Origin: a virus
Lineage: Duplodnaviria; Caudoviricetes
DNA length: 52,141 nucleotides
Reading direction: 5' to 3' (one strand)
Virus record (IMG/VR): IMGVR_UViG_3300050011_000039
Coordinates: 1-52,141 of that record
This document shows, in pieces, positions 1 through 52,141 of the stretch (positions are counted from its first letter, which is position 1; each line of letters opens with the position of its first letter). Position numbers and translations under genes: made by a program. Below the pieces are notes generated by a model. It worked only from the letters and a program-made list of their open reading frames with translations. It was not told where the DNA came from and ran no database searches.

Positions 1-925
1 CGCCGCTTGCAGCCAGACTCGTTCCTGTCGCCGCCCCAATGTTTGGCGTTACTAGCGTTGGCGACGTATCCACAACAAATTTCGTCCCTGTGCCGGTCTG
101 CGACGCGATAGATGTTGCATTGCCAGATGAGGTTATGACGCCTGTCAAATTAGCATTCGTCGTCACGGTTGAGGCGGCAATGGCTGTGTTGCATCCGAAG
201 CCTGTGCCGCTAGTCCATTTAAGGGCGCTTGCAGAGGTTGAGCACGAAGGCAATGCCAAATCTGAGGGTGTCGTAGCGGTCAATGCGCCAAGAACCGTGT
301 TTGCCGTTTGTGTCGCAAGTGTTGCCGTCAGGGTGCCGGATGTTGTGACTGCACTTGATGGGGTTGAAGATAATACTGTGCCGTCGCCGGTGAAAGTTAC
401 GGAGGTGACAGTGCCGGAGCCGGTACTGGCAGCAACCCACGAGGTATTACCAGAACCATCAGTCTGAAGAACATAAGTATTAGTTCCATTAGTTGCTGGC
501 AGTGTAAAATTAGTTCCCGTTCCTGCTGCTGCTGCGGCTTTCAATGTAACACTGCCGCTAGTAGAACCATTAAAAGTTATCTGTCCGTTGGTTCCTGAAT
601 TAGCCCCCGTTGACATAACGCCGCTTGCAGCCAGACTCGTTCCTGTCGCCGCCCCAATGTTTGGCGTTACTAGCGTTGGCGACGTATCCACAACAAATTT
701 CGTCCCTGTGCCGGTCTGCGACGCGATAGATGTTGCATTGCCAGATGAGGTTATGACGCCTGTCAAATTAGCATTCGTCGTCACGGTTGAGGCGGCAATG
801 GCTGTGTTGCATCCGAAGCCTGTGCCGCTAGTCCATTTAAGGGCGCTTGCAGAGGTTGAGCACGAAGGCAATGCCAAATCTGAGGGTGTCGTAGCGGTCA
901 ATGCGCCAAGAACCGTGTTTGCCGT
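1..925. repeat. Terminal redundancy of the contig, identical to 51217-52141 (circular overlap)
   Basis: cgccgcttgc... at position 1 recurs at 51217 and matches through to the last base (gccgt at 921-925 = 52137-52141). Confidence 0.95.
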
Positions 926-1040
926 CTGTGTCGCAAGTGTTGCCGTCAGGGTGCCGGATGTTGTGACTGCACTTGATGGGGTTGAAGATAATACTGTGCC
1001 GTCACCGGTGAAGGTTACGGATGTGACGGAGCCAGAGCCT
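1..1040. repeat. Intragenic direct repeat with 618-bp (206-codon) period in the fibre gene; 1-307 is identical to 619-925, then diverges at a few sites
   Basis: Sequence at 1 recurs at 619; first mismatch is 308 (t) vs 926 (c). Confidence 0.93.
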
Positions 1041-1180
1041 GCACTAAATGACACACAGCCATATGAGTTAGTAGCTGTGGCGTAATTTAGCCCATAGCCA
1101 GATGTCGTGCAATTTGGTGGTGGAGAATAGGCGAGCGCAGGCGTGGCGATTAGGCAGAGAATGATTATGGCGAGTTTCAT
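1..1180 (-). CDS. 5' part of an origin-spanning fibre/adhesin-like protein (~689 aa, continuing 51216 to 50327), with Sec-type signal peptide
   Basis: ATG at 1180 overlaps the upstream stop (ATGA). Reads MKLAIIILCLIATPALA-YSPPPNCTTSGYGLNY... and is in frame with ORF 50327..52117. Confidence 0.85.
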   Translation of the reverse strand, partial: MKLAIIILCLIATPALAYSPPPNCTTSGYGLNYATATNSYGCVSFSAGSGSVTSVTFTGDGTVLSSTPSSAVTTSGTLTATLATQTANTVLGALTATTPSDLALPSCSTSASALKWTSGTGFGCNTAIAASTVTTNANLTGVITSSGNATSIASQTGTGTKFVVDTSPTLVTPNIGAATGTSLAASGVMSTGANSGTNGQITFNGSTSGSVTLKAAAAAGTGTNFTLPATNGTNTYVLQTDGSGNTSWVAASTGSGTVTSVTFTGDGTVLSSTPSSAVTTSGTLTATLATQTANTVLGALTATTPSDLALPSCSTSASALKWTSGTGFGCNTAIAASTVTTNANLTGVITSSGNATSIASQTGTGTKFVVDTSPTLVTPNIGAATGTSLAASG

Positions 1181-1464
1181 GTGTTTGCCGGGTACACTGG
1201 TTGCGCAGGTAACGATGTACTGGTTGTGTCCGTGCCATTTGCGATAGCACGTAACGCCACGCCGTTAGTTTTCGTGCAGGTGATCGCTCCACTTGATACT
1301 AAATAGCAATCCCCTGTCAGAGGAACACCTGCTGCGAAGTTGGATGAGCTACCGACAAACAGGTTTCCGCTCGTAAGCGGGAGCTGACTAATGTACTGCC
1401 CGTTTGTCTGAGCGAAAGCCAGTGAGGGGAGAAGCAAGAAAAGGAGAGCTAGGATTTTCTTCAT
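1177..1464 (-). CDS. Small secreted-type protein (95 aa) with signal peptide, fibre-like composition
   Basis: MKKILALLFLLLPSLAFA-QTNG...; start at 1464 immediately after the stop of the 697-aa gene; paired Cys. Confidence 0.8.
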   Translation of the reverse strand: MKKILALLFLLLPSLAFAQTNGQYISQLPLTSGNLFVGSSSNFAAGVPLTGDCYLVSSGAITCTKTNGVALRAIANGTDTTSTSLPAQPVYPANT

Positions 1465-1465
1465 G

Positions 1466-3559
1466 TTAATTAGCCGATGAATTCTGGTTAAGTTGTACCT
1501 CACCAAAATCGAATGTGGCATTCGCCAGAACCCATCCTGACGTTCCGGTGAAGATCGTTATCGTCCCGTCGTCCGCAAGGGGTAGCCACCCTTGACCAAC
1601 ATTGACCACACCAGATACTTGAGTCGCAACTTGTGGGCCGAATATCAAAGAATAATCTAAACGACTCCCGGTAAATATCAATGCTCCTGCTGTCGTCGAT
1701 GTCAATTCGATTTTACATTTAACCGCGCTTACAGAATTACGGATTAATCCTAGTGACATAGCTTCTAGGTCTTGCGAGGACCACCCGTATAGCAACCCGC
1801 CCGTCCCGGTAAACGCCACCGCCGGGAATGTAAAGGCCAGCGGGGTTAGCAACGGGGGGTTCCAGTGACCAACCGGCCTAACGAGATCATTAGGCATTTG
1901 ACGTAAATTGTTCGCCGTCATAGAAGGCCCGACGATGGCTGTGGGGAGTGCTACATAGTAAACATCCGCATTCGCGCCATTAAAGTTTACCGCCACCCCG
2001 AAAGTTGTCGCGGTGGAATTGATCGGCGCGGTAACGCTTAAAAACTGGAATCCTGCCAAACTAGAACCAGTGCCGTTAGCCGAGTAGGTCGATCCCGTCA
2101 CGCTGTCTGAAATCGAGATATTCCAAGTTCCCGCTCCCGCTTGGGATTTCTGATAAACGGCGACCCCGAAGGTAACTGTTCGTCCCGCATATAAAGCCAA
2201 TTTGTTGGGAGCGACCGTCCAATTCAGAGATTCCGCTGACGCCGAACCTTTAAGAATCCCCATTGTCCTGTCCGCGCCGGGGTAGGCATTGGCCGTGAAA
2301 TCATCCGCCCATACATTGAGGGTGGTTGCTTTCTTCCAGCCATCAGCAGCTTGCCCTGTAGCCGAAGCGGCCAATGTGCCGGGCACAATGGGCGTAATGG
2401 TCGTTGCAGTAGAGCTGCCAGGGGACGTCCCTCCCAAGGGGGATGGCCCTATTTGAACATTTGTATTTGCGGTCACACCTGTAACACGATTGGCAGTCGC
2501 AGTGGTGATAGCCCCCACCCCGGCGTATCCCCACTTATAAGAATTTCCGCTGATGATAACCAAGTCATTGACTTTAAGCTGTTGGGTATTCGCCGTTAAA
2601 AAGAGCGGGCCGTTATTAGTCGTCTGAAAACTAGTCGAAGAAACGGCTGTTTCGGGGCCAGTCCCGGTCACAAGGGGCTTCGTTATGTAGGCGACGCCGC
2701 TCCATATCTGCCAATTGACGTTCGGGAGGAAATTGTCGTAGCTGACAGGTGCCGAAGTAGTCGTAGCCGCTGTCACATAGGCCGTCGTCGCAATCTTCGT
2801 GCTGTTATCCCCCGGGCTTTGCGTTGTCGCCGTGGAACTGCCGAGCGAAGCCGTGGTCAAGGTTGGACTCGTATCATAAACAAGCTTCCCCGTCCCCGTC
2901 GCCCCCGTCGATGTCACGCCTTCGAAGGTTGTGTGACCACTAACCGTCAAATTCCCCGAAACCGTGCCACTTGATAACGTCGCAGCACCCGTAACCGCCA
3001 ATGTCCCGCCAACAGTCTCGTTCCCCGTAACCGCCAATGTCCCGCCAACAGTCTCGTTCCCCGTAACCGCCAATGTCCCGCCAACAGTCTCGTTCCCCGT
3101 AACCGCCAATGTCGCTACCGTACCGCCCGTGATCGTCGGCAGATATGCCGCGAACGTCAGATTACTAACCGCACCACCGCCAACGCCATCAATCGAAATC
3201 GGGTCAGCCGTCGTTAGCGTCCACAATCCGACATTCGTAGTTCCGCCATTGACGATAATAATCTGCCCGCTAACAACCCCACTCGGCCCCGAAAAATCCT
3301 GCGCCCGATACCATGCGCCAGAGTTGTTAACGACATATATGCCGTTTGTCGTCGTATTAGCTTGGTTTTTGACGAGTACGCGATCAGGCTGTTTGCCCGT
3401 TGAATCGTTCGTATGGTCACTGACAACTACGCCATCAATCGTCTGCGAACCCGTGAGCGCGATAGCACCAGTCGTCGCCGCCACAACAGGCTGCTTGCCA
3501 ATAGTGGCAACAACCGAACCGGCAAACATATCGGTGTATGTTGATGTCATCGACGGCAC
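1466..3559 (-). CDS. Tail fibre / tail spike-like virion protein (697 aa)
   Basis: N-terminal ATT..IALTG.QTIDGV...DRVLVKNQ...NGIYV...W.RA.DF module typical of phage fibre proteins; T/G/S-rich; DNSTKIATTAYV fibre motif; AGGAG RBS. Confidence 0.8.
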   Translation of the reverse strand: MPSMTSTYTDMFAGSVVATIGKQPVVAATTGAIALTGSQTIDGVVVSDHTNDSTGKQPDRVLVKNQANTTTNGIYVVNNSGAWYRAQDFSGPSGVVSGQIIIVNGGTTNVGLWTLTTADPISIDGVGGGAVSNLTFAAYLPTITGGTVATLAVTGNETVGGTLAVTGNETVGGTLAVTGNETVGGTLAVTGAATLSSGTVSGNLTVSGHTTFEGVTSTGATGTGKLVYDTSPTLTTASLGSSTATTQSPGDNSTKIATTAYVTAATTTSAPVSYDNFLPNVNWQIWSGVAYITKPLVTGTGPETAVSSTSFQTTNNGPLFLTANTQQLKVNDLVIISGNSYKWGYAGVGAITTATANRVTGVTANTNVQIGPSPLGGTSPGSSTATTITPIVPGTLAASATGQAADGWKKATTLNVWADDFTANAYPGADRTMGILKGSASAESLNWTVAPNKLALYAGRTVTFGVAVYQKSQAGAGTWNISISDSVTGSTYSANGTGSSLAGFQFLSVTAPINSTATTFGVAVNFNGANADVYYVALPTAIVGPSMTANNLRQMPNDLVRPVGHWNPPLLTPLAFTFPAVAFTGTGGLLYGWSSQDLEAMSLGLIRNSVSAVKCKIELTSTTAGALIFTGSRLDYSLIFGPQVATQVSGVVNVGQGWLPLADDGTITIFTGTSGWVLANATFDFGEVQLNQNSSAN
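2988..3113. repeat. 3.5 perfect 36-bp tandem repeats (TGNETVGGTLAV) inside the fibre gene
   Basis: cccgtaaccgccaatgtcccgccaacagtctcgttc x3 plus a partial copy. Confidence 0.95.
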
Positions 3560-3611
3560 TCCTATGTGTGGTGAAGCCTAGCATATATGGTGGAGAAAGT
3601 GAAGAAGGATA

Positions 3612-6600
3612 CTAGCGGTTGTTATTGCGTTGCTGTTGAAGGCGTCCGGCGCGGCGAGCGGCATTGGTGTCCTCACGAGCTTTGTAATAGGCGCGTTGTT
3701 TGATTTGGGCATCGGTAGGAGTTTTTACGCCCAAAAGCCCATATCCCATCTGACTCGCGGTTCCCTTATTCTGCATGACGTTTCCAGCCTGTCCGATATA
3801 TGACAGCTTGCTCCCGACATAATTCAGGGCGTCATAGGCAGCTTGAGGGCGCAGATTGTTAACGTCTGACTGATTAATGATTGGGTCTCCATTCCATGCG
3901 TACCTGCCAGACATATAATCAGAGGCAAGCTGTATGGGGATACCTGTTGGCATAACGGCTTGCGCAGCATCAATAACGCTCTTTTTACCAGTTACCAGAT
4001 CACTTACTATCTGAGGAATTGTTGCCGCACCAGAACGGACAACACTCGCGTTTTTGTCTCCTGTGATTTCCTGCCACATTTTATCCAGAGCAGGATAAAT
4101 GGCATACATATAGACGCCAATCATCGCCATGCGGTCAAAAGACTTTGCGCGATCAGTTAAAGACACGCCGCTTCCGAATCCCTCTTTAAGCAACGCTGCA
4201 TAGCTCTTTAACCGCCCATAATCATACTTACCGAACATTGTCCATAATGGATTTTTAAGCCCTTCTGCCAGCGTCCTAGAACCCAATACCTGTCCGGGTA
4301 CGCGATAGTTAGGCATATGCTTTTCAACATCGGCAATCGCTTCAGGGCGAGACTTGCCAAGCATCTGCTCCTGCTCCATGCGAGCATTCGTCATAACATC
4401 AGAGGCAAACCACATAGCGCGTTGCCCGACACTAGCGAACCGAGACAGCATTGTTCCTGTGTCGTTATACCCAAATGCTCGAGCAAGCCCATCCCATGCT
4501 TTCGGGTCTTTCTGCGCATCAATTCCAAGCTTCTCGATTAACTTCTGGTGCAGGTCACTGGTGAGCATTTCCGAATGTTTCAGTGATGCACCGGCTCGCA
4601 GGTTAGCCATATAATCATCAGAGACATTATAAACGTCCCTGAATGACTTAATCAGGCTCATAACCGTTGAGGGCGAATGATAGATATTCCCGACAAGTCC
4701 GCCCTGCACAATCATATGATTGAAGATGTTGCTAACGTGGGCATAAGGATTAAGAAACATGACGTTCATCATCAATCGCCCAATCCTATTGAGCGACTCA
4801 CCTATGCCATCAAGCTGCGTGTTTTTTGCATAATCATCGAGCGCGTCCGCAAGTTTCGGCTCCATGTAATAATTACGGAACTGCAACATTTTCGGTGTGC
4901 GCCATGCCCTGCCATCAGTTTCAGGTATCACGCTATTATGACCGCCGACGGGAACGGCAACATCATCAAATTCAGGAGAGCCCTTCATCGCCTCAATGAA
5001 CTCGGCATTGCGAACGGCTGATTGTAGTTTCGCCGTAAGATCAAGACGATTAGCCGCTACGTTCTTGAGATAACGCTGATTGGTCTGTCCTTCGATTTCG
5101 CTAGTGAGCGCAGTATCAAGTTTCCATTTGAAACTTTTTCCTACAGGTTTTCCGTTCTCATCTAACGCCCGAAGCTTGACTTCGGAACCCGGCGCAAGTT
5201 TCTGCCCTGCTCCGAACGTCCCGATCTTCGTGCCTTTGCCATTCTCAAAGGCTATGACATTATGTTCCTTGTCAATATAGACAAGTTTCTTCTCGCCAGT
5301 AGCAGGGTCAAATGCGTTATAATAACGACGCGATTTCTGTGCATCGACGGTCTTACGCATCGACCGTCCAGCAGCACCGCCAAATTTAGCAACGACGCCA
5401 TTCTTGGCTTGCTCCAACATCTCGCCAAATGAGCGAGTGCGACCCTTGACATAGCGGGGTGTGTAGCCGCGCTGGAAGAATCCTTCTTCCTCGCCAAGAT
5501 CGACATTGCCAACCAAGCCTTCAAGACGTTGGTATAATTTATCGTCAAGGTCTTTTAGCGGCTTGATATGCTCGTCATATATCGCCTGTTCTTCAGGCGT
5601 GAGTTTTACATTGGGGTCGTTCTCATCATAGGCGTACAGCTTTTCCCAAGTCTCGCTCGGTAAGTCAGGCATAGCCTCGGCGCGTTTCATTATATCAAGT
5701 TTGTCAGCCGTGATGTTTGTGGAAAGCTGATGAAGCTGATCTTCAAACGTGCGCGGGTCTTTTAGCGCAGGCGGTTGAGTTAGGGGACCTTCTTTTGGTT
5801 CACCCGCGCCACCGCCTCTTGGAGGCTCAGAGCCGCGTCCGCCTTGTCCGCCGCCTTCTTGTAAAGCATCCTGATCACCGGCGGTAGGTTCTGGTTCTTC
5901 TGTATTCTGTTTCTCAATCGCCATATTAACTAAATCATTTGCTCGTTTATTAGCAATAGCCTCATTCCTCGAACGATTTCTTTCTTCCCATGCCCTAGAT
6001 TCTTTATCTATTCTATCCTGTAGAGATTTGGCATCAGTCCCGGCACCCGGAAACTTTCTGTTTATATCGGCTACATCTCGCGCTAAAAATCCCCCCGACA
6101 TTTCCCTATCAAGGAAAATATCGCTTATCTTATCTATAATAGCAGACGCGGCCTTATTAACATTTGTATCAGTTATATTCTGCCGTATGAACCCAAGGCG
6201 ATCTGATAGGTCGTGGAATGTGTTGGCTAATTTCTCCTCATTGAAATTGTCGTTTGACCCAAGAGAGTTTACCATCTCCTTAACTTGATCTAATGCCGCC
6301 TGAACTTGGTCAGACACGGCACCCCTTGGCATCTCAGAGAGCAGGTTATTTAAGTCTCCAAGTGAACTTGATATTTTCGCTGCCGAGTCCTGTAATTGTG
6401 CGTCACGCCTAGAAAGAGCAGCATGAACGTTCTCCAATTCGCCAATGTCTGAAGCAGAGATTCCGGGTGCCTCACCACTCTCAACAGGCGTCGCAGGACG
6501 CAGATCATGGTACGCATCTGGAACCTGACCAGCCTGAATATCTGCGGCAATGGCGGGATTGTTTTTAGCGTCCTCCCATACTTGGTCGGGATGGACTCCT

Positions 6601-7736
6601 GTTTCGGCGTAGGTTTGGTGGAGGGTGTCAACAGGAGTGTTCATCACCGTCGCCACATCATGAAAGTCCTGCGCCTTCGGGTTCTGTGGCGTGAACGTCT
6701 TGTCTATAACCTGATTGGTGTCTTGTGGCGTTACGGCATCGACGGGTTTGCCTACGACATCGGCAACAGTTGGAGCCAACGCAGTATGACCGGCAGCATG
6801 AAGCGCGGTTCCGGTCCCGACCATTGACAGCAATCCGGCAGCCTGACTTATGGCTGATTGGGTTAGTGTGTCGCCGGGAAAGTTTGTCTGCGCCCATTGC
6901 TGCGCTTTTTCCTGTGAAAACTGACCACCAGCCCCGACCGCTGCTCCGGTGAATGCGTTCCACGCTTTTAATGCCAGTGTAGGGGCTTTCATTAATCCGC
7001 CAGCACCGCCAAACTGTATGACCTGATCGGCAATGTTTGCTGCGTCGCTATCAGCCGCACCATTTGGGAATAGTTTCGCGCCTATTTTGTCAAACAATTC
7101 CCCAAATGTCGGAACAGAAGGGTGATCTCCAAAAATATCCGGCAACTGTGGTAGGTATTTTGATACGTTATCGAGCATGTTTGGATTAGCGCGTAGTGCG
7201 AACCCCATTCCTAGTGCACCGACATTTAATGGAATATCGAATAGGTGTGCGCCAATGGTGTATGGATTAGACCAAGATGCCATGCCCAACGCATCACGCC
7301 CCGCCTCTTGTGCGTAGTGACTGGAGGGACTTGTTGCAGCGCCAGCCGCCGTTGGCAACACGCTCTGCGCATAATCCCCTGCCGTCGTCGCTGTACTGTT
7401 CTGATAGGCTTGCACAAGTCCAGCACGGGCAGCAGGTGGAAACGTGCCATCGCCGCCCTTCAACGCCGCCGTAACCTGAAAACCTAATCCAGCGTCAATC
7501 TTCTGCGCATCCATTTGTGGTTGTGCATTATCGGCAGGCGCAGGCTGTGCAGCAATGTTCTGTTGCACCTGCGCGACGATTGGCGCGGTATCGGGAAGTT
7601 TTGGCGGCGTAGGTGCGGGTTGAAACCCGACATCATCCGGTGCTGGCGCGGGAGCCGACGCTGGCTGGAAGCCGACATCAGTAGATGTATCTACAGGAGG
7701 ACCACCGATAGTAATGTGCAGCATATCATCAGCCAT
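3612..7736 (-). CDS. Large internal virion / DNA ejection protein (1374 aa)
   Basis: Size, Ala/Gln-rich helical composition, last of three genes after tail tubular B. Confidence 0.7.
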   Translation of the reverse strand: MADDMLHITIGGPPVDTSTDVGFQPASAPAPAPDDVGFQPAPTPPKLPDTAPIVAQVQQNIAAQPAPADNAQPQMDAQKIDAGLGFQVTAALKGGDGTFPPAARAGLVQAYQNSTATTAGDYAQSVLPTAAGAATSPSSHYAQEAGRDALGMASWSNPYTIGAHLFDIPLNVGALGMGFALRANPNMLDNVSKYLPQLPDIFGDHPSVPTFGELFDKIGAKLFPNGAADSDAANIADQVIQFGGAGGLMKAPTLALKAWNAFTGAAVGAGGQFSQEKAQQWAQTNFPGDTLTQSAISQAAGLLSMVGTGTALHAAGHTALAPTVADVVGKPVDAVTPQDTNQVIDKTFTPQNPKAQDFHDVATVMNTPVDTLHQTYAETGVHPDQVWEDAKNNPAIAADIQAGQVPDAYHDLRPATPVESGEAPGISASDIGELENVHAALSRRDAQLQDSAAKISSSLGDLNNLLSEMPRGAVSDQVQAALDQVKEMVNSLGSNDNFNEEKLANTFHDLSDRLGFIRQNITDTNVNKAASAIIDKISDIFLDREMSGGFLARDVADINRKFPGAGTDAKSLQDRIDKESRAWEERNRSRNEAIANKRANDLVNMAIEKQNTEEPEPTAGDQDALQEGGGQGGRGSEPPRGGGAGEPKEGPLTQPPALKDPRTFEDQLHQLSTNITADKLDIMKRAEAMPDLPSETWEKLYAYDENDPNVKLTPEEQAIYDEHIKPLKDLDDKLYQRLEGLVGNVDLGEEEGFFQRGYTPRYVKGRTRSFGEMLEQAKNGVVAKFGGAAGRSMRKTVDAQKSRRYYNAFDPATGEKKLVYIDKEHNVIAFENGKGTKIGTFGAGQKLAPGSEVKLRALDENGKPVGKSFKWKLDTALTSEIEGQTNQRYLKNVAANRLDLTAKLQSAVRNAEFIEAMKGSPEFDDVAVPVGGHNSVIPETDGRAWRTPKMLQFRNYYMEPKLADALDDYAKNTQLDGIGESLNRIGRLMMNVMFLNPYAHVSNIFNHMIVQGGLVGNIYHSPSTVMSLIKSFRDVYNVSDDYMANLRAGASLKHSEMLTSDLHQKLIEKLGIDAQKDPKAWDGLARAFGYNDTGTMLSRFASVGQRAMWFASDVMTNARMEQEQMLGKSRPEAIADVEKHMPNYRVPGQVLGSRTLAEGLKNPLWTMFGKYDYGRLKSYAALLKEGFGSGVSLTDRAKSFDRMAMIGVYMYAIYPALDKMWQEITGDKNASVVRSGAATIPQIVSDLVTGKKSVIDAAQAVMPTGIPIQLASDYMSGRYAWNGDPIINQSDVNNLRPQAAYDALNYVGSKLSYIGQAGNVMQNKGTASQMGYGLLGVKTPTDAQIKQRAYYKAREDTNAARRAGRLQQQRNNNR

Positions 7737-9934
7737 TACTGAACCCTCTTATAGCCAAGGGTTAATGCCTTATCGACATTCGCGGCAGGGATTGACCCCA
7801 TGCGTCCATCCGGCGACAGGACGCTGACCATCTCAGGTGCAGGAGCTTGCGCTGGAATTGCAGAAGGCGGAGGCGTTGATGTGCCATTCCAGATTGACTT
7901 TGCCATGTTGGCAATCTGATCCATACGCGATGATACCCAACTCTCAGGTTTCGGCCCTTGTGCGCCGCTATTGAGGCTTGTCACATAAGTCATCGGGTAA
8001 AAATCAGGCTGCTTCGATGCGTTCTGGTATGACTGATTGGCTTGCTGATACCAGCGCATTGCGCGTTGGTTCCCCTGTCCATCGACATTGCCGTTCGCGT
8101 TGGCAATCGCTTTCATATTCTCATGGATATAATCTTTCCATGTCTGGTCGGCATCAGTCAGAGGTTTGGCGTCGTTATAGTCTTTTAGATTAATGCCATT
8201 TCCGTCCTTGCGACCAAGCAGGCTATTAAGCCCGTTTTCGGATTCAATCGCGTCAGGACTTGGCTTCATTGTTGCCGGATCAATAGGCATGCTTGCCCGC
8301 ATAATCGTGTCAAACCCATTTGAGCTATTAGTTGTCGTGTTTCTGCTCGCCACTTCAGCAATCTTATCGGGGATGCTGTTGTAAAAAGCAGGGTCTTGGA
8401 CTGCGACACGCTTCACAACATCAGCAACCTTCGGATCAGCCATAAGTTGCTGATAGGTCTGCGGTGGTGGCGTTTGCCCATTACCTATAATAGCCTGCAT
8501 GACGGAATTATTGTCCTGCTTATACTGCGCCGCCTGACTTTCTGCGGCTGCTGATATGGTCTGGTTAACCTGCGTCCTGAATGACGAAACCATTGCGGGG
8601 TCATTCGGGAATTGCTTTCGCGCTGCTGCTTCTGCGTTGGCGAGCAACGTGTCTCTGTTTGCCACCATTGCATCCGTCATTGTCTGATAGGCAGATGTTG
8701 ACGCTGGTGCATTTGGCTGTGTTGCGGCCTGTTTGCCAGCCAAGGATGCCTGTACACCTTGCGCGATAACATCATCCGTAAATGCAACTTGTTTAGCGGG
8801 GGCGTTCTCGGCAACATTCATGCCCTTTAGAACCGCCTGAAGCTGCGTAGGATCGTTTAGATTAGGAACGGCATTTGGAGCAATCCAAGAGTTTTGACTT
8901 GCCGCCGCTACCCATGCCGCCGTTTTATCAGGTTCTCCCGTCCACTTCGCGCCAATCTGTTGCAGCGTCAACCCCTGATAATTACTGCGCAGATTATTGG
9001 CAGCAAGTATCGCGCCATCAACGGGTGTTGCCGGATTAACAAAATCAGCCGTGTTGTTCGCAGCACCAGCAGCCGTCTTGACGTTTCCTAGATTATTCGC
9101 GCTCACACCAGAACCGCTTGTTCCAGCTAACTGCGCTACCTGTTGCGGCAGCGTATTGAGGTACGAACTTGTCGCGGCATCCTTAACCTGTGGCAATAAC
9201 CACGCCTGTAGCTGAGTTTGAACAGTGCCGGGCAAGGATGACTTATTCGCCATGAAATCATTATATGCCGCTGTAGGGTCTGTCGCTGCCATTGCCTTGT
9301 ATTTAGTTTCAGCCGCCTTCTGCGCGAAATCGTTCTGATGAAACTGTATCTCATCTGGCGATTGTCCGACAGACGGCATCTCACCGTAAGATTTAATGGC
9401 AACCAAACCGTTCTGTAATTCTTGGGAATAAAGATTGGGATTATCCGATATATTTGTCAGATGGTTTGCTAACATCGCAGTCTGTGTATTGGCAGCAAAT
9501 GATGCAGCCTGTTGACCGGCGTGTTGGCTGGCGAATTGCAAGTCGCGCTCAGTGCGATTAACAGCCATTTCGTTAAATAGCATTTTTTGCTGACCAATAA
9601 GGCCCGATCCCACAGTATTCATCAAATCATTTACGCTCTGCTGATATTGCGGAAGCGTATCAACCGCCGCCTTACCAGATGTGCTGTAATAATCAGACGA
9701 TAGTTTTTGGAGGGCGGGCGAAAAAGTATTAACGAATGTATCGTTCACCACGCTCTTATTATACAAATCCTGCATATCCATTGCAGCCTTCAACACCGCC
9801 GCACCCTGTTCCTGCGCAGCCTCAAACGGAGCCTGCACATTCGTAACCTGTGCAATAGGCCGTTCTTCAGGTGTGGCTTCTGGTGTCGGCGTTGGGCCGT
9901 TGGATGCGAATGTTGGGAGGGTGATTTGTGGCAT
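7736..9934 (-). CDS. Internal virion / ejection protein with a lysozyme-like (NNPGNI-type) domain (732 aa)
   Basis: ANNLGNVK...F..PATPVDG..A...L...Y...TL.QI..KW...L..M...EN resembles virion-associated muralytic domains; synteny. Confidence 0.65.
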   Translation of the reverse strand: MPQITLPTFASNGPTPTPEATPEERPIAQVTNVQAPFEAAQEQGAAVLKAAMDMQDLYNKSVVNDTFVNTFSPALQKLSSDYYSTSGKAAVDTLPQYQQSVNDLMNTVGSGLIGQQKMLFNEMAVNRTERDLQFASQHAGQQAASFAANTQTAMLANHLTNISDNPNLYSQELQNGLVAIKSYGEMPSVGQSPDEIQFHQNDFAQKAAETKYKAMAATDPTAAYNDFMANKSSLPGTVQTQLQAWLLPQVKDAATSSYLNTLPQQVAQLAGTSGSGVSANNLGNVKTAAGAANNTADFVNPATPVDGAILAANNLRSNYQGLTLQQIGAKWTGEPDKTAAWVAAASQNSWIAPNAVPNLNDPTQLQAVLKGMNVAENAPAKQVAFTDDVIAQGVQASLAGKQAATQPNAPASTSAYQTMTDAMVANRDTLLANAEAAARKQFPNDPAMVSSFRTQVNQTISAAAESQAAQYKQDNNSVMQAIIGNGQTPPPQTYQQLMADPKVADVVKRVAVQDPAFYNSIPDKIAEVASRNTTTNSSNGFDTIMRASMPIDPATMKPSPDAIESENGLNSLLGRKDGNGINLKDYNDAKPLTDADQTWKDYIHENMKAIANANGNVDGQGNQRAMRWYQQANQSYQNASKQPDFYPMTYVTSLNSGAQGPKPESWVSSRMDQIANMAKSIWNGTSTPPPSAIPAQAPAPEMVSVLSPDGRMGSIPAANVDKALTLGYKRVQ

Positions 9935-10671
9935 TAGTATAAGCCTCCTGTGCCGGAGCCTAATGGATTAGAGTCCGTTAATAAGTTGGCATTTGTATTA
10001 TTTGTAGGGGTTGCACCGGGAAAACTTCCATACTTATTAAACAACGAACTTGCACCATTCAGCAATGTCGTGTCGGCTTTGGTGTTCGCAGCAGAAGCCG
10101 CATACTGTCCCTCTGCCAACGATGCAGCCGATTGCGCCGATAATCCCGCAGCTTGGTTCTGAAACGCTTGTGCCTTCGATGCGCCATCGTACATTGCAGT
10201 CTGTGTGCGGTAATTTCCTTCTGCGCCGATGATTGCGAGATTAGTGTTTTCGTCCACCGATCCAGATGAACCCGAAGCCGCCATTTCACCAGCAGCATTA
10301 GATTCGTCAATGGCGGTTTGTTGAAGTTGACTCGCCGCCGCACGTTGTCCAGAGCCAGCCGCATTGTTGGCGTTCTGCGTGGCTTCCGTGGCGTTAACGG
10401 CCTGTTGCTGTGAAACATAGGTGTCTTGGGCTTGTTGGGCTTTTCCGGCTGCGGAAGCGGCGTTTGCGCTGGCGAGAGCACCAGCTACAGACAGTCCGGC
10501 CATTCCAATTGAAGCTGCGGTTCCTATACCACTTCCAACCGCCGCTAGTGTCGCCGCAGTATCAGCCGCAGCCCCCATAGCTGCTGCCATTGAAGCTATC
10601 GTCGCCGATGTTCCAGCAGCCGTTGCCGCTGTTGCTGCCGTTGCGCCCGCCGCTGTTGTTCCGCCCGACAT
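9934..10671 (-). CDS. Small internal virion / ejection protein (245 aa, Ala/Gln-rich)
   Basis: Hydrophobic Ala/Gly N-terminus followed by QQ-rich helix; first of the ejection trio. Confidence 0.65.
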   Translation of the reverse strand: MSGGTTAAGATAATAATAAGTSATIASMAAAMGAAADTAATLAAVGSGIGTAASIGMAGLSVAGALASANAASAAGKAQQAQDTYVSQQQAVNATEATQNANNAAGSGQRAAASQLQQTAIDESNAAGEMAASGSSGSVDENTNLAIIGAEGNYRTQTAMYDGASKAQAFQNQAAGLSAQSAASLAEGQYAASAANTKADTTLLNGASSLFNKYGSFPGATPTNNTNANLLTDSNPLGSGTGGLY

Positions 10672-10673
10672 TT

Positions 10674-11129
10674 TTATTCCCCCGTAATAGTAACGTGGTT
10701 TATCGCATCATCATAGCGCGACCAAAGCAAATGAACCTCGTCCGTGAACTCAGCCTCAGCTTCCTCAACTGTCTTTGCGTTAGTCGCAAATATCATCGTC
10801 ACATGCGTATCAGTTATCGCTACGCCAGCCTGTTTGCGCTGTGCGCCACCCGTAAACACATTATATCCATTCAACTCTATCGCCTTTTCACCGGCGAACA
10901 GCAAAAACTTTCCCTGAATAATAAGCAGCGTCGGTATCTTCATCAAAGAGCCAACCAACACAACGCCAGCAGGAATGGTTATCGTGCGTGAGTACATGCC
11001 AGCGTGAAGGATGTGGCTCGTCGCAATCTTAACCTGCGGCAAAGCCAATAGCTCGTCCTCCAAAGCGCGAACCTTGTTAATCTCAAGGGCAGTCATCGTC
11101 GTTATCTTTTTTGTAATCTCATTAGACAT
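10674..11129 (-). CDS. Cupin-like fold phage protein
   Basis: H..HAGMYSRTITIPAGVVLVG motif, common in podophage tail regions. Confidence 0.55.
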   Translation of the reverse strand: MSNEITKKITTMTALEINKVRALEDELLALPQVKIATSHILHAGMYSRTITIPAGVVLVGSLMKIPTLLIIQGKFLLFAGEKAIELNGYNVFTGGAQRKQAGVAITDTHVTMIFATNAKTVEEAEAEFTDEVHLLWSRYDDAINHVTITGE

Positions 11130-11598
11130 TCCGAAGCCTCTTCAAAAACACATGGTTTGTATCCCGATAATCATGAAGGCTTTCCATGACCCTACATAGA
11201 GTGCTTCCGGTTTGAGTGCAGATTAAGATAATAGGTGCGCCCATTTCCTCAGCATGTTTCTCTGCCGCAAGTCTCAATGCCGTTCCAGCACCAGTCTTGC
11301 GATGATCTTTGGCAACAAAGTAACTCTCAGATACAGCCAACACGACACCAAAATGTGGCATGACAGTACAAAGGACTGTAATAAAGCCGATCAATACATC
11401 TTCAAGATAAGCACCAAAAAACTGAAACACCCCAAGACCCTCTAGGCTGCGGTACTGTTCCTTCTTCACATCAACCGGAGGCATCCCGTCAACATGCGCC
11501 TCAGAAGCGTACTCATCCACCAGCGCAGGGAAATTCGGCGTGTTCTCGATCTCTGCTACTGTGCATTTCCTGACAACTAACACCGATACATCTCCCAT
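11122..11598 (-). CDS. GNAT-family acetyltransferase
   Basis: YFVAKDHRKTGAGTALRLAAEKHA acetyl-CoA binding motif A. Confidence 0.75.
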   Translation of the reverse strand: MGDVSVLVVRKCTVAEIENTPNFPALVDEYASEAHVDGMPPVDVKKEQYRSLEGLGVFQFFGAYLEDVLIGFITVLCTVMPHFGVVLAVSESYFVAKDHRKTGAGTALRLAAEKHAEEMGAPIILICTQTGSTLCRVMESLHDYRDTNHVFLKRLRNV

Positions 11599-11927
11599 CC
11601 GTCAACCGTGGCTACATGCCCAAACCCAAGCCTCTCAAGAAACGGGCTACAACGCCCCTCTGTGCCAGTCTCAAGCGGCAATCCCAAATCCTTTATCAAC
11701 CCCCACAATGCCAGAACCGTGCGCCACACTGTCAGTTTTGGGGCATTGTTAGGCTTCACATCAGAGAACGGTACATTCCGCGATTCCTCATGGATAACGC
11801 CAGACAAACACACGACATCGCCCTTGTACAAAGCGACCCATGCCGTGACCTTTGGCGGCGTTAAATCTGGATAGAACAACTTAATATCCTCCACCGTCGC
11901 CACCCTGATTTCTACATCTTTAATCAT
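11577..11927 (-). CDS. Putative GNAT-fold protein (position equivalent to T7 gp13)
   Basis: IRVATVEDI...FLERLGF; directly after tail tubular B. Confidence 0.5.
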   Translation of the reverse strand: MIKDVEIRVATVEDIKLFYPDLTPPKVTAWVALYKGDVVCLSGVIHEESRNVPFSDVKPNNAPKLTVWRTVLALWGLIKDLGLPLETGTEGRCSPFLERLGFGHVATVDGWEMYRC

Positions 11928-14900
11928 ATCCTATCCTCAGTTGTCATCCCAATCACCACCGACAAAACATTGCACGGCCTTGGCGACGCAGCCTGCAAAC
12001 ACAAACGCGAATCCGTATCCCAACGTCCACCAAACGCAAACGTGTCATTGTCATACGCTGACCAGACAGTTCCAGTCGCGTAAGTCGTGCCACCCTCTGT
12101 CAACGGCATATTATCCAGATCAGAGAAGTCGGGGCCGTACAGCAAACCCTGCGAATGGGTGTTCGCCAACACAACGCCGATATTGTCGATGCTCTTAATC
12201 ATATTGATTGCGGTTCCAGCTTGTGCAGCGAAGGCGAGTTTAGCGGTCTGGAATTGAGCCGTATAGCCAATCCCGATAACCACATTCGTCGCGGCAACCG
12301 CCAACGTGCCATTACCGCTACCATCCAGCGTCAGCGTTCCAACGTCAGCCCCATCAGCCCAAACAACACAAGTCTCGCCAGCCAGTGACGGCGCTGCAAC
12401 GGAAGTAGAAGGCGAGCCATTTGTAATCACCACATGCGCGTCAATGTTCTTGTTAATCGAACCGCCAACGCACTCGCTCTCCAACGCCCATCTTTCAAAA
12501 TAGGTCACTGTCGAACCATTAATCGTGCGCTGGACGACATAATAAACCTTGTCCTCTACACCGCCCGGCATGACAAACAGATCAATGACGGTGCCTGTCG
12601 TTTCATACATGACGAAGGCTTTCAGATTTTCAACCGGGTCAAACAGGCATATAGCTACCTGACCATTTTGCAGCAGACAGTGAATCCGCGTGTCGATCTT
12701 GCGCTGCACGGCAATCCTTGAAATGCCAACCGCTAAAATCTCAGGTGTCAGGATGCTCAAATCCACAGTGCTATAATCAACAGGTGCATAGATGCCCTGA
12801 TAATTCATCTGGATTAGGCGCGTTCCGTATTGGTTATTTCCCGTATCCACATCGCCGCGCTGTACGAATACGATTGACGAGTCTATCTGACACGCAGCAA
12901 CCTTCGCCGAACCACGGCTTGACGGCGATGTGATAACAAAGTCAGTTGCAGTCAGAAGGCCGATAACAGATGATCGGATGGAAAACTCCTTGTACTCGCC
13001 GCCAAGAACGAGGCTTGAGAAACCCGCGCCCCAACAGATGTTCTGCACGGGGCCAGAGCCGATGTTTGACGAGATCGGCGCACTATCGCCAATGATCGTC
13101 GCATCAAAACTGGCATACGCATCCGATACAGAACCGTTTACAGAGTCGTTGCCATACCACCAAAGACGCCCCTGCAAGAAGTTACACGATGTCGGGTATC
13201 CATTAAGTGGCGACCATTGGCCTTCGCTCCATAGCGATGTTGCGCTGCTTCCCGTTCCCGTGCTGCCGCCAGTCAGATGTGTGCCGCTCGGTGTTGCGGC
13301 AGAAGCCGCCAATGTGTAAGCGTTGCCGCCCGTGCCAGTCGTTTTGTAGTTAATCAAAAGTTTGGTTGATGTAGCGGAATATGTCGCCACAGTCAGGCTG
13401 CTATTTGCAGAAGCGGTCAGATCGTTCGCAAGCTGTGCGAGTGTCGCAACCATAGTACCCTGAATGTTAGTCTGTGCGCCACTCGCGCCACTCGCCACGA
13501 ACGTCCACGCCACGCCATTAAGCGTTATCGTATCAGATGCAGTCGGGTTTACGGAGAACGTGATATAACCGCCAGCGTAAGCATTGCTCGCGCTCGATGA
13601 ACCGAACGATTTCAGAACCTCAGCCTGAACACTCGTATTGCTGCTGAACCCCGTTACGCGACATATGCCGGTGATGCCGCCATTGGGATACTGCATTGCA
13701 ACGCTGGCAGAACCAGAAACATAACCAGCCTCGAAATTGAACCGATAATAAATGATCTGATTATCAAGCCCGTCAAGATATGTCGTGTTTTGGTTGGACG
13801 TATAGGACGCAACAGATACCCATGTACCTGGCGTACCTACAGATCGCTCAAGATAGATTGTGCCAGACCAAGTCCCCGTTATCTGAAAATTAAACGTCCT
13901 GTTCGCTCCAACATCCGTGACCTCGATATATTCCGTGAATTGATTCGCCCCGCCGATAACATCACTTGTATTCTGCGAACTTGATGTAATTTGGAACAAC
14001 GCACCGACATGCCCCGTCTTAAAATATGGATTGCTGCTTACAAGGTTGACATCGCCCGTCAACCCGCTAACCGACATCTGCGTGGAGAGATCAGTATTGA
14101 TAATCTGAAACGGACCATCATCGGACAGATAATTTACAACCGCCCATGAACGGGTTGTCCCTATACGCTCAATTTTGTATTGAGCATAACCGGCGCAGGC
14201 GATAAACAACTCATCCTCAGACTGGTCGAACCTGACGTTAGTTAAATCTGCCGCAAGCCAAGGGGCAGGGATCGTCATCGCGCCAGCCGCCTCAATAGCT
14301 ACAGAATTAATAAGCGACGCATATGAGGTATTCGCCGTGAACTCTATAACGAAATTACCTGTTGGTGTGAACGCGAGAGAGTATGTGCCGGGCGCGAGGG
14401 TCACAGCATTGACGTAGCTATCATCACCCAATGTCGTGCCAACGCGGATTGTCACATAGCCTTTGGATACAACCAATCTAAGCGCATGTTCTTTTCCATG
14501 ATCTCCCGACGCAACGGTAACGGATTGGCTCTCAATAGCGCGACTCCCGTTGCCATTGCCTTTAAGCGACATATAGGTTCCAGAATACCCGACAAATGGC
14601 GCAGATGCCCACGCCGAAGTTGCACCGCCTTCATCAGCATTAGTCCAACCAGTCAGACTGGACGTAAACGTGCCGTTGGTAATTGTGGTTCCAACAGACA
14701 CCCTTGATATAATCGCCTCCGAAACACGAACGCGCATCAACTGGTTTGTCAATTCGATAATCGCCGTGTCGCTGATGGACTTCATAAACGGCACATGAAC
14801 GGCGGTGCCATTGTTGTAGGTGCTATCCAGCCATGCCGTGCCGGGGCGCAACATCATACTGCCAAGTTCACGTGGCATCCAGTTGGTTTGGACTTGTGCG

Positions 14901-14995
14901 GATAGGGCTTGGACTTTGAGATCGGTTCTTGATAGCGCGAGGGGGGAGATAATGCCCCTGTTCATTGCGAATTGTAAACTGTTCTGTTGCGCCAC
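11924..14995 (-). CDS. Tail tubular protein B (nozzle), 1023 aa, with inserted domains
   Basis: NRGIISP....RTDL...NWMP..LG....RPGT N-terminus; GYPTSCNFLQGRLW; C-terminal PRPCNVLSV; GTG start. Confidence 0.85.
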   Translation of the reverse strand: MAQQNSLQFAMNRGIISPLALSRTDLKVQALSAQVQTNWMPRELGSMMLRPGTAWLDSTYNNGTAVHVPFMKSISDTAIIELTNQLMRVRVSEAIISRVSVGTTITNGTFTSSLTGWTNADEGGATSAWASAPFVGYSGTYMSLKGNGNGSRAIESQSVTVASGDHGKEHALRLVVSKGYVTIRVGTTLGDDSYVNAVTLAPGTYSLAFTPTGNFVIEFTANTSYASLINSVAIEAAGAMTIPAPWLAADLTNVRFDQSEDELFIACAGYAQYKIERIGTTRSWAVVNYLSDDGPFQIINTDLSTQMSVSGLTGDVNLVSSNPYFKTGHVGALFQITSSSQNTSDVIGGANQFTEYIEVTDVGANRTFNFQITGTWSGTIYLERSVGTPGTWVSVASYTSNQNTTYLDGLDNQIIYYRFNFEAGYVSGSASVAMQYPNGGITGICRVTGFSSNTSVQAEVLKSFGSSSASNAYAGGYITFSVNPTASDTITLNGVAWTFVASGASGAQTNIQGTMVATLAQLANDLTASANSSLTVATYSATSTKLLINYKTTGTGGNAYTLAASAATPSGTHLTGGSTGTGSSATSLWSEGQWSPLNGYPTSCNFLQGRLWWYGNDSVNGSVSDAYASFDATIIGDSAPISSNIGSGPVQNICWGAGFSSLVLGGEYKEFSIRSSVIGLLTATDFVITSPSSRGSAKVAACQIDSSIVFVQRGDVDTGNNQYGTRLIQMNYQGIYAPVDYSTVDLSILTPEILAVGISRIAVQRKIDTRIHCLLQNGQVAICLFDPVENLKAFVMYETTGTVIDLFVMPGGVEDKVYYVVQRTINGSTVTYFERWALESECVGGSINKNIDAHVVITNGSPSTSVAAPSLAGETCVVWADGADVGTLTLDGSGNGTLAVAATNVVIGIGYTAQFQTAKLAFAAQAGTAINMIKSIDNIGVVLANTHSQGLLYGPDFSDLDNMPLTEGGTTYATGTVWSAYDNDTFAFGGRWDTDSRLCLQAASPRPCNVLSVVIGMTTEDRI

Positions 14996-15655
14996 CTAGT
15001 ACCAGCCTTCCCCACCAGCAGGGCTTACGATAAAGCCAGAATACAGCCCACGCCGCGCACGAGACCATTGACCGCGAGTGAAGAATCCAGGCGGTTCGTT
15101 CATCGTGTCCTTACCGCGAGCAGCTAACAACGTGAACTCACGCACGGCTGCGACCTTATCTTGAACCTGCTTGCTGTGCGTCAACGAGCCGATGATCTTG
15201 CTGGCGAAGTGCGCAGCCGCGAACTGCTTAAACGCGCCCGACCATAGATTCTTGTTCTGGCCATAATTCACATCATTGGAAACATACTTGACGTAAATCG
15301 TATCAAGGTTAGCCCACCAATAGCCAGCCTCGTCCTGATATTGCGTCAGGTTGGTATCGAAGTACGGATCGGATGATATGGCCGATGTGCGCAGCCAATC
15401 AGCAGGCTTGCCAAACGCATGCGGGAACCCGAAAGAAGGCTGGATACTCGGATCATAGACAATCATTTCCGAACGTCGTGCGAATATCCAGTCAGCTTCT
15501 TCCAGGCAATCATTGATTCCGCCATTGTTCCAAACTTGGTCTAATAGATACCGTGGCTTACGCGCTTCCGTCAGAGATGCGAGGGTACGTTCTTCGCAAA
15601 TCAGCATCGCGTCGTTATATAGATTGAGTTGGGTCTCCGCCACAGTAGTCATCAA
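14996..15655 (-). CDS. Tail tubular protein A (adaptor)
   Basis: N.A...C.E......L.....W.FA...P.DWLR pattern; synteny. Confidence 0.8.
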   Translation of the reverse strand: MMTTVAETQLNLYNDAMLICEERTLASLTEARKPRYLLDQVWNNGGINDCLEEADWIFARRSEMIVYDPSIQPSFGFPHAFGKPADWLRTSAISSDPYFDTNLTQYQDEAGYWWANLDTIYVKYVSNDVNYGQNKNLWSGAFKQFAAAHFASKIIGSLTHSKQVQDKVAAVREFTLLAARGKDTMNEPPGFFTRGQWSRARRGLYSGFIVSPAGGEGWY

Positions 15656-15670
15656 AGACCGCCTTTCAGA

Positions 15671-16117
15671 TTAGCCCAAAGACTTCAGATGTCCCGCAAG
15701 CCACTGGTGTCCCAGAAGCCTCGTATCAAATCCAGTTTTCAGATTGGTGCTGTCAGAATTACGAACAACTGCCCATTTCAGTAACGGGCCTTTCCATTTG
15801 ACTTCATGGTTCTGGTCGTCGGTGGCGGGCAAGTCCTTCATATCTTCTTCAAGCGGAACATAGAGAACCTGCTTGACTTTCGCCCACAAACGGTCTGACC
15901 CGATCACGATAAACTCGGCATACCAAGTGCCGTCCTCAGTCGCGGCTTCAATCTTGTCCATCGGCTTCAGCATCTCGCCGTGGTTGCGCCAGTATTCAGG
16001 CACAAGAAGTTCTTCAACCTTCGACGAGGGTGGTACGACAATGAACCATTTGCTGCGTTTTGAGGCAGAAAGGTTCATGCGCTGGTGACTAAGTGGGATG
16101 ACTTTAACGGGTTCCAT
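15671..16117 (-). CDS. Hypothetical protein (148 aa)
   Basis: GGAG RBS, ORF in the structural operon. Confidence 0.75.
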   Translation of the reverse strand: MEPVKVIPLSHQRMNLSASKRSKWFIVVPPSSKVEELLVPEYWRNHGEMLKPMDKIEAATEDGTWYAEFIVIGSDRLWAKVKQVLYVPLEEDMKDLPATDDQNHEVKWKGPLLKWAVVRNSDSTNLKTGFDTRLLGHQWLAGHLKSLG

Positions 16118-16135
16118 GATTTACTCCGGGTAGGG

Positions 16136-16150
16136 TTAAAAGATAATTAA
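16136..16150. promoter_or_regulatory. CtrA-box consensus TTAA-N7-TTAA upstream of the tail operon
   Basis: TTAA-AAGATAA-TTAA between a -10-like element and the RBS of 15671..16117. Confidence 0.45.
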
Positions 16151-16173
16151 ACATACCACATGATGTAGAAAAT

Positions 16174-16218
16174 GAAAACGAGGAAAAGGGAGCCGCCATG
16201 TCCTAACGACTCCCTTCC
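16174..16218 (-). terminator. Intrinsic terminator after capsid genes
   Basis: AAGGGAGTCGTTA-GGACA-TGGCGGCTCCCTT hairpin followed by a U-rich tract on the minus strand. Confidence 0.65.
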
Positions 16219-16244
16219 ATTACCCTACCCTGAGTAACCTCGGT

Positions 16245-16526
16245 TTAGGTGTTACCAATCGTGACGCCAGTGCTTAACAGTGCGCCTGTGGTCGAAACCG
16301 AAGATACGGTCTTGACACGAGCGATGCTGATAAGCGGCGTGGCGGTATCAATGATAATCACCAGATCGTTAACCGCCATTCCCATATCAACGGGATTGGT
16401 GATGTAATCCTGCGCCACGACCGTCGCAACGGCATCGGCAGAGGTGTACATCCAGAGGTTGCCCGCCAAGCTGTCATCAATGTTGCCATTGACGAACCGG
16501 CGGAGTGATGCGGAATTATAAGCCAT
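16245..16526 (-). CDS. Probable capsid decoration/cement protein (93 aa)
   Basis: Directly after the major capsid gene, strong AGGAG RBS, beta-rich. Confidence 0.55.
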   Translation of the reverse strand: MAYNSASLRRFVNGNIDDSLAGNLWMYTSADAVATVVAQDYITNPVDMGMAVNDLVIIIDTATPLISIARVKTVSSVSTTGALLSTGVTIGNT

Positions 16527-16561
16527 GTTGTTCTCCTTTTAGAGATTTAGGTTATGGGTGA

Positions 16562-17392
16562 TTAGGTTGCAGAGACCATCGAACTACCGTCGTGATACAT
16601 GGTAACGATACCGTTGTTCTGAAGAACCTTGCCGCCCATGAACATTGTCGTGCGAGCATAGCTGTAGTCCTGCTCTTCATCGTAGCCGATGACAGAACTC
16701 AGACCACCGACGTTAGCCGCATGACCGATAGCGTCTTTGTGGTACATGTAGCATTGTTCGCTAGATGTGCCTTTGCCGACGATATTCGGATGCTCGATGA
16801 AGTTCAGACCAAACCAGTTGAACATGATCGGCTGCCCGGAGAAGGGAGTCGTTTTCACATACTGTGCGCTGGTGAACTCTTTCGCTTGCATCAGATAGCC
16901 ATGGAAAGCAGGGCTGATGATGCAGGTGATGCTGCTGTCCATAGGAACTTCGTTGTTCCCAAGGATGGCTTTCGCCTTAGCAACCTGCGACAGAGAGGCG
17001 GTTTGAACCGTCGTGCTGAGAGTCGCAGCCGACAAATCACCAAGAATATCTTGGTCGATCTTACGGTTGACGACGCCAAGCGAGGATTCCTGCATCGCCT
17101 TACGTTGATCGCCCTGCGATTCAAACACGTTGAACGAGGTGATCTTACGCAAATCGTGCCATTCTACGAGCGTCGCGGTATTCTGCGAGTTGTAGTTCGC
17201 ACGAGCCATGATAAGACCGTCAACGCCGCGTGTGGTCGCTGTGGCGTGGTTGGAACCGACGACATCAAATACGGCTTGGTTGCCCTTGATGACGGCTTCG
17301 GTCGTGACGGACTGACGGATGAGGGCAGTACGTTGTTCGAAGAGCTTAACTAGCTCTTGGCGATATTGAATCTGTGGTGCGCTATTTGCCAT
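16562..17392 (-). CDS. Major capsid protein (276 aa)
   Basis: QYRQE....FEQR...IR..V, NRKIDQDI, WFGLNFIEH, YHKDAIGHA motifs of BPP-1-like capsids; follows the scaffold gene. Confidence 0.85.
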   Translation of the reverse strand: MANSAPQIQYRQELVKLFEQRTALIRQSVTTEAVIKGNQAVFDVVGSNHATATTRGVDGLIMARANYNSQNTATLVEWHDLRKITSFNVFESQGDQRKAMQESSLGVVNRKIDQDILGDLSAATLSTTVQTASLSQVAKAKAILGNNEVPMDSSITCIISPAFHGYLMQAKEFTSAQYVKTTPFSGQPIMFNWFGLNFIEHPNIVGKGTSSEQCYMYHKDAIGHAANVGGLSSVIGYDEEQDYSYARTTMFMGGKVLQNNGIVTMYHDGSSMVSAT

Positions 17393-17590
17393 TGCAGTGA
17401 TACTCCAAAGGGTTAAGGGGAAACCAGTTTCCCGGAATTTCCGGTCAACTCATTCTGCCTTGGCCATCTGGGGTATCCTTCCGAGAGTCCGCAGGGTGCC
17501 ATTTCTGGGCTGCTATCTCACATCGGGAGCCATATGCTCAGGTTGTTTTTGTTTCACGAGCCGAAAAAATCGGGGTGTCGCTCGACAAAG
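17393..17590 (-). ncRNA. Structured ~200-nt 5' leader of the major capsid mRNA (putative cis-regulatory RNA)
   Basis: Several hairpins with similar ACACC/GCACC/ATACC bulges, a GAAA tetraloop and two short palindromes. Confidence 0.45.
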
Positions 17591-17597
17591 ACGCACC

Positions 17598-17626
17598 ATA
17601 CTAGCATATGGTTAAAATTTAGGCAA
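17598..17626 (-). promoter_or_regulatory. Sigma70-type promoter for the major capsid gene
   Basis: TTGCCT-N17-TAGTAT. Confidence 0.55.
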
Positions 17627-17635
17627 TAGGGTATT

Positions 17636-18145
17636 TTATGATGCGACAGAGGGAAGATTAAGTTCGCTAAATAATTCACGAGCCTTGAGATCATAGGCAA
17701 TAGCCGCATCTTCTTTGTTCGCATATCTGCCCAAATGAACTGTGCGCCGGTTTAGTGTAATACACGAGAACCACTTTCCAGTTTTGCTATCAAATGAAAC
17801 GCCCTTGATACCACTCCTGTTATGACGAGGGGCATCCATATTATGCATATTTTGTGAACGATTCACCTGACGAAGATTGGAGATTCTGTTGTCCGTCCTT
17901 ATTCTATTTATATGGTCCGTCTGATCTATTGGCCATTCACCATAAACATAGAACCACGCCAAGCGGTGAGATAAATATCTTTTGCGACCAATACGGATAG
18001 CCAAATACCCATCACCCTGCAAAGTTCCAGCAATCATGCCCTCCCTTGCTTTTGGATTCGGGTTACTCGTTTCGCCACGGGTAAACACCCCCGTTTCAGG
18101 ATCATACCGCAAAACCTTACGAAGATGGTCAATATCAAGCGTCAT
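17636..18145 (-). CDS. HNH homing endonuclease with C-terminal AP2 domain (169 aa)
   Basis: YDPETGVF, HRLAW.Y..G.WP...DHINR.R.DNRISNLR, SGIKGVS...HLGRY..KEDAAIAYD; start revised to MTLDID. Confidence 0.9.
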   Translation of the reverse strand: MTLDIDHLRKVLRYDPETGVFTRGETSNPNPKAREGMIAGTLQGDGYLAIRIGRKRYLSHRLAWFYVYGEWPIDQTDHINRIRTDNRISNLRQVNRSQNMHNMDAPRHNRSGIKGVSFDSKTGKWFSCITLNRRTVHLGRYANKEDAAIAYDLKARELFSELNLPSVAS

Positions 18146-18146
18146 A

Positions 18147-19157
18147 TTAACCTCTCTTCTTCTGGTTCTCGCGCCAGCCAACCAACTCGATATACCGGGC
18201 ATGCGCACGGGTATCTTTGTAGTATGTTGGATCGGCACCCCCCATGCGTTTCTCAATCTCCGCAATCTCATTATCAATCGACGCAGCCTGCGATGTTCCA
18301 CCGCCAGCGACAACCGTACTTACCGGATTGATGATACGAGCCTGCGCTGCTAAGTCACGGAGGAACGCGGGATTATTCAGCAATGGCGCACCCGTATTGT
18401 CAACGGCACCCTGAATAGCTTCCCTCGATTGCTCGGAATATGTGCTGAGAAGGTTCTCCACGCGGTTAATCTCGCCGCGATACTCACCACCCCATTCCTT
18501 GCGCAATTCATCCTCAGTCGCCATTTTCGCGGCTGCGATCTGCTTCTCACGCTCGACCATAAAATTGCGCTGCTGCTCATAATATGATGCGAGAATGTCT
18601 TTGACCTGACCATTGTTCAGGTTCATTCCGTGCATGGTTTCGAGCATTTTGCCAACAACCGGCTTGTCGTGTTCTGCTATCGTCAGACCATTAGCAAGAT
18701 TCAGGTCATACTTATCGGCGGCTTCAGGGATACCATTCTCTTTGCGATAAGACGTAATCTGTTCTGGCGTCGCATCCTTTGGCAGCGGCTGTTTCGCCAT
18801 ACCTGACGAGATCAGTTTGTCCTGCTCCTTTAGCTTTTTAATCAAGTCTTGCGGTGAGGCATAGCGTTCAAGTTGCTTGACGTAATCTTTATCGGCACCA
18901 GCCATCTGCTGACGCCAATCGGACGGCCATGTTGGGGTGATTACTTTTTCAGGTGTCTTGCCTGCTTCTGTTGCGCCAACGACAGTTCCTGCATCGCCTT
19001 TAGGCGCAGTTTCTGTTGTCGCAGGAGTTGTTGAGGCTCCCGTGGTGGTTCCTGTTGGCTGCGCAGTTGTGCCAGTATCTGTACTGCCGACATTGGTTGC
19101 TGGGGCTGCGGTTCCTGCATCAGATGCTCCTGTGGTTACTACTGTTTCTTCGGCCAT
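18147..19157 (-). CDS. Capsid assembly scaffolding protein (336 aa)
   Basis: T/A/P-rich N-terminus, WPSDWR, G.PE..DKY, LRKEWG.EY pattern; lies between portal and capsid. Confidence 0.75.
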   Translation of the reverse strand: MAEETVVTTGASDAGTAAPATNVGSTDTGTTAQPTGTTTGASTTPATTETAPKGDAGTVVGATEAGKTPEKVITPTWPSDWRQQMAGADKDYVKQLERYASPQDLIKKLKEQDKLISSGMAKQPLPKDATPEQITSYRKENGIPEAADKYDLNLANGLTIAEHDKPVVGKMLETMHGMNLNNGQVKDILASYYEQQRNFMVEREKQIAAAKMATEDELRKEWGGEYRGEINRVENLLSTYSEQSREAIQGAVDNTGAPLLNNPAFLRDLAAQARIINPVSTVVAGGGTSQAASIDNEIAEIEKRMGGADPTYYKDTRAHARYIELVGWRENQKKRG

Positions 19158-19185
19158 CGGTATTCTCCTTGGGTAGGGTTGCGGG

Positions 19186-19458
19186 TTAGTCTTTCAAGAT
19201 TGTGACGTTGAGGTAGAGTAAGTTCAAAATATACTTCGCAGCCAACCGACGGCCTTCAAATACCGCAGATAGCCGTTCATTGCCCATGTCATCAGAAACA
19301 TCATCCCATCCACATGCTTTCTTCACAATCCAGTTGAGCGCAAGTTTCTGTTGTTCCGCCGTCGCATCGCCGCGATCAAGAGCCTGTATCGCGTAGGCTT
19401 CCGGCTTCTTGAATATCGGCAGAACAATGTCCTGCGGTTTGAGGGTTTTGACGGACAT
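19186..19458 (-). CDS. Bbp19-like phage protein
   Basis: QQKLALNWI...FEGRR motif; conserved position before the scaffold. Confidence 0.6.
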   Translation of the reverse strand: MSVKTLKPQDIVLPIFKKPEAYAIQALDRGDATAEQQKLALNWIVKKACGWDDVSDDMGNERLSAVFEGRRLAAKYILNLLYLNVTILKD

Positions 19459-19712
19459 CAGACCCCACTATCTGGAATCTTGCCGTTAATACCAACCGTT
19501 TCTTCGCGCCGCTTCTTTATCTGATGCTGCAAGGTCTCGACGACTTTTTCCAGTTGATCGTCAGAGAAAATCGCAAACGCCTTATCGTCAGACATATGCC
19601 GCGCCACCAATGTCAGCTTAACGCCAAGCGTGAACATCTTGGCGAGATTGGTCAGCGTGATAAGCGCGACTTCTTGAACGTCGGAGTTTAAACCTCGGTA
19701 GAGTTGGGACAT
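19458..19712 (-). CDS. Hypothetical protein (84 aa)
   Basis: Coupled ORF in the operon. Confidence 0.6.
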   Translation of the reverse strand: MSQLYRGLNSDVQEVALITLTNLAKMFTLGVKLTLVARHMSDDKAFAIFSDDQLEKVVETLQHQIKKRREETVGINGKIPDSGV

Positions 19713-19721
19713 GATTGATAT

Positions 19722-19904
19722 TTACTTTCTAAGATTAATCAAAGTCTTTGCGAGCGCAGCTTCCTTGCCAAGTTTTCCACCAGCACCTGATTCTTTTTTG
19801 GCATAGGCCAGCGTTGACATTCCGGCAGCCTTAGCTTTTGCGGAAAACTTTCCTTTGTTCTTTTTCTTTATGGCACCAGCAATCCAGTGATCTTTCATAG
19901 ACAT
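19722..19904 (-). CDS. Small basic protein (60 aa)
   Basis: WIAGAIKK..KGKFSAKA...A.LAKTL, a recurrent phage head-region family; start revised to MSMKD (AAGGA RBS). Confidence 0.65.
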   Translation of the reverse strand: MSMKDHWIAGAIKKKNKGKFSAKAKAAGMSTLAYAKKESGAGGKLGKEAALAKTLINLRK

Positions 19905-19908
19905 GATT

Positions 19909-20016
19909 TTATCCTTTCTTCCGGTTAGCAAAGTTTTTCTTGGGTTGGATTTTAGGTTGCGGCTTGGGTGGGCTGTAGAAAGGCTGTGGTTTCGGAGTGA
20001 ATTTCTTTTTGTCCAT
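19909..20016 (-). CDS. Possible 35-aa Lys/Pro-rich peptide
   Basis: MDKKKFTPKPQPFYSPPKPQPKIQPKKNFANRKKG fills the gap after the portal gene exactly. Confidence 0.4.
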   Translation of the reverse strand: MDKKKFTPKPQPFYSPPKPQPKIQPKKNFANRKKG

Positions 20017-20020
20017 GATT

Positions 20021-21682
20021 TTACCCTGGGATTGCGGTCGCGGTCGTCCTGGCTGGCATGCCTGACAAAGCTTGTCCAGCAGCACCAATCTTCTGGGCAA
20101 CGTCGGCACCGGCACCCATGTTTGCCAATAACTGCTGTGTCTGCGCTTGCTTGGCTGCAATTTGATCCATATTCTGCATCTGCCCATCACTCCGCATCCA
20201 ACGCACTGGGGTTCCGATGCCTTCGAGCGCATCGCGCAACGCCTTACGAGCATCAACCATATTGACACTTCCAGGATCAAGCGCGGCTGCTTCCGCCAAC
20301 ATCGCTTTGGCATTATTGAACTGTGCGCCCTGCTGCGCTTCCAATGCCTGATGCAGCGGGCTTTGAAACTTGAACTGGATATTCTGACCTTGCAGCGAAC
20401 GAGGCATATCGGTGAACGCGCCGAATGCGCCACCACGATGCAAGAGGTCAAAGTCGATCTCACACAATGCGCCGTTATATTCTACCTCAGTCGGCGCGAA
20501 TATCGGTAGCGCATTGCGCACATACTCCGACACGCGCTGAGAAACTTCAAACGCCGTCATCTCTTTATCAAGTTTCGGCAAATCAATCTTGTCGAGATAG
20601 AACGCCGAATTAATCATCGTCTTGACTTCCTGATGAAGCTGCAAGCCGAAATTAAATCCGGTGTAATCATGCGGCATTACGCGCAGAACTTCGCCCGTCT
20701 TTTCGTCATACGAAGGGTCGTAGGTCGTGATACCACCCGCCATGAGATTAACGTCGGAACGCAGAACACCGCCCGGAGTTATCATCGGTGGCGTCACGGC
20801 CTTCTCACCAGCTTCGAGCAAGCAAAGCGTGATCGCCTGAATCAACCGTGCATCTGGCAATGCACAAACAGACGCAGGGGAATACGAATACTGTGAACCG
20901 GAAACAGTCTGCCATCTCGGAATGACATAACGCTTATTCCAGATGCCGGTTTCTTCGATGACAGTTTTGTAATCGACACATATATAAATCGACACATAAG
21001 GCTGCGGGTATTTCTTTTCGCCATAGCCTTCAGATGGAATAACGATATGGCGAACCTCAATCGTGCTGTACGGTTCTTTTTCCAGCCGCTGCGCGATCTT
21101 GCCATCAGGGTCTTTGTATTTTGGAAATGTCTGGCAGAATTGTTTTATCGTAGGTTTCCATTTACGATGCACTTCATCAATCTGTCCTTTGTAATTTTCA
21201 GCCCACGCCACATCGCGTATATGCCAGCAACGATGCAGTAGTGCATTACCTTCACGATTAAGTTCCGCACTAAGCACAGCTTGACCAAAAGCGATATAGT
21301 CACTGTCTCCCTCCGTAGTTGCGCGAGCCAGCATAGCTTCGGGATCATACATAGCGCGACGCTGGATTCCAGTTGACCATTCGAGCCATTGCTTGCCCTG
21401 CAAATCAACCTTGTCGGGTCGCATAACCGATACGTCAAACCATTCCTTGTCGGTTGGGCGCAGCATGGTTGAGAAAATGTTAGCCAGATTGCGGCGGCAG
21501 AGAACGGGATATGAAGTTGTCAGGATTGCGGCGAAGTCCATGCCGAGCGACCTGTTAACAGTAAAATCAGCCCGCTCAGGGTAAAAATTGTCTGCCGTTT
21601 CTTGAAGCAACGACATTAACGCAATGCGCTGCGTAAAGAGTTGATCGCCCTGCTCGATAAGCGTCTGTGCGCGTGAGTCCAT
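20021..21682 (-). CDS. Portal protein (head-to-tail connector), 553 aa
   Basis: PRW....GS.Y.YSP...ALPD...IQ, EKAV.PPM, MTAFEV.QR..E motifs. Confidence 0.92.
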   Translation of the reverse strand: MDSRAQTLIEQGDQLFTQRIALMSLLQETADNFYPERADFTVNRSLGMDFAAILTTSYPVLCRRNLANIFSTMLRPTDKEWFDVSVMRPDKVDLQGKQWLEWSTGIQRRAMYDPEAMLARATTEGDSDYIAFGQAVLSAELNREGNALLHRCWHIRDVAWAENYKGQIDEVHRKWKPTIKQFCQTFPKYKDPDGKIAQRLEKEPYSTIEVRHIVIPSEGYGEKKYPQPYVSIYICVDYKTVIEETGIWNKRYVIPRWQTVSGSQYSYSPASVCALPDARLIQAITLCLLEAGEKAVTPPMITPGGVLRSDVNLMAGGITTYDPSYDEKTGEVLRVMPHDYTGFNFGLQLHQEVKTMINSAFYLDKIDLPKLDKEMTAFEVSQRVSEYVRNALPIFAPTEVEYNGALCEIDFDLLHRGGAFGAFTDMPRSLQGQNIQFKFQSPLHQALEAQQGAQFNNAKAMLAEAAALDPGSVNMVDARKALRDALEGIGTPVRWMRSDGQMQNMDQIAAKQAQTQQLLANMGAGADVAQKIGAAGQALSGMPARTTATAIPG

Positions 21683-21915
21683 TAATTCCCGCCAAGCGTT
21701 GAACTCGTGCCTTCTTCTTTAACCAGATTTGTCGAGTTACGACCAGAGGATGCCTGCGCTCCTGCAATCGTTTGAGCCTGTTGCGCTGTTGACGTTGCGT
21801 TATTGGCGCTTGGAGCAACCGGCATTGCCACAGGTGCGGGTGCGGGCGTGGGTGCGGGTGCGGGCGTGGGTGCGGGAATGTTTGGCATTTTGGGGGTTGA
21901 GAACAAGGCGGGCAT
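21682..21915 (-). CDS. Small Pro-rich virion-associated protein (77 aa)
   Basis: PAPT repeats, GR.STNL...TLGG C-terminus; typical gene just before podoviral portals. Confidence 0.7.
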   Translation of the reverse strand: MPALFSTPKMPNIPAPTPAPAPTPAPAPVAMPVAPSANNATSTAQQAQTIAGAQASSGRNSTNLVKEEGTSSTLGGN

Positions 21916-21945
21916 AAAAACACCTTCTGTGGTAGTTTACACGGG

Positions 21946-21974
21946 AGTATGCCACATCATATGGCTGTATTCAA
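21946..21974 (-). promoter_or_regulatory. Sigma70-type promoter for the portal operon
   Basis: TTGAAT-N17-CATACT. Confidence 0.55.
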
Positions 21975-21988
21975 GTTATGTTATAATA

Positions 21989-23617
21989 TTACCTGCTCCG
22001 ACGCTGACTCGTGTGACCAAGATTTACTTTCGGATTATTTTCGCGGCTCTGCTGATTTTTCCAGCCACCCTCGAAATTGATTCCTTTCACGCCGATACTC
22101 CAAGAAATCGTCACCGCATCAGCCCTGTCTGGCGACCTGCCGAGCCGTGTCTTAACATCTTCCTTCGGTTCCGCTTTTATGCACGACTTGCCGCCCTTGT
22201 TCACAATCTCATACCTCGTCGCGCCAAGTTCTGCCGCCAGCACAGCATCGACCGGCAACGCAACAACCGACCCACCGGGCTGATCTGGATTCAGGGCTTC
22301 CGCGAATTTCCAAATCACTTCGCTGCGTTTATTGAAAAACCCATAGACACCATTCGCGGTTCGCGCCGTCGAACCCTCATTGCCCTTGAACGCCATCGGT
22401 TCAAGTCCATTTTCCTTTAACTGCTGAAATGGTAGGTTCCCATAGCCACCGCCCATATCGAGCGCGATGCGAGCGCCATCCATGCGAATCTTGAGGATAT
22501 GTCCAGCGATGCCATTTCCATTCGGTGTTTCCTTCGCGGGGATTACCGTTAGTTCAGGAAAATACCCATCATAGCGCGGAGCCAACACACTCGGATCGAC
22601 GCCGCCGCCAGAGCAGTCAACTCCCAACGCGCACATCGGAATGTTGTTCGGCTTCGTCGGCCTCCACCGTTCCTGCGCTGCTCGTATCCATGCAGTCGGA
22701 ATAATCTGCATGGCATCGTCCTTGCGATTCGCCATGAAATTACCGTCGCGCAACGACGCCCGGAGTTCAGGCCGCAAGCTGTCCAGTTTCGCCGCGTAGT
22801 CAGTATTCGCTAGAAACGGGTTATCCTCAACAGACGACCGAATGAACGTGCGCGACATCGGCTTCAGTGGGTTGCCATTCTTGCCTAACAACGGTTTCCC
22901 GTTAACAATCGCAACGGAATCCTTATCCTCAAGTTCTACATCATGTCCTTCTTCATCCGACACGAACCAGCGCAACTCGCCGCACTTCGCAGGACGCGGA
23001 TGACCTGGATCGAGCCACGGCGCGAACATCGAGATAACCCATTCGCCCTCAGCAGACAAAGGCGGATTCGTCGCCAATATAACGCGGCATCTTTGATTCG
23101 GCGTGGCAGACCGCAACCAGCCGATCAGGAACCGAACCTGACTCTCAGCAAACGCCACAACCTCATCCAGAAAAATCAGATCATGCGGGCGACCCATCCA
23201 GTTCTCTTCATCACCAATACGCTGACAAGCACCGAACTCAATCAGTCGCCCATCATTCGTGCGCAGCGTCGGTGGAATCGAGCCATTATACCCATCGCGG
23301 CTCCCGTTCAGCTTCAGGACTTCTTCCGTCAATCCTGACAAATCCGTATATTGCCGCCGCATGCAAAGGCTGCGTTCGTGTGCCGTCAGCGCGAGACCAA
23401 GCCCCAAGGCGCTCTTGCCACCACCAGCCTGCCCACCGAACAGCAATATATCAGCCTTCGAGAAATACGCATCCGTCTGCGGCCCAGACGACGGTATGAA
23501 CTTCATCGACTTCTTCGTCGCGGCAAGTTTCTTATACGCCGCCAACTGCGCGGGCGTAGCCTTATTCAGCCGTTCAAGGAATTGTTCTGCCGTAAGTTTT
23601 TGTTGCGGTTCCGGCAT
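21989..23617 (-). CDS. terL: Terminase large subunit (542 aa)
   Basis: Walker A GGQAGGGKS, Walker B IFLDE, ATNPP, nuclease LGVDCSGGG.D and RLGRSPDRADA. Confidence 0.93.
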   Translation of the reverse strand: MPEPQQKLTAEQFLERLNKATPAQLAAYKKLAATKKSMKFIPSSGPQTDAYFSKADILLFGGQAGGGKSALGLGLALTAHERSLCMRRQYTDLSGLTEEVLKLNGSRDGYNGSIPPTLRTNDGRLIEFGACQRIGDEENWMGRPHDLIFLDEVVAFAESQVRFLIGWLRSATPNQRCRVILATNPPLSAEGEWVISMFAPWLDPGHPRPAKCGELRWFVSDEEGHDVELEDKDSVAIVNGKPLLGKNGNPLKPMSRTFIRSSVEDNPFLANTDYAAKLDSLRPELRASLRDGNFMANRKDDAMQIIPTAWIRAAQERWRPTKPNNIPMCALGVDCSGGGVDPSVLAPRYDGYFPELTVIPAKETPNGNGIAGHILKIRMDGARIALDMGGGYGNLPFQQLKENGLEPMAFKGNEGSTARTANGVYGFFNKRSEVIWKFAEALNPDQPGGSVVALPVDAVLAAELGATRYEIVNKGGKSCIKAEPKEDVKTRLGRSPDRADAVTISWSIGVKGINFEGGWKNQQSRENNPKVNLGHTSQRRSR

Positions 23618-23946
23618 CAGGAGTGTTCACTCCATGAACTTCCATTGTACGTTATCATCGCGCCTCCGTAATTCGACCCGATCACAGGATTCGTCACGCC
23701 ATCAATCGTACCGTCAACCGTGATGTTATAAGTCGCCGCCGCGCCGGAAATATCTTTTATTAACAACAACTGCTTGGCAATCGGCGACGCAGGCAACGTC
23801 AGCGTCACGGCACCTGCATAATTCACATAAACGATGTTGTCTGTCGGCAGGATCGTGTATGTCGATGCCGCAACGGTTTTCGTATTCAGCGCACCGCTGA
23901 TGCTCGATAATCCGAACTCAAGGCTAAACGCATTGATACCCTGCAT
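23617..23946 (-). CDS. Hypothetical beta-rich protein (109 aa)
   Basis: TLTLPASP...IKD.SG.A...NIT..TIDG...Y.G..W small fibre-like domain. Confidence 0.7.
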   Translation of the reverse strand: MQGINAFSLEFGLSSISGALNTKTVAASTYTILPTDNIVYVNYAGAVTLTLPASPIAKQLLLIKDISGAAATYNITVDGTIDGVTNPVIGSNYGGAMITYNGSSWSEHS

Positions 23947-23949
23947 GGG

Positions 23950-24558
23950 TTAACCCCTCAGAGCGTTCTTCTCCGCAGCCGATACTTCCTCATGCCGCGC
24001 TTCGACCTTGGCCGAGAACGCTGTCAACGCATCGTGCCGAGCCTCAAGTTCAGCCTGACGCGCACCAAGCCTGTCGGCGTGTTCGTTGAGTGCCTTTTCA
24101 CGAAGGTCAGATGCCAACTCAGCCCGTCTAACCGAACTCTCACGGGAAGAAACAGCACGTTCCAACTCATCAACCTTCGCCATACGCGACGCATGAACAT
24201 CAGCCAGATACTTCTGATCTTTGGCAATCTTTTCTTCATGCTGCTGCACGAACACGCGATGCGCACCATCCAACTCAGCCGTCCGAGCCACATGCTCTTC
24301 AGCCAGCCTTTTCTCTTGCGCATCGAGAGCAGCCTGACGTTCTTCCAAATCCCTATCACGCAAAGCCTTCTCATTCAGCATCTCATGAACTTCCGCATGC
24401 TTCTTGTCGAAGTTTGACAGCATGCTGCCAACCTGCTTCAAGGCATCCTTGTCCGAGATAACCGTTTGCAAAACCTTCGCATGCTCAACCATGAGAGACA
24501 GGGCTTTAAGCTGCCCTTCCTCAGACTGAATCCGCGATAACGCACTATTGTCGAACAT
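23950..24558 (-). CDS. Coiled-coil protein (202 aa)
   Basis: E/R/A/K-rich heptad pattern. Confidence 0.75.
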   Translation of the reverse strand: MFDNSALSRIQSEEGQLKALSLMVEHAKVLQTVISDKDALKQVGSMLSNFDKKHAEVHEMLNEKALRDRDLEERQAALDAQEKRLAEEHVARTAELDGAHRVFVQQHEEKIAKDQKYLADVHASRMAKVDELERAVSSRESSVRRAELASDLREKALNEHADRLGARQAELEARHDALTAFSAKVEARHEEVSAAEKNALRG

Positions 24559-24589
24559 GAATGTACCCTTCTATTCCAACAACAATTAC

Positions 24590-25498
24590 TTACCCGCGCA
24601 ACGCAAGCTGTTCAGCCAGGATATAATCAACCAGCAGCGTCTGCGCATTACCGCCCGCAGCCTGCGAGAAGATACCAACCGACGGAGCCAGCAGCGCAGT
24701 CGTCGCAACCGCGAGCAACTGTGTCGCAACCAACGTGCCGTCGATGTAGTAATTCGCGTTACCCGCATTATCAATATCAACGCGGTAAGCGTGATTACCA
24801 GCCGTATCCAGCGTATAGGTCGAGGGCGCAGGCTGGTTATTCAGAGCCGCGCACTTCGTAATCTGCGCAGTCCCACCAGCATTAATCGACACCGCATACA
24901 GCGTCTTCGCCGTCGCGTTCAGATCATCCAGAACGAAGCAAGCCGCGTTCGTCGATGTCGCCGTAACCGTCACGCCAGAAATCGTAAACGGCACACTCAG
25001 CGTCACAGCGTCAATCAGCCCGAAGTTCGCGTTCACATCCGTAATCGCGGAGATCGTGCCAAGCGCAGCCTCAAACTTCGTTTCGCCATTAGAGACCAGA
25101 AAATTCCGCGCACCCACAAGCTGGCTACCCTGAACCGCCATCGTGTAGGTCGAGCCGCCGCCCGTTTCCAACTGCACGGCACCCTCAGCCGTACCAACCA
25201 AAAGAGCAGGCGTCTGACCCGTACCGCCATTCGAACCAGCCAACGCATGCCACTTATACGCATTCAGCGCATAACCCAGAAAATCATCAAACTGCCGCGC
25301 ATACAAAACCGGATGCGAAACCTTGTACGACGCGCCATCCAGCGTCTTGTTCATCTTGAACAACCGCAATCCACGGAGGCAATCACCCGTCAGAAACGGC
25401 GCATACTGCCCATCCGTTTCCTGCGAATCCGTGTGACCATCCAACCCAAGAAGCCGTCCAACCAGCGACTTCACAATATCCGATGTACCTGCGGTCAT
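24590..25498 (-). CDS. Hypothetical beta-sandwich protein (302 aa), possibly virion
   Basis: FDDFLG...VDYI motif, GGAG RBS. Confidence 0.75.
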   Translation of the reverse strand: MTAGTSDIVKSLVGRLLGLDGHTDSQETDGQYAPFLTGDCLRGLRLFKMNKTLDGASYKVSHPVLYARQFDDFLGYALNAYKWHALAGSNGGTGQTPALLVGTAEGAVQLETGGGSTYTMAVQGSQLVGARNFLVSNGETKFEAALGTISAITDVNANFGLIDAVTLSVPFTISGVTVTATSTNAACFVLDDLNATAKTLYAVSINAGGTAQITKCAALNNQPAPSTYTLDTAGNHAYRVDIDNAGNANYYIDGTLVATQLLAVATTALLAPSVGIFSQAAGGNAQTLLVDYILAEQLALRG

Positions 25499-25538
25499 GC
25501 TATTTACTCCATGTGAGTGTTGAAACTAAACCAAGAAA

Positions 25539-25901
25539 CTAAACCAAATAAACCTGTATCGAGATGTTCGTCGTCGCAGTCGCGATGAAACTAATCGCCG
25601 TCACGCTCTCATCAATGTACCGCTGATTAGGCGAAAACTCAGACCCCGTTCCATTCGTCACATTCGCGCTCGGAATAACCGCCGTCCCATGAAAATTAGC
25701 CCAGAACGGACCATCAGCCCCAAAGACCAAAAACACAGTCAGCCCTTTAATCGCACACGCAGCCAGCAACGTCGCTATCGTGTACGACGCCGCCGTATTC
25801 GCGCCCAGGTGCATCGAGTCAACCCACCCAGCCGCAACAGGGAAGTTCTCCGCGCCTTGAAGCTGGATATTTAGGGGGGAAACAGCGGGAGTCCAAGTCA
25901 T
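25539..25901 (-). CDS. Hypothetical protein (120 aa)
   Basis: GAGG RBS, operon-leading ORF. Confidence 0.7.
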   Translation of the reverse strand: MTWTPAVSPLNIQLQGAENFPVAAGWVDSMHLGANTAASYTIATLLAACAIKGLTVFLVFGADGPFWANFHGTAVIPSANVTNGTGSEFSPNQRYIDESVTAISFIATATTNISIQVYLV

Positions 25902-25997
25902 CTGGGGAACCTCAAAGACTGATTACTATAGTGTTATAACACACCACCCATAGACAACAAATAGACTTGTGTTACCATCCATTGTGTGTATAGTAAC

Positions 25998-26156
25998 ATG
26001 ATGAAGATTTGCAAACACTGTAAGCAGCTACTCGTCCGCATGTGTCAGCAATGCGCCAAGGAATTTTATCCAGAGCACCCAAAGGCGATGTTTTGCTGCC
26101 CAGCTTGTAAGCAAAAGGATTATCGAATCAGGAATGGGGTGAAAAAAAATGATTGA
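25998..26156 (+). CDS. Small Cys-rich zinc-ribbon protein (52 aa, not in the ORF track)
   Basis: MMKICKHCKQLLVRMCQQCAKEFYPEHPKAMFCCPACKQKDYRIRNGVKKND. Confidence 0.6.
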   Translation: MMKICKHCKQLLVRMCQQCAKEFYPEHPKAMFCCPACKQKDYRIRNGVKKND

Positions 26157-26859
26157 TAAGTATAAATCACGCCAAAGAATGTATTACTTACAATATCAGC
26201 ATGGCCTCACCATAGAAGATTATAATGGAATTCTTGCACACCAAAATAATGGTTGCGCAATTTGCAGTGAAAGCAAAGAACTTGTTGTCGATCATTGCCA
26301 CGACAAACAATACGTTCGAGGGCTTCTATGCCAAAGATGCAATATAGGTCTTGGATATTTCTATGATAAACCAGAACTTGTAAGGACAGCACTAGATTAC
26401 CTTATAAATCCATCAACTAAAAAGCTTGGAATCGTGGCTGCTGCAAAGCCTAGAATGGAAAAAAAGAATTGGAAGATACCACCATCACCAAAAGATTGGG
26501 GTCTAAAAGATTGTCTCTGCTGCGATACGAAAATCCCTAACAAAGCAAACAGAAAGTATTGTTCCTTTAAATGCCAATCAAAAGTTGCCGCAGTTAAACG
26601 GTTTCCACCCAAAGATCCGATTCATTGTCCTGTATGTTCCGTCATATTTACTCCACTCCAAAACCAACATAAGTGCTGTTCAAGAAAATGCTGGCTGGAA
26701 AATCACAGACACCCGCATCAACTTCAATATACATGCCAACACTGCTCTAGCCGATATAAACCATATAGATACTCACAAAAGTTCTGCTCATCTCAGTGTT
26801 GTAGCCAAAGCAGGGAGATATTGCGACTCGCAAAACAATCCCGACAGGAAACCCCATGA
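26149..26859 (+). CDS. Endonuclease VII-family homing endonuclease with three C-terminal zinc ribbons
   Basis: Q...CAIC...LVVDHCH....VRGLLC..CN.GLG.F.D; CxxC...YCS..C repeats; low GC. Confidence 0.88.
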   Translation: MIDKYKSRQRMYYLQYQHGLTIEDYNGILAHQNNGCAICSESKELVVDHCHDKQYVRGLLCQRCNIGLGYFYDKPELVRTALDYLINPSTKKLGIVAAAKPRMEKKNWKIPPSPKDWGLKDCLCCDTKIPNKANRKYCSFKCQSKVAAVKRFPPKDPIHCPVCSVIFTPLQNQHKCCSRKCWLENHRHPHQLQYTCQHCSSRYKPYRYSQKFCSSQCCSQSREILRLAKQSRQETP

Positions 26860-26985
26860 CCACCCTCGCCATAATCCTCACACCCGCCGCCATTATGCTT
26901 ATTCTCAATCCGCCACTCCATGGTATCCCGCAAATCATTCTCGTGTCAGCGGCCATCGTCGTGGCGTTCGTGGGGGTTGGGGAAA

Positions 26986-27489
26986 TTACGAGTCGATAAC
27001 CCGTTCGGAAATAAATTTAATCACATCTTCAGGAGACGCCCTCACCCATTCGCCGTGCGCATCTTCTGTGTGGAAAAAAGACAGTGCTGCCGATTCGATG
27101 TCTGTGGCGTCAATCCTAAACATATTATCAGATTTATATTCAAGTCTGGCTGGATACGGGCAATTAACCTTAATTTGTATTAGACGATTCTCAACAAATC
27201 TGGTGACACCTATCTTTACGAAACCTTCGCATGAAATTGCATAAACACAAAATATCTTTTTAGCGTGAGTTATCGGGGTTATTTCAAACTTTCTCTTTTT
27301 ACCCTTAATCTTAGTCAGCCCATTCTTACTATAACGCAATTGCTGACATGCTATACAATACCCGCCCTTGGAATATCTCTTCGATAAATGGCCGGCTGCG
27401 CATGGCTCAGTAGAATAAAAAAAACGCTCTCCTGCCGCGATTGCGTCACGCGCATTAGTCTTTAATTCTGTTTCATTGGTATATTCCAT
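26986..27489 (-). CDS. GIY-YIG (T5orf172-type) nuclease-domain protein
   Basis: VYAI....FVKIGVT...ENRL..I...CP...E....H......GEW; N-terminal PC..GH...RY....C..C; start revised to MEYTNE. Confidence 0.8.
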   Translation of the reverse strand: MEYTNETELKTNARDAIAAGERFFYSTEPCAAGHLSKRYSKGGYCIACQQLRYSKNGLTKIKGKKRKFEITPITHAKKIFCVYAISCEGFVKIGVTRFVENRLIQIKVNCPYPARLEYKSDNMFRIDATDIESAALSFFHTEDAHGEWVRASPEDVIKFISERVIDS

Positions 27490-27886
27490 AAAAAATTTAT
27501 AACTAAAAAAATTTAGATGGTCAACTAAAATTAGCGTTTTGGAATTTTGGAAAAAAAGTGGGCGGAGGTTCAAATAAACTTCCCAGCCCCGATTTCGGGG
27601 GGTACCCCTCGCGCAAAAGTCGCCGCAAGCAAAAACGCGCAGCCAATGGCTCGGCTATCATGCGGATGGATGGTTCGGGCTGGATGGTATGGAAACCGCT
27701 TCGATCTCTGTAGTAGGTATCGAACTAAACGGATAAGGCGTTGATATTGCTATCGAAGTGTGCGGCATGCCTGAACACATACCCCCACAGATACCCCCAG
27801 CACGCTACACTTTCATCATTCGTTACGTTATAACATTACAGGTTAATCAATGCCTTGCGTTGATATTGTGCCTATTTTTTAGGCAA

Positions 27887-28327
27887 TCATGGCGATTCTG
27901 GTCGAGCTGGTGACTCTTCGACCGCCTCATTACCCGCCGCATCGACGAGAACAGGCGTTGAATTACCTTCTATAACAATCCCTTGCGCGTCCTGCTCCGC
28001 CATGATGAACGCCAACTGCCTTGCAAGCTGCGCGTTGTCAACCTCATGTGTGACCTTGACGGCTGCGTCAATTGATTGCGTAGACTTGCCGTAAGCACGA
28101 TCACAAATCTCCTGCATATACGCAAGCGATTCACCCGGCTTCCAGTCATCACGCAATGCGCCAGCAATGAGTTTTTGCGCCATTGCATGAGCAACAAGCG
28201 GCTTAGGCGGCAACTCAGGCGCTGAACCTTCCCACGGGCGCGAGATCATGCACTGCAACGCATCCACGAATATTTTGCGTCCAGTTGTTCCCGAAGGGTT
28301 GCCGGATTGACCTGGCAAAAAAGTCAC
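27887..28327 (-). CDS. Probable terminase small subunit (DUF5681-type N-terminus)
   Basis: FLPGQSGNPSG motif and DRAYGK..Q; GTG start; first gene of the late strand. Confidence 0.65.
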   Translation of the reverse strand: MTFLPGQSGNPSGTTGRKIFVDALQCMISRPWEGSAPELPPKPLVAHAMAQKLIAGALRDDWKPGESLAYMQEICDRAYGKSTQSIDAAVKVTHEVDNAQLARQLAFIMAEQDAQGIVIEGNSTPVLVDAAGNEAVEESPARPESP

Positions 28328-28329
28328 TT

Positions 28330-28830
28330 GAGCCTACGAGTTAATTATTTGACGTGAAACAATATAACATTACACCGAATTACTTGCAAGCATGTTATTT
28401 TATAACATCCGTTTCATCTGCACAACACTACTGTTAAGCAGACAACAGCCATTCTTGAAATATAATTACCCACTTTTCAGTTTTACAATTAATTATTTAG
28501 CTTTTTGCCAATATAACGCGCAAAAAACAGGGGTAATTTAATTACTTTATTGTTTTTCGCTCTAGAGTAATAAGAAATAGAAAAACAATGCCTAAAGGGG
28601 GAGGGAGAACGGGGGAACACTATCTTATAAAAAATAAAGAATATATATAGTAATAAGTAGATTCCGTCCTTTGTTTACAGGGGTTAGAATTGTTTGCAAT
28701 TGATTGCAAAACGATGGTTATTAACTGTTTAATAATCTGATAAACATATAAATTGAATTATAAACCATAATTTCTTGACATAATACTATAAACGATTATA
28801 TTGATATATCAACCAACCATAGGGAAATAT
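28330..28830. promoter_or_regulatory. AT-rich intergenic region between divergent late and early units; candidate origin and promoters
   Basis: No ORFs, strong AT bias, TTGACA-N16-TATATT at 28775-28802, inverted TAATTACCC/GGGTAATT. Confidence 0.55.
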
Positions 28831-28834
28831 AAAA

Positions 28835-29050
28835 ATGTTCACAGTCACAAAAAACAATCCGATTCCCACCAGCCGAATTGATTGGCCCTTCAAGACAATG
28901 GAAATAGACGAATCAATCGAAATCGAAGACAAGGCTTTTTGGAGCAAGGCGGTTATTTGCGCTCACATCACGGGCCGTCAAAAGAATATGAAATTTTCTA
29001 CACGATGGAATAAAGCCGAAAACAAAGGGATTATATGGCGTATATCATAA
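28835..29050 (+). CDS. Small putative DNA-binding protein (71 aa)
   Basis: IP....WPFKTME..ES...KFSTR.....IWR, a recurrent phage family. Confidence 0.65.
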   Translation: MFTVTKNNPIPTSRIDWPFKTMEIDESIEIEDKAFWSKAVICAHITGRQKNMKFSTRWNKAENKGIIWRIS

Positions 29051-29178
29051 TATAGTAATATTATTGCTATTTTATAATTTATCAAAATAACTATATACAA
29101 AGGCCTTTCAATATGAAATACTCCTTATATCGAAACGCTCCTGATTGTTTCGATTAAACCGCAAACCGTAAAGGATTA

Positions 29179-29421
29179 ATGAAAATGAAACCCTGCAATC
29201 AACCCCTACTTGCCGCCTGCTGCGAAGGATTCGCCGGACTGCCTAACCCGCACTTGCGCTCTAGCAACATGGAAGAAATTCACCGGATAGGATCAATAAT
29301 GAAAGCGCAGGGGATGCAATGCCCCGCGCACGTTCACAAGAGTCGGGGATCGACCTATCTGGTCAACGGCAAGAAGTTTTCTATCGTTTACGGACAAGGC
29401 GCAAGCTTTGTTAAGTTTTAA
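29179..29421 (+). CDS. Hypothetical early protein
   Basis: AAGGA RBS. Confidence 0.6.
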   Translation: MKMKPCNQPLLAACCEGFAGLPNPHLRSSNMEEIHRIGSIMKAQGMQCPAHVHKSRGSTYLVNGKKFSIVYGQGASFVKF

Positions 29422-29460
29422 CCCAACCAACCGGAATTTCCGGACACATCGAAAGGATTA

Positions 29461-29700
29461 ATGAAAATGAAAACAGCAAAAAGAGATTCCGACCTAATAA
29501 CCAGAGATGAAATGTATGAGCGTTTACGCCTTATCAGGATAAACCGCGATATTGCTAACGATACTCCAGTTAAAACTACACACGTGGACGATATGCGAGC
29601 GAAGCATAAGAAAATCTGCAAGCTAACAGAGAGAGAGGGGAAACTATTGCAGCGAATGGGCGACTTGGCATCAGCAGAACGCAAGGACGAAACAAAATGA
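29461..29700 (+). CDS. Hypothetical early protein
   Basis: AAGGA RBS, ATGA coupling to the next gene. Confidence 0.6.
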   Translation: MKMKTAKRDSDLITRDEMYERLRLIRINRDIANDTPVKTTHVDDMRAKHKKICKLTEREGKLLQRMGDLASAERKDETK

Positions 29701-30035
29701 ACGACGCAGAGACGGTACGGCATTGCATAGAAGTTTTGGCGGTTCAAATTGATTCGCCAACTAAAGGACGCATAAAAGCCGAAGGGATTTCTGCATTGGC
29801 AGACTTGGAAAACGCTGCACTTCCTAGATTGCCTGACGGTTGGCGCATAACAACTATGGATATGTCCATTAAGGGGCGTGTGGCGTGCATGATATGTCGT
29901 GATGGCAAGCCATACGATGACTGGTTCTTGCTAACAGAAGCGCAACAGGAAGAAACACAACTTTATGTTAATGGCCTTGGAAGAACTCCGCGCAGGGCTG
30001 TTCTAAATGCCATAACAAACATCGAAAAGGAATAA
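29697..30035 (+). CDS. Hypothetical early protein
   Basis: Coupled ORF. Confidence 0.6.
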   Translation: MNDAETVRHCIEVLAVQIDSPTKGRIKAEGISALADLENAALPRLPDGWRITTMDMSIKGRVACMICRDGKPYDDWFLLTEAQQEETQLYVNGLGRTPRRAVLNAITNIEKE

Positions 30036-30038
30036 ATC

Positions 30039-30212
30039 ATGACTTGGCTAACCAACATTCCCGAAACGGCTTCCAAACTGAACCAAGCCGATGAGGACTA
30101 CGCAAGAGCAAAACTTGCCGCGCAGGGATTAAACCTTGCCGATAAGATCATAGCTTTGAGAGAAGCTAAAGCCGCGAAGGTTAGGGATTATGGGGAGGCG
30201 GTGAGAGGATGA
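30039..30212 (+). CDS. Hypothetical protein (57 aa, not in the ORF track)
   Basis: AAGGA RBS, MTWLTNIPETASKL..., ATGA coupling. Confidence 0.55.
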   Translation: MTWLTNIPETASKLNQADEDYARAKLAAQGLNLADKIIALREAKAAKVRDYGEAVRG

Positions 30213-30406
30213 AATACGCCTTGGTATCCATCTTGTGCTTTTCCTTCGGCATCCTGCTAAACCCAAACTTTACGCCACCAGGGCCGCAGGTAATCGAACG
30301 CGCCACGCCTGTTTATATGCCGATTAAATCCCATTCAAGATATTACGGGGAGCAGATATCAGCTATAGCAGCCGCGATACCAGCCTCAGCCCTAAAGGTG
30401 AAATAA
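30209..30406 (+). CDS. Small membrane/secreted protein
   Basis: Hydrophobic N-terminus MKYALVSILCFSFGILL. Confidence 0.55.
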   Translation: MKYALVSILCFSFGILLNPNFTPPGPQVIERATPVYMPIKSHSRYYGEQISAIAAAIPASALKVK

Positions 30407-30621
30407 TGGAACGCTTCGGTTATCTAGTCTGTCACTATCCAGATCAGGGCGGAAACTTCGGATTCGCGGTATATGAAAATGGTTATGATCGCCCGTTCGT
30501 TCGCGTAGTGTCAGGCGCCCATTACGGAACCGAGCAAACCGCCAACCTCGCAGGCGCAAGGGTATGCGAGCGCGTACGGAGAGTTGCGGAGCGGCATGGA
30601 ATGGAGCTTGTAGCAGCATGA
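30406..30621 (+). CDS. Hypothetical protein
   Basis: Coupled ORF. Confidence 0.55.
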   Translation: MERFGYLVCHYPDQGGNFGFAVYENGYDRPFVRVVSGAHYGTEQTANLAGARVCERVRRVAERHGMELVAA

Positions 30622-30767
30622 AAAATATATCAGCTAAAGAGATTCTCGAACGCATGAAGCGCAACCCCATCCAGAAAGCTTGCGGGAAAAAGCCGATGCA
30701 GATTATCGGGAACAAAAAACGCAAGGCGAAAAGGCTGAAACACCAACAGGAGATTAGCAATGAGTGA
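30618..30767 (+). CDS. Small basic protein (49 aa)
   Basis: ATGA coupling, MKNISAKEILERMK. Confidence 0.5.
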   Translation: MKNISAKEILERMKRNPIQKACGKKPMQIIGNKKRKAKRLKHQQEISNE

Positions 30768-30996
30768 TTTACTAAGCGACCGCGCCCGAATCCTCCTAAT
30801 CCTCGACCGCGAACGCGCAGGGGAAGCGAATGAGGCAGTCATTGTCGCATGTCAGGCATCTCTACGCGCTCTTGATATGGATAAGCGCGGATACGGGGCG
30901 CAATTCATAACCGAATCCTTGGGCGACAACAAACACGAATCAGACGCTCGCGTGATTATGGGAGATTATTATTCAGCGCGAGAAGGGAAAGATTAA
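30760..30996 (+). CDS. Hypothetical protein
   Basis: AGGAG RBS. Confidence 0.6.
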   Translation: MSDLLSDRARILLILDRERAGEANEAVIVACQASLRALDMDKRGYGAQFITESLGDNKHESDARVIMGDYYSAREGKD

Positions 30997-31178
30997 TGAC
31001 CAATACACAAGAGCTAACCCTCGCCATCTTCACCAAAGCAATCCGAGCCATTGCATCCGGCCTCGATCCCGATTGTAGCAGCGCCGGGCGTCAACACGCT
31101 GTATCAATGCCGAAATGGAAGCTACGCGAGATAGCGCGTAGGGCTTGCATAGATGCGGGGATTAAATGGAACACATGA
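30996..31178 (+). CDS. Hypothetical protein
   Basis: Coupled ORF. Confidence 0.55.
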   Translation: MTNTQELTLAIFTKAIRAIASGLDPDCSSAGRQHAVSMPKWKLREIARRACIDAGIKWNT

Positions 31179-31372
31179 CACACGATGAAATTCTCTCCCT
31201 ACGCAAGAAATTAGAACTTACACAAGCAGAATTTTGTGATCTAATTGGCGTAAGCTTGACGACCTTATGGCGACTTGAGAAAGGTCATGAGAAGCCGAGC
31301 AAGACACTTGTTAAATTGTTGGAAGTTATTACCGATAATAATAATTCCGCTTACGATATAAAATATTCGTAA
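31175..31372 (+). CDS. XRE/Cro-family HTH regulator
   Basis: LRKKLELTQAEFCDLIGVSLTTLWRLEKG...P. Confidence 0.88.
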   Translation: MTHDEILSLRKKLELTQAEFCDLIGVSLTTLWRLEKGHEKPSKTLVKLLEVITDNNNSAYDIKYS

Positions 31373-31479
31373 GTTTTGACTTACATCAAAACGATTATTC
31401 GGGTACGTTTTCGGGAGCTGGTCTGGGGGTTTCTTCGCGGTTTCCCTCAGACCCGCGCCAACCGCGAGATCCCCCACAA

Positions 31480-33699
31480 ATGGCATCAAATAATTACGTC
31501 ACCCCGTGGAACAATAAATCCACGCAGAACAAGTTTTTGTTTGCATGGGATGCAGCTTTACCCGCAACGAGAAACAATAGTTATCTTGCGCGAAAGAAAA
31601 TAAAACCATACGGAACCAAACAACAAAACGAAAACCTGCTCATTCCCATTTACAATAAAGATCGTGTTATCTGCGGATTGCAGACGATTGATAAAAACGG
31701 CGCGAAGAAATTCGAATTTGAAAGCAAGGTGGACTCAAACTATTTTGTTCTCAATGAAGAATCCGAAAACACTGTAATTTACATAACCGAAAGTTTTGGC
31801 AACAGCGCATCCATTGCCGAAGCCACAAACGCCACCGTTGTTTGCGCCTTTTCTGCTGGCAACCTTCCCGCCGTAGCAAAGAACATTCGCGCGCAATGCC
31901 AGAACGTCATCGTTATCGCGGCGGATAACGACGAGGCGGGAATTAAATTCGCAGAAAAAGCCGCACTCGCATGTGATGGGTTTGTTTCTATTCCCCCAAA
32001 AGATAGCGACTTCAACGATGCTTTCGTCAATGGCGATGACATCAACAAATTATTGAGCGTTATTTATAAGCCAGAACCAAAAGCTGAAATTGTAAGAGAA
32101 TACAAAGATTATTCCTCTTACGATGAAACATTCGATAAAGAAACAATTCAAGATATGCTTTCGTGTATCTCGGCTGATATAGGCTATCACGAATGGATTG
32201 AAATCGGCATGGCGTTGAAGGCCGGAGGCGCATCGCTGGGCGTTTGGGATGGATGGAGCAAGAACAGCCCGAAGTACAAGAAAAACGGATGTTACGAACA
32301 TTGGAACAGTTTTAAGGGTGGCGCGATAACGATAGGGACGCTTGTTCATCACGCGCAAATGAATGGGTGGACGAGGAAGTATGAGGTTGTGCCACATAAA
32401 AAAATGGCATCCGTTGATATTGGCGCGATTGTTGAGAACAAAAGAAAGATAAAGCCAGCGATAACATCGTCGATAAAGATAGAAGTCATGGAGTTTGACG
32501 GGTTGATTGGCGAAACTGTGAAATGGATTACAGACAGCGCGACATTCAAGCAGCCAGTTCTTGCAACCCTGAACGTGCTGGCGACATTGGGCGCGGTATT
32601 CGGGCGCAAATATCGCACAAGCAAATTAAACACGCGAACGAACATTTACACGGTTGGTGTTGCCGGAACATCAGCAGGTAAAGATCATTCTCGCAAACTC
32701 ATTGCGAATCTCGCAAACGAAGCCGGATTAAAGAATATTCTGGGCGACAATGGAGTACGCTCAGATTCCGGTATTGTTAAATCACTCACGGTTCAGGCAA
32801 GCCAAGTTATGATGATCGACGAATTTGGCGATTTCCTGAAAGGTTTGAAAGATCAGAAAGCAGCCGCGCACATTAAGGCGGTGGGGCGGTTATTGCTTCA
32901 GCTCTATTCTACCAGCAGCAGCCTTTATAAACACGGAACATACGCGACTGAGAAGATGGACTCAATGATTCTCCATTGTCCAAATCTTTGTATTTACGGT
33001 ACGACAACCGAGGATATTTACGCCGCCGCAATATCGAAAGAGGGGATAAAAAGCGGGGAATTAAACCGCTTTATCGTTCTTCCTGGCGATGATGGCGCAA
33101 TGCCATGCCACGACATCGACGACACGACGAGAACCCCACAACATCTTGTTGATGGATGGAGGGCATTAGGAGGTTTGCAGGATGGCAATAGCTTGGCTGC
33201 AAGCACATCAGCGACATTCGAGCCAGAGCCGGAAAATATCGAGTGGGGTGATTGCTGGAAGGATGCTTGCGATCTTCTCGACTTGCAATGCAAGAAGCGT
33301 GACGAACCCAACGGCGCATTGTGGGGAAGGTATCGGGAAAATATTATCAAGATCGCACTCATTTATTGTTTGTCGGAAAAGAAGAAAATCATAGAAAAGA
33401 AACATATCGAGACAGCGCGGCATTATGTTGATTTATCCGTTCAGTACATGAACAAGCTGGCAAACAGCCACATGGCTGATAACCAATGGGAAGAACTGCA
33501 TAACGAGTTTGTACGACTTCTCGAAAAGAACAAAGGCGAGATGAGAAAGTTTGAACTCGCACGAGCCATGAAGAAAGTTAAACGGCGCGACTTCGATGAA
33601 ATGTTGGGCGGCATGAAGGAGGCCGAGATTATAGCCATTGAGAGCCGGAATAATAACGGCAATGTGGGGAGGCCAACGGTATATGTCAAACTTCTCTGA
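31480..33699 (+). CDS. Primase-helicase: TOPRIM + PriCT-2 + DUF3987-type ATPase (739 aa)
   Basis: TES...AFSAGNL...IAADND...DFND (TOPRIM); YHEWIEIGMALK...WDGWS...KY (PriCT-2); AGTSAGKD and IDEFG. Confidence 0.85.
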   Translation: MASNNYVTPWNNKSTQNKFLFAWDAALPATRNNSYLARKKIKPYGTKQQNENLLIPIYNKDRVICGLQTIDKNGAKKFEFESKVDSNYFVLNEESENTVIYITESFGNSASIAEATNATVVCAFSAGNLPAVAKNIRAQCQNVIVIAADNDEAGIKFAEKAALACDGFVSIPPKDSDFNDAFVNGDDINKLLSVIYKPEPKAEIVREYKDYSSYDETFDKETIQDMLSCISADIGYHEWIEIGMALKAGGASLGVWDGWSKNSPKYKKNGCYEHWNSFKGGAITIGTLVHHAQMNGWTRKYEVVPHKKMASVDIGAIVENKRKIKPAITSSIKIEVMEFDGLIGETVKWITDSATFKQPVLATLNVLATLGAVFGRKYRTSKLNTRTNIYTVGVAGTSAGKDHSRKLIANLANEAGLKNILGDNGVRSDSGIVKSLTVQASQVMMIDEFGDFLKGLKDQKAAAHIKAVGRLLLQLYSTSSSLYKHGTYATEKMDSMILHCPNLCIYGTTTEDIYAAAISKEGIKSGELNRFIVLPGDDGAMPCHDIDDTTRTPQHLVDGWRALGGLQDGNSLAASTSATFEPEPENIEWGDCWKDACDLLDLQCKKRDEPNGALWGRYRENIIKIALIYCLSEKKKIIEKKHIETARHYVDLSVQYMNKLANSHMADNQWEELHNEFVRLLEKNKGEMRKFELARAMKKVKRRDFDEMLGGMKEAEIIAIESRNNNGNVGRPTVYVKLL

Positions 33700-33895
33700 A
33701 CAAAAAGCCGATATCATTCAAAAGATGGAATGGTGCTTCGAGGCGATCAAGTATCTCAATGAGAACCTGGACGAAACGCACGATTTATATGAGCCGGTTA
33801 ATGATGCTTATTGGTTGGTGCAAATAGCTAAAAAGGAACTCCGTCTTTTGTTGGAGTCCCTTGAAGCCGAGCAATCTCCCCCAAATATGAGCTAA
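33683..33895 (+). CDS. Hypothetical protein (70 aa)
   Basis: GGAGG RBS, MSNFSEQK start. Confidence 0.55.
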   Translation: MSNFSEQKADIIQKMEWCFEAIKYLNENLDETHDLYEPVNDAYWLVQIAKKELRLLLESLEAEQSPPNMS

Positions 33896-34034
33896 CGATG
33901 CAGCGCACATAAACCGAGTATTGCCCCATTGTGAGGCGAGACAGATCGGTAATGCGTAATTCGTCAAGGTATTCGCCTCCAACCTGCCCGGCTTTAGTTA
34001 TTGCCCATGCTTCGGTTTCCGTCATATCAACCAT
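33828..34034 (-). CDS. DUF6511-like small protein
   Basis: D.T..E..AI..AG..GGEYLDE....DL..LT pattern seen in alphaproteobacterial phages. Confidence 0.6.
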   Translation of the reverse strand: MVDMTETEAWAITKAGQVGGEYLDELRITDLSRLTMGQYSVYVRCIVSSYLGEIARLQGTPTKDGVPF

Positions 34035-34157
34035 TTTTTAACCCTATAACAGAAATGTGATAAATTGTCTTGACGCGCTCTTTTATACCGTGGTAACATC
34101 TCAATATCAAGTGATGGTTTTATTCCATCCAGCAAAACGAACGAAAAGGAACTGAAA

Positions 34158-34589
34158 ATGAGCAACCACGATACCGATTACCAAAAATTCACCGATGAGA
34201 TGCTCGAAACATCGCTCTCTCAGGTTGAAAAAGAACTCTCCGAACTCTCCAAACAGAAAAAACGCATTGTTGAGACTTTTGTCGCGCGCAAGCATGATGA
34301 ACTCGAAGCGTTGCTTGCCGCGAAGGACGAACCATACGGAACGGTTCACGTCGGCAACTTTGAAGTCGCGTACGGGAAAAAAGTTTCTTACGATCAAGAG
34401 AAGCTTGCCGTGATAGCAAAAGAAATCGCTGATGCTGGCGAGAAGGTTTCCGACTATATAAAAATTGAATATGATATTTCGGAAAGTAAGTTCAAAGCTT
34501 GGCCTGAACCCATCAAGGCTCAATTCATTCCTGCAAGGACAGTTGCAAGAGGGAATCCGACTGTAAAAGTTAAGGGAGAAAAGGAATGA
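34158..34589 (+). CDS. Hypothetical protein of the recombination module (143 aa)
   Basis: KKVSYDQEKL...ISESKFKAWP...F.PARTV; upstream TTGACG-N18-TAACAT promoter. Confidence 0.75.
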   Translation: MSNHDTDYQKFTDEMLETSLSQVEKELSELSKQKKRIVETFVARKHDELEALLAAKDEPYGTVHVGNFEVAYGKKVSYDQEKLAVIAKEIADAGEKVSDYIKIEYDISESKFKAWPEPIKAQFIPARTVARGNPTVKVKGEKE

Positions 34590-35230
34590 GCAAACTTATC
34601 CGTTTGGTAGATATAGAGGACGTAAATCTCAAAACCCTTTCAGTTGAGATTAAGGCATTGGCGGTTTCTGGAAAACAGATGACTTTATCTGTTTTTCGGC
34701 AACTTCCTAATGAGCCTATCCTTAATGATAACATTGATCTACGCGGCACAGCATGGGGGCATGTAAATTATTTTTGGAAGGAAAATGAGGGGGATTTACA
34801 TCTTGTCTGGCAAATTAACGACAAACTTTGTCGTTCTCCCATAAAGAAAAGGGAGATATATCAATATCAAGAGAAGTTGAGAGATTTATCCCGTGAACGA
34901 AAAGGTCTTGCTGATGCAATTAAAGATGTCAAGGAGCATCTTCCAAAGACCATAACAACATGGACGAACCATATTTGCAATGAAAGAGAACCAATAGACG
35001 ACGATAAAATTAACATGACTTTTTATAATGAGACCGCTTTTTGGATAAAAGAAAAAAGCCCTTATACATTCGGCTTTTTAAGAAAATTTATCGCAAGCGG
35101 GGAGGATAGATTGCTGGAAATGAAAAAAGAAATAGAGCAAGAACACGCTAGTTCTATTGATCGTCATAAGAAATACATGGCTCACTTCAATTCTTTTGCA
35201 CAGCTTCCGCAACTTTTTATCGCAATGTAA
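34586..35230 (+). CDS. Hypothetical protein (214 aa)
   Basis: KQMTLSVFRQL...WGHVNY...LPQLFIA; lower GC. Confidence 0.7.
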   Translation: MSKLIRLVDIEDVNLKTLSVEIKALAVSGKQMTLSVFRQLPNEPILNDNIDLRGTAWGHVNYFWKENEGDLHLVWQINDKLCRSPIKKREIYQYQEKLRDLSRERKGLADAIKDVKEHLPKTITTWTNHICNEREPIDDDKINMTFYNETAFWIKEKSPYTFGFLRKFIASGEDRLLEMKKEIEQEHASSIDRHKKYMAHFNSFAQLPQLFIAM

Positions 35231-35254
35231 CGATCAACCAAGGAGTAAACTAAC

Positions 35255-36043
35255 ATGATCTCACTCGAAACCCTAAAAACCGGTGTATCAAAAGCACCAC
35301 CTCGTATCTTGCTTTATGGGGAAGAAAAAATCGGCAAGACGACCTTCGCCGCGAACGCACCTAACCCCGTGTTTCTCCGCACCGAGGACGGCGAAGGCAA
35401 GCTTGACCTGACCAGTTGGGACATCAAATCATTCGAGGACTTCCTTGATGCGATTGGTGTCTTAGCAACCCAAAAGCACGACTTCCAAACAGTTGTCATC
35501 GACACACTAGATTGGTTTGAGCCAATTGTTTGGAAACAGCTTATCAGGGATCGTCCGAAGAGCGAGAAGGGCGCAGTTATCGAAAACATTGATGACTATG
35601 GATTTGGCAAGGGATACGGATTTGCGATGGATTACTGGGTGCAAATCATTGATTGCCTCAACGCACTACGCAATGAGCGCAATATGATGGTTATCATGCT
35701 GGCTCACTCGCATATCAAATCCTATAGCCCGCCAGATGGCAGCAGCTATGACCGCTTTACCCTCAAGATGAACGAGAAAGCTTCAGAGAAGTTTATGGAG
35801 TTCTCGGATGCAATCTTTTTCGCCAAGAAAAAGATGTTTCTCGCTGATGACGAGGGCAAGAAGGGAGACAAGAACGCCAAGAAGAAGGCCGTAGGATCGT
35901 CGGACGGACGCGAGATCATGACAGAAAGCCTCCCAAGCTTCCGCGCTGGCAATCGCTATAATCTTCCGGCTTCCCTTCCGTTCGATGCGAATGTATGGAA
36001 TCTCATAAGCAAGGATATTCCTTATTTCGAGAAGTTTAAATAA
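35255..36043 (+). CDS. Sak4-like / AAA_24 ATPase
   Basis: LLYGEEKIGKTTFA, TVVIDTLDW, GFGKGY, MLAHS. Confidence 0.85.
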   Translation: MISLETLKTGVSKAPPRILLYGEEKIGKTTFAANAPNPVFLRTEDGEGKLDLTSWDIKSFEDFLDAIGVLATQKHDFQTVVIDTLDWFEPIVWKQLIRDRPKSEKGAVIENIDDYGFGKGYGFAMDYWVQIIDCLNALRNERNMMVIMLAHSHIKSYSPPDGSSYDRFTLKMNEKASEKFMEFSDAIFFAKKKMFLADDEGKKGDKNAKKKAVGSSDGREIMTESLPSFRAGNRYNLPASLPFDANVWNLISKDIPYFEKFK

Positions 36044-36213
36044 TGGAAACCATCGATATCATTATTGAGGTGCTGGAAAAGTCAGTCAAAAAGAATGGCG
36101 AAATACAGCTAACCAATAGGCATTTGCTCAACATTCTTAAAATGGCGGTAGATGTTGAACAACAAAGATCAAAGGATAGGTGGATGGAATCATCTATCTT
36201 TTGTAACGACTAA
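36043..36213 (+). CDS. Hypothetical protein (56 aa, not in the ORF track)
   Basis: TAATG coupling; METIDIIIEVLEKSVKKNGEIQLTNRHLLNILKMA... Confidence 0.55.
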   Translation: METIDIIIEVLEKSVKKNGEIQLTNRHLLNILKMAVDVEQQRSKDRWMESSIFCND

Positions 36214-36233
36214 CAACCAAAGGAGTAACTAAA

Positions 36234-36779
36234 ATGGCCGATCTATCATCCCTAAACATCCAAGCCCAGGACCACAGCGCACCCGAATACACGCTGTTGC
36301 CAAAAGGCTACTACAAGATCGTCGCGCTCAAGGAGGAACTGAAAGACACGAAGTCGGGCGGGAAGTACATTTCCATCGAGTTCGAGGCCATCGAATCCAA
36401 GCGCAAGCTATGGGAGGGCTACAACATCGTTAATGAGAACGCCACCACCGTTAAAATCGCCACAGAGCAGCTTGAAAGCTTCGCATGGGCTGTCGGGCTG
36501 ACGACGCTGCGAAACAGCGAAGAACTGCTGTTTAAGGAGGTTCAGGCATATGTTGATATTGATCCTGAATCCACAAAAAATGGAGTGACTTATAAAGCCA
36601 AGAACAAGGTTAAGGGCTATTACCCCGTAGCTTGGACGGTTGAGCAGATTGAGGCTCACCGTAAGAGCAAATCCAAGGATACCGGATCGGCAGGGGCTAG
36701 TGTTCCGCCCACTCCTGTCGTGGCGACACCCGCAGTTGGCGCTGCTGGTTCACCGTGGGCGCGGAAGGCTGCTACCTAG
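36234..36779 (+). CDS. DUF669 single-stranded DNA-binding protein
   Basis: LLPKGYY...E.K.TKSGGKYI..EF...KN.VKGY...PW C-terminus; follows Sak4. Confidence 0.8.
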   Translation: MADLSSLNIQAQDHSAPEYTLLPKGYYKIVALKEELKDTKSGGKYISIEFEAIESKRKLWEGYNIVNENATTVKIATEQLESFAWAVGLTTLRNSEELLFKEVQAYVDIDPESTKNGVTYKAKNKVKGYYPVAWTVEQIEAHRKSKSKDTGSAGASVPPTPVVATPAVGAAGSPWARKAAT

Positions 36780-36784
36780 CAGAA

Positions 36785-36832
36785 GAACCCCCTCGTTGTC
36801 TTTGAGTAGAGCGATGGCGAGGGGGATTCTTA
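36785..36832 (+). terminator. Hairpin / probable terminator
   Basis: AACCCCCTCGTTGTC...GATGGCGAGGGGGATT. Confidence 0.5.
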
Positions 36833-36858
36833 TACCATAAAATGGGGATAATAACAAA

Positions 36859-37806
36859 ATGGTTGATTTAACCTCGCTTTTCGACGCAGATAAAACGCTT
36901 AAAGCTTGTGACGATGCGCTGGTTGAGCAATCGAAGAAAGAGCCGCCTCGGCCTTATTTGGGGGCTTCTTCGATTGGCGAGTCATGCAGTCGGAAGCTCT
37001 GGTATCGGTTTCGTTTCCTCAAAGAGACATTTGACGCCCCCACACTCAAGCGGTTCAGGGATGGGCATATCACCGAGAATACGGTTATTGAGCAAATTAA
37101 ACTTGTTCCCCACATAAAACTAGAAGGAGCCGGAAAAGAGCAGATCGAGATCGTCGATGTTGATGGGCATTTTGCCGGACACCTGGATGGAGAAATCGAA
37201 GGCTTAATCGAAGCCCCAAAAACGGTTCACGTTTTCGAGGCGAAGGCAGTTGGTGAGAAAAAGTTTAACGAGCTGAAAAAATATAAGCTAGAACTTGGCG
37301 AAAAGTTGGCATTAAGAAAATACAGTCCAGTTTATTACGCCCAGATCGTGCTTTATATGTTCAAGCGAAAGCGAGAAAGAGCGTTCCATGTTTTCGCCAC
37401 GCCAGGGGCGAGGGATTGGTTAAGCGTAAGAACAGAAGCGGATAACGGATTCGCTAAGAGCCTAATCGAAAAAGCCCGTCGCATAATTTATGCAAACGAT
37501 GCGCCCGAAGGCATCTCACGCGATCCTGCGTTCTTCGATTGCAAGTTTTGTGGGATGCACGATGTTTGTCACAACAAAAAGCTGCCGGAAAGGAATTGCA
37601 GAACGTGCGTACATTCGTCGCCCGTAGCGGATGGGAAATGGGAATGTAATTTCCATAAGAAAGAAATCAGTTATGAGGAACAACTCAAGGGATGCGCGAA
37701 TCATCTTTTCATACCCAGTTTCGTAGCTGGTGAGATTAAGGAGGTTTTGGGGAATACGATTACCTACAACATGAAGGATAAGAGCGTTTGGGTGGACGGG
37801 AAATAG
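36859..37806 (+). CDS. Cas4-like PD-(D/E)XK exonuclease (RecB family)
   Basis: YLGASSIG..C.RKLWY, GHLDG, FEAK, YYAQ, CKFC....VC...NCRTC. Confidence 0.85.
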   Translation: MVDLTSLFDADKTLKACDDALVEQSKKEPPRPYLGASSIGESCSRKLWYRFRFLKETFDAPTLKRFRDGHITENTVIEQIKLVPHIKLEGAGKEQIEIVDVDGHFAGHLDGEIEGLIEAPKTVHVFEAKAVGEKKFNELKKYKLELGEKLALRKYSPVYYAQIVLYMFKRKRERAFHVFATPGARDWLSVRTEADNGFAKSLIEKARRIIYANDAPEGISRDPAFFDCKFCGMHDVCHNKKLPERNCRTCVHSSPVADGKWECNFHKKEISYEEQLKGCANHLFIPSFVAGEIKEVLGNTITYNMKDKSVWVDGK

Positions 37807-37869
37807 TTGGATTGACAGCCCTATATTTTTTAGTATAGTGTCTGTTAGTCCAACTACAGGAGTTTAATT

Positions 37870-38499
37870 ATGAATAAAAATCTTCGATCATTGCCTAAAA
37901 TGAAAAAAGGTAAAACGAAAGATAAAAAGAAAGTATGTTCAATAAAAGATTGTGGGCGACCAGCCATATGCCGATGGATGTGCGAGAAACATTATTCAAG
38001 AATGAAGAAACACGGGACACTGGATGTATCTCGACTTGTAATAGATGATGTTATGGAAAGCTTTTGGGCGCGAACCAATAAAAAGGGCAAAGACGATTGC
38101 TGGAACTGGACTGGTTCTACAAGGGGAAGCGATCCAAAAAGGCAGTATGCTAGACATTGGAATGGTTCTGCATCCGAAAATGGACACCGATTCTCATATA
38201 GAAAATTTGTTGGAGAAATCCCAAAAGGTTTATGTGTATGTCACCATTGCGACAATCCATTGTGCGTAAACCCGCATCATTTATTTATTGGTACGCATAA
38301 AGATAATATGGCTGATATGAAAAAAAAGGGTAGGGCTTATGATGGATATGGAGAAGATAGGCCAATATCAGTCCTGACAAACAAACAAGCTGATGAAATC
38401 AGAAAATCCAGTCTTACAAGGAAGCAATTAAGAGAAAAGTATCAAGTTTCAGACTCAACAATAGGCCGCGTTCTTCGCGGAGAAAGCTATGTTGATTAA
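37870..38499 (+). CDS. HNH homing endonuclease
   Basis: CW.WTG, HRFSY....[29 protein letters not shown]; own TTGACA-N16-TATAGT promoter at 37812-37839. Confidence 0.9.
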
Positions 38500-40166
38500 T
38501 GTCATATACTTTAAGACCCTACCAAGAAGCCGCCACACAAGCGACGCTTGACTACCTGATGACGAAATCAGGCAATCCAGTAATCTCTGCTGCGCCTGGC
38601 TCCGGTAAATCTATCCTCATTGCAGAATTATGCCGCCGCGCCATAGAAATCCATCCAGCGACAAACATTATTATTGCCGTGAGCGCGAAGGAATTGGTCA
38701 GACAGAATTATGAGAAGCTAAAGGCAATCTGGCCGGAAGGAGACACAGGAATCTATTCGGCTGGATTAAACAAAAAGCAGATTCGCAAGGTAACTTTTGT
38801 TTCCATACAATCGGTCTTTCGCAAAGCGTTCAAGTTCCCATCAACAGCAATTCTTATCTGTGATGAGTGCCATCACATTAACAAGCGTCAGGTTGGTATC
38901 TGGCACAAGTTCATCGGAGACTTGCGAATCGCCAATCCGGAGCTTCGTGTAGTTGGCTATTCTGGAACCCCGTTTCGTTTGACGCAGGGATTGATTACGG
39001 AAGGCGAAGGAACGCTTTTTGACGAAGTGGTTTATGACATAGACATTATTAGCCTGATTGATGCTGGTTGGTTGTCGCCCCTATTCAGTCACAGAACTGT
39101 TACGAAGCTAGATGTTTCTAAAGTGGGGAAAAGGAACGGAGATTATATCGAAAGCCAACTACAGGCTGCTGTGAACATCGACAGCATAACACAGAATTGT
39201 GTGACCGAGATTGTTGCACAAGGAGAAGATAGAAAATGCTGGCTGGCCTTCTGCTCCGGCATAGAACACGCTTTTGCTGTGCGTGATGCGATAAGGGCGC
39301 GAGGGTATAGTTGCGAGACAGTAACGGGCGAAACACCGCGAATTGAGCGCGACAAAATAATTGAGGATTATAAGAACGGTTTAATTCGTTGCGTCACCAA
39401 TAATGCAGTTATGATTACTGGCGTTGATATTCCCCAAATCGACTTAATAGCTTTCCTAAGACCAACTCAAAGCCCCATTATATGGACGCAAGGTCTTGGT
39501 CGTGGCTTACGTCTTGCTGATGGCAAGAAGGACTGCAAGGTACTCGACTTCCCCGATAATGGCTCTTTTTTTGGGCCGCTAGATAAGATCAGGGTAAAAG
39601 CAAAAGAAAGCAGCGGGTTGGGCGAAGCCCCTGTTAAAATGTGCGGGAATTGCATGAGCGTAGTACCAGCAAGCGCGAGAGAGTGCAAAGAATGTGGATA
39701 TGTATTCCCCATTGATACATCACTAAAAATATCTGACAAAGCATCCGGTTCAATTCTACTCTCCAACCAACTCGACATTCGCACCCTAACCGTTCGTTCC
39801 GTTCACTATTCGCGTCATCGCAAAGAAGGACGCCCCGACACGTTCAAGGCTACATATATCGTAAACGAGGAAATAAAAACCTTTCCAGAATGGACTTCTC
39901 CGGAATCCGATAAGCGATCACGCTTTGAGGCATGGTGGCGCAAACGCTCTAATCAGTTGCCGCCAAAGGACGTAACGGGTTGTTTAGAGTTGCAGAAAAC
40001 ATTGCGGAACCCAACGACGATAACGGTTAGGGCGAATGGGAAGTATCACGACATTTTAGGTTACACGTTTGAAGAAACTCCAAAATGTCACGAAGCGTTC
40101 GACAAACTTTTCCAAGGTGAGAAGCCGTGGTTAAATACCCCCCAAATTCCTTCTGTGCAGGACTAG
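38499..40166 (+). CDS. SF2 DEAD/DEAH-box helicase (RadD/YejH-like) with zinc ribbon
   Basis: LRPYQ, APGSGKS, DECH, SGTPFR, TGVDIP, QGLGRGLR, CxxC...CxxC. Confidence 0.92.
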   Translation: MSYTLRPYQEAATQATLDYLMTKSGNPVISAAPGSGKSILIAELCRRAIEIHPATNIIIAVSAKELVRQNYEKLKAIWPEGDTGIYSAGLNKKQIRKVTFVSIQSVFRKAFKFPSTAILICDECHHINKRQVGIWHKFIGDLRIANPELRVVGYSGTPFRLTQGLITEGEGTLFDEVVYDIDIISLIDAGWLSPLFSHRTVTKLDVSKVGKRNGDYIESQLQAAVNIDSITQNCVTEIVAQGEDRKCWLAFCSGIEHAFAVRDAIRARGYSCETVTGETPRIERDKIIEDYKNGLIRCVTNNAVMITGVDIPQIDLIAFLRPTQSPIIWTQGLGRGLRLADGKKDCKVLDFPDNGSFFGPLDKIRVKAKESSGLGEAPVKMCGNCMSVVPASARECKECGYVFPIDTSLKISDKASGSILLSNQLDIRTLTVRSVHYSRHRKEGRPDTFKATYIVNEEIKTFPEWTSPESDKRSRFEAWWRKRSNQLPPKDVTGCLELQKTLRNPTTITVRANGKYHDILGYTFEETPKCHEAFDKLFQGEKPWLNTPQIPSVQD

Positions 40167-40473
40167 GGGAGCTACCAGCCTTCAACTCAATAAATGCCAC
40201 CCCACGATTGCGCCACAAGAGCATAATGTCATATACGCCCGACCGGACGCCCATAACCTTCAAATCAGCCCCTCCGCGTCTGCCAACCCTTGCAGAACCG
40301 CCAGGAATTGCGAGGCACTCAATTAACTCTACGGGATCAACAAGGCAATAGATGAATCTGAGAGCCTCGCATTGGAATGGCGTTTCATCATCCCAACGCG
40401 CATCCAACTCCTCATCCGTGTATTTCTTTATTACTTTGAGGGGCTCACGGCGGAAATGCGAAACCTTTTTCAC
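40027..40473 (-). CDS. VRR-NUC domain nuclease
   Basis: ET.FQ...GVRSGVYDI......FIELKAG...SPAQKEF. Confidence 0.8.
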   Translation of the reverse strand: MKKVSHFRREPLKVIKKYTDEELDARWDDETPFQCEALRFIYCLVDPVELIECLAIPGGSARVGRRGGADLKVMGVRSGVYDIMLLWRNRGVAFIELKAGSSPSPAQKEFGGYLTTASHLGKVCRTLRDILEFLQTCNLKCRDTSHSP

Positions 40474-40610
40474 TTTACTAACTTATTCAACATGATGCGA
40501 ATTTGCGACGCGAGTGTACGCCCGTTTTTCTCCGCAAGCGCCTCGATGAAATCATGCGTTTGTTTCGGTATCGCAATGTATAGCGACATGTGATTCTTCA
40601 AGCGTTTCAT
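40470..40610 (-). CDS. Arc-like ribbon-helix-helix regulator (46 aa)
   Basis: YIAIP....IEALAEKNGRTLASQIRIML; GGGAG RBS. Confidence 0.75.
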   Translation of the reverse strand: MKRLKNHMSLYIAIPKQTHDFIEALAEKNGRTLASQIRIMLNKLVK

Positions 40611-40619
40611 TTTTTTCTC

Positions 40620-40660
40620 CCTTGCATTATCTTGTATCACATGTATGATAATTGTCAACC
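40620..40660. promoter_or_regulatory. Overlapping divergent promoters between the Arc-like gene and gcrA
   Basis: Plus strand TTGCAT-N16-TATGAT, minus strand TTGACA element, near-palindrome TATCACATGTATGATA. Confidence 0.45.
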
Positions 40661-40676
40661 TAAGGAATGAATCAGT

Positions 40677-41180
40677 ATGCCACCTACCTCAAAATATCTC
40701 CACCTTCTACCCCGCATCCGAACCTTGGCAAAAACCATGACAGCCCAACAGCTTGCATTTGAATTTGGCACGACCAAAAACGCGATGATCGGCCTATGCC
40801 GACGCGAGAGCATACCGTTGACGGCGTTTGCCAATAGGGTGCATCCGCAGGGCGTGGCGGCTGTGAGGCATCGGCGCAAGAAGGCGCTGGCGAAGGTGGT
40901 GTTGCCAGTTAAGCCCAAGCCGATTGCCCTTCAACGTGGCATCATCCCCAATACGGATTCAAAACCTGTCCTCGAATCCAAAGTAAAGACCTCCTGCAAG
41001 CCAATAGCGTGGCCGCCAGCGCACGGAAAATGTGGCTACATTATCGGCGAAGCGCGAGAATTAACGTGCTGTGGGGATGATACGGGAGGGCGGTATTATT
41101 GTCCGGCTCACCATGCGGCTTGCTATGTGCCGACCGTTAGGAAGCCTACGGCGATGTACGATTGCTCTAGCAAGCAATAA
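40677..41180 (+). CDS. gcrA: GcrA-family cell-cycle regulator homologue
   Basis: N-terminal HTH TAQQLA.EFGTTKNAMIGLCRR and C-terminal C.YIIGE....CCG.....YYCPAH...Y. Confidence 0.8.
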   Translation: MPPTSKYLHLLPRIRTLAKTMTAQQLAFEFGTTKNAMIGLCRRESIPLTAFANRVHPQGVAAVRHRRKKALAKVVLPVKPKPIALQRGIIPNTDSKPVLESKVKTSCKPIAWPPAHGKCGYIIGEARELTCCGDDTGGRYYCPAHHAACYVPTVRKPTAMYDCSSKQ

Positions 41181-41249
41181 TATTGCTAATTGCCGAATGA
41201 TATAAAATACCTGTTGCACAGTGTGAAACAGTTTGATAGGGTCAAAGTC

Positions 41250-41387
41250 ATGGAAACGAAAATCACCGCTGTAAGGATTCCCCAACCGCTTCTGACTCGG
41301 CTTATTGCCGACGCAGAAAAGCACAACAGGACACTTTCCGGTGAAATAATCGACCGCCTAACCCAATCCTTCAGGAGAGCAAAATGA
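41250..41387 (+). CDS. Arc-like ribbon-helix-helix regulator (45 aa), probably leaderless
   Basis: VRIP..L...L...AE.HNRTLSGEIIDRL..SF; TTGCAC-N17-TAGGGT ends 7 nt before the ATG. Confidence 0.8.
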   Translation: METKITAVRIPQPLLTRLIADAEKHNRTLSGEIIDRLTQSFRRAK

Positions 41388-41587
41388 TCTCAGCCAGCAT
41401 CACAATCATTCGCAATGACGAGGAAATAGACGTTGAGGTATCCGGACAAACCGAATACGAGGTCTCGCCCAATCGTTTCGAGACAGGTGAGCATATCTCG
41501 GATTGGTCAGTTGATAGCCCTAAAGGAATTGACCTGACGAAAGAAGAATCTGCCAGGGCACTAGAAGCACTTGAACGCAACATCTAA
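41384..41587 (+). CDS. Hypothetical acidic protein
   Basis: AGGAG RBS, ATGA coupling. Confidence 0.6.
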   Translation: MISASITIIRNDEEIDVEVSGQTEYEVSPNRFETGEHISDWSVDSPKGIDLTKEESARALEALERNI

Positions 41588-41605
41588 CAACTAAAGGAAT
41601 CTACC

Positions 41606-42250
41606 ATGAAGATAAGTTTTGAACGTCGCTTCTCATCCGAAATCGCTTTTGAGGTTGAGATCGATGATAGGCACAAGACAGACACGCTTCGCACTCAACG
41701 AGGTGAAGCCATCAAGCAAGCCTTAAAAGAAAAACGCAACCTGCGCGGCAGCAACCTGAGCGACAGCGACCTGAGCGGCAGCAACCTGAGCGGCAGCAAC
41801 CTGAGCGACAGCAACCTGAGCGGCAGCAACCTGAGCGACAGCGACCTGAGCGGCAGCAACCTGAGCGGCAGCAACCTGCGCGGCAGCGACCTGCGCGGCA
41901 GCAACCTGAGCGACAGCGACCTGAGCGGCAGCGACCTGAGCGGTGTGCCATTCATCAAGAATATTCATCAAACGCTCTACAATGCCGCCTCTGTGCCTCC
42001 TGAAGCTTTGGATATGTCAACATGGCATCACTCTTGTGGAACCACTCATTGCCGTGCAGGTTGGATTGTTAAGCTTGCTGGTGAAGGCGGCGCAGCTCTT
42101 GAATGGGCAATTGGTACACCAGCCGCAGCCGCGATGATTTACATCAAAAGCGATCCAAAGATCGAGCGGATACCTAATTTCTATGCCTCGAATGAGGACG
42201 CACTGGCTGATATGAAGCGGTTGGCAGATTTGGAAAAGGCCGCCGCATGA
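41606..42250 (+). CDS. Pentapeptide-repeat protein (214 aa)
   Basis: About 14 (S)NLSG/DLSG pentapeptides, then LDM..WH..CGTTHCRAGW. Confidence 0.88.
   Translation: MKISFERRFSSEIAFEVEIDDRHKTDTLRTQRGEAIKQALKEKRNLRGSNLSDSDLSGSNLSGSNLSDSNLSGSNLSDSDLSGSNLSGSNLRGSDLRGSNLSDSDLSGSDLSGVPFIKNIHQTLYNAASVPPEALDMSTWHHSCGTTHCRAGWIVKLAGEGGAALEWAIGTPAAAAMIYIKSDPKIERIPNFYASNEDALADMKRLADLEKAAA
41738..41943. repeat. 15-bp tandem repeats encoding pentapeptides
   Basis: (a/g)acctg(a/c)gcg(g/a)cagc, about 14 copies. Confidence 0.92.
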
Positions 42251-42420
42251 TCTACCTCATCAAACAATTCGGCCTAACCATGATAGCCCTCGCGCTAATC
42301 TTCCTCAGTATGAGCATAGACAACTTCACCGCGCAGCTTCACGCCAACACCTCAAAGGTCGCAGCCATGTCAGCCTGTCAGGTTCAACTGGCTGATTTAA
42401 CCCCAGGATGGAAGAAATGA
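42247..42420 (+). CDS. Small membrane protein (57 aa, not in the ORF track)
   Basis: ATGA-coupled at both ends; MIYLIKQFGLTMIALALIFLSMS. Confidence 0.55.
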   Translation: MIYLIKQFGLTMIALALIFLSMSIDNFTAQLHANTSKVAAMSACQVQLADLTPGWKK

Positions 42421-42587
42421 ACCTAATCCGCACAACCAAATATACCAAACACGGCGTTGCCGTAGGATTCAAGAACGTAGGGTTTGTCCCGTGGGTGTTG
42501 AGTAAGGTGTTTCCATATCGCTTGCCGCCCACATTCGGGATGCTTCTGGCGATCAGAGGAAGCGTTAAGCGTGGGTATTCAAGGTGA
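42417..42587 (+). CDS. Hypothetical protein (56 aa, not in the ORF track)
   Basis: ATGA/GTGA-coupled; MNLIRTTKYTKHGVAVGF. Confidence 0.5.
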   Translation: MNLIRTTKYTKHGVAVGFKNVGFVPWVLSKVFPYRLPPTFGMLLAIRGSVKRGYSR

Positions 42588-42721
42588 AGAACCTTCTGGG
42601 TCTTATACTGGTTATCGTGTTTGTGACAGTGGCAACCCATGAATGGAATGTTTACGGTGCAGTCAAGAAGAAAGTACCGGATAGCTGTGGGTATTCATTC
42701 AATGTTTATAACTGTTATTGA
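42584..42721 (+). CDS. Small membrane protein (45 aa, not in the ORF track)
   Basis: GTGA-coupled; MKNLLGLILVIVFVTVA. Confidence 0.5.
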   Translation: MKNLLGLILVIVFVTVATHEWNVYGAVKKKVPDSCGYSFNVYNCY

Positions 42722-42727
42722 AACAGT

Positions 42728-42910
42728 TCATCTGTTGTCGTTTGAAAACTCTTCCCCACTATAGAATGCTTTATGTAGTAAAGCGTCTAATTCACACATA
42801 ATCTCAGCCTCATTAAAAACAGTGTTTCCATCAGCATCTGTAGTGCTATGGCCTTTAATGTAGCCCATGAAGTCTTTTGCGCGTTGTGAGGGCATCGTTA
42901 CTGTTTTCAT
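42728..42910 (-). CDS. Hypothetical protein (60 aa), last gene of the array
   Basis: MKTVTMPS; motif CAGTAACGAT. Confidence 0.6.
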   Translation of the reverse strand: MKTVTMPSQRAKDFMGYIKGHSTTDADGNTVFNEAEIMCELDALLHKAFYSGEEFSNDNR

Positions 42911-43125
42911 ATTTCCCTATCAGCTATTTTCTTACAAGTTACGGAGATACTTATTTCAACATCTATATCGTTGCGTTTCGCACCGATTGTCGATGATCAA
43001 GTTATCTTCCCATCGCGGCTGCGGTAGGCAGATTCACTATGGTTGAGTTCTTTCTGCCCATAATCAACATAGTCAGCGATCAACTTCGTCACTTCACTCA
43101 GAGTCGTTACTGTCTTGTCAGCCAT
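42907..43125 (-). pseudogene. 72-codon ORF with one internal TGA (42997-42999)
   Basis: MADKTVTTLSEV...GKIT*SSTIGAKRNDIDVEISISVTCKKIADREI*; the distal stop overlaps the next ATG. Confidence 0.5.
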
Positions 43126-43268
43126 TTTTTGACCTTTCTAAATGCCATTTGAAGATCGTAAATCATCTCGCATTGAATGGCGAAATGAGATGCGCCGTGA
43201 TCCCATGCGACTTGCGCCATATCTGATTTGAATAGACGACTAGGCGTGGTTACTGGTTTGTCAGTCAT
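43107..43268 (-). CDS. Hypothetical protein (53 aa, not in the ORF track)
   Basis: AAGGA RBS; MTDKPVTTPSRLFKSD...; stop TAA lies inside the next motif. Confidence 0.55.
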   Translation of the reverse strand: MTDKPVTTPSRLFKSDMAQVAWDHGASHFAIQCEMIYDLQMAFRKVKKWLTRQ

Positions 43269-43404
43269 TTCTTTTTTCCTTTATGTAAGCAAGAATGGCT
43301 CTTTCCATTTTGGAAGATGTATCTGTGTGCAGATTTCTGTCTCTGCGCTTTATGGCGTTTTCTAGCCATGCGATCATTTCTTGCGGCGTAATTTTAGTCA
43401 TCAT
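43261..43404 (-). CDS. Hypothetical protein (47 aa, not in the ORF track)
   Basis: ATGA-coupled to the Dam-like gene; MMTKITPQEMIAWLENAIK. Confidence 0.55.
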   Translation of the reverse strand: MMTKITPQEMIAWLENAIKRRDRNLHTDTSSKMERAILAYIKEKRND

Positions 43405-43817
43405 GGCTTTGCTCTAAAGATCACTATTGCAGAAGGAAATTTTGCTCCATCCCCTGCACCCTGAAATCGTAGCCGTCCTTTCACGAACCGGATCTCGTCT
43501 GCCATCATTACCCATTGATGCCACCACTTGTTGTCTGTCCGAGAGGGAACAAGGCACACCACAGTCGCATGGCTTTCGTATGCTTTCTTGAGCCAAGTAC
43601 CTATGGCGGCTCCATAAGGAGGATTCATCCAACATGTTTCGCCCGTCCAATCCTGTTTTAATCCGTCTATTTCTTTATCGTAATAGCGCGCACATTTTGC
43701 CAATTCTTTGTTGGCGCAAACATCCACCGTGAACTCAAATTCTTTATTGAGTTCATCGAATAATCGTTGTGGCGTTCCCCATTCAAACTTTCCGGTTGTG
43801 TTGTCTGTGAAGCTCAT
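43401..43817 (-). CDS. Phage DNA N6-adenine methyltransferase (Dam-phage family)
   Basis: EWGTPQ.LF..L..EF.F.VDVCA, DGL.QDW, WMNPPYG, LVPSRTD..WW, GRL.F. Confidence 0.9.
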   Translation of the reverse strand: MSFTDNTTGKFEWGTPQRLFDELNKEFEFTVDVCANKELAKCARYYDKEIDGLKQDWTGETCWMNPPYGAAIGTWLKKAYESHATVVCLVPSRTDNKWWHQWVMMADEIRFVKGRLRFQGAGDGAKFPSAIVIFRAKP

Positions 43818-43842
43818 GACTGACCCGTTGTGGTTTCAGTTT

Positions 43843-44076
43843 TCATGGATAACTCCTGCGGTTCCATCTTTTAGTTAAATCAGCGTCCAACTTATCCATC
43901 GTTTCCAAGCGTGTGTGAGCATCATCAATCCAGCATTGACTGCGATGAAGAAATACATTGCACCGGCATTCTAGCGTCCGTCCTATAATTGTTCCTGCAT
44001 CATATCGGTCGCTTATAGGGTAAGGGTTTTCACCGCAGAACGGGCATGGCAAAAGCGTGGTTTTAGATTCTTGCAC
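43843..44076 (-). CDS. Lar-like (restriction alleviation) zinc-finger protein (77 aa)
   Basis: LLPCPFCGE...C.C...WNRR; GTG start after GGAGG. Confidence 0.7.
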   Translation of the reverse strand: MQESKTTLLPCPFCGENPYPISDRYDAGTIIGRTLECRCNVFLHRSQCWIDDAHTRLETMDKLDADLTKRWNRRSYP

Positions 44077-44242
44077 GAATGTCCTCCCTCTCATGCTCTC
44101 TTGCCATGTCATAAACGCGCTGGGCAAAATCCATGACGGCGCTTACTTTGCTGCCATGGCTCATGTCGCCTTCTAGGTAATTCACAAGTCCTTCGGCGGC
44201 GGCATATTTCTGCTCGTAGGTCGTCGTTTGTGGATTAGACAT
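44063..44242 (-). CDS. Hypothetical protein (59 aa)
   Basis: Start revised to MSNPQTTTYEQK. Confidence 0.6.
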   Translation of the reverse strand: MSNPQTTTYEQKYAAAEGLVNYLEGDMSHGSKVSAVMDFAQRVYDMAREHEREDIRARI

Positions 44243-44420
44243 TCTGCTTCCCCTTCCATTCGATATAGTCATCCAACCATTCCGATAGATCGTCGCCATC
44301 ATTAAATGCGATTAGAAATTCCAAGCGATCATAATGATCGTCAATCTCAATGGCGAACGCGATGGCCTGCCGCGAGTTTGGCGGCGCAGGAATCGTCTTG
44401 GGAGTCGTTTGAGTTGTCAT
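44235..44420 (-). CDS. Hypothetical protein (61 aa)
   Basis: GGAG RBS; MTTQTTPKT. Confidence 0.6.
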   Translation of the reverse strand: MTTQTTPKTIPAPPNSRQAIAFAIEIDDHYDRLEFLIAFNDGDDLSEWLDDYIEWKGKQNV

Positions 44421-44677
44421 TATTTCTCCCCCACAAGGATTGGCCTGTTCGCATTTTTCTTATTCTTGGGGAATGGAGGCTCATCTGGAAGGTGTTGCCA
44501 GTGGGTCAAGCCATCATCATCGTATGAATTTACATCATCTGAAATAACCCCTGATTCTCCCATCATGGCGATAACCATTCGACCCCAACCCTCGCCAAAC
44601 AGAACCCAAATGTTTTTTGGGCAAGACGCTATTGGCCTCCATTTGCTTTTCGTCGTTTGTGTTTTCTGATCGCTCAT
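44420..44677 (-). CDS. DUF551-like protein (85 aa)
   Basis: WRPIASCPK...VL...THWQHLPDEPP. Confidence 0.65.
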   Translation of the reverse strand: MSDQKTQTTKSKWRPIASCPKNIWVLFGEGWGRMVIAMMGESGVISDDVNSYDDDGLTHWQHLPDEPPFPKNKKNANRPILVGEK

Positions 44678-45417
44678 GGTCTTACCTCCATAAAGGCAGT
44701 TATAAATTCTGCGGCTACTTGCGGCACAATCGCGTTCCCATAGGCTCGCACTGATCCCATTGGGAAGGAAACCCCATAAGCCAACGGAGATGTTCCCTGC
44801 TCAATACGCCGCGCTCTTTTATCGGGACTGTCGAATTTTTGGAATTGCTCCCAGCTTCCCCCTGTAGATTCAGCTTGTCGCTGCACTTTCTCCCACTCGA
44901 TGACATGTGAGCCGATGGCGTCTGCCACCCAGAAAATTCTTTGTCGCTTGTGAGGCGCACCGACGCTCGCAGCGCACAGATCGGCTCCCCCGCTTTCATA
45001 TCCCAATGCTTCCATGTTGTTTCGTACTCCCGCGAACCAGTCTCTCCCAGCCTTGCTCTCAACCTGTTCTCCAAAGACGATTGGAGGCTTGCATTGCGCG
45101 ATGAGGCAATAGAAATCCGGCCACAGGTGCCGTTCGTCGTTTTCGCCTTTGCCGAGGCCGCCTGCGCTGAAAGGTTGGCAGGGGCATGATCCTGTCCACA
45201 CTCGCCTGTCGTCATCCCATCCAGCGAGACGCAGAGCGTAAGACCATCCACCGATCCCTGCGAAGAAGTGGCATTGGGTATATCCTTTGAGGTCATCGGC
45301 TTTTACATCCTTTATACTGCGTTCATCTACATCGCCGGGGGCGATCAATCCGGCTTTGATTAGGTTGCGAAGCCATTGCGCGGGGTAAGCTTCCCATTCG
45401 TTGTAATATGCGCTCAT
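44674..45417 (-). CDS. C5-cytosine DNA methyltransferase, alpha polypeptide
   Basis: Motifs I FFAGIGG, IV GSCPCQPFS, VI EQV, VIII HKRQRIFWVA, X YGNAIVPQVA; no clear motif IX. Confidence 0.9.
   Translation of the reverse strand: MSAYYNEWEAYPAQWLRNLIKAGLIAPGDVDERSIKDVKADDLKGYTQCHFFAGIGGWSYALRLAGWDDDRRVWTGSCPCQPFSAGGLGKGENDERHLWPDFYCLIAQCKPPIVFGEQVESKAGRDWFAGVRNNMEALGYESGGADLCAASVGAPHKRQRIFWVADAIGSHVIEWEKVQRQAESTGGSWEQFQKFDSPDKRARRIEQGTSPLAYGVSFPMGSVRAYGNAIVPQVAAEFITAFMEVRP
44715..45296 (-). CDS. Putative beta polypeptide of the C5 methyltransferase, nested in an alternative frame
   Basis: 193-codon nested ORF with SGWQTP and LSREHLRWLMGFPSQW (motif IX-like); true start uncertain. Confidence 0.7.
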   Translation of the reverse strand: MTSKDIPNATSSQGSVDGLTLCVSLDGMTTGECGQDHAPANLSAQAASAKAKTTNGTCGRISIASSRNASLQSSLENRLRARLGETGSREYETTWKHWDMKAGEPICALRASVRLTSDKEFSGWQTPSAHMSSSGRKCSDKLNLQGEAGSNSKNSTVPIKERGVLSREHLRWLMGFPSQWDQCEPMGTRLCRK

Positions 45418-46097
45418 TTCCTGCTGCCCTTCTTGCCTACATCAAGTTGCAGGACACGGCCTTCTTCCCACATCTCTCGCCTACGCTTGATAGTGATAGG
45501 CTTGCAGCCGACAATCCTAGCCGCGCCCTTGTCCGAGCCAGCCTTCTTTAATGCGGCCTTGATTTCTTCATCTGTATAATCCGAAGGCTTGCCGCCTATC
45601 ACGCCGCGCTCACGCGCTGAGTTCAAGCCATGCTTTGTACGTTCCCAATTCCATTCACGCTCCCATTGCGCCAATGCCCCGAGAATGTGAAAGATCATGC
45701 GGCCAGAGGCGTTTGTCGTGTCTATGTCCTGGGCAATAACTTTTAGGCGAACGCCTTTTTCAAAAAGATGTTTTTCAATATCAATTAAATCTTTGAGATT
45801 TCGGCCAAGGCGATCAAGCGTATATATCACCAGCAAGTCGCCTTTTTGCAAATCGCGGAAGCAGGCTTGCCATGCCGCACGATCAACAGTCTTGCCGCTT
45901 TGCTTGTCCTGAAAAATATCTTCGGGGGCTACACCATATTTTACCAGCTCATCTACTTGCCGCTGATTATTTTGGTCGTTGGTAGAAACACGGGCATAGC
46001 CGAGCATCATTTGACCGTCCTTCGGGCGTTTCCATTTCACGGTTGTTTTTGCAACAACGTGAATGTAGTGCTTCTTTTTGGGGCCGCGTTTCTTCAT
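45414..46097 (-). CDS. Small serine recombinase (resolvase/invertase family), 227 aa
   Basis: GYARVSTNDQ, D..SGK...R, GD.LVIYTLDRLGR, ERT..GL..AR.RG..GG.P, C-terminal HTH. Confidence 0.93.
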   Translation of the reverse strand: MKKRGPKKKHYIHVVAKTTVKWKRPKDGQMMLGYARVSTNDQNNQRQVDELVKYGVAPEDIFQDKQSGKTVDRAAWQACFRDLQKGDLLVIYTLDRLGRNLKDLIDIEKHLFEKGVRLKVIAQDIDTTNASGRMIFHILGALAQWEREWNWERTKHGLNSARERGVIGGKPSDYTDEEIKAALKKAGSDKGAARIVGCKPITIKRRREMWEEGRVLQLDVGKKGSRK

Positions 46098-46109
46098 TTT
46101 AGACCAGTA

Positions 46110-46181
46110 TTTGACAAGGGGGTTGACAGACCGTTACAGAACCCGTATACAGTAACCCTAGGCACCAAGTCAAGTGTCAAA
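46110..46181. promoter_or_regulatory. Nested inverted repeats: candidate 28-bp recombinase site (46131-46158) overlapping a strong promoter
   Basis: CCGTTACAG-N10-CAGTAACCC flanked by TTTGACA...TGTCAAA and TTGAC...GTCAA; plus-strand TTGACA-N17-TATACA. Confidence 0.6.
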
Positions 46182-46216
46182 CACAAAATAGAAACTCAAT
46201 CCCCCAAAAAAAAGCC

Positions 46217-46396
46217 ATGAGAACTGACAATATAACTGTTCACTTTGTTCACCCTCCCATTCCGGCACGACAGTTTGATTGGTGTGCGAAATTCGACAAT
46301 GACGAACCGGATGACGATGGGAATATGCTGATGGGTTACGGCAAGACGCCACAGGAAGCCGTTGCCGATCTAATTGAAAATGCCGACAATCTATAA
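46217..46396 (+). CDS. Hypothetical protein (59 aa, not in the ORF track)
   Basis: MRTDNITVHFVHPPIPARQFDWCA...GYGKTPQEAVADL. Confidence 0.6.
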   Translation: MRTDNITVHFVHPPIPARQFDWCAKFDNDEPDDDGNMLMGYGKTPQEAVADLIENADNL

Positions 46397-46442
46397 CCCC
46401 AAAATATGACCATGAACAAATCTGACGAAATGAGGACACCTA

Positions 46443-46718
46443 ATGGATAACGCAGTTCTGAATATCAAAAAAGGCCAAGGCATTACTTTGGTTATCGAGG
46501 GATACGAAGATCATGCCGCATCGTTTGAACACGATGACGTTTTGCAAGTCATTCTCACACAAGCGCAAACTGATCTAAATAAACGCCGGAGCGAACGCCA
46601 GCGCCTTGCGTATGAAAAAGATTGTGTTGAACAAAAATATAATGCTGCTAACCAATGCGCCACCGGAACTGCCATAGACGGACCGTCCGGTCTTGGTTTA
46701 TATCCTCGCAACCACTAA
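46443..46718 (+). CDS. Hypothetical protein
   Basis: GAGGA RBS. Confidence 0.6.
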   Translation: MDNAVLNIKKGQGITLVIEGYEDHAASFEHDDVLQVILTQAQTDLNKRRSERQRLAYEKDCVEQKYNAANQCATGTAIDGPSGLGLYPRNH

Positions 46719-46776
46719 CCCCCATCGCCCCAGTCGCACGGCGATCAAAGCTGCGACGAATGAAGGAGAACTACCG

Positions 46777-47070
46777 ATGACCGATGAACAAACCCAAGCG
46801 ACCCTACAAGACACCCCCGATCCCGCGCTGATAAACGAGCAGGTGCGCGCGCAGGCAATGGCGAACATGGCAGGGCAGACTCTCGGGCAGATCACGCAGG
46901 CCGCGATGCAGTTGCTCACGACGGCGACCTGTAATAACCCGCGCCTGTGCCTGGCTGTGGCGAACGAATTGTCTCTGATATACGCGGAGGCGTTGCGGCG
47001 CGGTCTGATGGTTAATCAGGCGACCGAGAAGGCCGACGAGGCGCCAGCACCGGAGGCCGCAAATGGCTGA
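46777..47070 (+). CDS. Hypothetical protein (97 aa)
   Basis: AAGGAG RBS before MTDEQTQ. Confidence 0.65.
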   Translation: MTDEQTQATLQDTPDPALINEQVRAQAMANMAGQTLGQITQAAMQLLTTATCNNPRLCLAVANELSLIYAEALRRGLMVNQATEKADEAPAPEAANG

Positions 47071-47311
47071 GGTCGGGGGCGTATCTGGTGAACGGCTGAT
47101 GTCGTTTATCAAAAGGATTGAAAAACTGAATGAAGATAAGGACGCCGTTACGTCTGATTTGACCGAGGTGTACGCGGAAAGCAAGTCGGTAGGATTCGAC
47201 GTTAAAATCCTGCGCCAGATCGTGAAGCTGCGTAAACAAGAGGTTGAGAAGCGGCGCGAGGAGTCCGAATTATTAGAACTCTACGCGAGTGCAATCGGCC
47301 TCGAAACCTAA
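47063..47311 (+). CDS. gapR: GapR-family (DUF2312) nucleoid-associated protein
   Basis: RL.SFI.RIEKL.EDK..V..D..EVYAE.KS.GFD.KILRQIV.LRK.....R.E....LELY..A.G. Confidence 0.9.
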   Translation: MAEVGGVSGERLMSFIKRIEKLNEDKDAVTSDLTEVYAESKSVGFDVKILRQIVKLRKQEVEKRREESELLELYASAIGLET

Positions 47312-47366
47312 CGGGAGTTAGTCATTTAATCATTCAATTATTTTCTTACTTAACAGGAGCCACCCC

Positions 47367-47666
47367 ATGCCCAAAAAGAAATGCCCCTTTCCCAAACGCG
47401 CAGACGCAGGCCGTGAGATATTCGAGGGAGGCGCGACGATCATGCAGAAGCCGGTGCGGAAGCATACGAAGAAGCCAACCGTCACTCCTGTGGACATAGA
47501 CCCGCCACCGTCCGATACATGGACGCGCATCGCGGAAGCCAACCGGATTGGGTTTGAGGCTGGTGTGCAATCTGTAAAGTGTGAGAGAATCGATTGGTTC
47601 TTTATGGGTGTTATGGCAGTTGTAATAGCGCATCTTGTGATTTATTTCTTACAACGATGGATGTGA
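47367..47666 (+). CDS. Hypothetical protein with C-terminal transmembrane helix
   Basis: AGGAG RBS; WFFMGVMAVVIAHLVIYFL. Confidence 0.6.
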   Translation: MPKKKCPFPKRADAGREIFEGGATIMQKPVRKHTKKPTVTPVDIDPPPSDTWTRIAEANRIGFEAGVQSVKCERIDWFFMGVMAVVIAHLVIYFLQRWM

Positions 47667-47941
47667 CCGTTGCCGACCGCCAGAAAGCGCGTCGCATAAT
47701 CGAGGACTTGCGCCGCGACTACACCCCCACCTACATCGCCGAGCTATTCGGTGTACGCCGTTTGTACATACAATATGCTTGTGGAATGATTAAGCACTCC
47801 AAGAAGAACGCCGAGCATACGAGGTGTTATGCTTGTCCGAAGAAAGTTATTCGGAAGATACTGGAATACGGGGCGATGTTAGGATATAGAAATACGCCAC
47901 ACCGAACGGCGTTCAATGTTCGGGAGAATGAGGGAGATTGA
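47663..47941 (+). CDS. Hypothetical HTH-like protein
   Basis: GTGA coupling; TPTYIAELFGVRR.YI. Confidence 0.5.
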   Translation: MTVADRQKARRIIEDLRRDYTPTYIAELFGVRRLYIQYACGMIKHSKKNAEHTRCYACPKKVIRKILEYGAMLGYRNTPHRTAFNVRENEGD

Positions 47942-47942
47942 T

Positions 47943-48149
47943 ATGATGGAATTTGTAAAAGATGTTGAAGCCTTCGCTATGGAGATCGGCAGCGATCTGA
48001 CTGCATTGTGGGATGAGTTCAAGGCGTTCGTGCGGAATAAGCCGGTTGAGGTAGCTACTGTTGCTGCGGAGGCACCTACTATGGCAACTGAGCCTGTTAC
48101 TTCGGTTGTAGAACCAGTTGCCGAAGCCGCGCCGCCTGTGGTATCATAA
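47943..48149 (+). CDS. Hypothetical acidic protein
   Basis: GGGAG RBS; MMEFVKDVEAF. Confidence 0.6.
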   Translation: MMEFVKDVEAFAMEIGSDLTALWDEFKAFVRNKPVEVATVAAEAPTMATEPVTSVVEPVAEAAPPVVS

Positions 48150-48193
48150 TACCAATTTACGACCTAAAAGCCTGATCGGGTGTCGTAGATGTG

Positions 48194-48231
48194 ACCAGCC
48201 CCTCTTTGCGAAAGCATACGGGCTGGTTTTC
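48194..48231. terminator. Terminator hairpin between convergent units
   Basis: ACCAGCCC...GGGCTGGT-TTTC. Confidence 0.6.
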
Positions 48232-48476
48232 TATATCCGCTTCGCCCACCCCGCCACATCCCCCAATGCCTTCTTACACCCATCCCACGCCCCGTAAAGC
48301 TTCGTGACGTACAGCGCAACGTCTTTCTGGGTATAACCGCCCATCGGAACCGCAGGCGCGTCAGGACACGTTAGGAGAGCCGCAGGGGGGCGTTCCTTCT
48401 GGATTTCAATGACTGGCGGGGGCGACGCGCAGCCTATTAAGAGCGTTAACAAGAACAGGGGCGGTAGGCGCATCAT
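48231..48476 (-). CDS. o-spanin (Rz1-like lipoprotein)
   Basis: Lipobox LLIGC, Pro-rich PPAALLTCPDAP; overlaps the i-spanin 3' end. Confidence 0.8.
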   Translation of the reverse strand: MMRLPPLFLLTLLIGCASPPPVIEIQKERPPAALLTCPDAPAVPMGGYTQKDVALYVTKLYGAWDGCKKALGDVAGWAKRI

Positions 48477-48747
48477 CGCCTTTAGGTGCGTTTTGTATGG
48501 CATTGATGTTCTCCAGTTGCTTCTGTAAGTCTGCATTCGCCTGTGTGAGCTTGGTAACAATTGCCGTTTGGTTAATCGTATCGGCTTTAACCGCCTGTTT
48601 CTCAGCCGCTACGTCCAGGCCGGATGTTATTTGGGCGACTTGAAGCTGATAGGTAAGGGCTTGCATACGGTAGTGGTAAATCAGGATGCCCTCTATCGCC
48701 ATAATAGCGAGGCATGCGATCAGGAGATATTTTGTTAGTCCGGTCAT
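48406..48747 (-). CDS. i-spanin (Rz-like)
   Basis: N-terminal TM helix plus coiled coil, directly after the endolysin. Confidence 0.75.
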   Translation of the reverse strand: MTGLTKYLLIACLAIMAIEGILIYHYRMQALTYQLQVAQITSGLDVAAEKQAVKADTINQTAIVTKLTQANADLQKQLENINAIQNAPKGDDAPTAPVLVNALNRLRVAPASH

Positions 48748-49187
48748 CGTATAGCCTCCAAGTCAAAATAGTACCTATCCCCGTCAACTAGACACGGATT
48801 CTTGCCTTTTGACCAGTACGGGGGCGCACATGCCTTGCTATCGAAATACGATACCCCTCCGTTTGTCCAGTCCGGTATATCCAGCATCATTGCGTTTTTG
48901 GCGATTTCCATAGCCTCGACATAGGCAGGATATGAAGGGTCGTTCTGCCCGATGTTGATTACGCGGTCACGATTAGCGCCAGGATCCCAGACTTGATATT
49001 GCGCTGGTCTTAGGCATACCCCGCGAACCGTAATGCCGCCGAGCCAGTGAAGGTTGGCGTTGGCGCGGTTCATAATCGTTAATGCTGTGCCTGTCATGCC
49101 ACGGGTTCCGAGGGATTCGGACTCACCTAGGCAGGTAAGCGCGAGGATTTGGAGGGCGTTAAATTGTGCTAGTGGGTCGTCTGCCAT
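48744..49187 (-). CDS. Endolysin, SleB/Hydrolase_2 cell-wall hydrolase family
   Basis: LALT..GES.....GM......IMNR...VCL.P.QY..W...D.TNG...Y....P.W. Confidence 0.8.
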   Translation of the reverse strand: MADDPLAQFNALQILALTCLGESESLGTRGMTGTALTIMNRANANLHWLGGITVRGVCLRPAQYQVWDPGANRDRVINIGQNDPSYPAYVEAMEIAKNAMMLDIPDWTNGGVSYFDSKACAPPYWSKGKNPCLVDGDRYYFDLEAIR

Positions 49188-49218
49188 TACAAGCCCCTGC
49201 GTTAAGTGTTACAAGCCC

Positions 49219-49812
49219 TCACGTTAACATTGATAAGGCCACGCCATAGACTAAACCCACCCCAAACTCAGACCACTCAGTTGACTTCTTAGCCAACGAC
49301 GGCAAGGAAAATGGCACATATTGGCCTAAAACGTAAGCAATTGGTTGGCCAACCATTAGCACACCAATAGCCCTAATCACGCCGTCCAGCGCGTTAACGT
49401 GGTGAAAGCCATATTGGGTAGCCGCATACGGCGCGAACACCACAAGGCCGCGAAATAGCCCCACGCCCTGCATACCGCAGAAGTCATACAATGCACGGAG
49501 GAAGCTACCAGCAGAAGTCCATTCGGCATCCGTGAGCGTTGGGAGCCAAAATGCAGGCCAAGCCTTTTGCGGAGTAGGCCATTTGCCGGAGTTCTGGAAC
49601 GCGGCATGCGGTATCCAAGCCATTGACGCATACGCCAACGGCAGAATCATAAACGCGTATGCCAGATCAGGGTGTGCCGCATTCATGAGGATGTACGCCA
49701 GCGCGAGAGCCGAACCCCAAAGGATGCGGTATTCCCAGTCAAAGAGCCGGATAAAGCCACCGCCACGAATCCGGTAAGCGAGGCCGAGCGCGAGTGTGAT
49801 TAGGATGTTCAT
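49219..49812 (-). CDS. Multi-pass membrane protein (197 aa)
   Basis: Several hydrophobic segments; RIRGG and EWSEF.VG motifs. Confidence 0.7.
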   Translation of the reverse strand: MNILITLALGLAYRIRGGGFIRLFDWEYRILWGSALALAYILMNAAHPDLAYAFMILPLAYASMAWIPHAAFQNSGKWPTPQKAWPAFWLPTLTDAEWTSAGSFLRALYDFCGMQGVGLFRGLVVFAPYAATQYGFHHVNALDGVIRAIGVLMVGQPIAYVLGQYVPFSLPSLAKKSTEWSEFGVGLVYGVALSMLT

Positions 49813-49979
49813 CGGTGAAGTGCCCCATAAGCTGCGATTGCAATAAGAAGAATGATAATACCCCGCCAGACGATACCCCAGAACCCGCGCCCCAAATCCA
49901 TGAAGAACTCGCTTCTCAGTTTAGCGATGACGGCATCGATGTCGGCATCTGTGAGGTTCCGCTTAGGTTCATCTGTCAT
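49809..49979 (-). CDS. Small single-TM holin-like protein (56 aa, not in the ORF track)
   Basis: GGAG RBS; MTDEPKRNLTDADIDAVI...FWGIVWRGIIILLIAIAAYG. Confidence 0.6.
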   Translation of the reverse strand: MTDEPKRNLTDADIDAVIAKLRSEFFMDLGRGFWGIVWRGIIILLIAIAAYGALHR

Positions 49980-49983
49980 GGTG

Positions 49984-50325
49984 TCACTCCATTGGCGTTA
50001 CGGTTATGTTTGTTACGTCTGGTTGCTTGCCTTTCGTGATGCTTTCAATGTCTTCCGTCGCTCCATCTGGTTCCGTCGTGCGTTTAAAGAAGATCGCAGC
50101 CGCGCCAGAGGTGAGCAATGCGCTCACACCGCCGACATAAGTCAAGACAGATGTGAAAAGCTCTTGCGTGGGAAATGGCTTTTCGCGCCAATAGCCGACA
50201 ATATCCATGCCTACGCCGAGAATTAGGACAACTGCCAGCATCGTTGCGTTGACGAGCATTACCCAACGGGCGATGTCGTGGGTTTTGTTGTCCTTGCCGG
50301 TGGTAAGGTTGGATAGGATGGTCAT
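49984..50325 (-). CDS. Two-TM holin-like protein (113 aa)
   Basis: Start revised to MTILSNLTTGKDNKTHDIARW; two hydrophobic helices. Confidence 0.6.
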   Translation of the reverse strand: MTILSNLTTGKDNKTHDIARWVMLVNATMLAVVLILGVGMDIVGYWREKPFPTQELFTSVLTYVGGVSALLTSGAAAIFFKRTTEPDGATEDIESITKGKQPDVTNITVTPME

Positions 50326-50326
50326 A

Positions 50327-52141
50327 TTAAAGCCCTGTGCAAGTACATGCGCCCGTTGCTCCGACAACTGTTGTGCAATATCCAGCCGCCCCGCCCGTTG
50401 TCCAGCAAGCAGCCTGACCTGCATGAGCAGAGGCATTTTGAAGTGTAAATTCTCCGGGCGTGGCTGATGAAGTCCCAACAGCAACCGACCCCTGAACAAT
50501 CATCCCATTCGTCGGAGCTGCCGTCACACCAGCGTAGCTTGTGCCGATTGCGACATTGCCGTACACATCGAGTTCGGATGCTGGTGATGTCGTCCCAATC
50601 CCGACGTTGCCGCTATTCGAAATTCGCATATACTCGGACCAGGTAGCTGAATTATTCCTCTCTAGGAATAGCAGGCTGCCATTGTCAGAACCGCTGGAGA
50701 AGTTAGGCGAAGCCAGTTTCCAGCCGTACCCGCCGCCTGCAGGCGAGAAGTTGAATTCAATGCCCCCAGATTGCGCGGTTGCGGTACGTCCAAGAACGAT
50801 TTGTGCATCGTCAATTGTCGGCCTGCCTGTAGAGAGATTACCGGCCGCGAAAGCCGCGCCGGATATATAAAGGCGGCTCGAGGTGCTGGCGGCTCCGACT
50901 TGAAGAGGCGCTTCCGGCGAGGTTGTCCCGATCCCGACACTGCCTGCTGTCGTGAGTGTCATCAACGCGCCGTAAGCGCCGCCATTGATCGAGCTGCTCC
51001 AGGTAAGGTTCCCCGAAGGGTTGGCTGCGCCCTGTACGGGTTGCAGTTCCTCGATCATATCGACTGCTTGGCTGGCGGACGTGTTTGTCTCCCAGCCGCG
51101 TCCGTCAAAGTGGAGGCGCGGTGACCATTGTTGGGCGCCTAAAGCCGCCGCCGTCGTGTTGGTTAGCACGAGACCGTTGGTGCTGGTCACGCCGATGGAT
51201 TGGGTGTCGGTAACCGCGCCGCTTGCAGCCAGACTCGTTCCTGTCGCCGCCCCAATGTTTGGCGTTACTAGCGTTGGCGACGTATCCACAACAAATTTCG
51301 TCCCTGTGCCGGTCTGCGACGCGATAGATGTTGCATTGCCAGATGAGGTTATGACGCCTGTCAAATTAGCATTCGTCGTCACGGTTGAGGCGGCAATGGC
51401 TGTGTTGCATCCGAAGCCTGTGCCGCTAGTCCATTTAAGGGCGCTTGCAGAGGTTGAGCACGAAGGCAATGCCAAATCTGAGGGTGTCGTAGCGGTCAAT
51501 GCGCCAAGAACCGTGTTTGCCGTTTGTGTCGCAAGTGTTGCCGTCAGGGTGCCGGATGTTGTGACTGCACTTGATGGGGTTGAAGATAATACTGTGCCGT
51601 CGCCGGTGAAAGTTACGGAGGTGACAGTGCCGGAGCCGGTACTGGCAGCAACCCACGAGGTATTACCAGAACCATCAGTCTGAAGAACATAAGTATTAGT
51701 TCCATTAGTTGCTGGCAGTGTAAAATTAGTTCCCGTTCCTGCTGCTGCTGCGGCTTTCAATGTAACACTGCCGCTAGTAGAACCATTAAAAGTTATCTGT
51801 CCGTTGGTTCCTGAATTAGCCCCCGTTGACATAACGCCGCTTGCAGCCAGACTCGTTCCTGTCGCCGCCCCAATGTTTGGCGTTACTAGCGTTGGCGACG
51901 TATCCACAACAAATTTCGTCCCTGTGCCGGTCTGCGACGCGATAGATGTTGCATTGCCAGATGAGGTTATGACGCCTGTCAAATTAGCATTCGTCGTCAC
52001 GGTTGAGGCGGCAATGGCTGTGTTGCATCCGAAGCCTGTGCCGCTAGTCCATTTAAGGGCGCTTGCAGAGGTTGAGCACGAAGGCAATGCCAAATCTGAG
52101 GGTGTCGTAGCGGTCAATGCGCCAAGAACCGTGTTTGCCGT
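50327..52141 (-). CDS. 3' part of the origin-spanning fibre/adhesin-like protein
   Basis: Two G(S/N)VGIGTTSP repeats, T/S/G-rich, Cys-rich C-terminal tip. Confidence 0.85.
   Translation of the reverse strand, partial: TANTVLGALTATTPSDLALPSCSTSASALKWTSGTGFGCNTAIAASTVTTNANLTGVITSSGNATSIASQTGTGTKFVVDTSPTLVTPNIGAATGTSLAASGVMSTGANSGTNGQITFNGSTSGSVTLKAAAAAGTGTNFTLPATNGTNTYVLQTDGSGNTSWVAASTGSGTVTSVTFTGDGTVLSSTPSSAVTTSGTLTATLATQTANTVLGALTATTPSDLALPSCSTSASALKWTSGTGFGCNTAIAASTVTTNANLTGVITSSGNATSIASQTGTGTKFVVDTSPTLVTPNIGAATGTSLAASGAVTDTQSIGVTSTNGLVLTNTTAAALGAQQWSPRLHFDGRGWETNTSASQAVDMIEELQPVQGAANPSGNLTWSSSINGGAYGALMTLTTAGSVGIGTTSPEAPLQVGAASTSSRLYISGAAFAAGNLSTGRPTIDDAQIVLGRTATAQSGGIEFNFSPAGGGYGWKLASPNFSSGSDNGSLLFLERNNSATWSEYMRISNSGNVGIGTTSPASELDVYGNVAIGTSYAGVTAAPTNGMIVQGSVAVGTSSATPGEFTLQNASAHAGQAACWTTGGAAGYCTTVVGATGACTCTGL
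51217..52141. repeat. Terminal redundancy, identical to 1-925
   Basis: Direct comparison. Confidence 0.95.

Follow-up and report, generated by a model that had tools for sequence, protein, structure and literature searches.

Genes and motif copies of the array

The window (the whole 52,141-nt stretch of phage DNA analyzed here) contains a minus-strand operon of small genes headed by a serine recombinase, most of them beginning with a short leader that includes the same DNA motif (Table 1). The recombinase has ~30 additional residues ahead of the canonical MLGYARVS start. The conserved block upstream of its gene contains a TTGAC-like box, two TACTGTA repeats and two TGTCAA repeats; blastn HSPs of relatives extend into this block, which is a candidate promoter, operator or recombinase-binding region. 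Neither promoter-like sites (5 found vs. 6.0 expected) nor terminator-like sites (5 vs. 4.3) are enriched here.

Table 1. Features of the array, by descending coordinate.
Feature	Position	Strand	Evidence or remarks
Conserved non-coding block upstream of recombinase gene	46098..46216	-	Alignment of 13 upstream regions
Small serine recombinase, 227 aa, first gene of operon	45414..46097	-	PF00239, E=5.5e-38
C5 cytosine methyltransferase, 247 aa	44674..45417	-	PF00145, E=9.3e-15; TIGR00675; no motif
Cargo gene 1, 85 aa	44420..44677	-	Weak DUF551 match; leader MSDQKTQTT; copy 1, 44652-44661
Cargo gene 2, 61 aa	44235..44420	-	No family; leader MTTQTT; copy 2, 44404-44413
Cargo gene 3, 59 aa	44063..44242	-	No family; leader MSNPQTT; copy 3, 44223-44232
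Cargo gene 4, 77 aa	43843..44076	-	Lar-like; GTG start; leader VQESKTT; copy 4, 44057-44066
10-codon leader mini-ORF	43814..43846	-	MKTETTTGQS*; copy 5, 43830-43839
Dam-like N6-adenine methyltransferase, 138 aa	43401..43817	-	PF05869, E=1.6e-28; no motif
Small ORF, 47 aa	43261..43404	-	MMTKITPQ; no motif
Cargo gene 6, 53 aa	43107..43268	-	Leader MTDKPVTT; copy 6, 43246-43255
Cargo gene 7, 42 aa	42997..43125	-	Leader MADKTVTT; copy 7, 43103-43112
Cargo gene 8, 60 aa, last in array	42728..42910	-	Leader MKTVTM; copy 8, 42894-42903

All eight minus-strand motif copies listed by the first-pass annotation were confirmed, seven of them at the start of a gene as it had claimed. Copy 5, which it had assigned to the start of the Dam-like methyltransferase, lies instead in a mini-ORF, and that assignment was rejected. 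The TGA of the mini-ORF overlaps the ATG (43817-43815) of the methyltransferase, which has no clear SD of its own and is coupled to the mini-ORF; in the homologues at loci L132 and L133 the leader is fused in frame. Four analogous mini-ORFs occur in L001. In all five the stop overlaps the next start as ATGA or GTGA, and 4/5 of the genes that they feed lack an SD of their own (by inspection). Copy 4 belongs to a GTG start, and the PF14354 match of that gene begins at residue 7, which is the joint. Copy 7 includes the TAA stop of cargo gene 6, and copy 8 has AT at its end in place of AC.

A strand- and frame-locked word

The motif is an 11-nt word, HCW-VWA-ACS-AC, locked to one strand and one frame and placed 0-6 codons past the ATG. 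Based on 53 copies from four phages it refines to [ACT]C[AT] [CGA][A>T][A>T] AC[GC] AC, with information dropping to ~0 bits immediately 3' of the final AC. When copies are picked by the first nine bases alone, AC forms the next two in 101/113, and conservation stops there.

The consensus CWVWAACSAY, fitted post hoc to the copies, has 12 matches in the window, 8 of which fall within the 1.8-kb array; shuffles of the window gave 4.65 on average and reached 12 in 0/100 cases. Thr-Thr occurs within the first 12 residues of 7/9 array genes vs. 7/76 other genes (counts that rest on our own crude gene call), and the internal Thr-Thr rate predicts ~5.5%. With a nucleotide-only pattern, an in-frame start lies ≤6 codons upstream of 7/11 matches on the minus strand of the window and 8/9 on the plus strand of phage G002. 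The complete genome of phage G001 (69.9 kb) has 39 matches on the array strand, 38 of them with such a start, and none on the opposite strand. The remaining two frames of the word could encode hydrophilic N-termini too (by inspection). Elsewhere in the genomes the motif shows no avoidance (8 observed vs. 12.3 simulated, P=0.12), and structural genes contain chance copies.

Within this framework the word is variable: 94 copies comprise 39 distinct 9-mers, and the longest run common to many pairs is ~4 nt, which is too short for homologous recombination yet normal for a protein recognition site. All eight copies in the window are direct repeats. Full palindromic versions of the motif are not enriched there (19 matches vs. 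18.2 expected), and an inverted second half-site was looked for 3' of the AC and is absent.

Selection on nucleotides rather than peptide

Codon choice was compared between 114 array starts, defined by peptide only with one Thr-Thr run each (some spurious ORFs included), and 160 internal Thr-Thr controls. ACG or ACC encodes the first Thr in 103/114 array starts vs. 109/160 controls, and the codon before it ends in A in 94/114 vs. 31/160. Gln at array starts is encoded by CAA 54 times and by CAG once, while second-Thr codon usage equals that of the genome. As a control within the recombinase, the conserved stretch A-[KE]-[TS]-T-V-K-W has free synonymous codons. Selection therefore acts on nucleotides, at the DNA or RNA level, and not on peptide; this supports what the first-pass annotation had concluded from constrained wobble positions. 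Since synonymous sites are constrained, Thr-Thr is a by-product.

The competing idea, in which N-terminal [PTS]-x-T-T would direct targeting, processing or turnover, has an analogue in the capsid-targeting leader of T4 internal proteins. Thr-Thr is almost invariant in the protein, and residues 2-4 are alike despite differing Ser codon families (TCT vs. AGT, MSDPQTT). However, synonymous fixation is position-specific (ACA or ACT for a Thr two codons earlier, ACG or ACC for the first Thr of the pair), the second Thr results from AC plus any base, the 10-12-codon mini-ORFs bear the motif with no protein attached, and the truly conserved peptide in the same loci has free codons. A peptide tag is already disfavored, and we consider it extremely improbable.

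Turnover of cargo and homology breaks at the motif

Relatives of the recombinase occur at 13 distinct loci, and motif-bearing starts lie downstream in all 11 distinct loci with at least 200 nt of downstream sequence. The recombinase gene is the only thing common to these loci at the nucleotide level. Hypervariable cargo lies beside it: array content differs entirely between relatives whose recombinases are 75-91% identical (protein), and 4/85 window proteins are common to G000 and G001. The Lar and Dam cargo families are each joined to different leaders. Complete leaders (ATG to AC) are identical between otherwise unrelated phages with both flanks unlike; the window has islands of similarity to G004 and L137, 33 and 44 nt long, that are confined to the leader, and the leader of cargo gene 3 is near-identical to one in G004, with different flanks on both sides.

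Five independent arrays were found by the motif alone, with a PF00239 match only in G001. There was none in G002 (77% complete), where the array follows a helicase, G006 (61%), G004 (31%) or G005 (26%), all four records being incomplete.

Metagenomic contigs place two homology breaks at motif edges. In two contigs from run X3, homology to the window stops at 44056, immediately 3' of copy 4. For a 368-nt contig of X4, alignment is confined to 43106-43247 (142 nt with 5 differences), a stretch between the core of copy 6 and copy 7, and the contig is unlike the window on both flanks; its 3' boundary is ambiguous because the stop codon of gene 6 falls at that end too. This piece fits the earlier proposal that a module provides its successor with RBS and ATG but is ambiguous on that point, because the stop of the upstream gene lies inside the next motif. 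The excised or reordered forms that were also proposed did not appear: contigs of the source run contained no excised, rearranged or joint form inside the array, which is weak evidence because contigs drop rare variants. Content turnover and the two breaks support the view that the motif marks module joints.

Modules may be swapped with no dedicated enzyme, the leader being a shared linker for relaxed homologous or microhomology-mediated recombination, though we consider this unlikely. Possible agents, equally unlikely, are the phage's Sak4-like P-loop protein or host functions; the window encodes a RadD-like helicase and a 'phage nucleotide-binding protein' (TIGR01618, E=1e-6, below the curated cut-off). 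Only in-frame products would survive and the motif would persist as cassettes bearing it spread, a scenario that seems improbable to the same degree. The breaks, the leader-only islands and the arrays in records with no recombinase would all be accounted for. There is also a precedent in T4-type phages, where, in the available text of PMC2839356, recombination between the short conserved cassettes known as PeSLs shuffles ORFs and yields mini-circles. As in our array, such elements lie between small ORFs in hyperplastic regions with module shuffling (PMC2839356, PMC4122927, as excerpted), but PeSLs are promoter and terminator stem-loops acting via homologous recombination, while the motif here is coding. 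Against this reading, the 39 haplotypes leave many pairs with only ~4 nt of continuous identity; position-specific degeneracy, the invariant AC and the sharp edge resemble a recognition site, not a homology patch; and the same word is kept in phages with almost no other common sequence.

DNA-level or RNA-level recognition

At the four two-state positions of the motif (A36/T15, A40/T7, A41/T7, G32/C20) the alternative base is always the A/T or G/C partner. A/T vs. T/A and G/C vs. C/G are indistinguishable to groove read-out of double-stranded DNA, while RNA pairing would predict purine/pyrimidine degeneracy. This bears on the possibility, which we rate as rather unlikely, that the motif acts at the RNA level around the translation start, either as an operator for a translational regulator or nuclease (T4 RegA and RegB act on early mRNAs) or as a start-associated enhancer. 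Every copy is on the sense strand and follows an SD-preceded start by 0-6 codons, and the mini-ORF coupling to genes lacking an SD suggests that selection keeps initiation at the motif-bearing start. Because leaders are interchangeable, breaks at the motif would be a by-product; arrays in records with no recombinase, and whole leaders common to unrelated phages, also fit. A precedent is SAS of Cluster K mycobacteriophages, a repeat of unknown function at the starts of many unrelated non-structural genes; in the available text of PMC3203893 it is likewise short, asymmetric and in one orientation, and its conservation extends across subclusters. SAS is described there as lying 3-7 bp upstream of the start and including the SD (GGGATAGGAGCCC), while our motif is downstream of the ATG, frame-locked and translated. 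Besides the degeneracy, several observations argue against an RNA element: the ATG-motif distance varies by up to 6 codons while the frame stays constant in ~100 copies; chance copies aside, the motif is missing from the remaining genes of these phages, structural ones included; predicted start-region folding equals that of other genes (mean -8.0 vs. -8.3 kcal/mol, P=0.66); no candidate reader protein common to all array-bearing phages was found; and no Rfam family or tRNA gene was found.

The recombinase and known site-specific systems

The nearest solved relative of the recombinase is the Gin DNA invertase (E=2.2e-36; gamma-delta resolvase, 2.5e-25), although the C-terminal domain gave no alignment to Gin and the N-terminal stretch is extra. 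Compared by hand with Table 1 of PMC4587366, the 9-nt pattern fits the Hin left half-site (TCAAAAACC) at 9/9 positions, Gin right at 8/9, Hin right at 7/9 and Gin left at 6/9, while Tn3, Sin, beta, Bin and Tn21 sites fit at 3-6 of 9. In sequence the motif is similar to a Hin/Gin crossover half-site (hix/gix, ...AAACC) beside its 2-bp core. In the part of bioRxiv 10.1101/2022.07.24.501295 consulted, Cin/Gin sites link a constant 5' gene part to variable 3' parts, and cix in the P1 S gene, like the motif, is a site within coding sequence that makes an in-frame constant/variable join. Unlike the Gin, Cin and Hin systems (phages Mu and P1; Salmonella), here only one half-site is conserved, copies number up to ~39 rather than 2 and are direct repeats in the window, the constant part is 4-9 codons, and the cargo consists not of tail-fibre ends but of small genes with no relation to one another.

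The recombinase may instead be the phage's integrase, simply adjoining an accessory-gene region. The enzyme is 40% identical across residues 5-184 to the RSM1 protein. This protein, phiRSM Int, is a small resolvase/invertase-type recombinase from Burkholderiales phages, for which a 13-base site serves both integration and excision (PMC4471427, available text). That system differs in having a single attP beside the gene and a tRNA-Ser target, and gene arrays are not reported in that text.

Integrons (IntI, attI, attC) offer a broader parallel: in both, a recombinase gene is followed by small unrelated genes that lack promoters, point the same way and each carry a short conserved site, and content is entirely different between close relatives. 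Here, however, the carrier is a phage, with neither a tyrosine recombinase nor a hairpin-forming attC, and each gene has as its site an asymmetric 11-nt word that lies within the 5' end of the reading frame and supplies a start codon instead of being placed between cassettes.

A model for leader-cargo exchange

We infer that exchange occurs at the motif and is performed by the recombinase. The motif would be a DNA-level joint between a portable translation start (SD, ATG, 0-6 free codons and HCW-VWA-ACS-AC) and an exchangeable cargo reading frame. The most likely catalyst would be the Gin-like small serine recombinase heading the array, with the nine conserved bases as one recognition half-site and the invariant AC as the crossover dinucleotide.

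The link between recombinase and motif is plausible, and we propose it tentatively. A Gin-like enzyme and a Hin/Gin-like half-site favor the serine recombinase that the first-pass annotation named as agent, and the missing second half-site does not: known Hin/Gin sites have two, the motif only one. Also in favor, no tyrosine integrase was found in G000, G001, G002, G004, G005 or G006, and Cin/Gin sites and phiRSM Int serve as precedents. Invertases normally act on inverted sites, while the window copies are direct. Also, a one-site crossover does not predict whole leaders that are identical with both flanks different. The first reading as a whole is partly supported: nucleotide-level selection and module joints stand, and the lack of a second half-site and of excision products counts against it.

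Exchange of the leader-cargo joint by a Gin-like recombinase is the best explanation that we can offer, though short of an even chance. As all copies are in the same frame, exchange between any two would yield an in-frame fusion, and cargo intolerant of fusion would be served by a leader ORF of 10-12 codons, with its stop overlapping the start codon of the cargo. The motif itself is a real leader-cargo joint, apparently undescribed.

Structure of the motif

The motif is a genuine, conserved, frame-locked nucleotide element at the joints between leader (ATG to the closing AC) and cargo (the rest of the gene) in hypervariable phage arrays. All eight copies claimed for the window by the first-pass annotation lie where it placed them (copies are numbered from the recombinase side). 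Its consensus, which is post hoc, has 12 matches in the window against 4.65 expected, and 8 of these are inside the array. By a crude gene call of our own, 7 of 9 array genes have Thr-Thr among their first 12 residues, compared with 7 of 76 others. Chance or a general N-terminal bias is ruled out as the source of the motif by the consensus scan, the Thr-Thr counts and the strand and start counts.

Based on 53 curated copies, the refined motif reads [ACT]C[AT]-[CGA][A>T][A>T]-AC[GC]-AC, follows an A-rich codon and lies 0-6 codons from the ATG in a constant frame, with information falling to about 0 bits immediately past the last C. It is an asymmetric 11-nt word with no conserved partner arm. 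All 8 window copies are on one strand, with 0 plus-strand matches. In a small number of well-formed leaders the closing AC is replaced by GC or AT (3568 and 3638 in locus L138, 2407 in L141, and 42894-42903 in the window, the last belonging to the final gene of the array). Elsewhere in the genomes the motif occurs 8 times compared with 12.3 in simulations, so genome-wide avoidance is not significant (P = 0.12); chance copies are found in structural genes. The window shows no enrichment of a fully palindromic master site, and no motif-like inverted repeats surround the recombinase gene or the genome ends. The KTT at the N-terminus of the recombinase itself was dismissed as a motif copy, its codons being free to vary.

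Selection on nucleotides

Constrained wobble positions had been taken in the first-pass annotation to indicate selection on DNA or RNA, and codon usage in a set picked by peptide alone (n = 114; controls, 160 internal Thr-Thr pairs) bears this out. The first Thr codon is ACG or ACC in 103 of 114 cases (controls, 109 of 160), and the wobble base of the codon before the Thr pair is A in 94 of 114 (controls, 31 of 160). Gln is encoded by CAA 54 times and by CAG once, and Val by GTA 12 times and by GTT once, with GTA making up 13-16% of Val codons genome-wide. Thr two codons ahead is solely ACA or ACT, while the second Thr codon follows background usage. A conserved recombinase peptide from the same loci, A-[KE]-[TS]-T-V-K-W, served as control and has free synonymous codons. 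Because synonymous sites are constrained in the leaders and free in this control, Thr-Thr is a by-product of the nucleotide word; the codon data exclude a role of the motif as a peptide tag, which we regard as highly improbable.

Genome and operon setting

The window is a complete genome according to the IMG/VR classification (100% completeness, direct terminal repeats); positions 1-925 and 51217-52141 are identical over 925 nt. Within this repeat there is a tandem unit of ~618 nt (39-467 vs. 657-1085, 392 of 429 positions alike), and one long minus-strand ORF spans the genome ends. The array forms the 3' part of an operon headed by a small serine recombinase gene.

Genes of the array operon in the window
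Feature	Position	Strand	Remarks
Small serine recombinase	45414-46097	minus	Operon head; PF00239
C5 methyltransferase	44674-45417	minus	Second gene, between recombinase and array
Ten short reading frames	down to 42728	minus	3' part of operon

Neither promoter-like sites (5 vs. 6.0 expected) nor terminator-like sites (5 vs. 4.3 expected) are enriched in 42300-46500. At the DNA level, coverage of the region by any record from a cultured relative is at most 13%. Searches for tRNA genes and Rfam families found none. Sequencing runs containing window sequence are labeled peat, permafrost and lake water, and none of those listed is an RNA run. Contigs from public metagenomes stack on 41606-42250 and reach a summed depth of as much as about 1245; the presumed cause is that this plus-strand interval encodes a 214-aa protein with a long run of the five-residue repeats SGSNL/SDSDL. 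One protein of the replication module (plus strand, 35255-36043 and 38499-40166) weakly matches TIGR01618, 'phage nucleotide-binding protein', and is possibly Sak4-like; the module also encodes a RadD-like helicase.

Recurrence in other phages

A recombinase 71% identical to that of the window led to G001 (IMGVR_UViG_3300028666_000032), a complete phage genome of 69.9 kb. A pattern imposing neither a start-codon nor a frame condition has 39 matches on one strand of G001 and none on the other; for 38 of the 39, an in-frame start lies no more than 6 codons upstream. Looser copies carry the array on as far as about 59 kb. Motif-first scans of IMG/VR recovered further arrays in G002/G003, G004, G005 and G006. 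A PF00239-type resolvase domain is absent from four motif-first records, all of them incomplete (26-77%). The array of G002 comes after a helicase, and a homologue of the RadD-like helicase of the window lies immediately 5' of it.

The metagenome and genome collections scanned contain 13 distinct recombinase loci, including the window and G001, and motif-bearing starts lie downstream in 11 of 11 loci with at least 200 nt of 3' sequence. A Paraburkholderia genome contains one recombinase relative, and an alphaproteobacterial MAG another. L142 and L134 have an array upstream of the recombinase on the opposite strand, whereas the second array of L140 is convergent. Opposed arrays, convergent or divergent about the recombinase, occur in some relatives (L140, 4520-6571 plus and 6543-7855 minus; L134, 45-677 minus; L142; L006); inversion between opposed motif copies would exchange cargo in frame with every gene retained. 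No recombinase in the phage collection is more than 60% identical to that of the window. Searching with a profile built from the recombinase alignment brought in distant homologues only, which, like locus L088, lack a repeated leader, and no array follows the C5 methylase of L025 (65% identical to that of the window).

Cargo genes and module joints

Five motif-bearing leaders are ORFs of only 10-12 codons (1 in the window, 4 in L001), each stopping in an ATGA or GTGA that overlaps the start codon of a gene lacking the motif; 4 of these 5 downstream genes have, on inspection, no Shine-Dalgarno sequence (SD) of their own. Copy 5 was first annotated as the start of a Dam-like methylase, and it instead belongs to such a 10-codon ORF (43814-43846), the TGA of which overlaps the methylase ATG. 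In L132 and L133 the Dam-like methyltransferase is fused in frame to a motif leader via a linker. Lar-like cargo begins immediately past the joint both in the window, where the Pfam match runs from residue 7, and in L138, behind a different leader. In L140 (4520-6200), 7 of 10 leaders are MTQTT, six reading ATGACTCAAACGAC and one differing by a single base, and two adjacent cargo genes resemble paralogues, suggestive of cassettes duplicated in tandem. We found no IMG/VR relatives of the 53-aa cargo protein, and L150, a candidate relative of the 59-aa cargo protein, was a spurious local match inside an unrelated 151-aa protein.

Relatives with recombinases 75-91% identical in protein (72-81% in nucleotides) have no array DNA in common. 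Outside the recombinase region, similarity to the window is confined to two leader islands, one of 33 nt (G004) and one of 44 nt (L137), both ending 2-3 nt past AC, and some leaders are identical in full between unrelated phages with both flanks different. Of 85 window proteins, 4 have counterparts in G001. Where contigs of public sequencing runs were aligned to the window, at least two from run X3 stop matching at 44056, immediately after copy 4, and at least one from X4 (368 nt) matches 43106-43247 only, a stretch bounded by the core of copy 6 and by copy 7, and is unlike the window on both flanks; gene 6 has its stop codon within copy 7, which leaves the 3' end of this match ambiguous. Uncovered stretches in X2-X4 are uninformative. 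The proposal that the motif marks module junctions holds as regards hypervariable cargo and breaks at motif edges, and finds no support as regards rearrangement of the array: reordered or excised cassettes did not appear, the probable source run having a single form and no array-internal joint among the contigs listed. Homologous exchange driven by shared linkers, as in PeSL-type modules, would account for the homology breaks, but it fails on a degenerate, position-specific word, and we consider it quite unlikely.

The recombinase and a candidate mechanism

The best PDB match of the window recombinase is Gin (E = 2.2e-36, residues 30-182), with the C-terminal DNA-binding domain and an N-terminal extension unmatched; this match and PF00239 place the enzyme in the invertase subfamily of small serine recombinases. 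A second, truncated recombinase lies inside the G001 array (55389-55634, plus; 81 aa, 54% identical to that of the window) and spans only the end of the catalytic domain and the DNA-binding domain.

Groove read-out of duplex DNA is blind to A/T versus T/A and to G/C versus C/G. At each of the four two-state motif positions (4/4) the alternate base is always the A/T or G/C partner, a pattern not predicted by RNA pairing. The 94 motif copies represent 39 haplotypes, a diversity that speaks for recognition by a protein rather than for a patch of homology. Among copies chosen by nine bases alone, the following dinucleotide is AC in 101 of 113, as a crossover core would need. An RNA-level start-region signal, similar to the start-associated sequence (SAS) of Cluster K phages, would account for the mini-ORFs and for arrays in records without the enzyme. 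It leaves unexplained the frame lock, the kind of degeneracy and why other genes lack the motif; predicted start-region folding energy does not differ from that of other genes, a result that led us to dismiss the motif as a keeper of unstructured starts. We regard an RNA-level signal as unlikely.

Fitted by hand to the 9-nt pattern, the half-sites of Hin agree at 9/9 and 7/9 positions and those of Gin at 8/9 and 6/9, compared with 3-6/9 for the left halves of Tn3, Sin, beta, Bin and Tn21 (Table 1 of PMC4587366); a random 9-mer fits the full pattern with a probability of about 0.001. Cin-family sites can lie inside a gene and join a constant 5' part to variable 3' parts (bioRxiv 10.1101/2022.07.24.501295), and phiRSM Int, a resolvase/invertase-type enzyme 40% identical to the window recombinase, integrates and excises at a 13-base site (PMC4471427). 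The best single mechanism, which we favor tentatively, would be a Gin-like recombinase that works on a half-site with an AC core. Several observations count against the recombinase link: no second half-site is conserved past AC, the window copies are direct repeats only, rearranged forms are absent from the contigs listed, the motif is not avoided elsewhere and has chance copies in structural genes, the four motif-first records without a resolvase domain (all incomplete) nevertheless have arrays, and full leaders recur in unrelated phages between differing flanks.

Alternatively, the recombinase could be an integrase with its site in the conserved non-coding block upstream of its own gene. This block (window 46098-46216 and 12 relatives) combines a TTGAC-like box with two repeats each of TACTGTA and TGTCAA; it may serve as promoter/operator or as the enzyme's own binding or att site.

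In the half-site mechanism, a Gin/phiRSM-Int-like enzyme would recognize a single 9-bp half-site plus AC core, in frame a few codons past the ATG. Startless cargo would be excised, inverted between opposed arrays or traded among co-infecting, even unrelated phages, and incoming cargo would always be placed behind a ready ribosome-binding site and start codon. For array phages without the enzyme, the recombinase would be supplied in trans. Such a serine-recombinase cassette-exchange system as a whole, trans supply included, is possible if somewhat doubtful.

Comparison with known systems

The integron-style reading proposed at first is apt for the one-orientation array of promoterless cassettes downstream of a recombinase region, and departs from integrons in enzyme and site. 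Integrons use an IntI-type tyrosine recombinase, whereas a serine recombinase adjoins the window array and PF00589 (tyrosine recombinase) has 0 matches in G000 (the window), G001, G002, G004, G005 and G006. Integron attC sites are imperfect inverted repeats that form hairpins at the cassette 3' end, in contrast to the asymmetric motif with its missing arm. The Hin/Gin/Cin site has 26 bp, with two inverted 12-bp half-sites and a 2-bp core, of which the motif corresponds to the left half and core only. In those systems two inverted sites flank the invertible segment, and a Fis-dependent enhancer acts in cis. The window copies share one strand; the arrays of L140, L134, L142 and L006 occupy both.

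Like the array motif, the Cluster K SAS has one orientation, is confined to non-structural genes and marks the starts of unrelated gene families, but it sits 3-7 bp ahead of the start codon and takes in the SD core (PMC3203893); SDs upstream of motif-bearing starts are ordinary and variable. T4-type PeSL elements place an early promoter and a terminator stem-loop between ORFs (PMC2839356), neither of which is enriched in 42300-46500. The papers reached by literature searches describe SAS and PeSL but no equivalent of a frame-locked start word.

Significance

A frame-locked nucleotide word common to dozens of unrelated neighboring genes, in phages otherwise almost unlike one another, points to a standard "plug" for the exchange of small accessory genes among phages. 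Anti-defense functions are likely for many of these genes, represented here by Lar-like proteins and methyltransferases. If the recombinase link is true, cassette capture systems would include a second enzyme class, the assembly of ORFan-rich hypervariable phage regions would be explained, and a minimal in-frame recombination site would be available for engineering; if the cassette-exchange reading is true, the system would be a functional counterpart of the integron, with another recombinase class and a site in the coding frame. If the element acts at the RNA level, it would be a new type of regulon-wide start-region signal. Under either reading, metagenomes can be searched for such arrays simply by the sequence of the motif.
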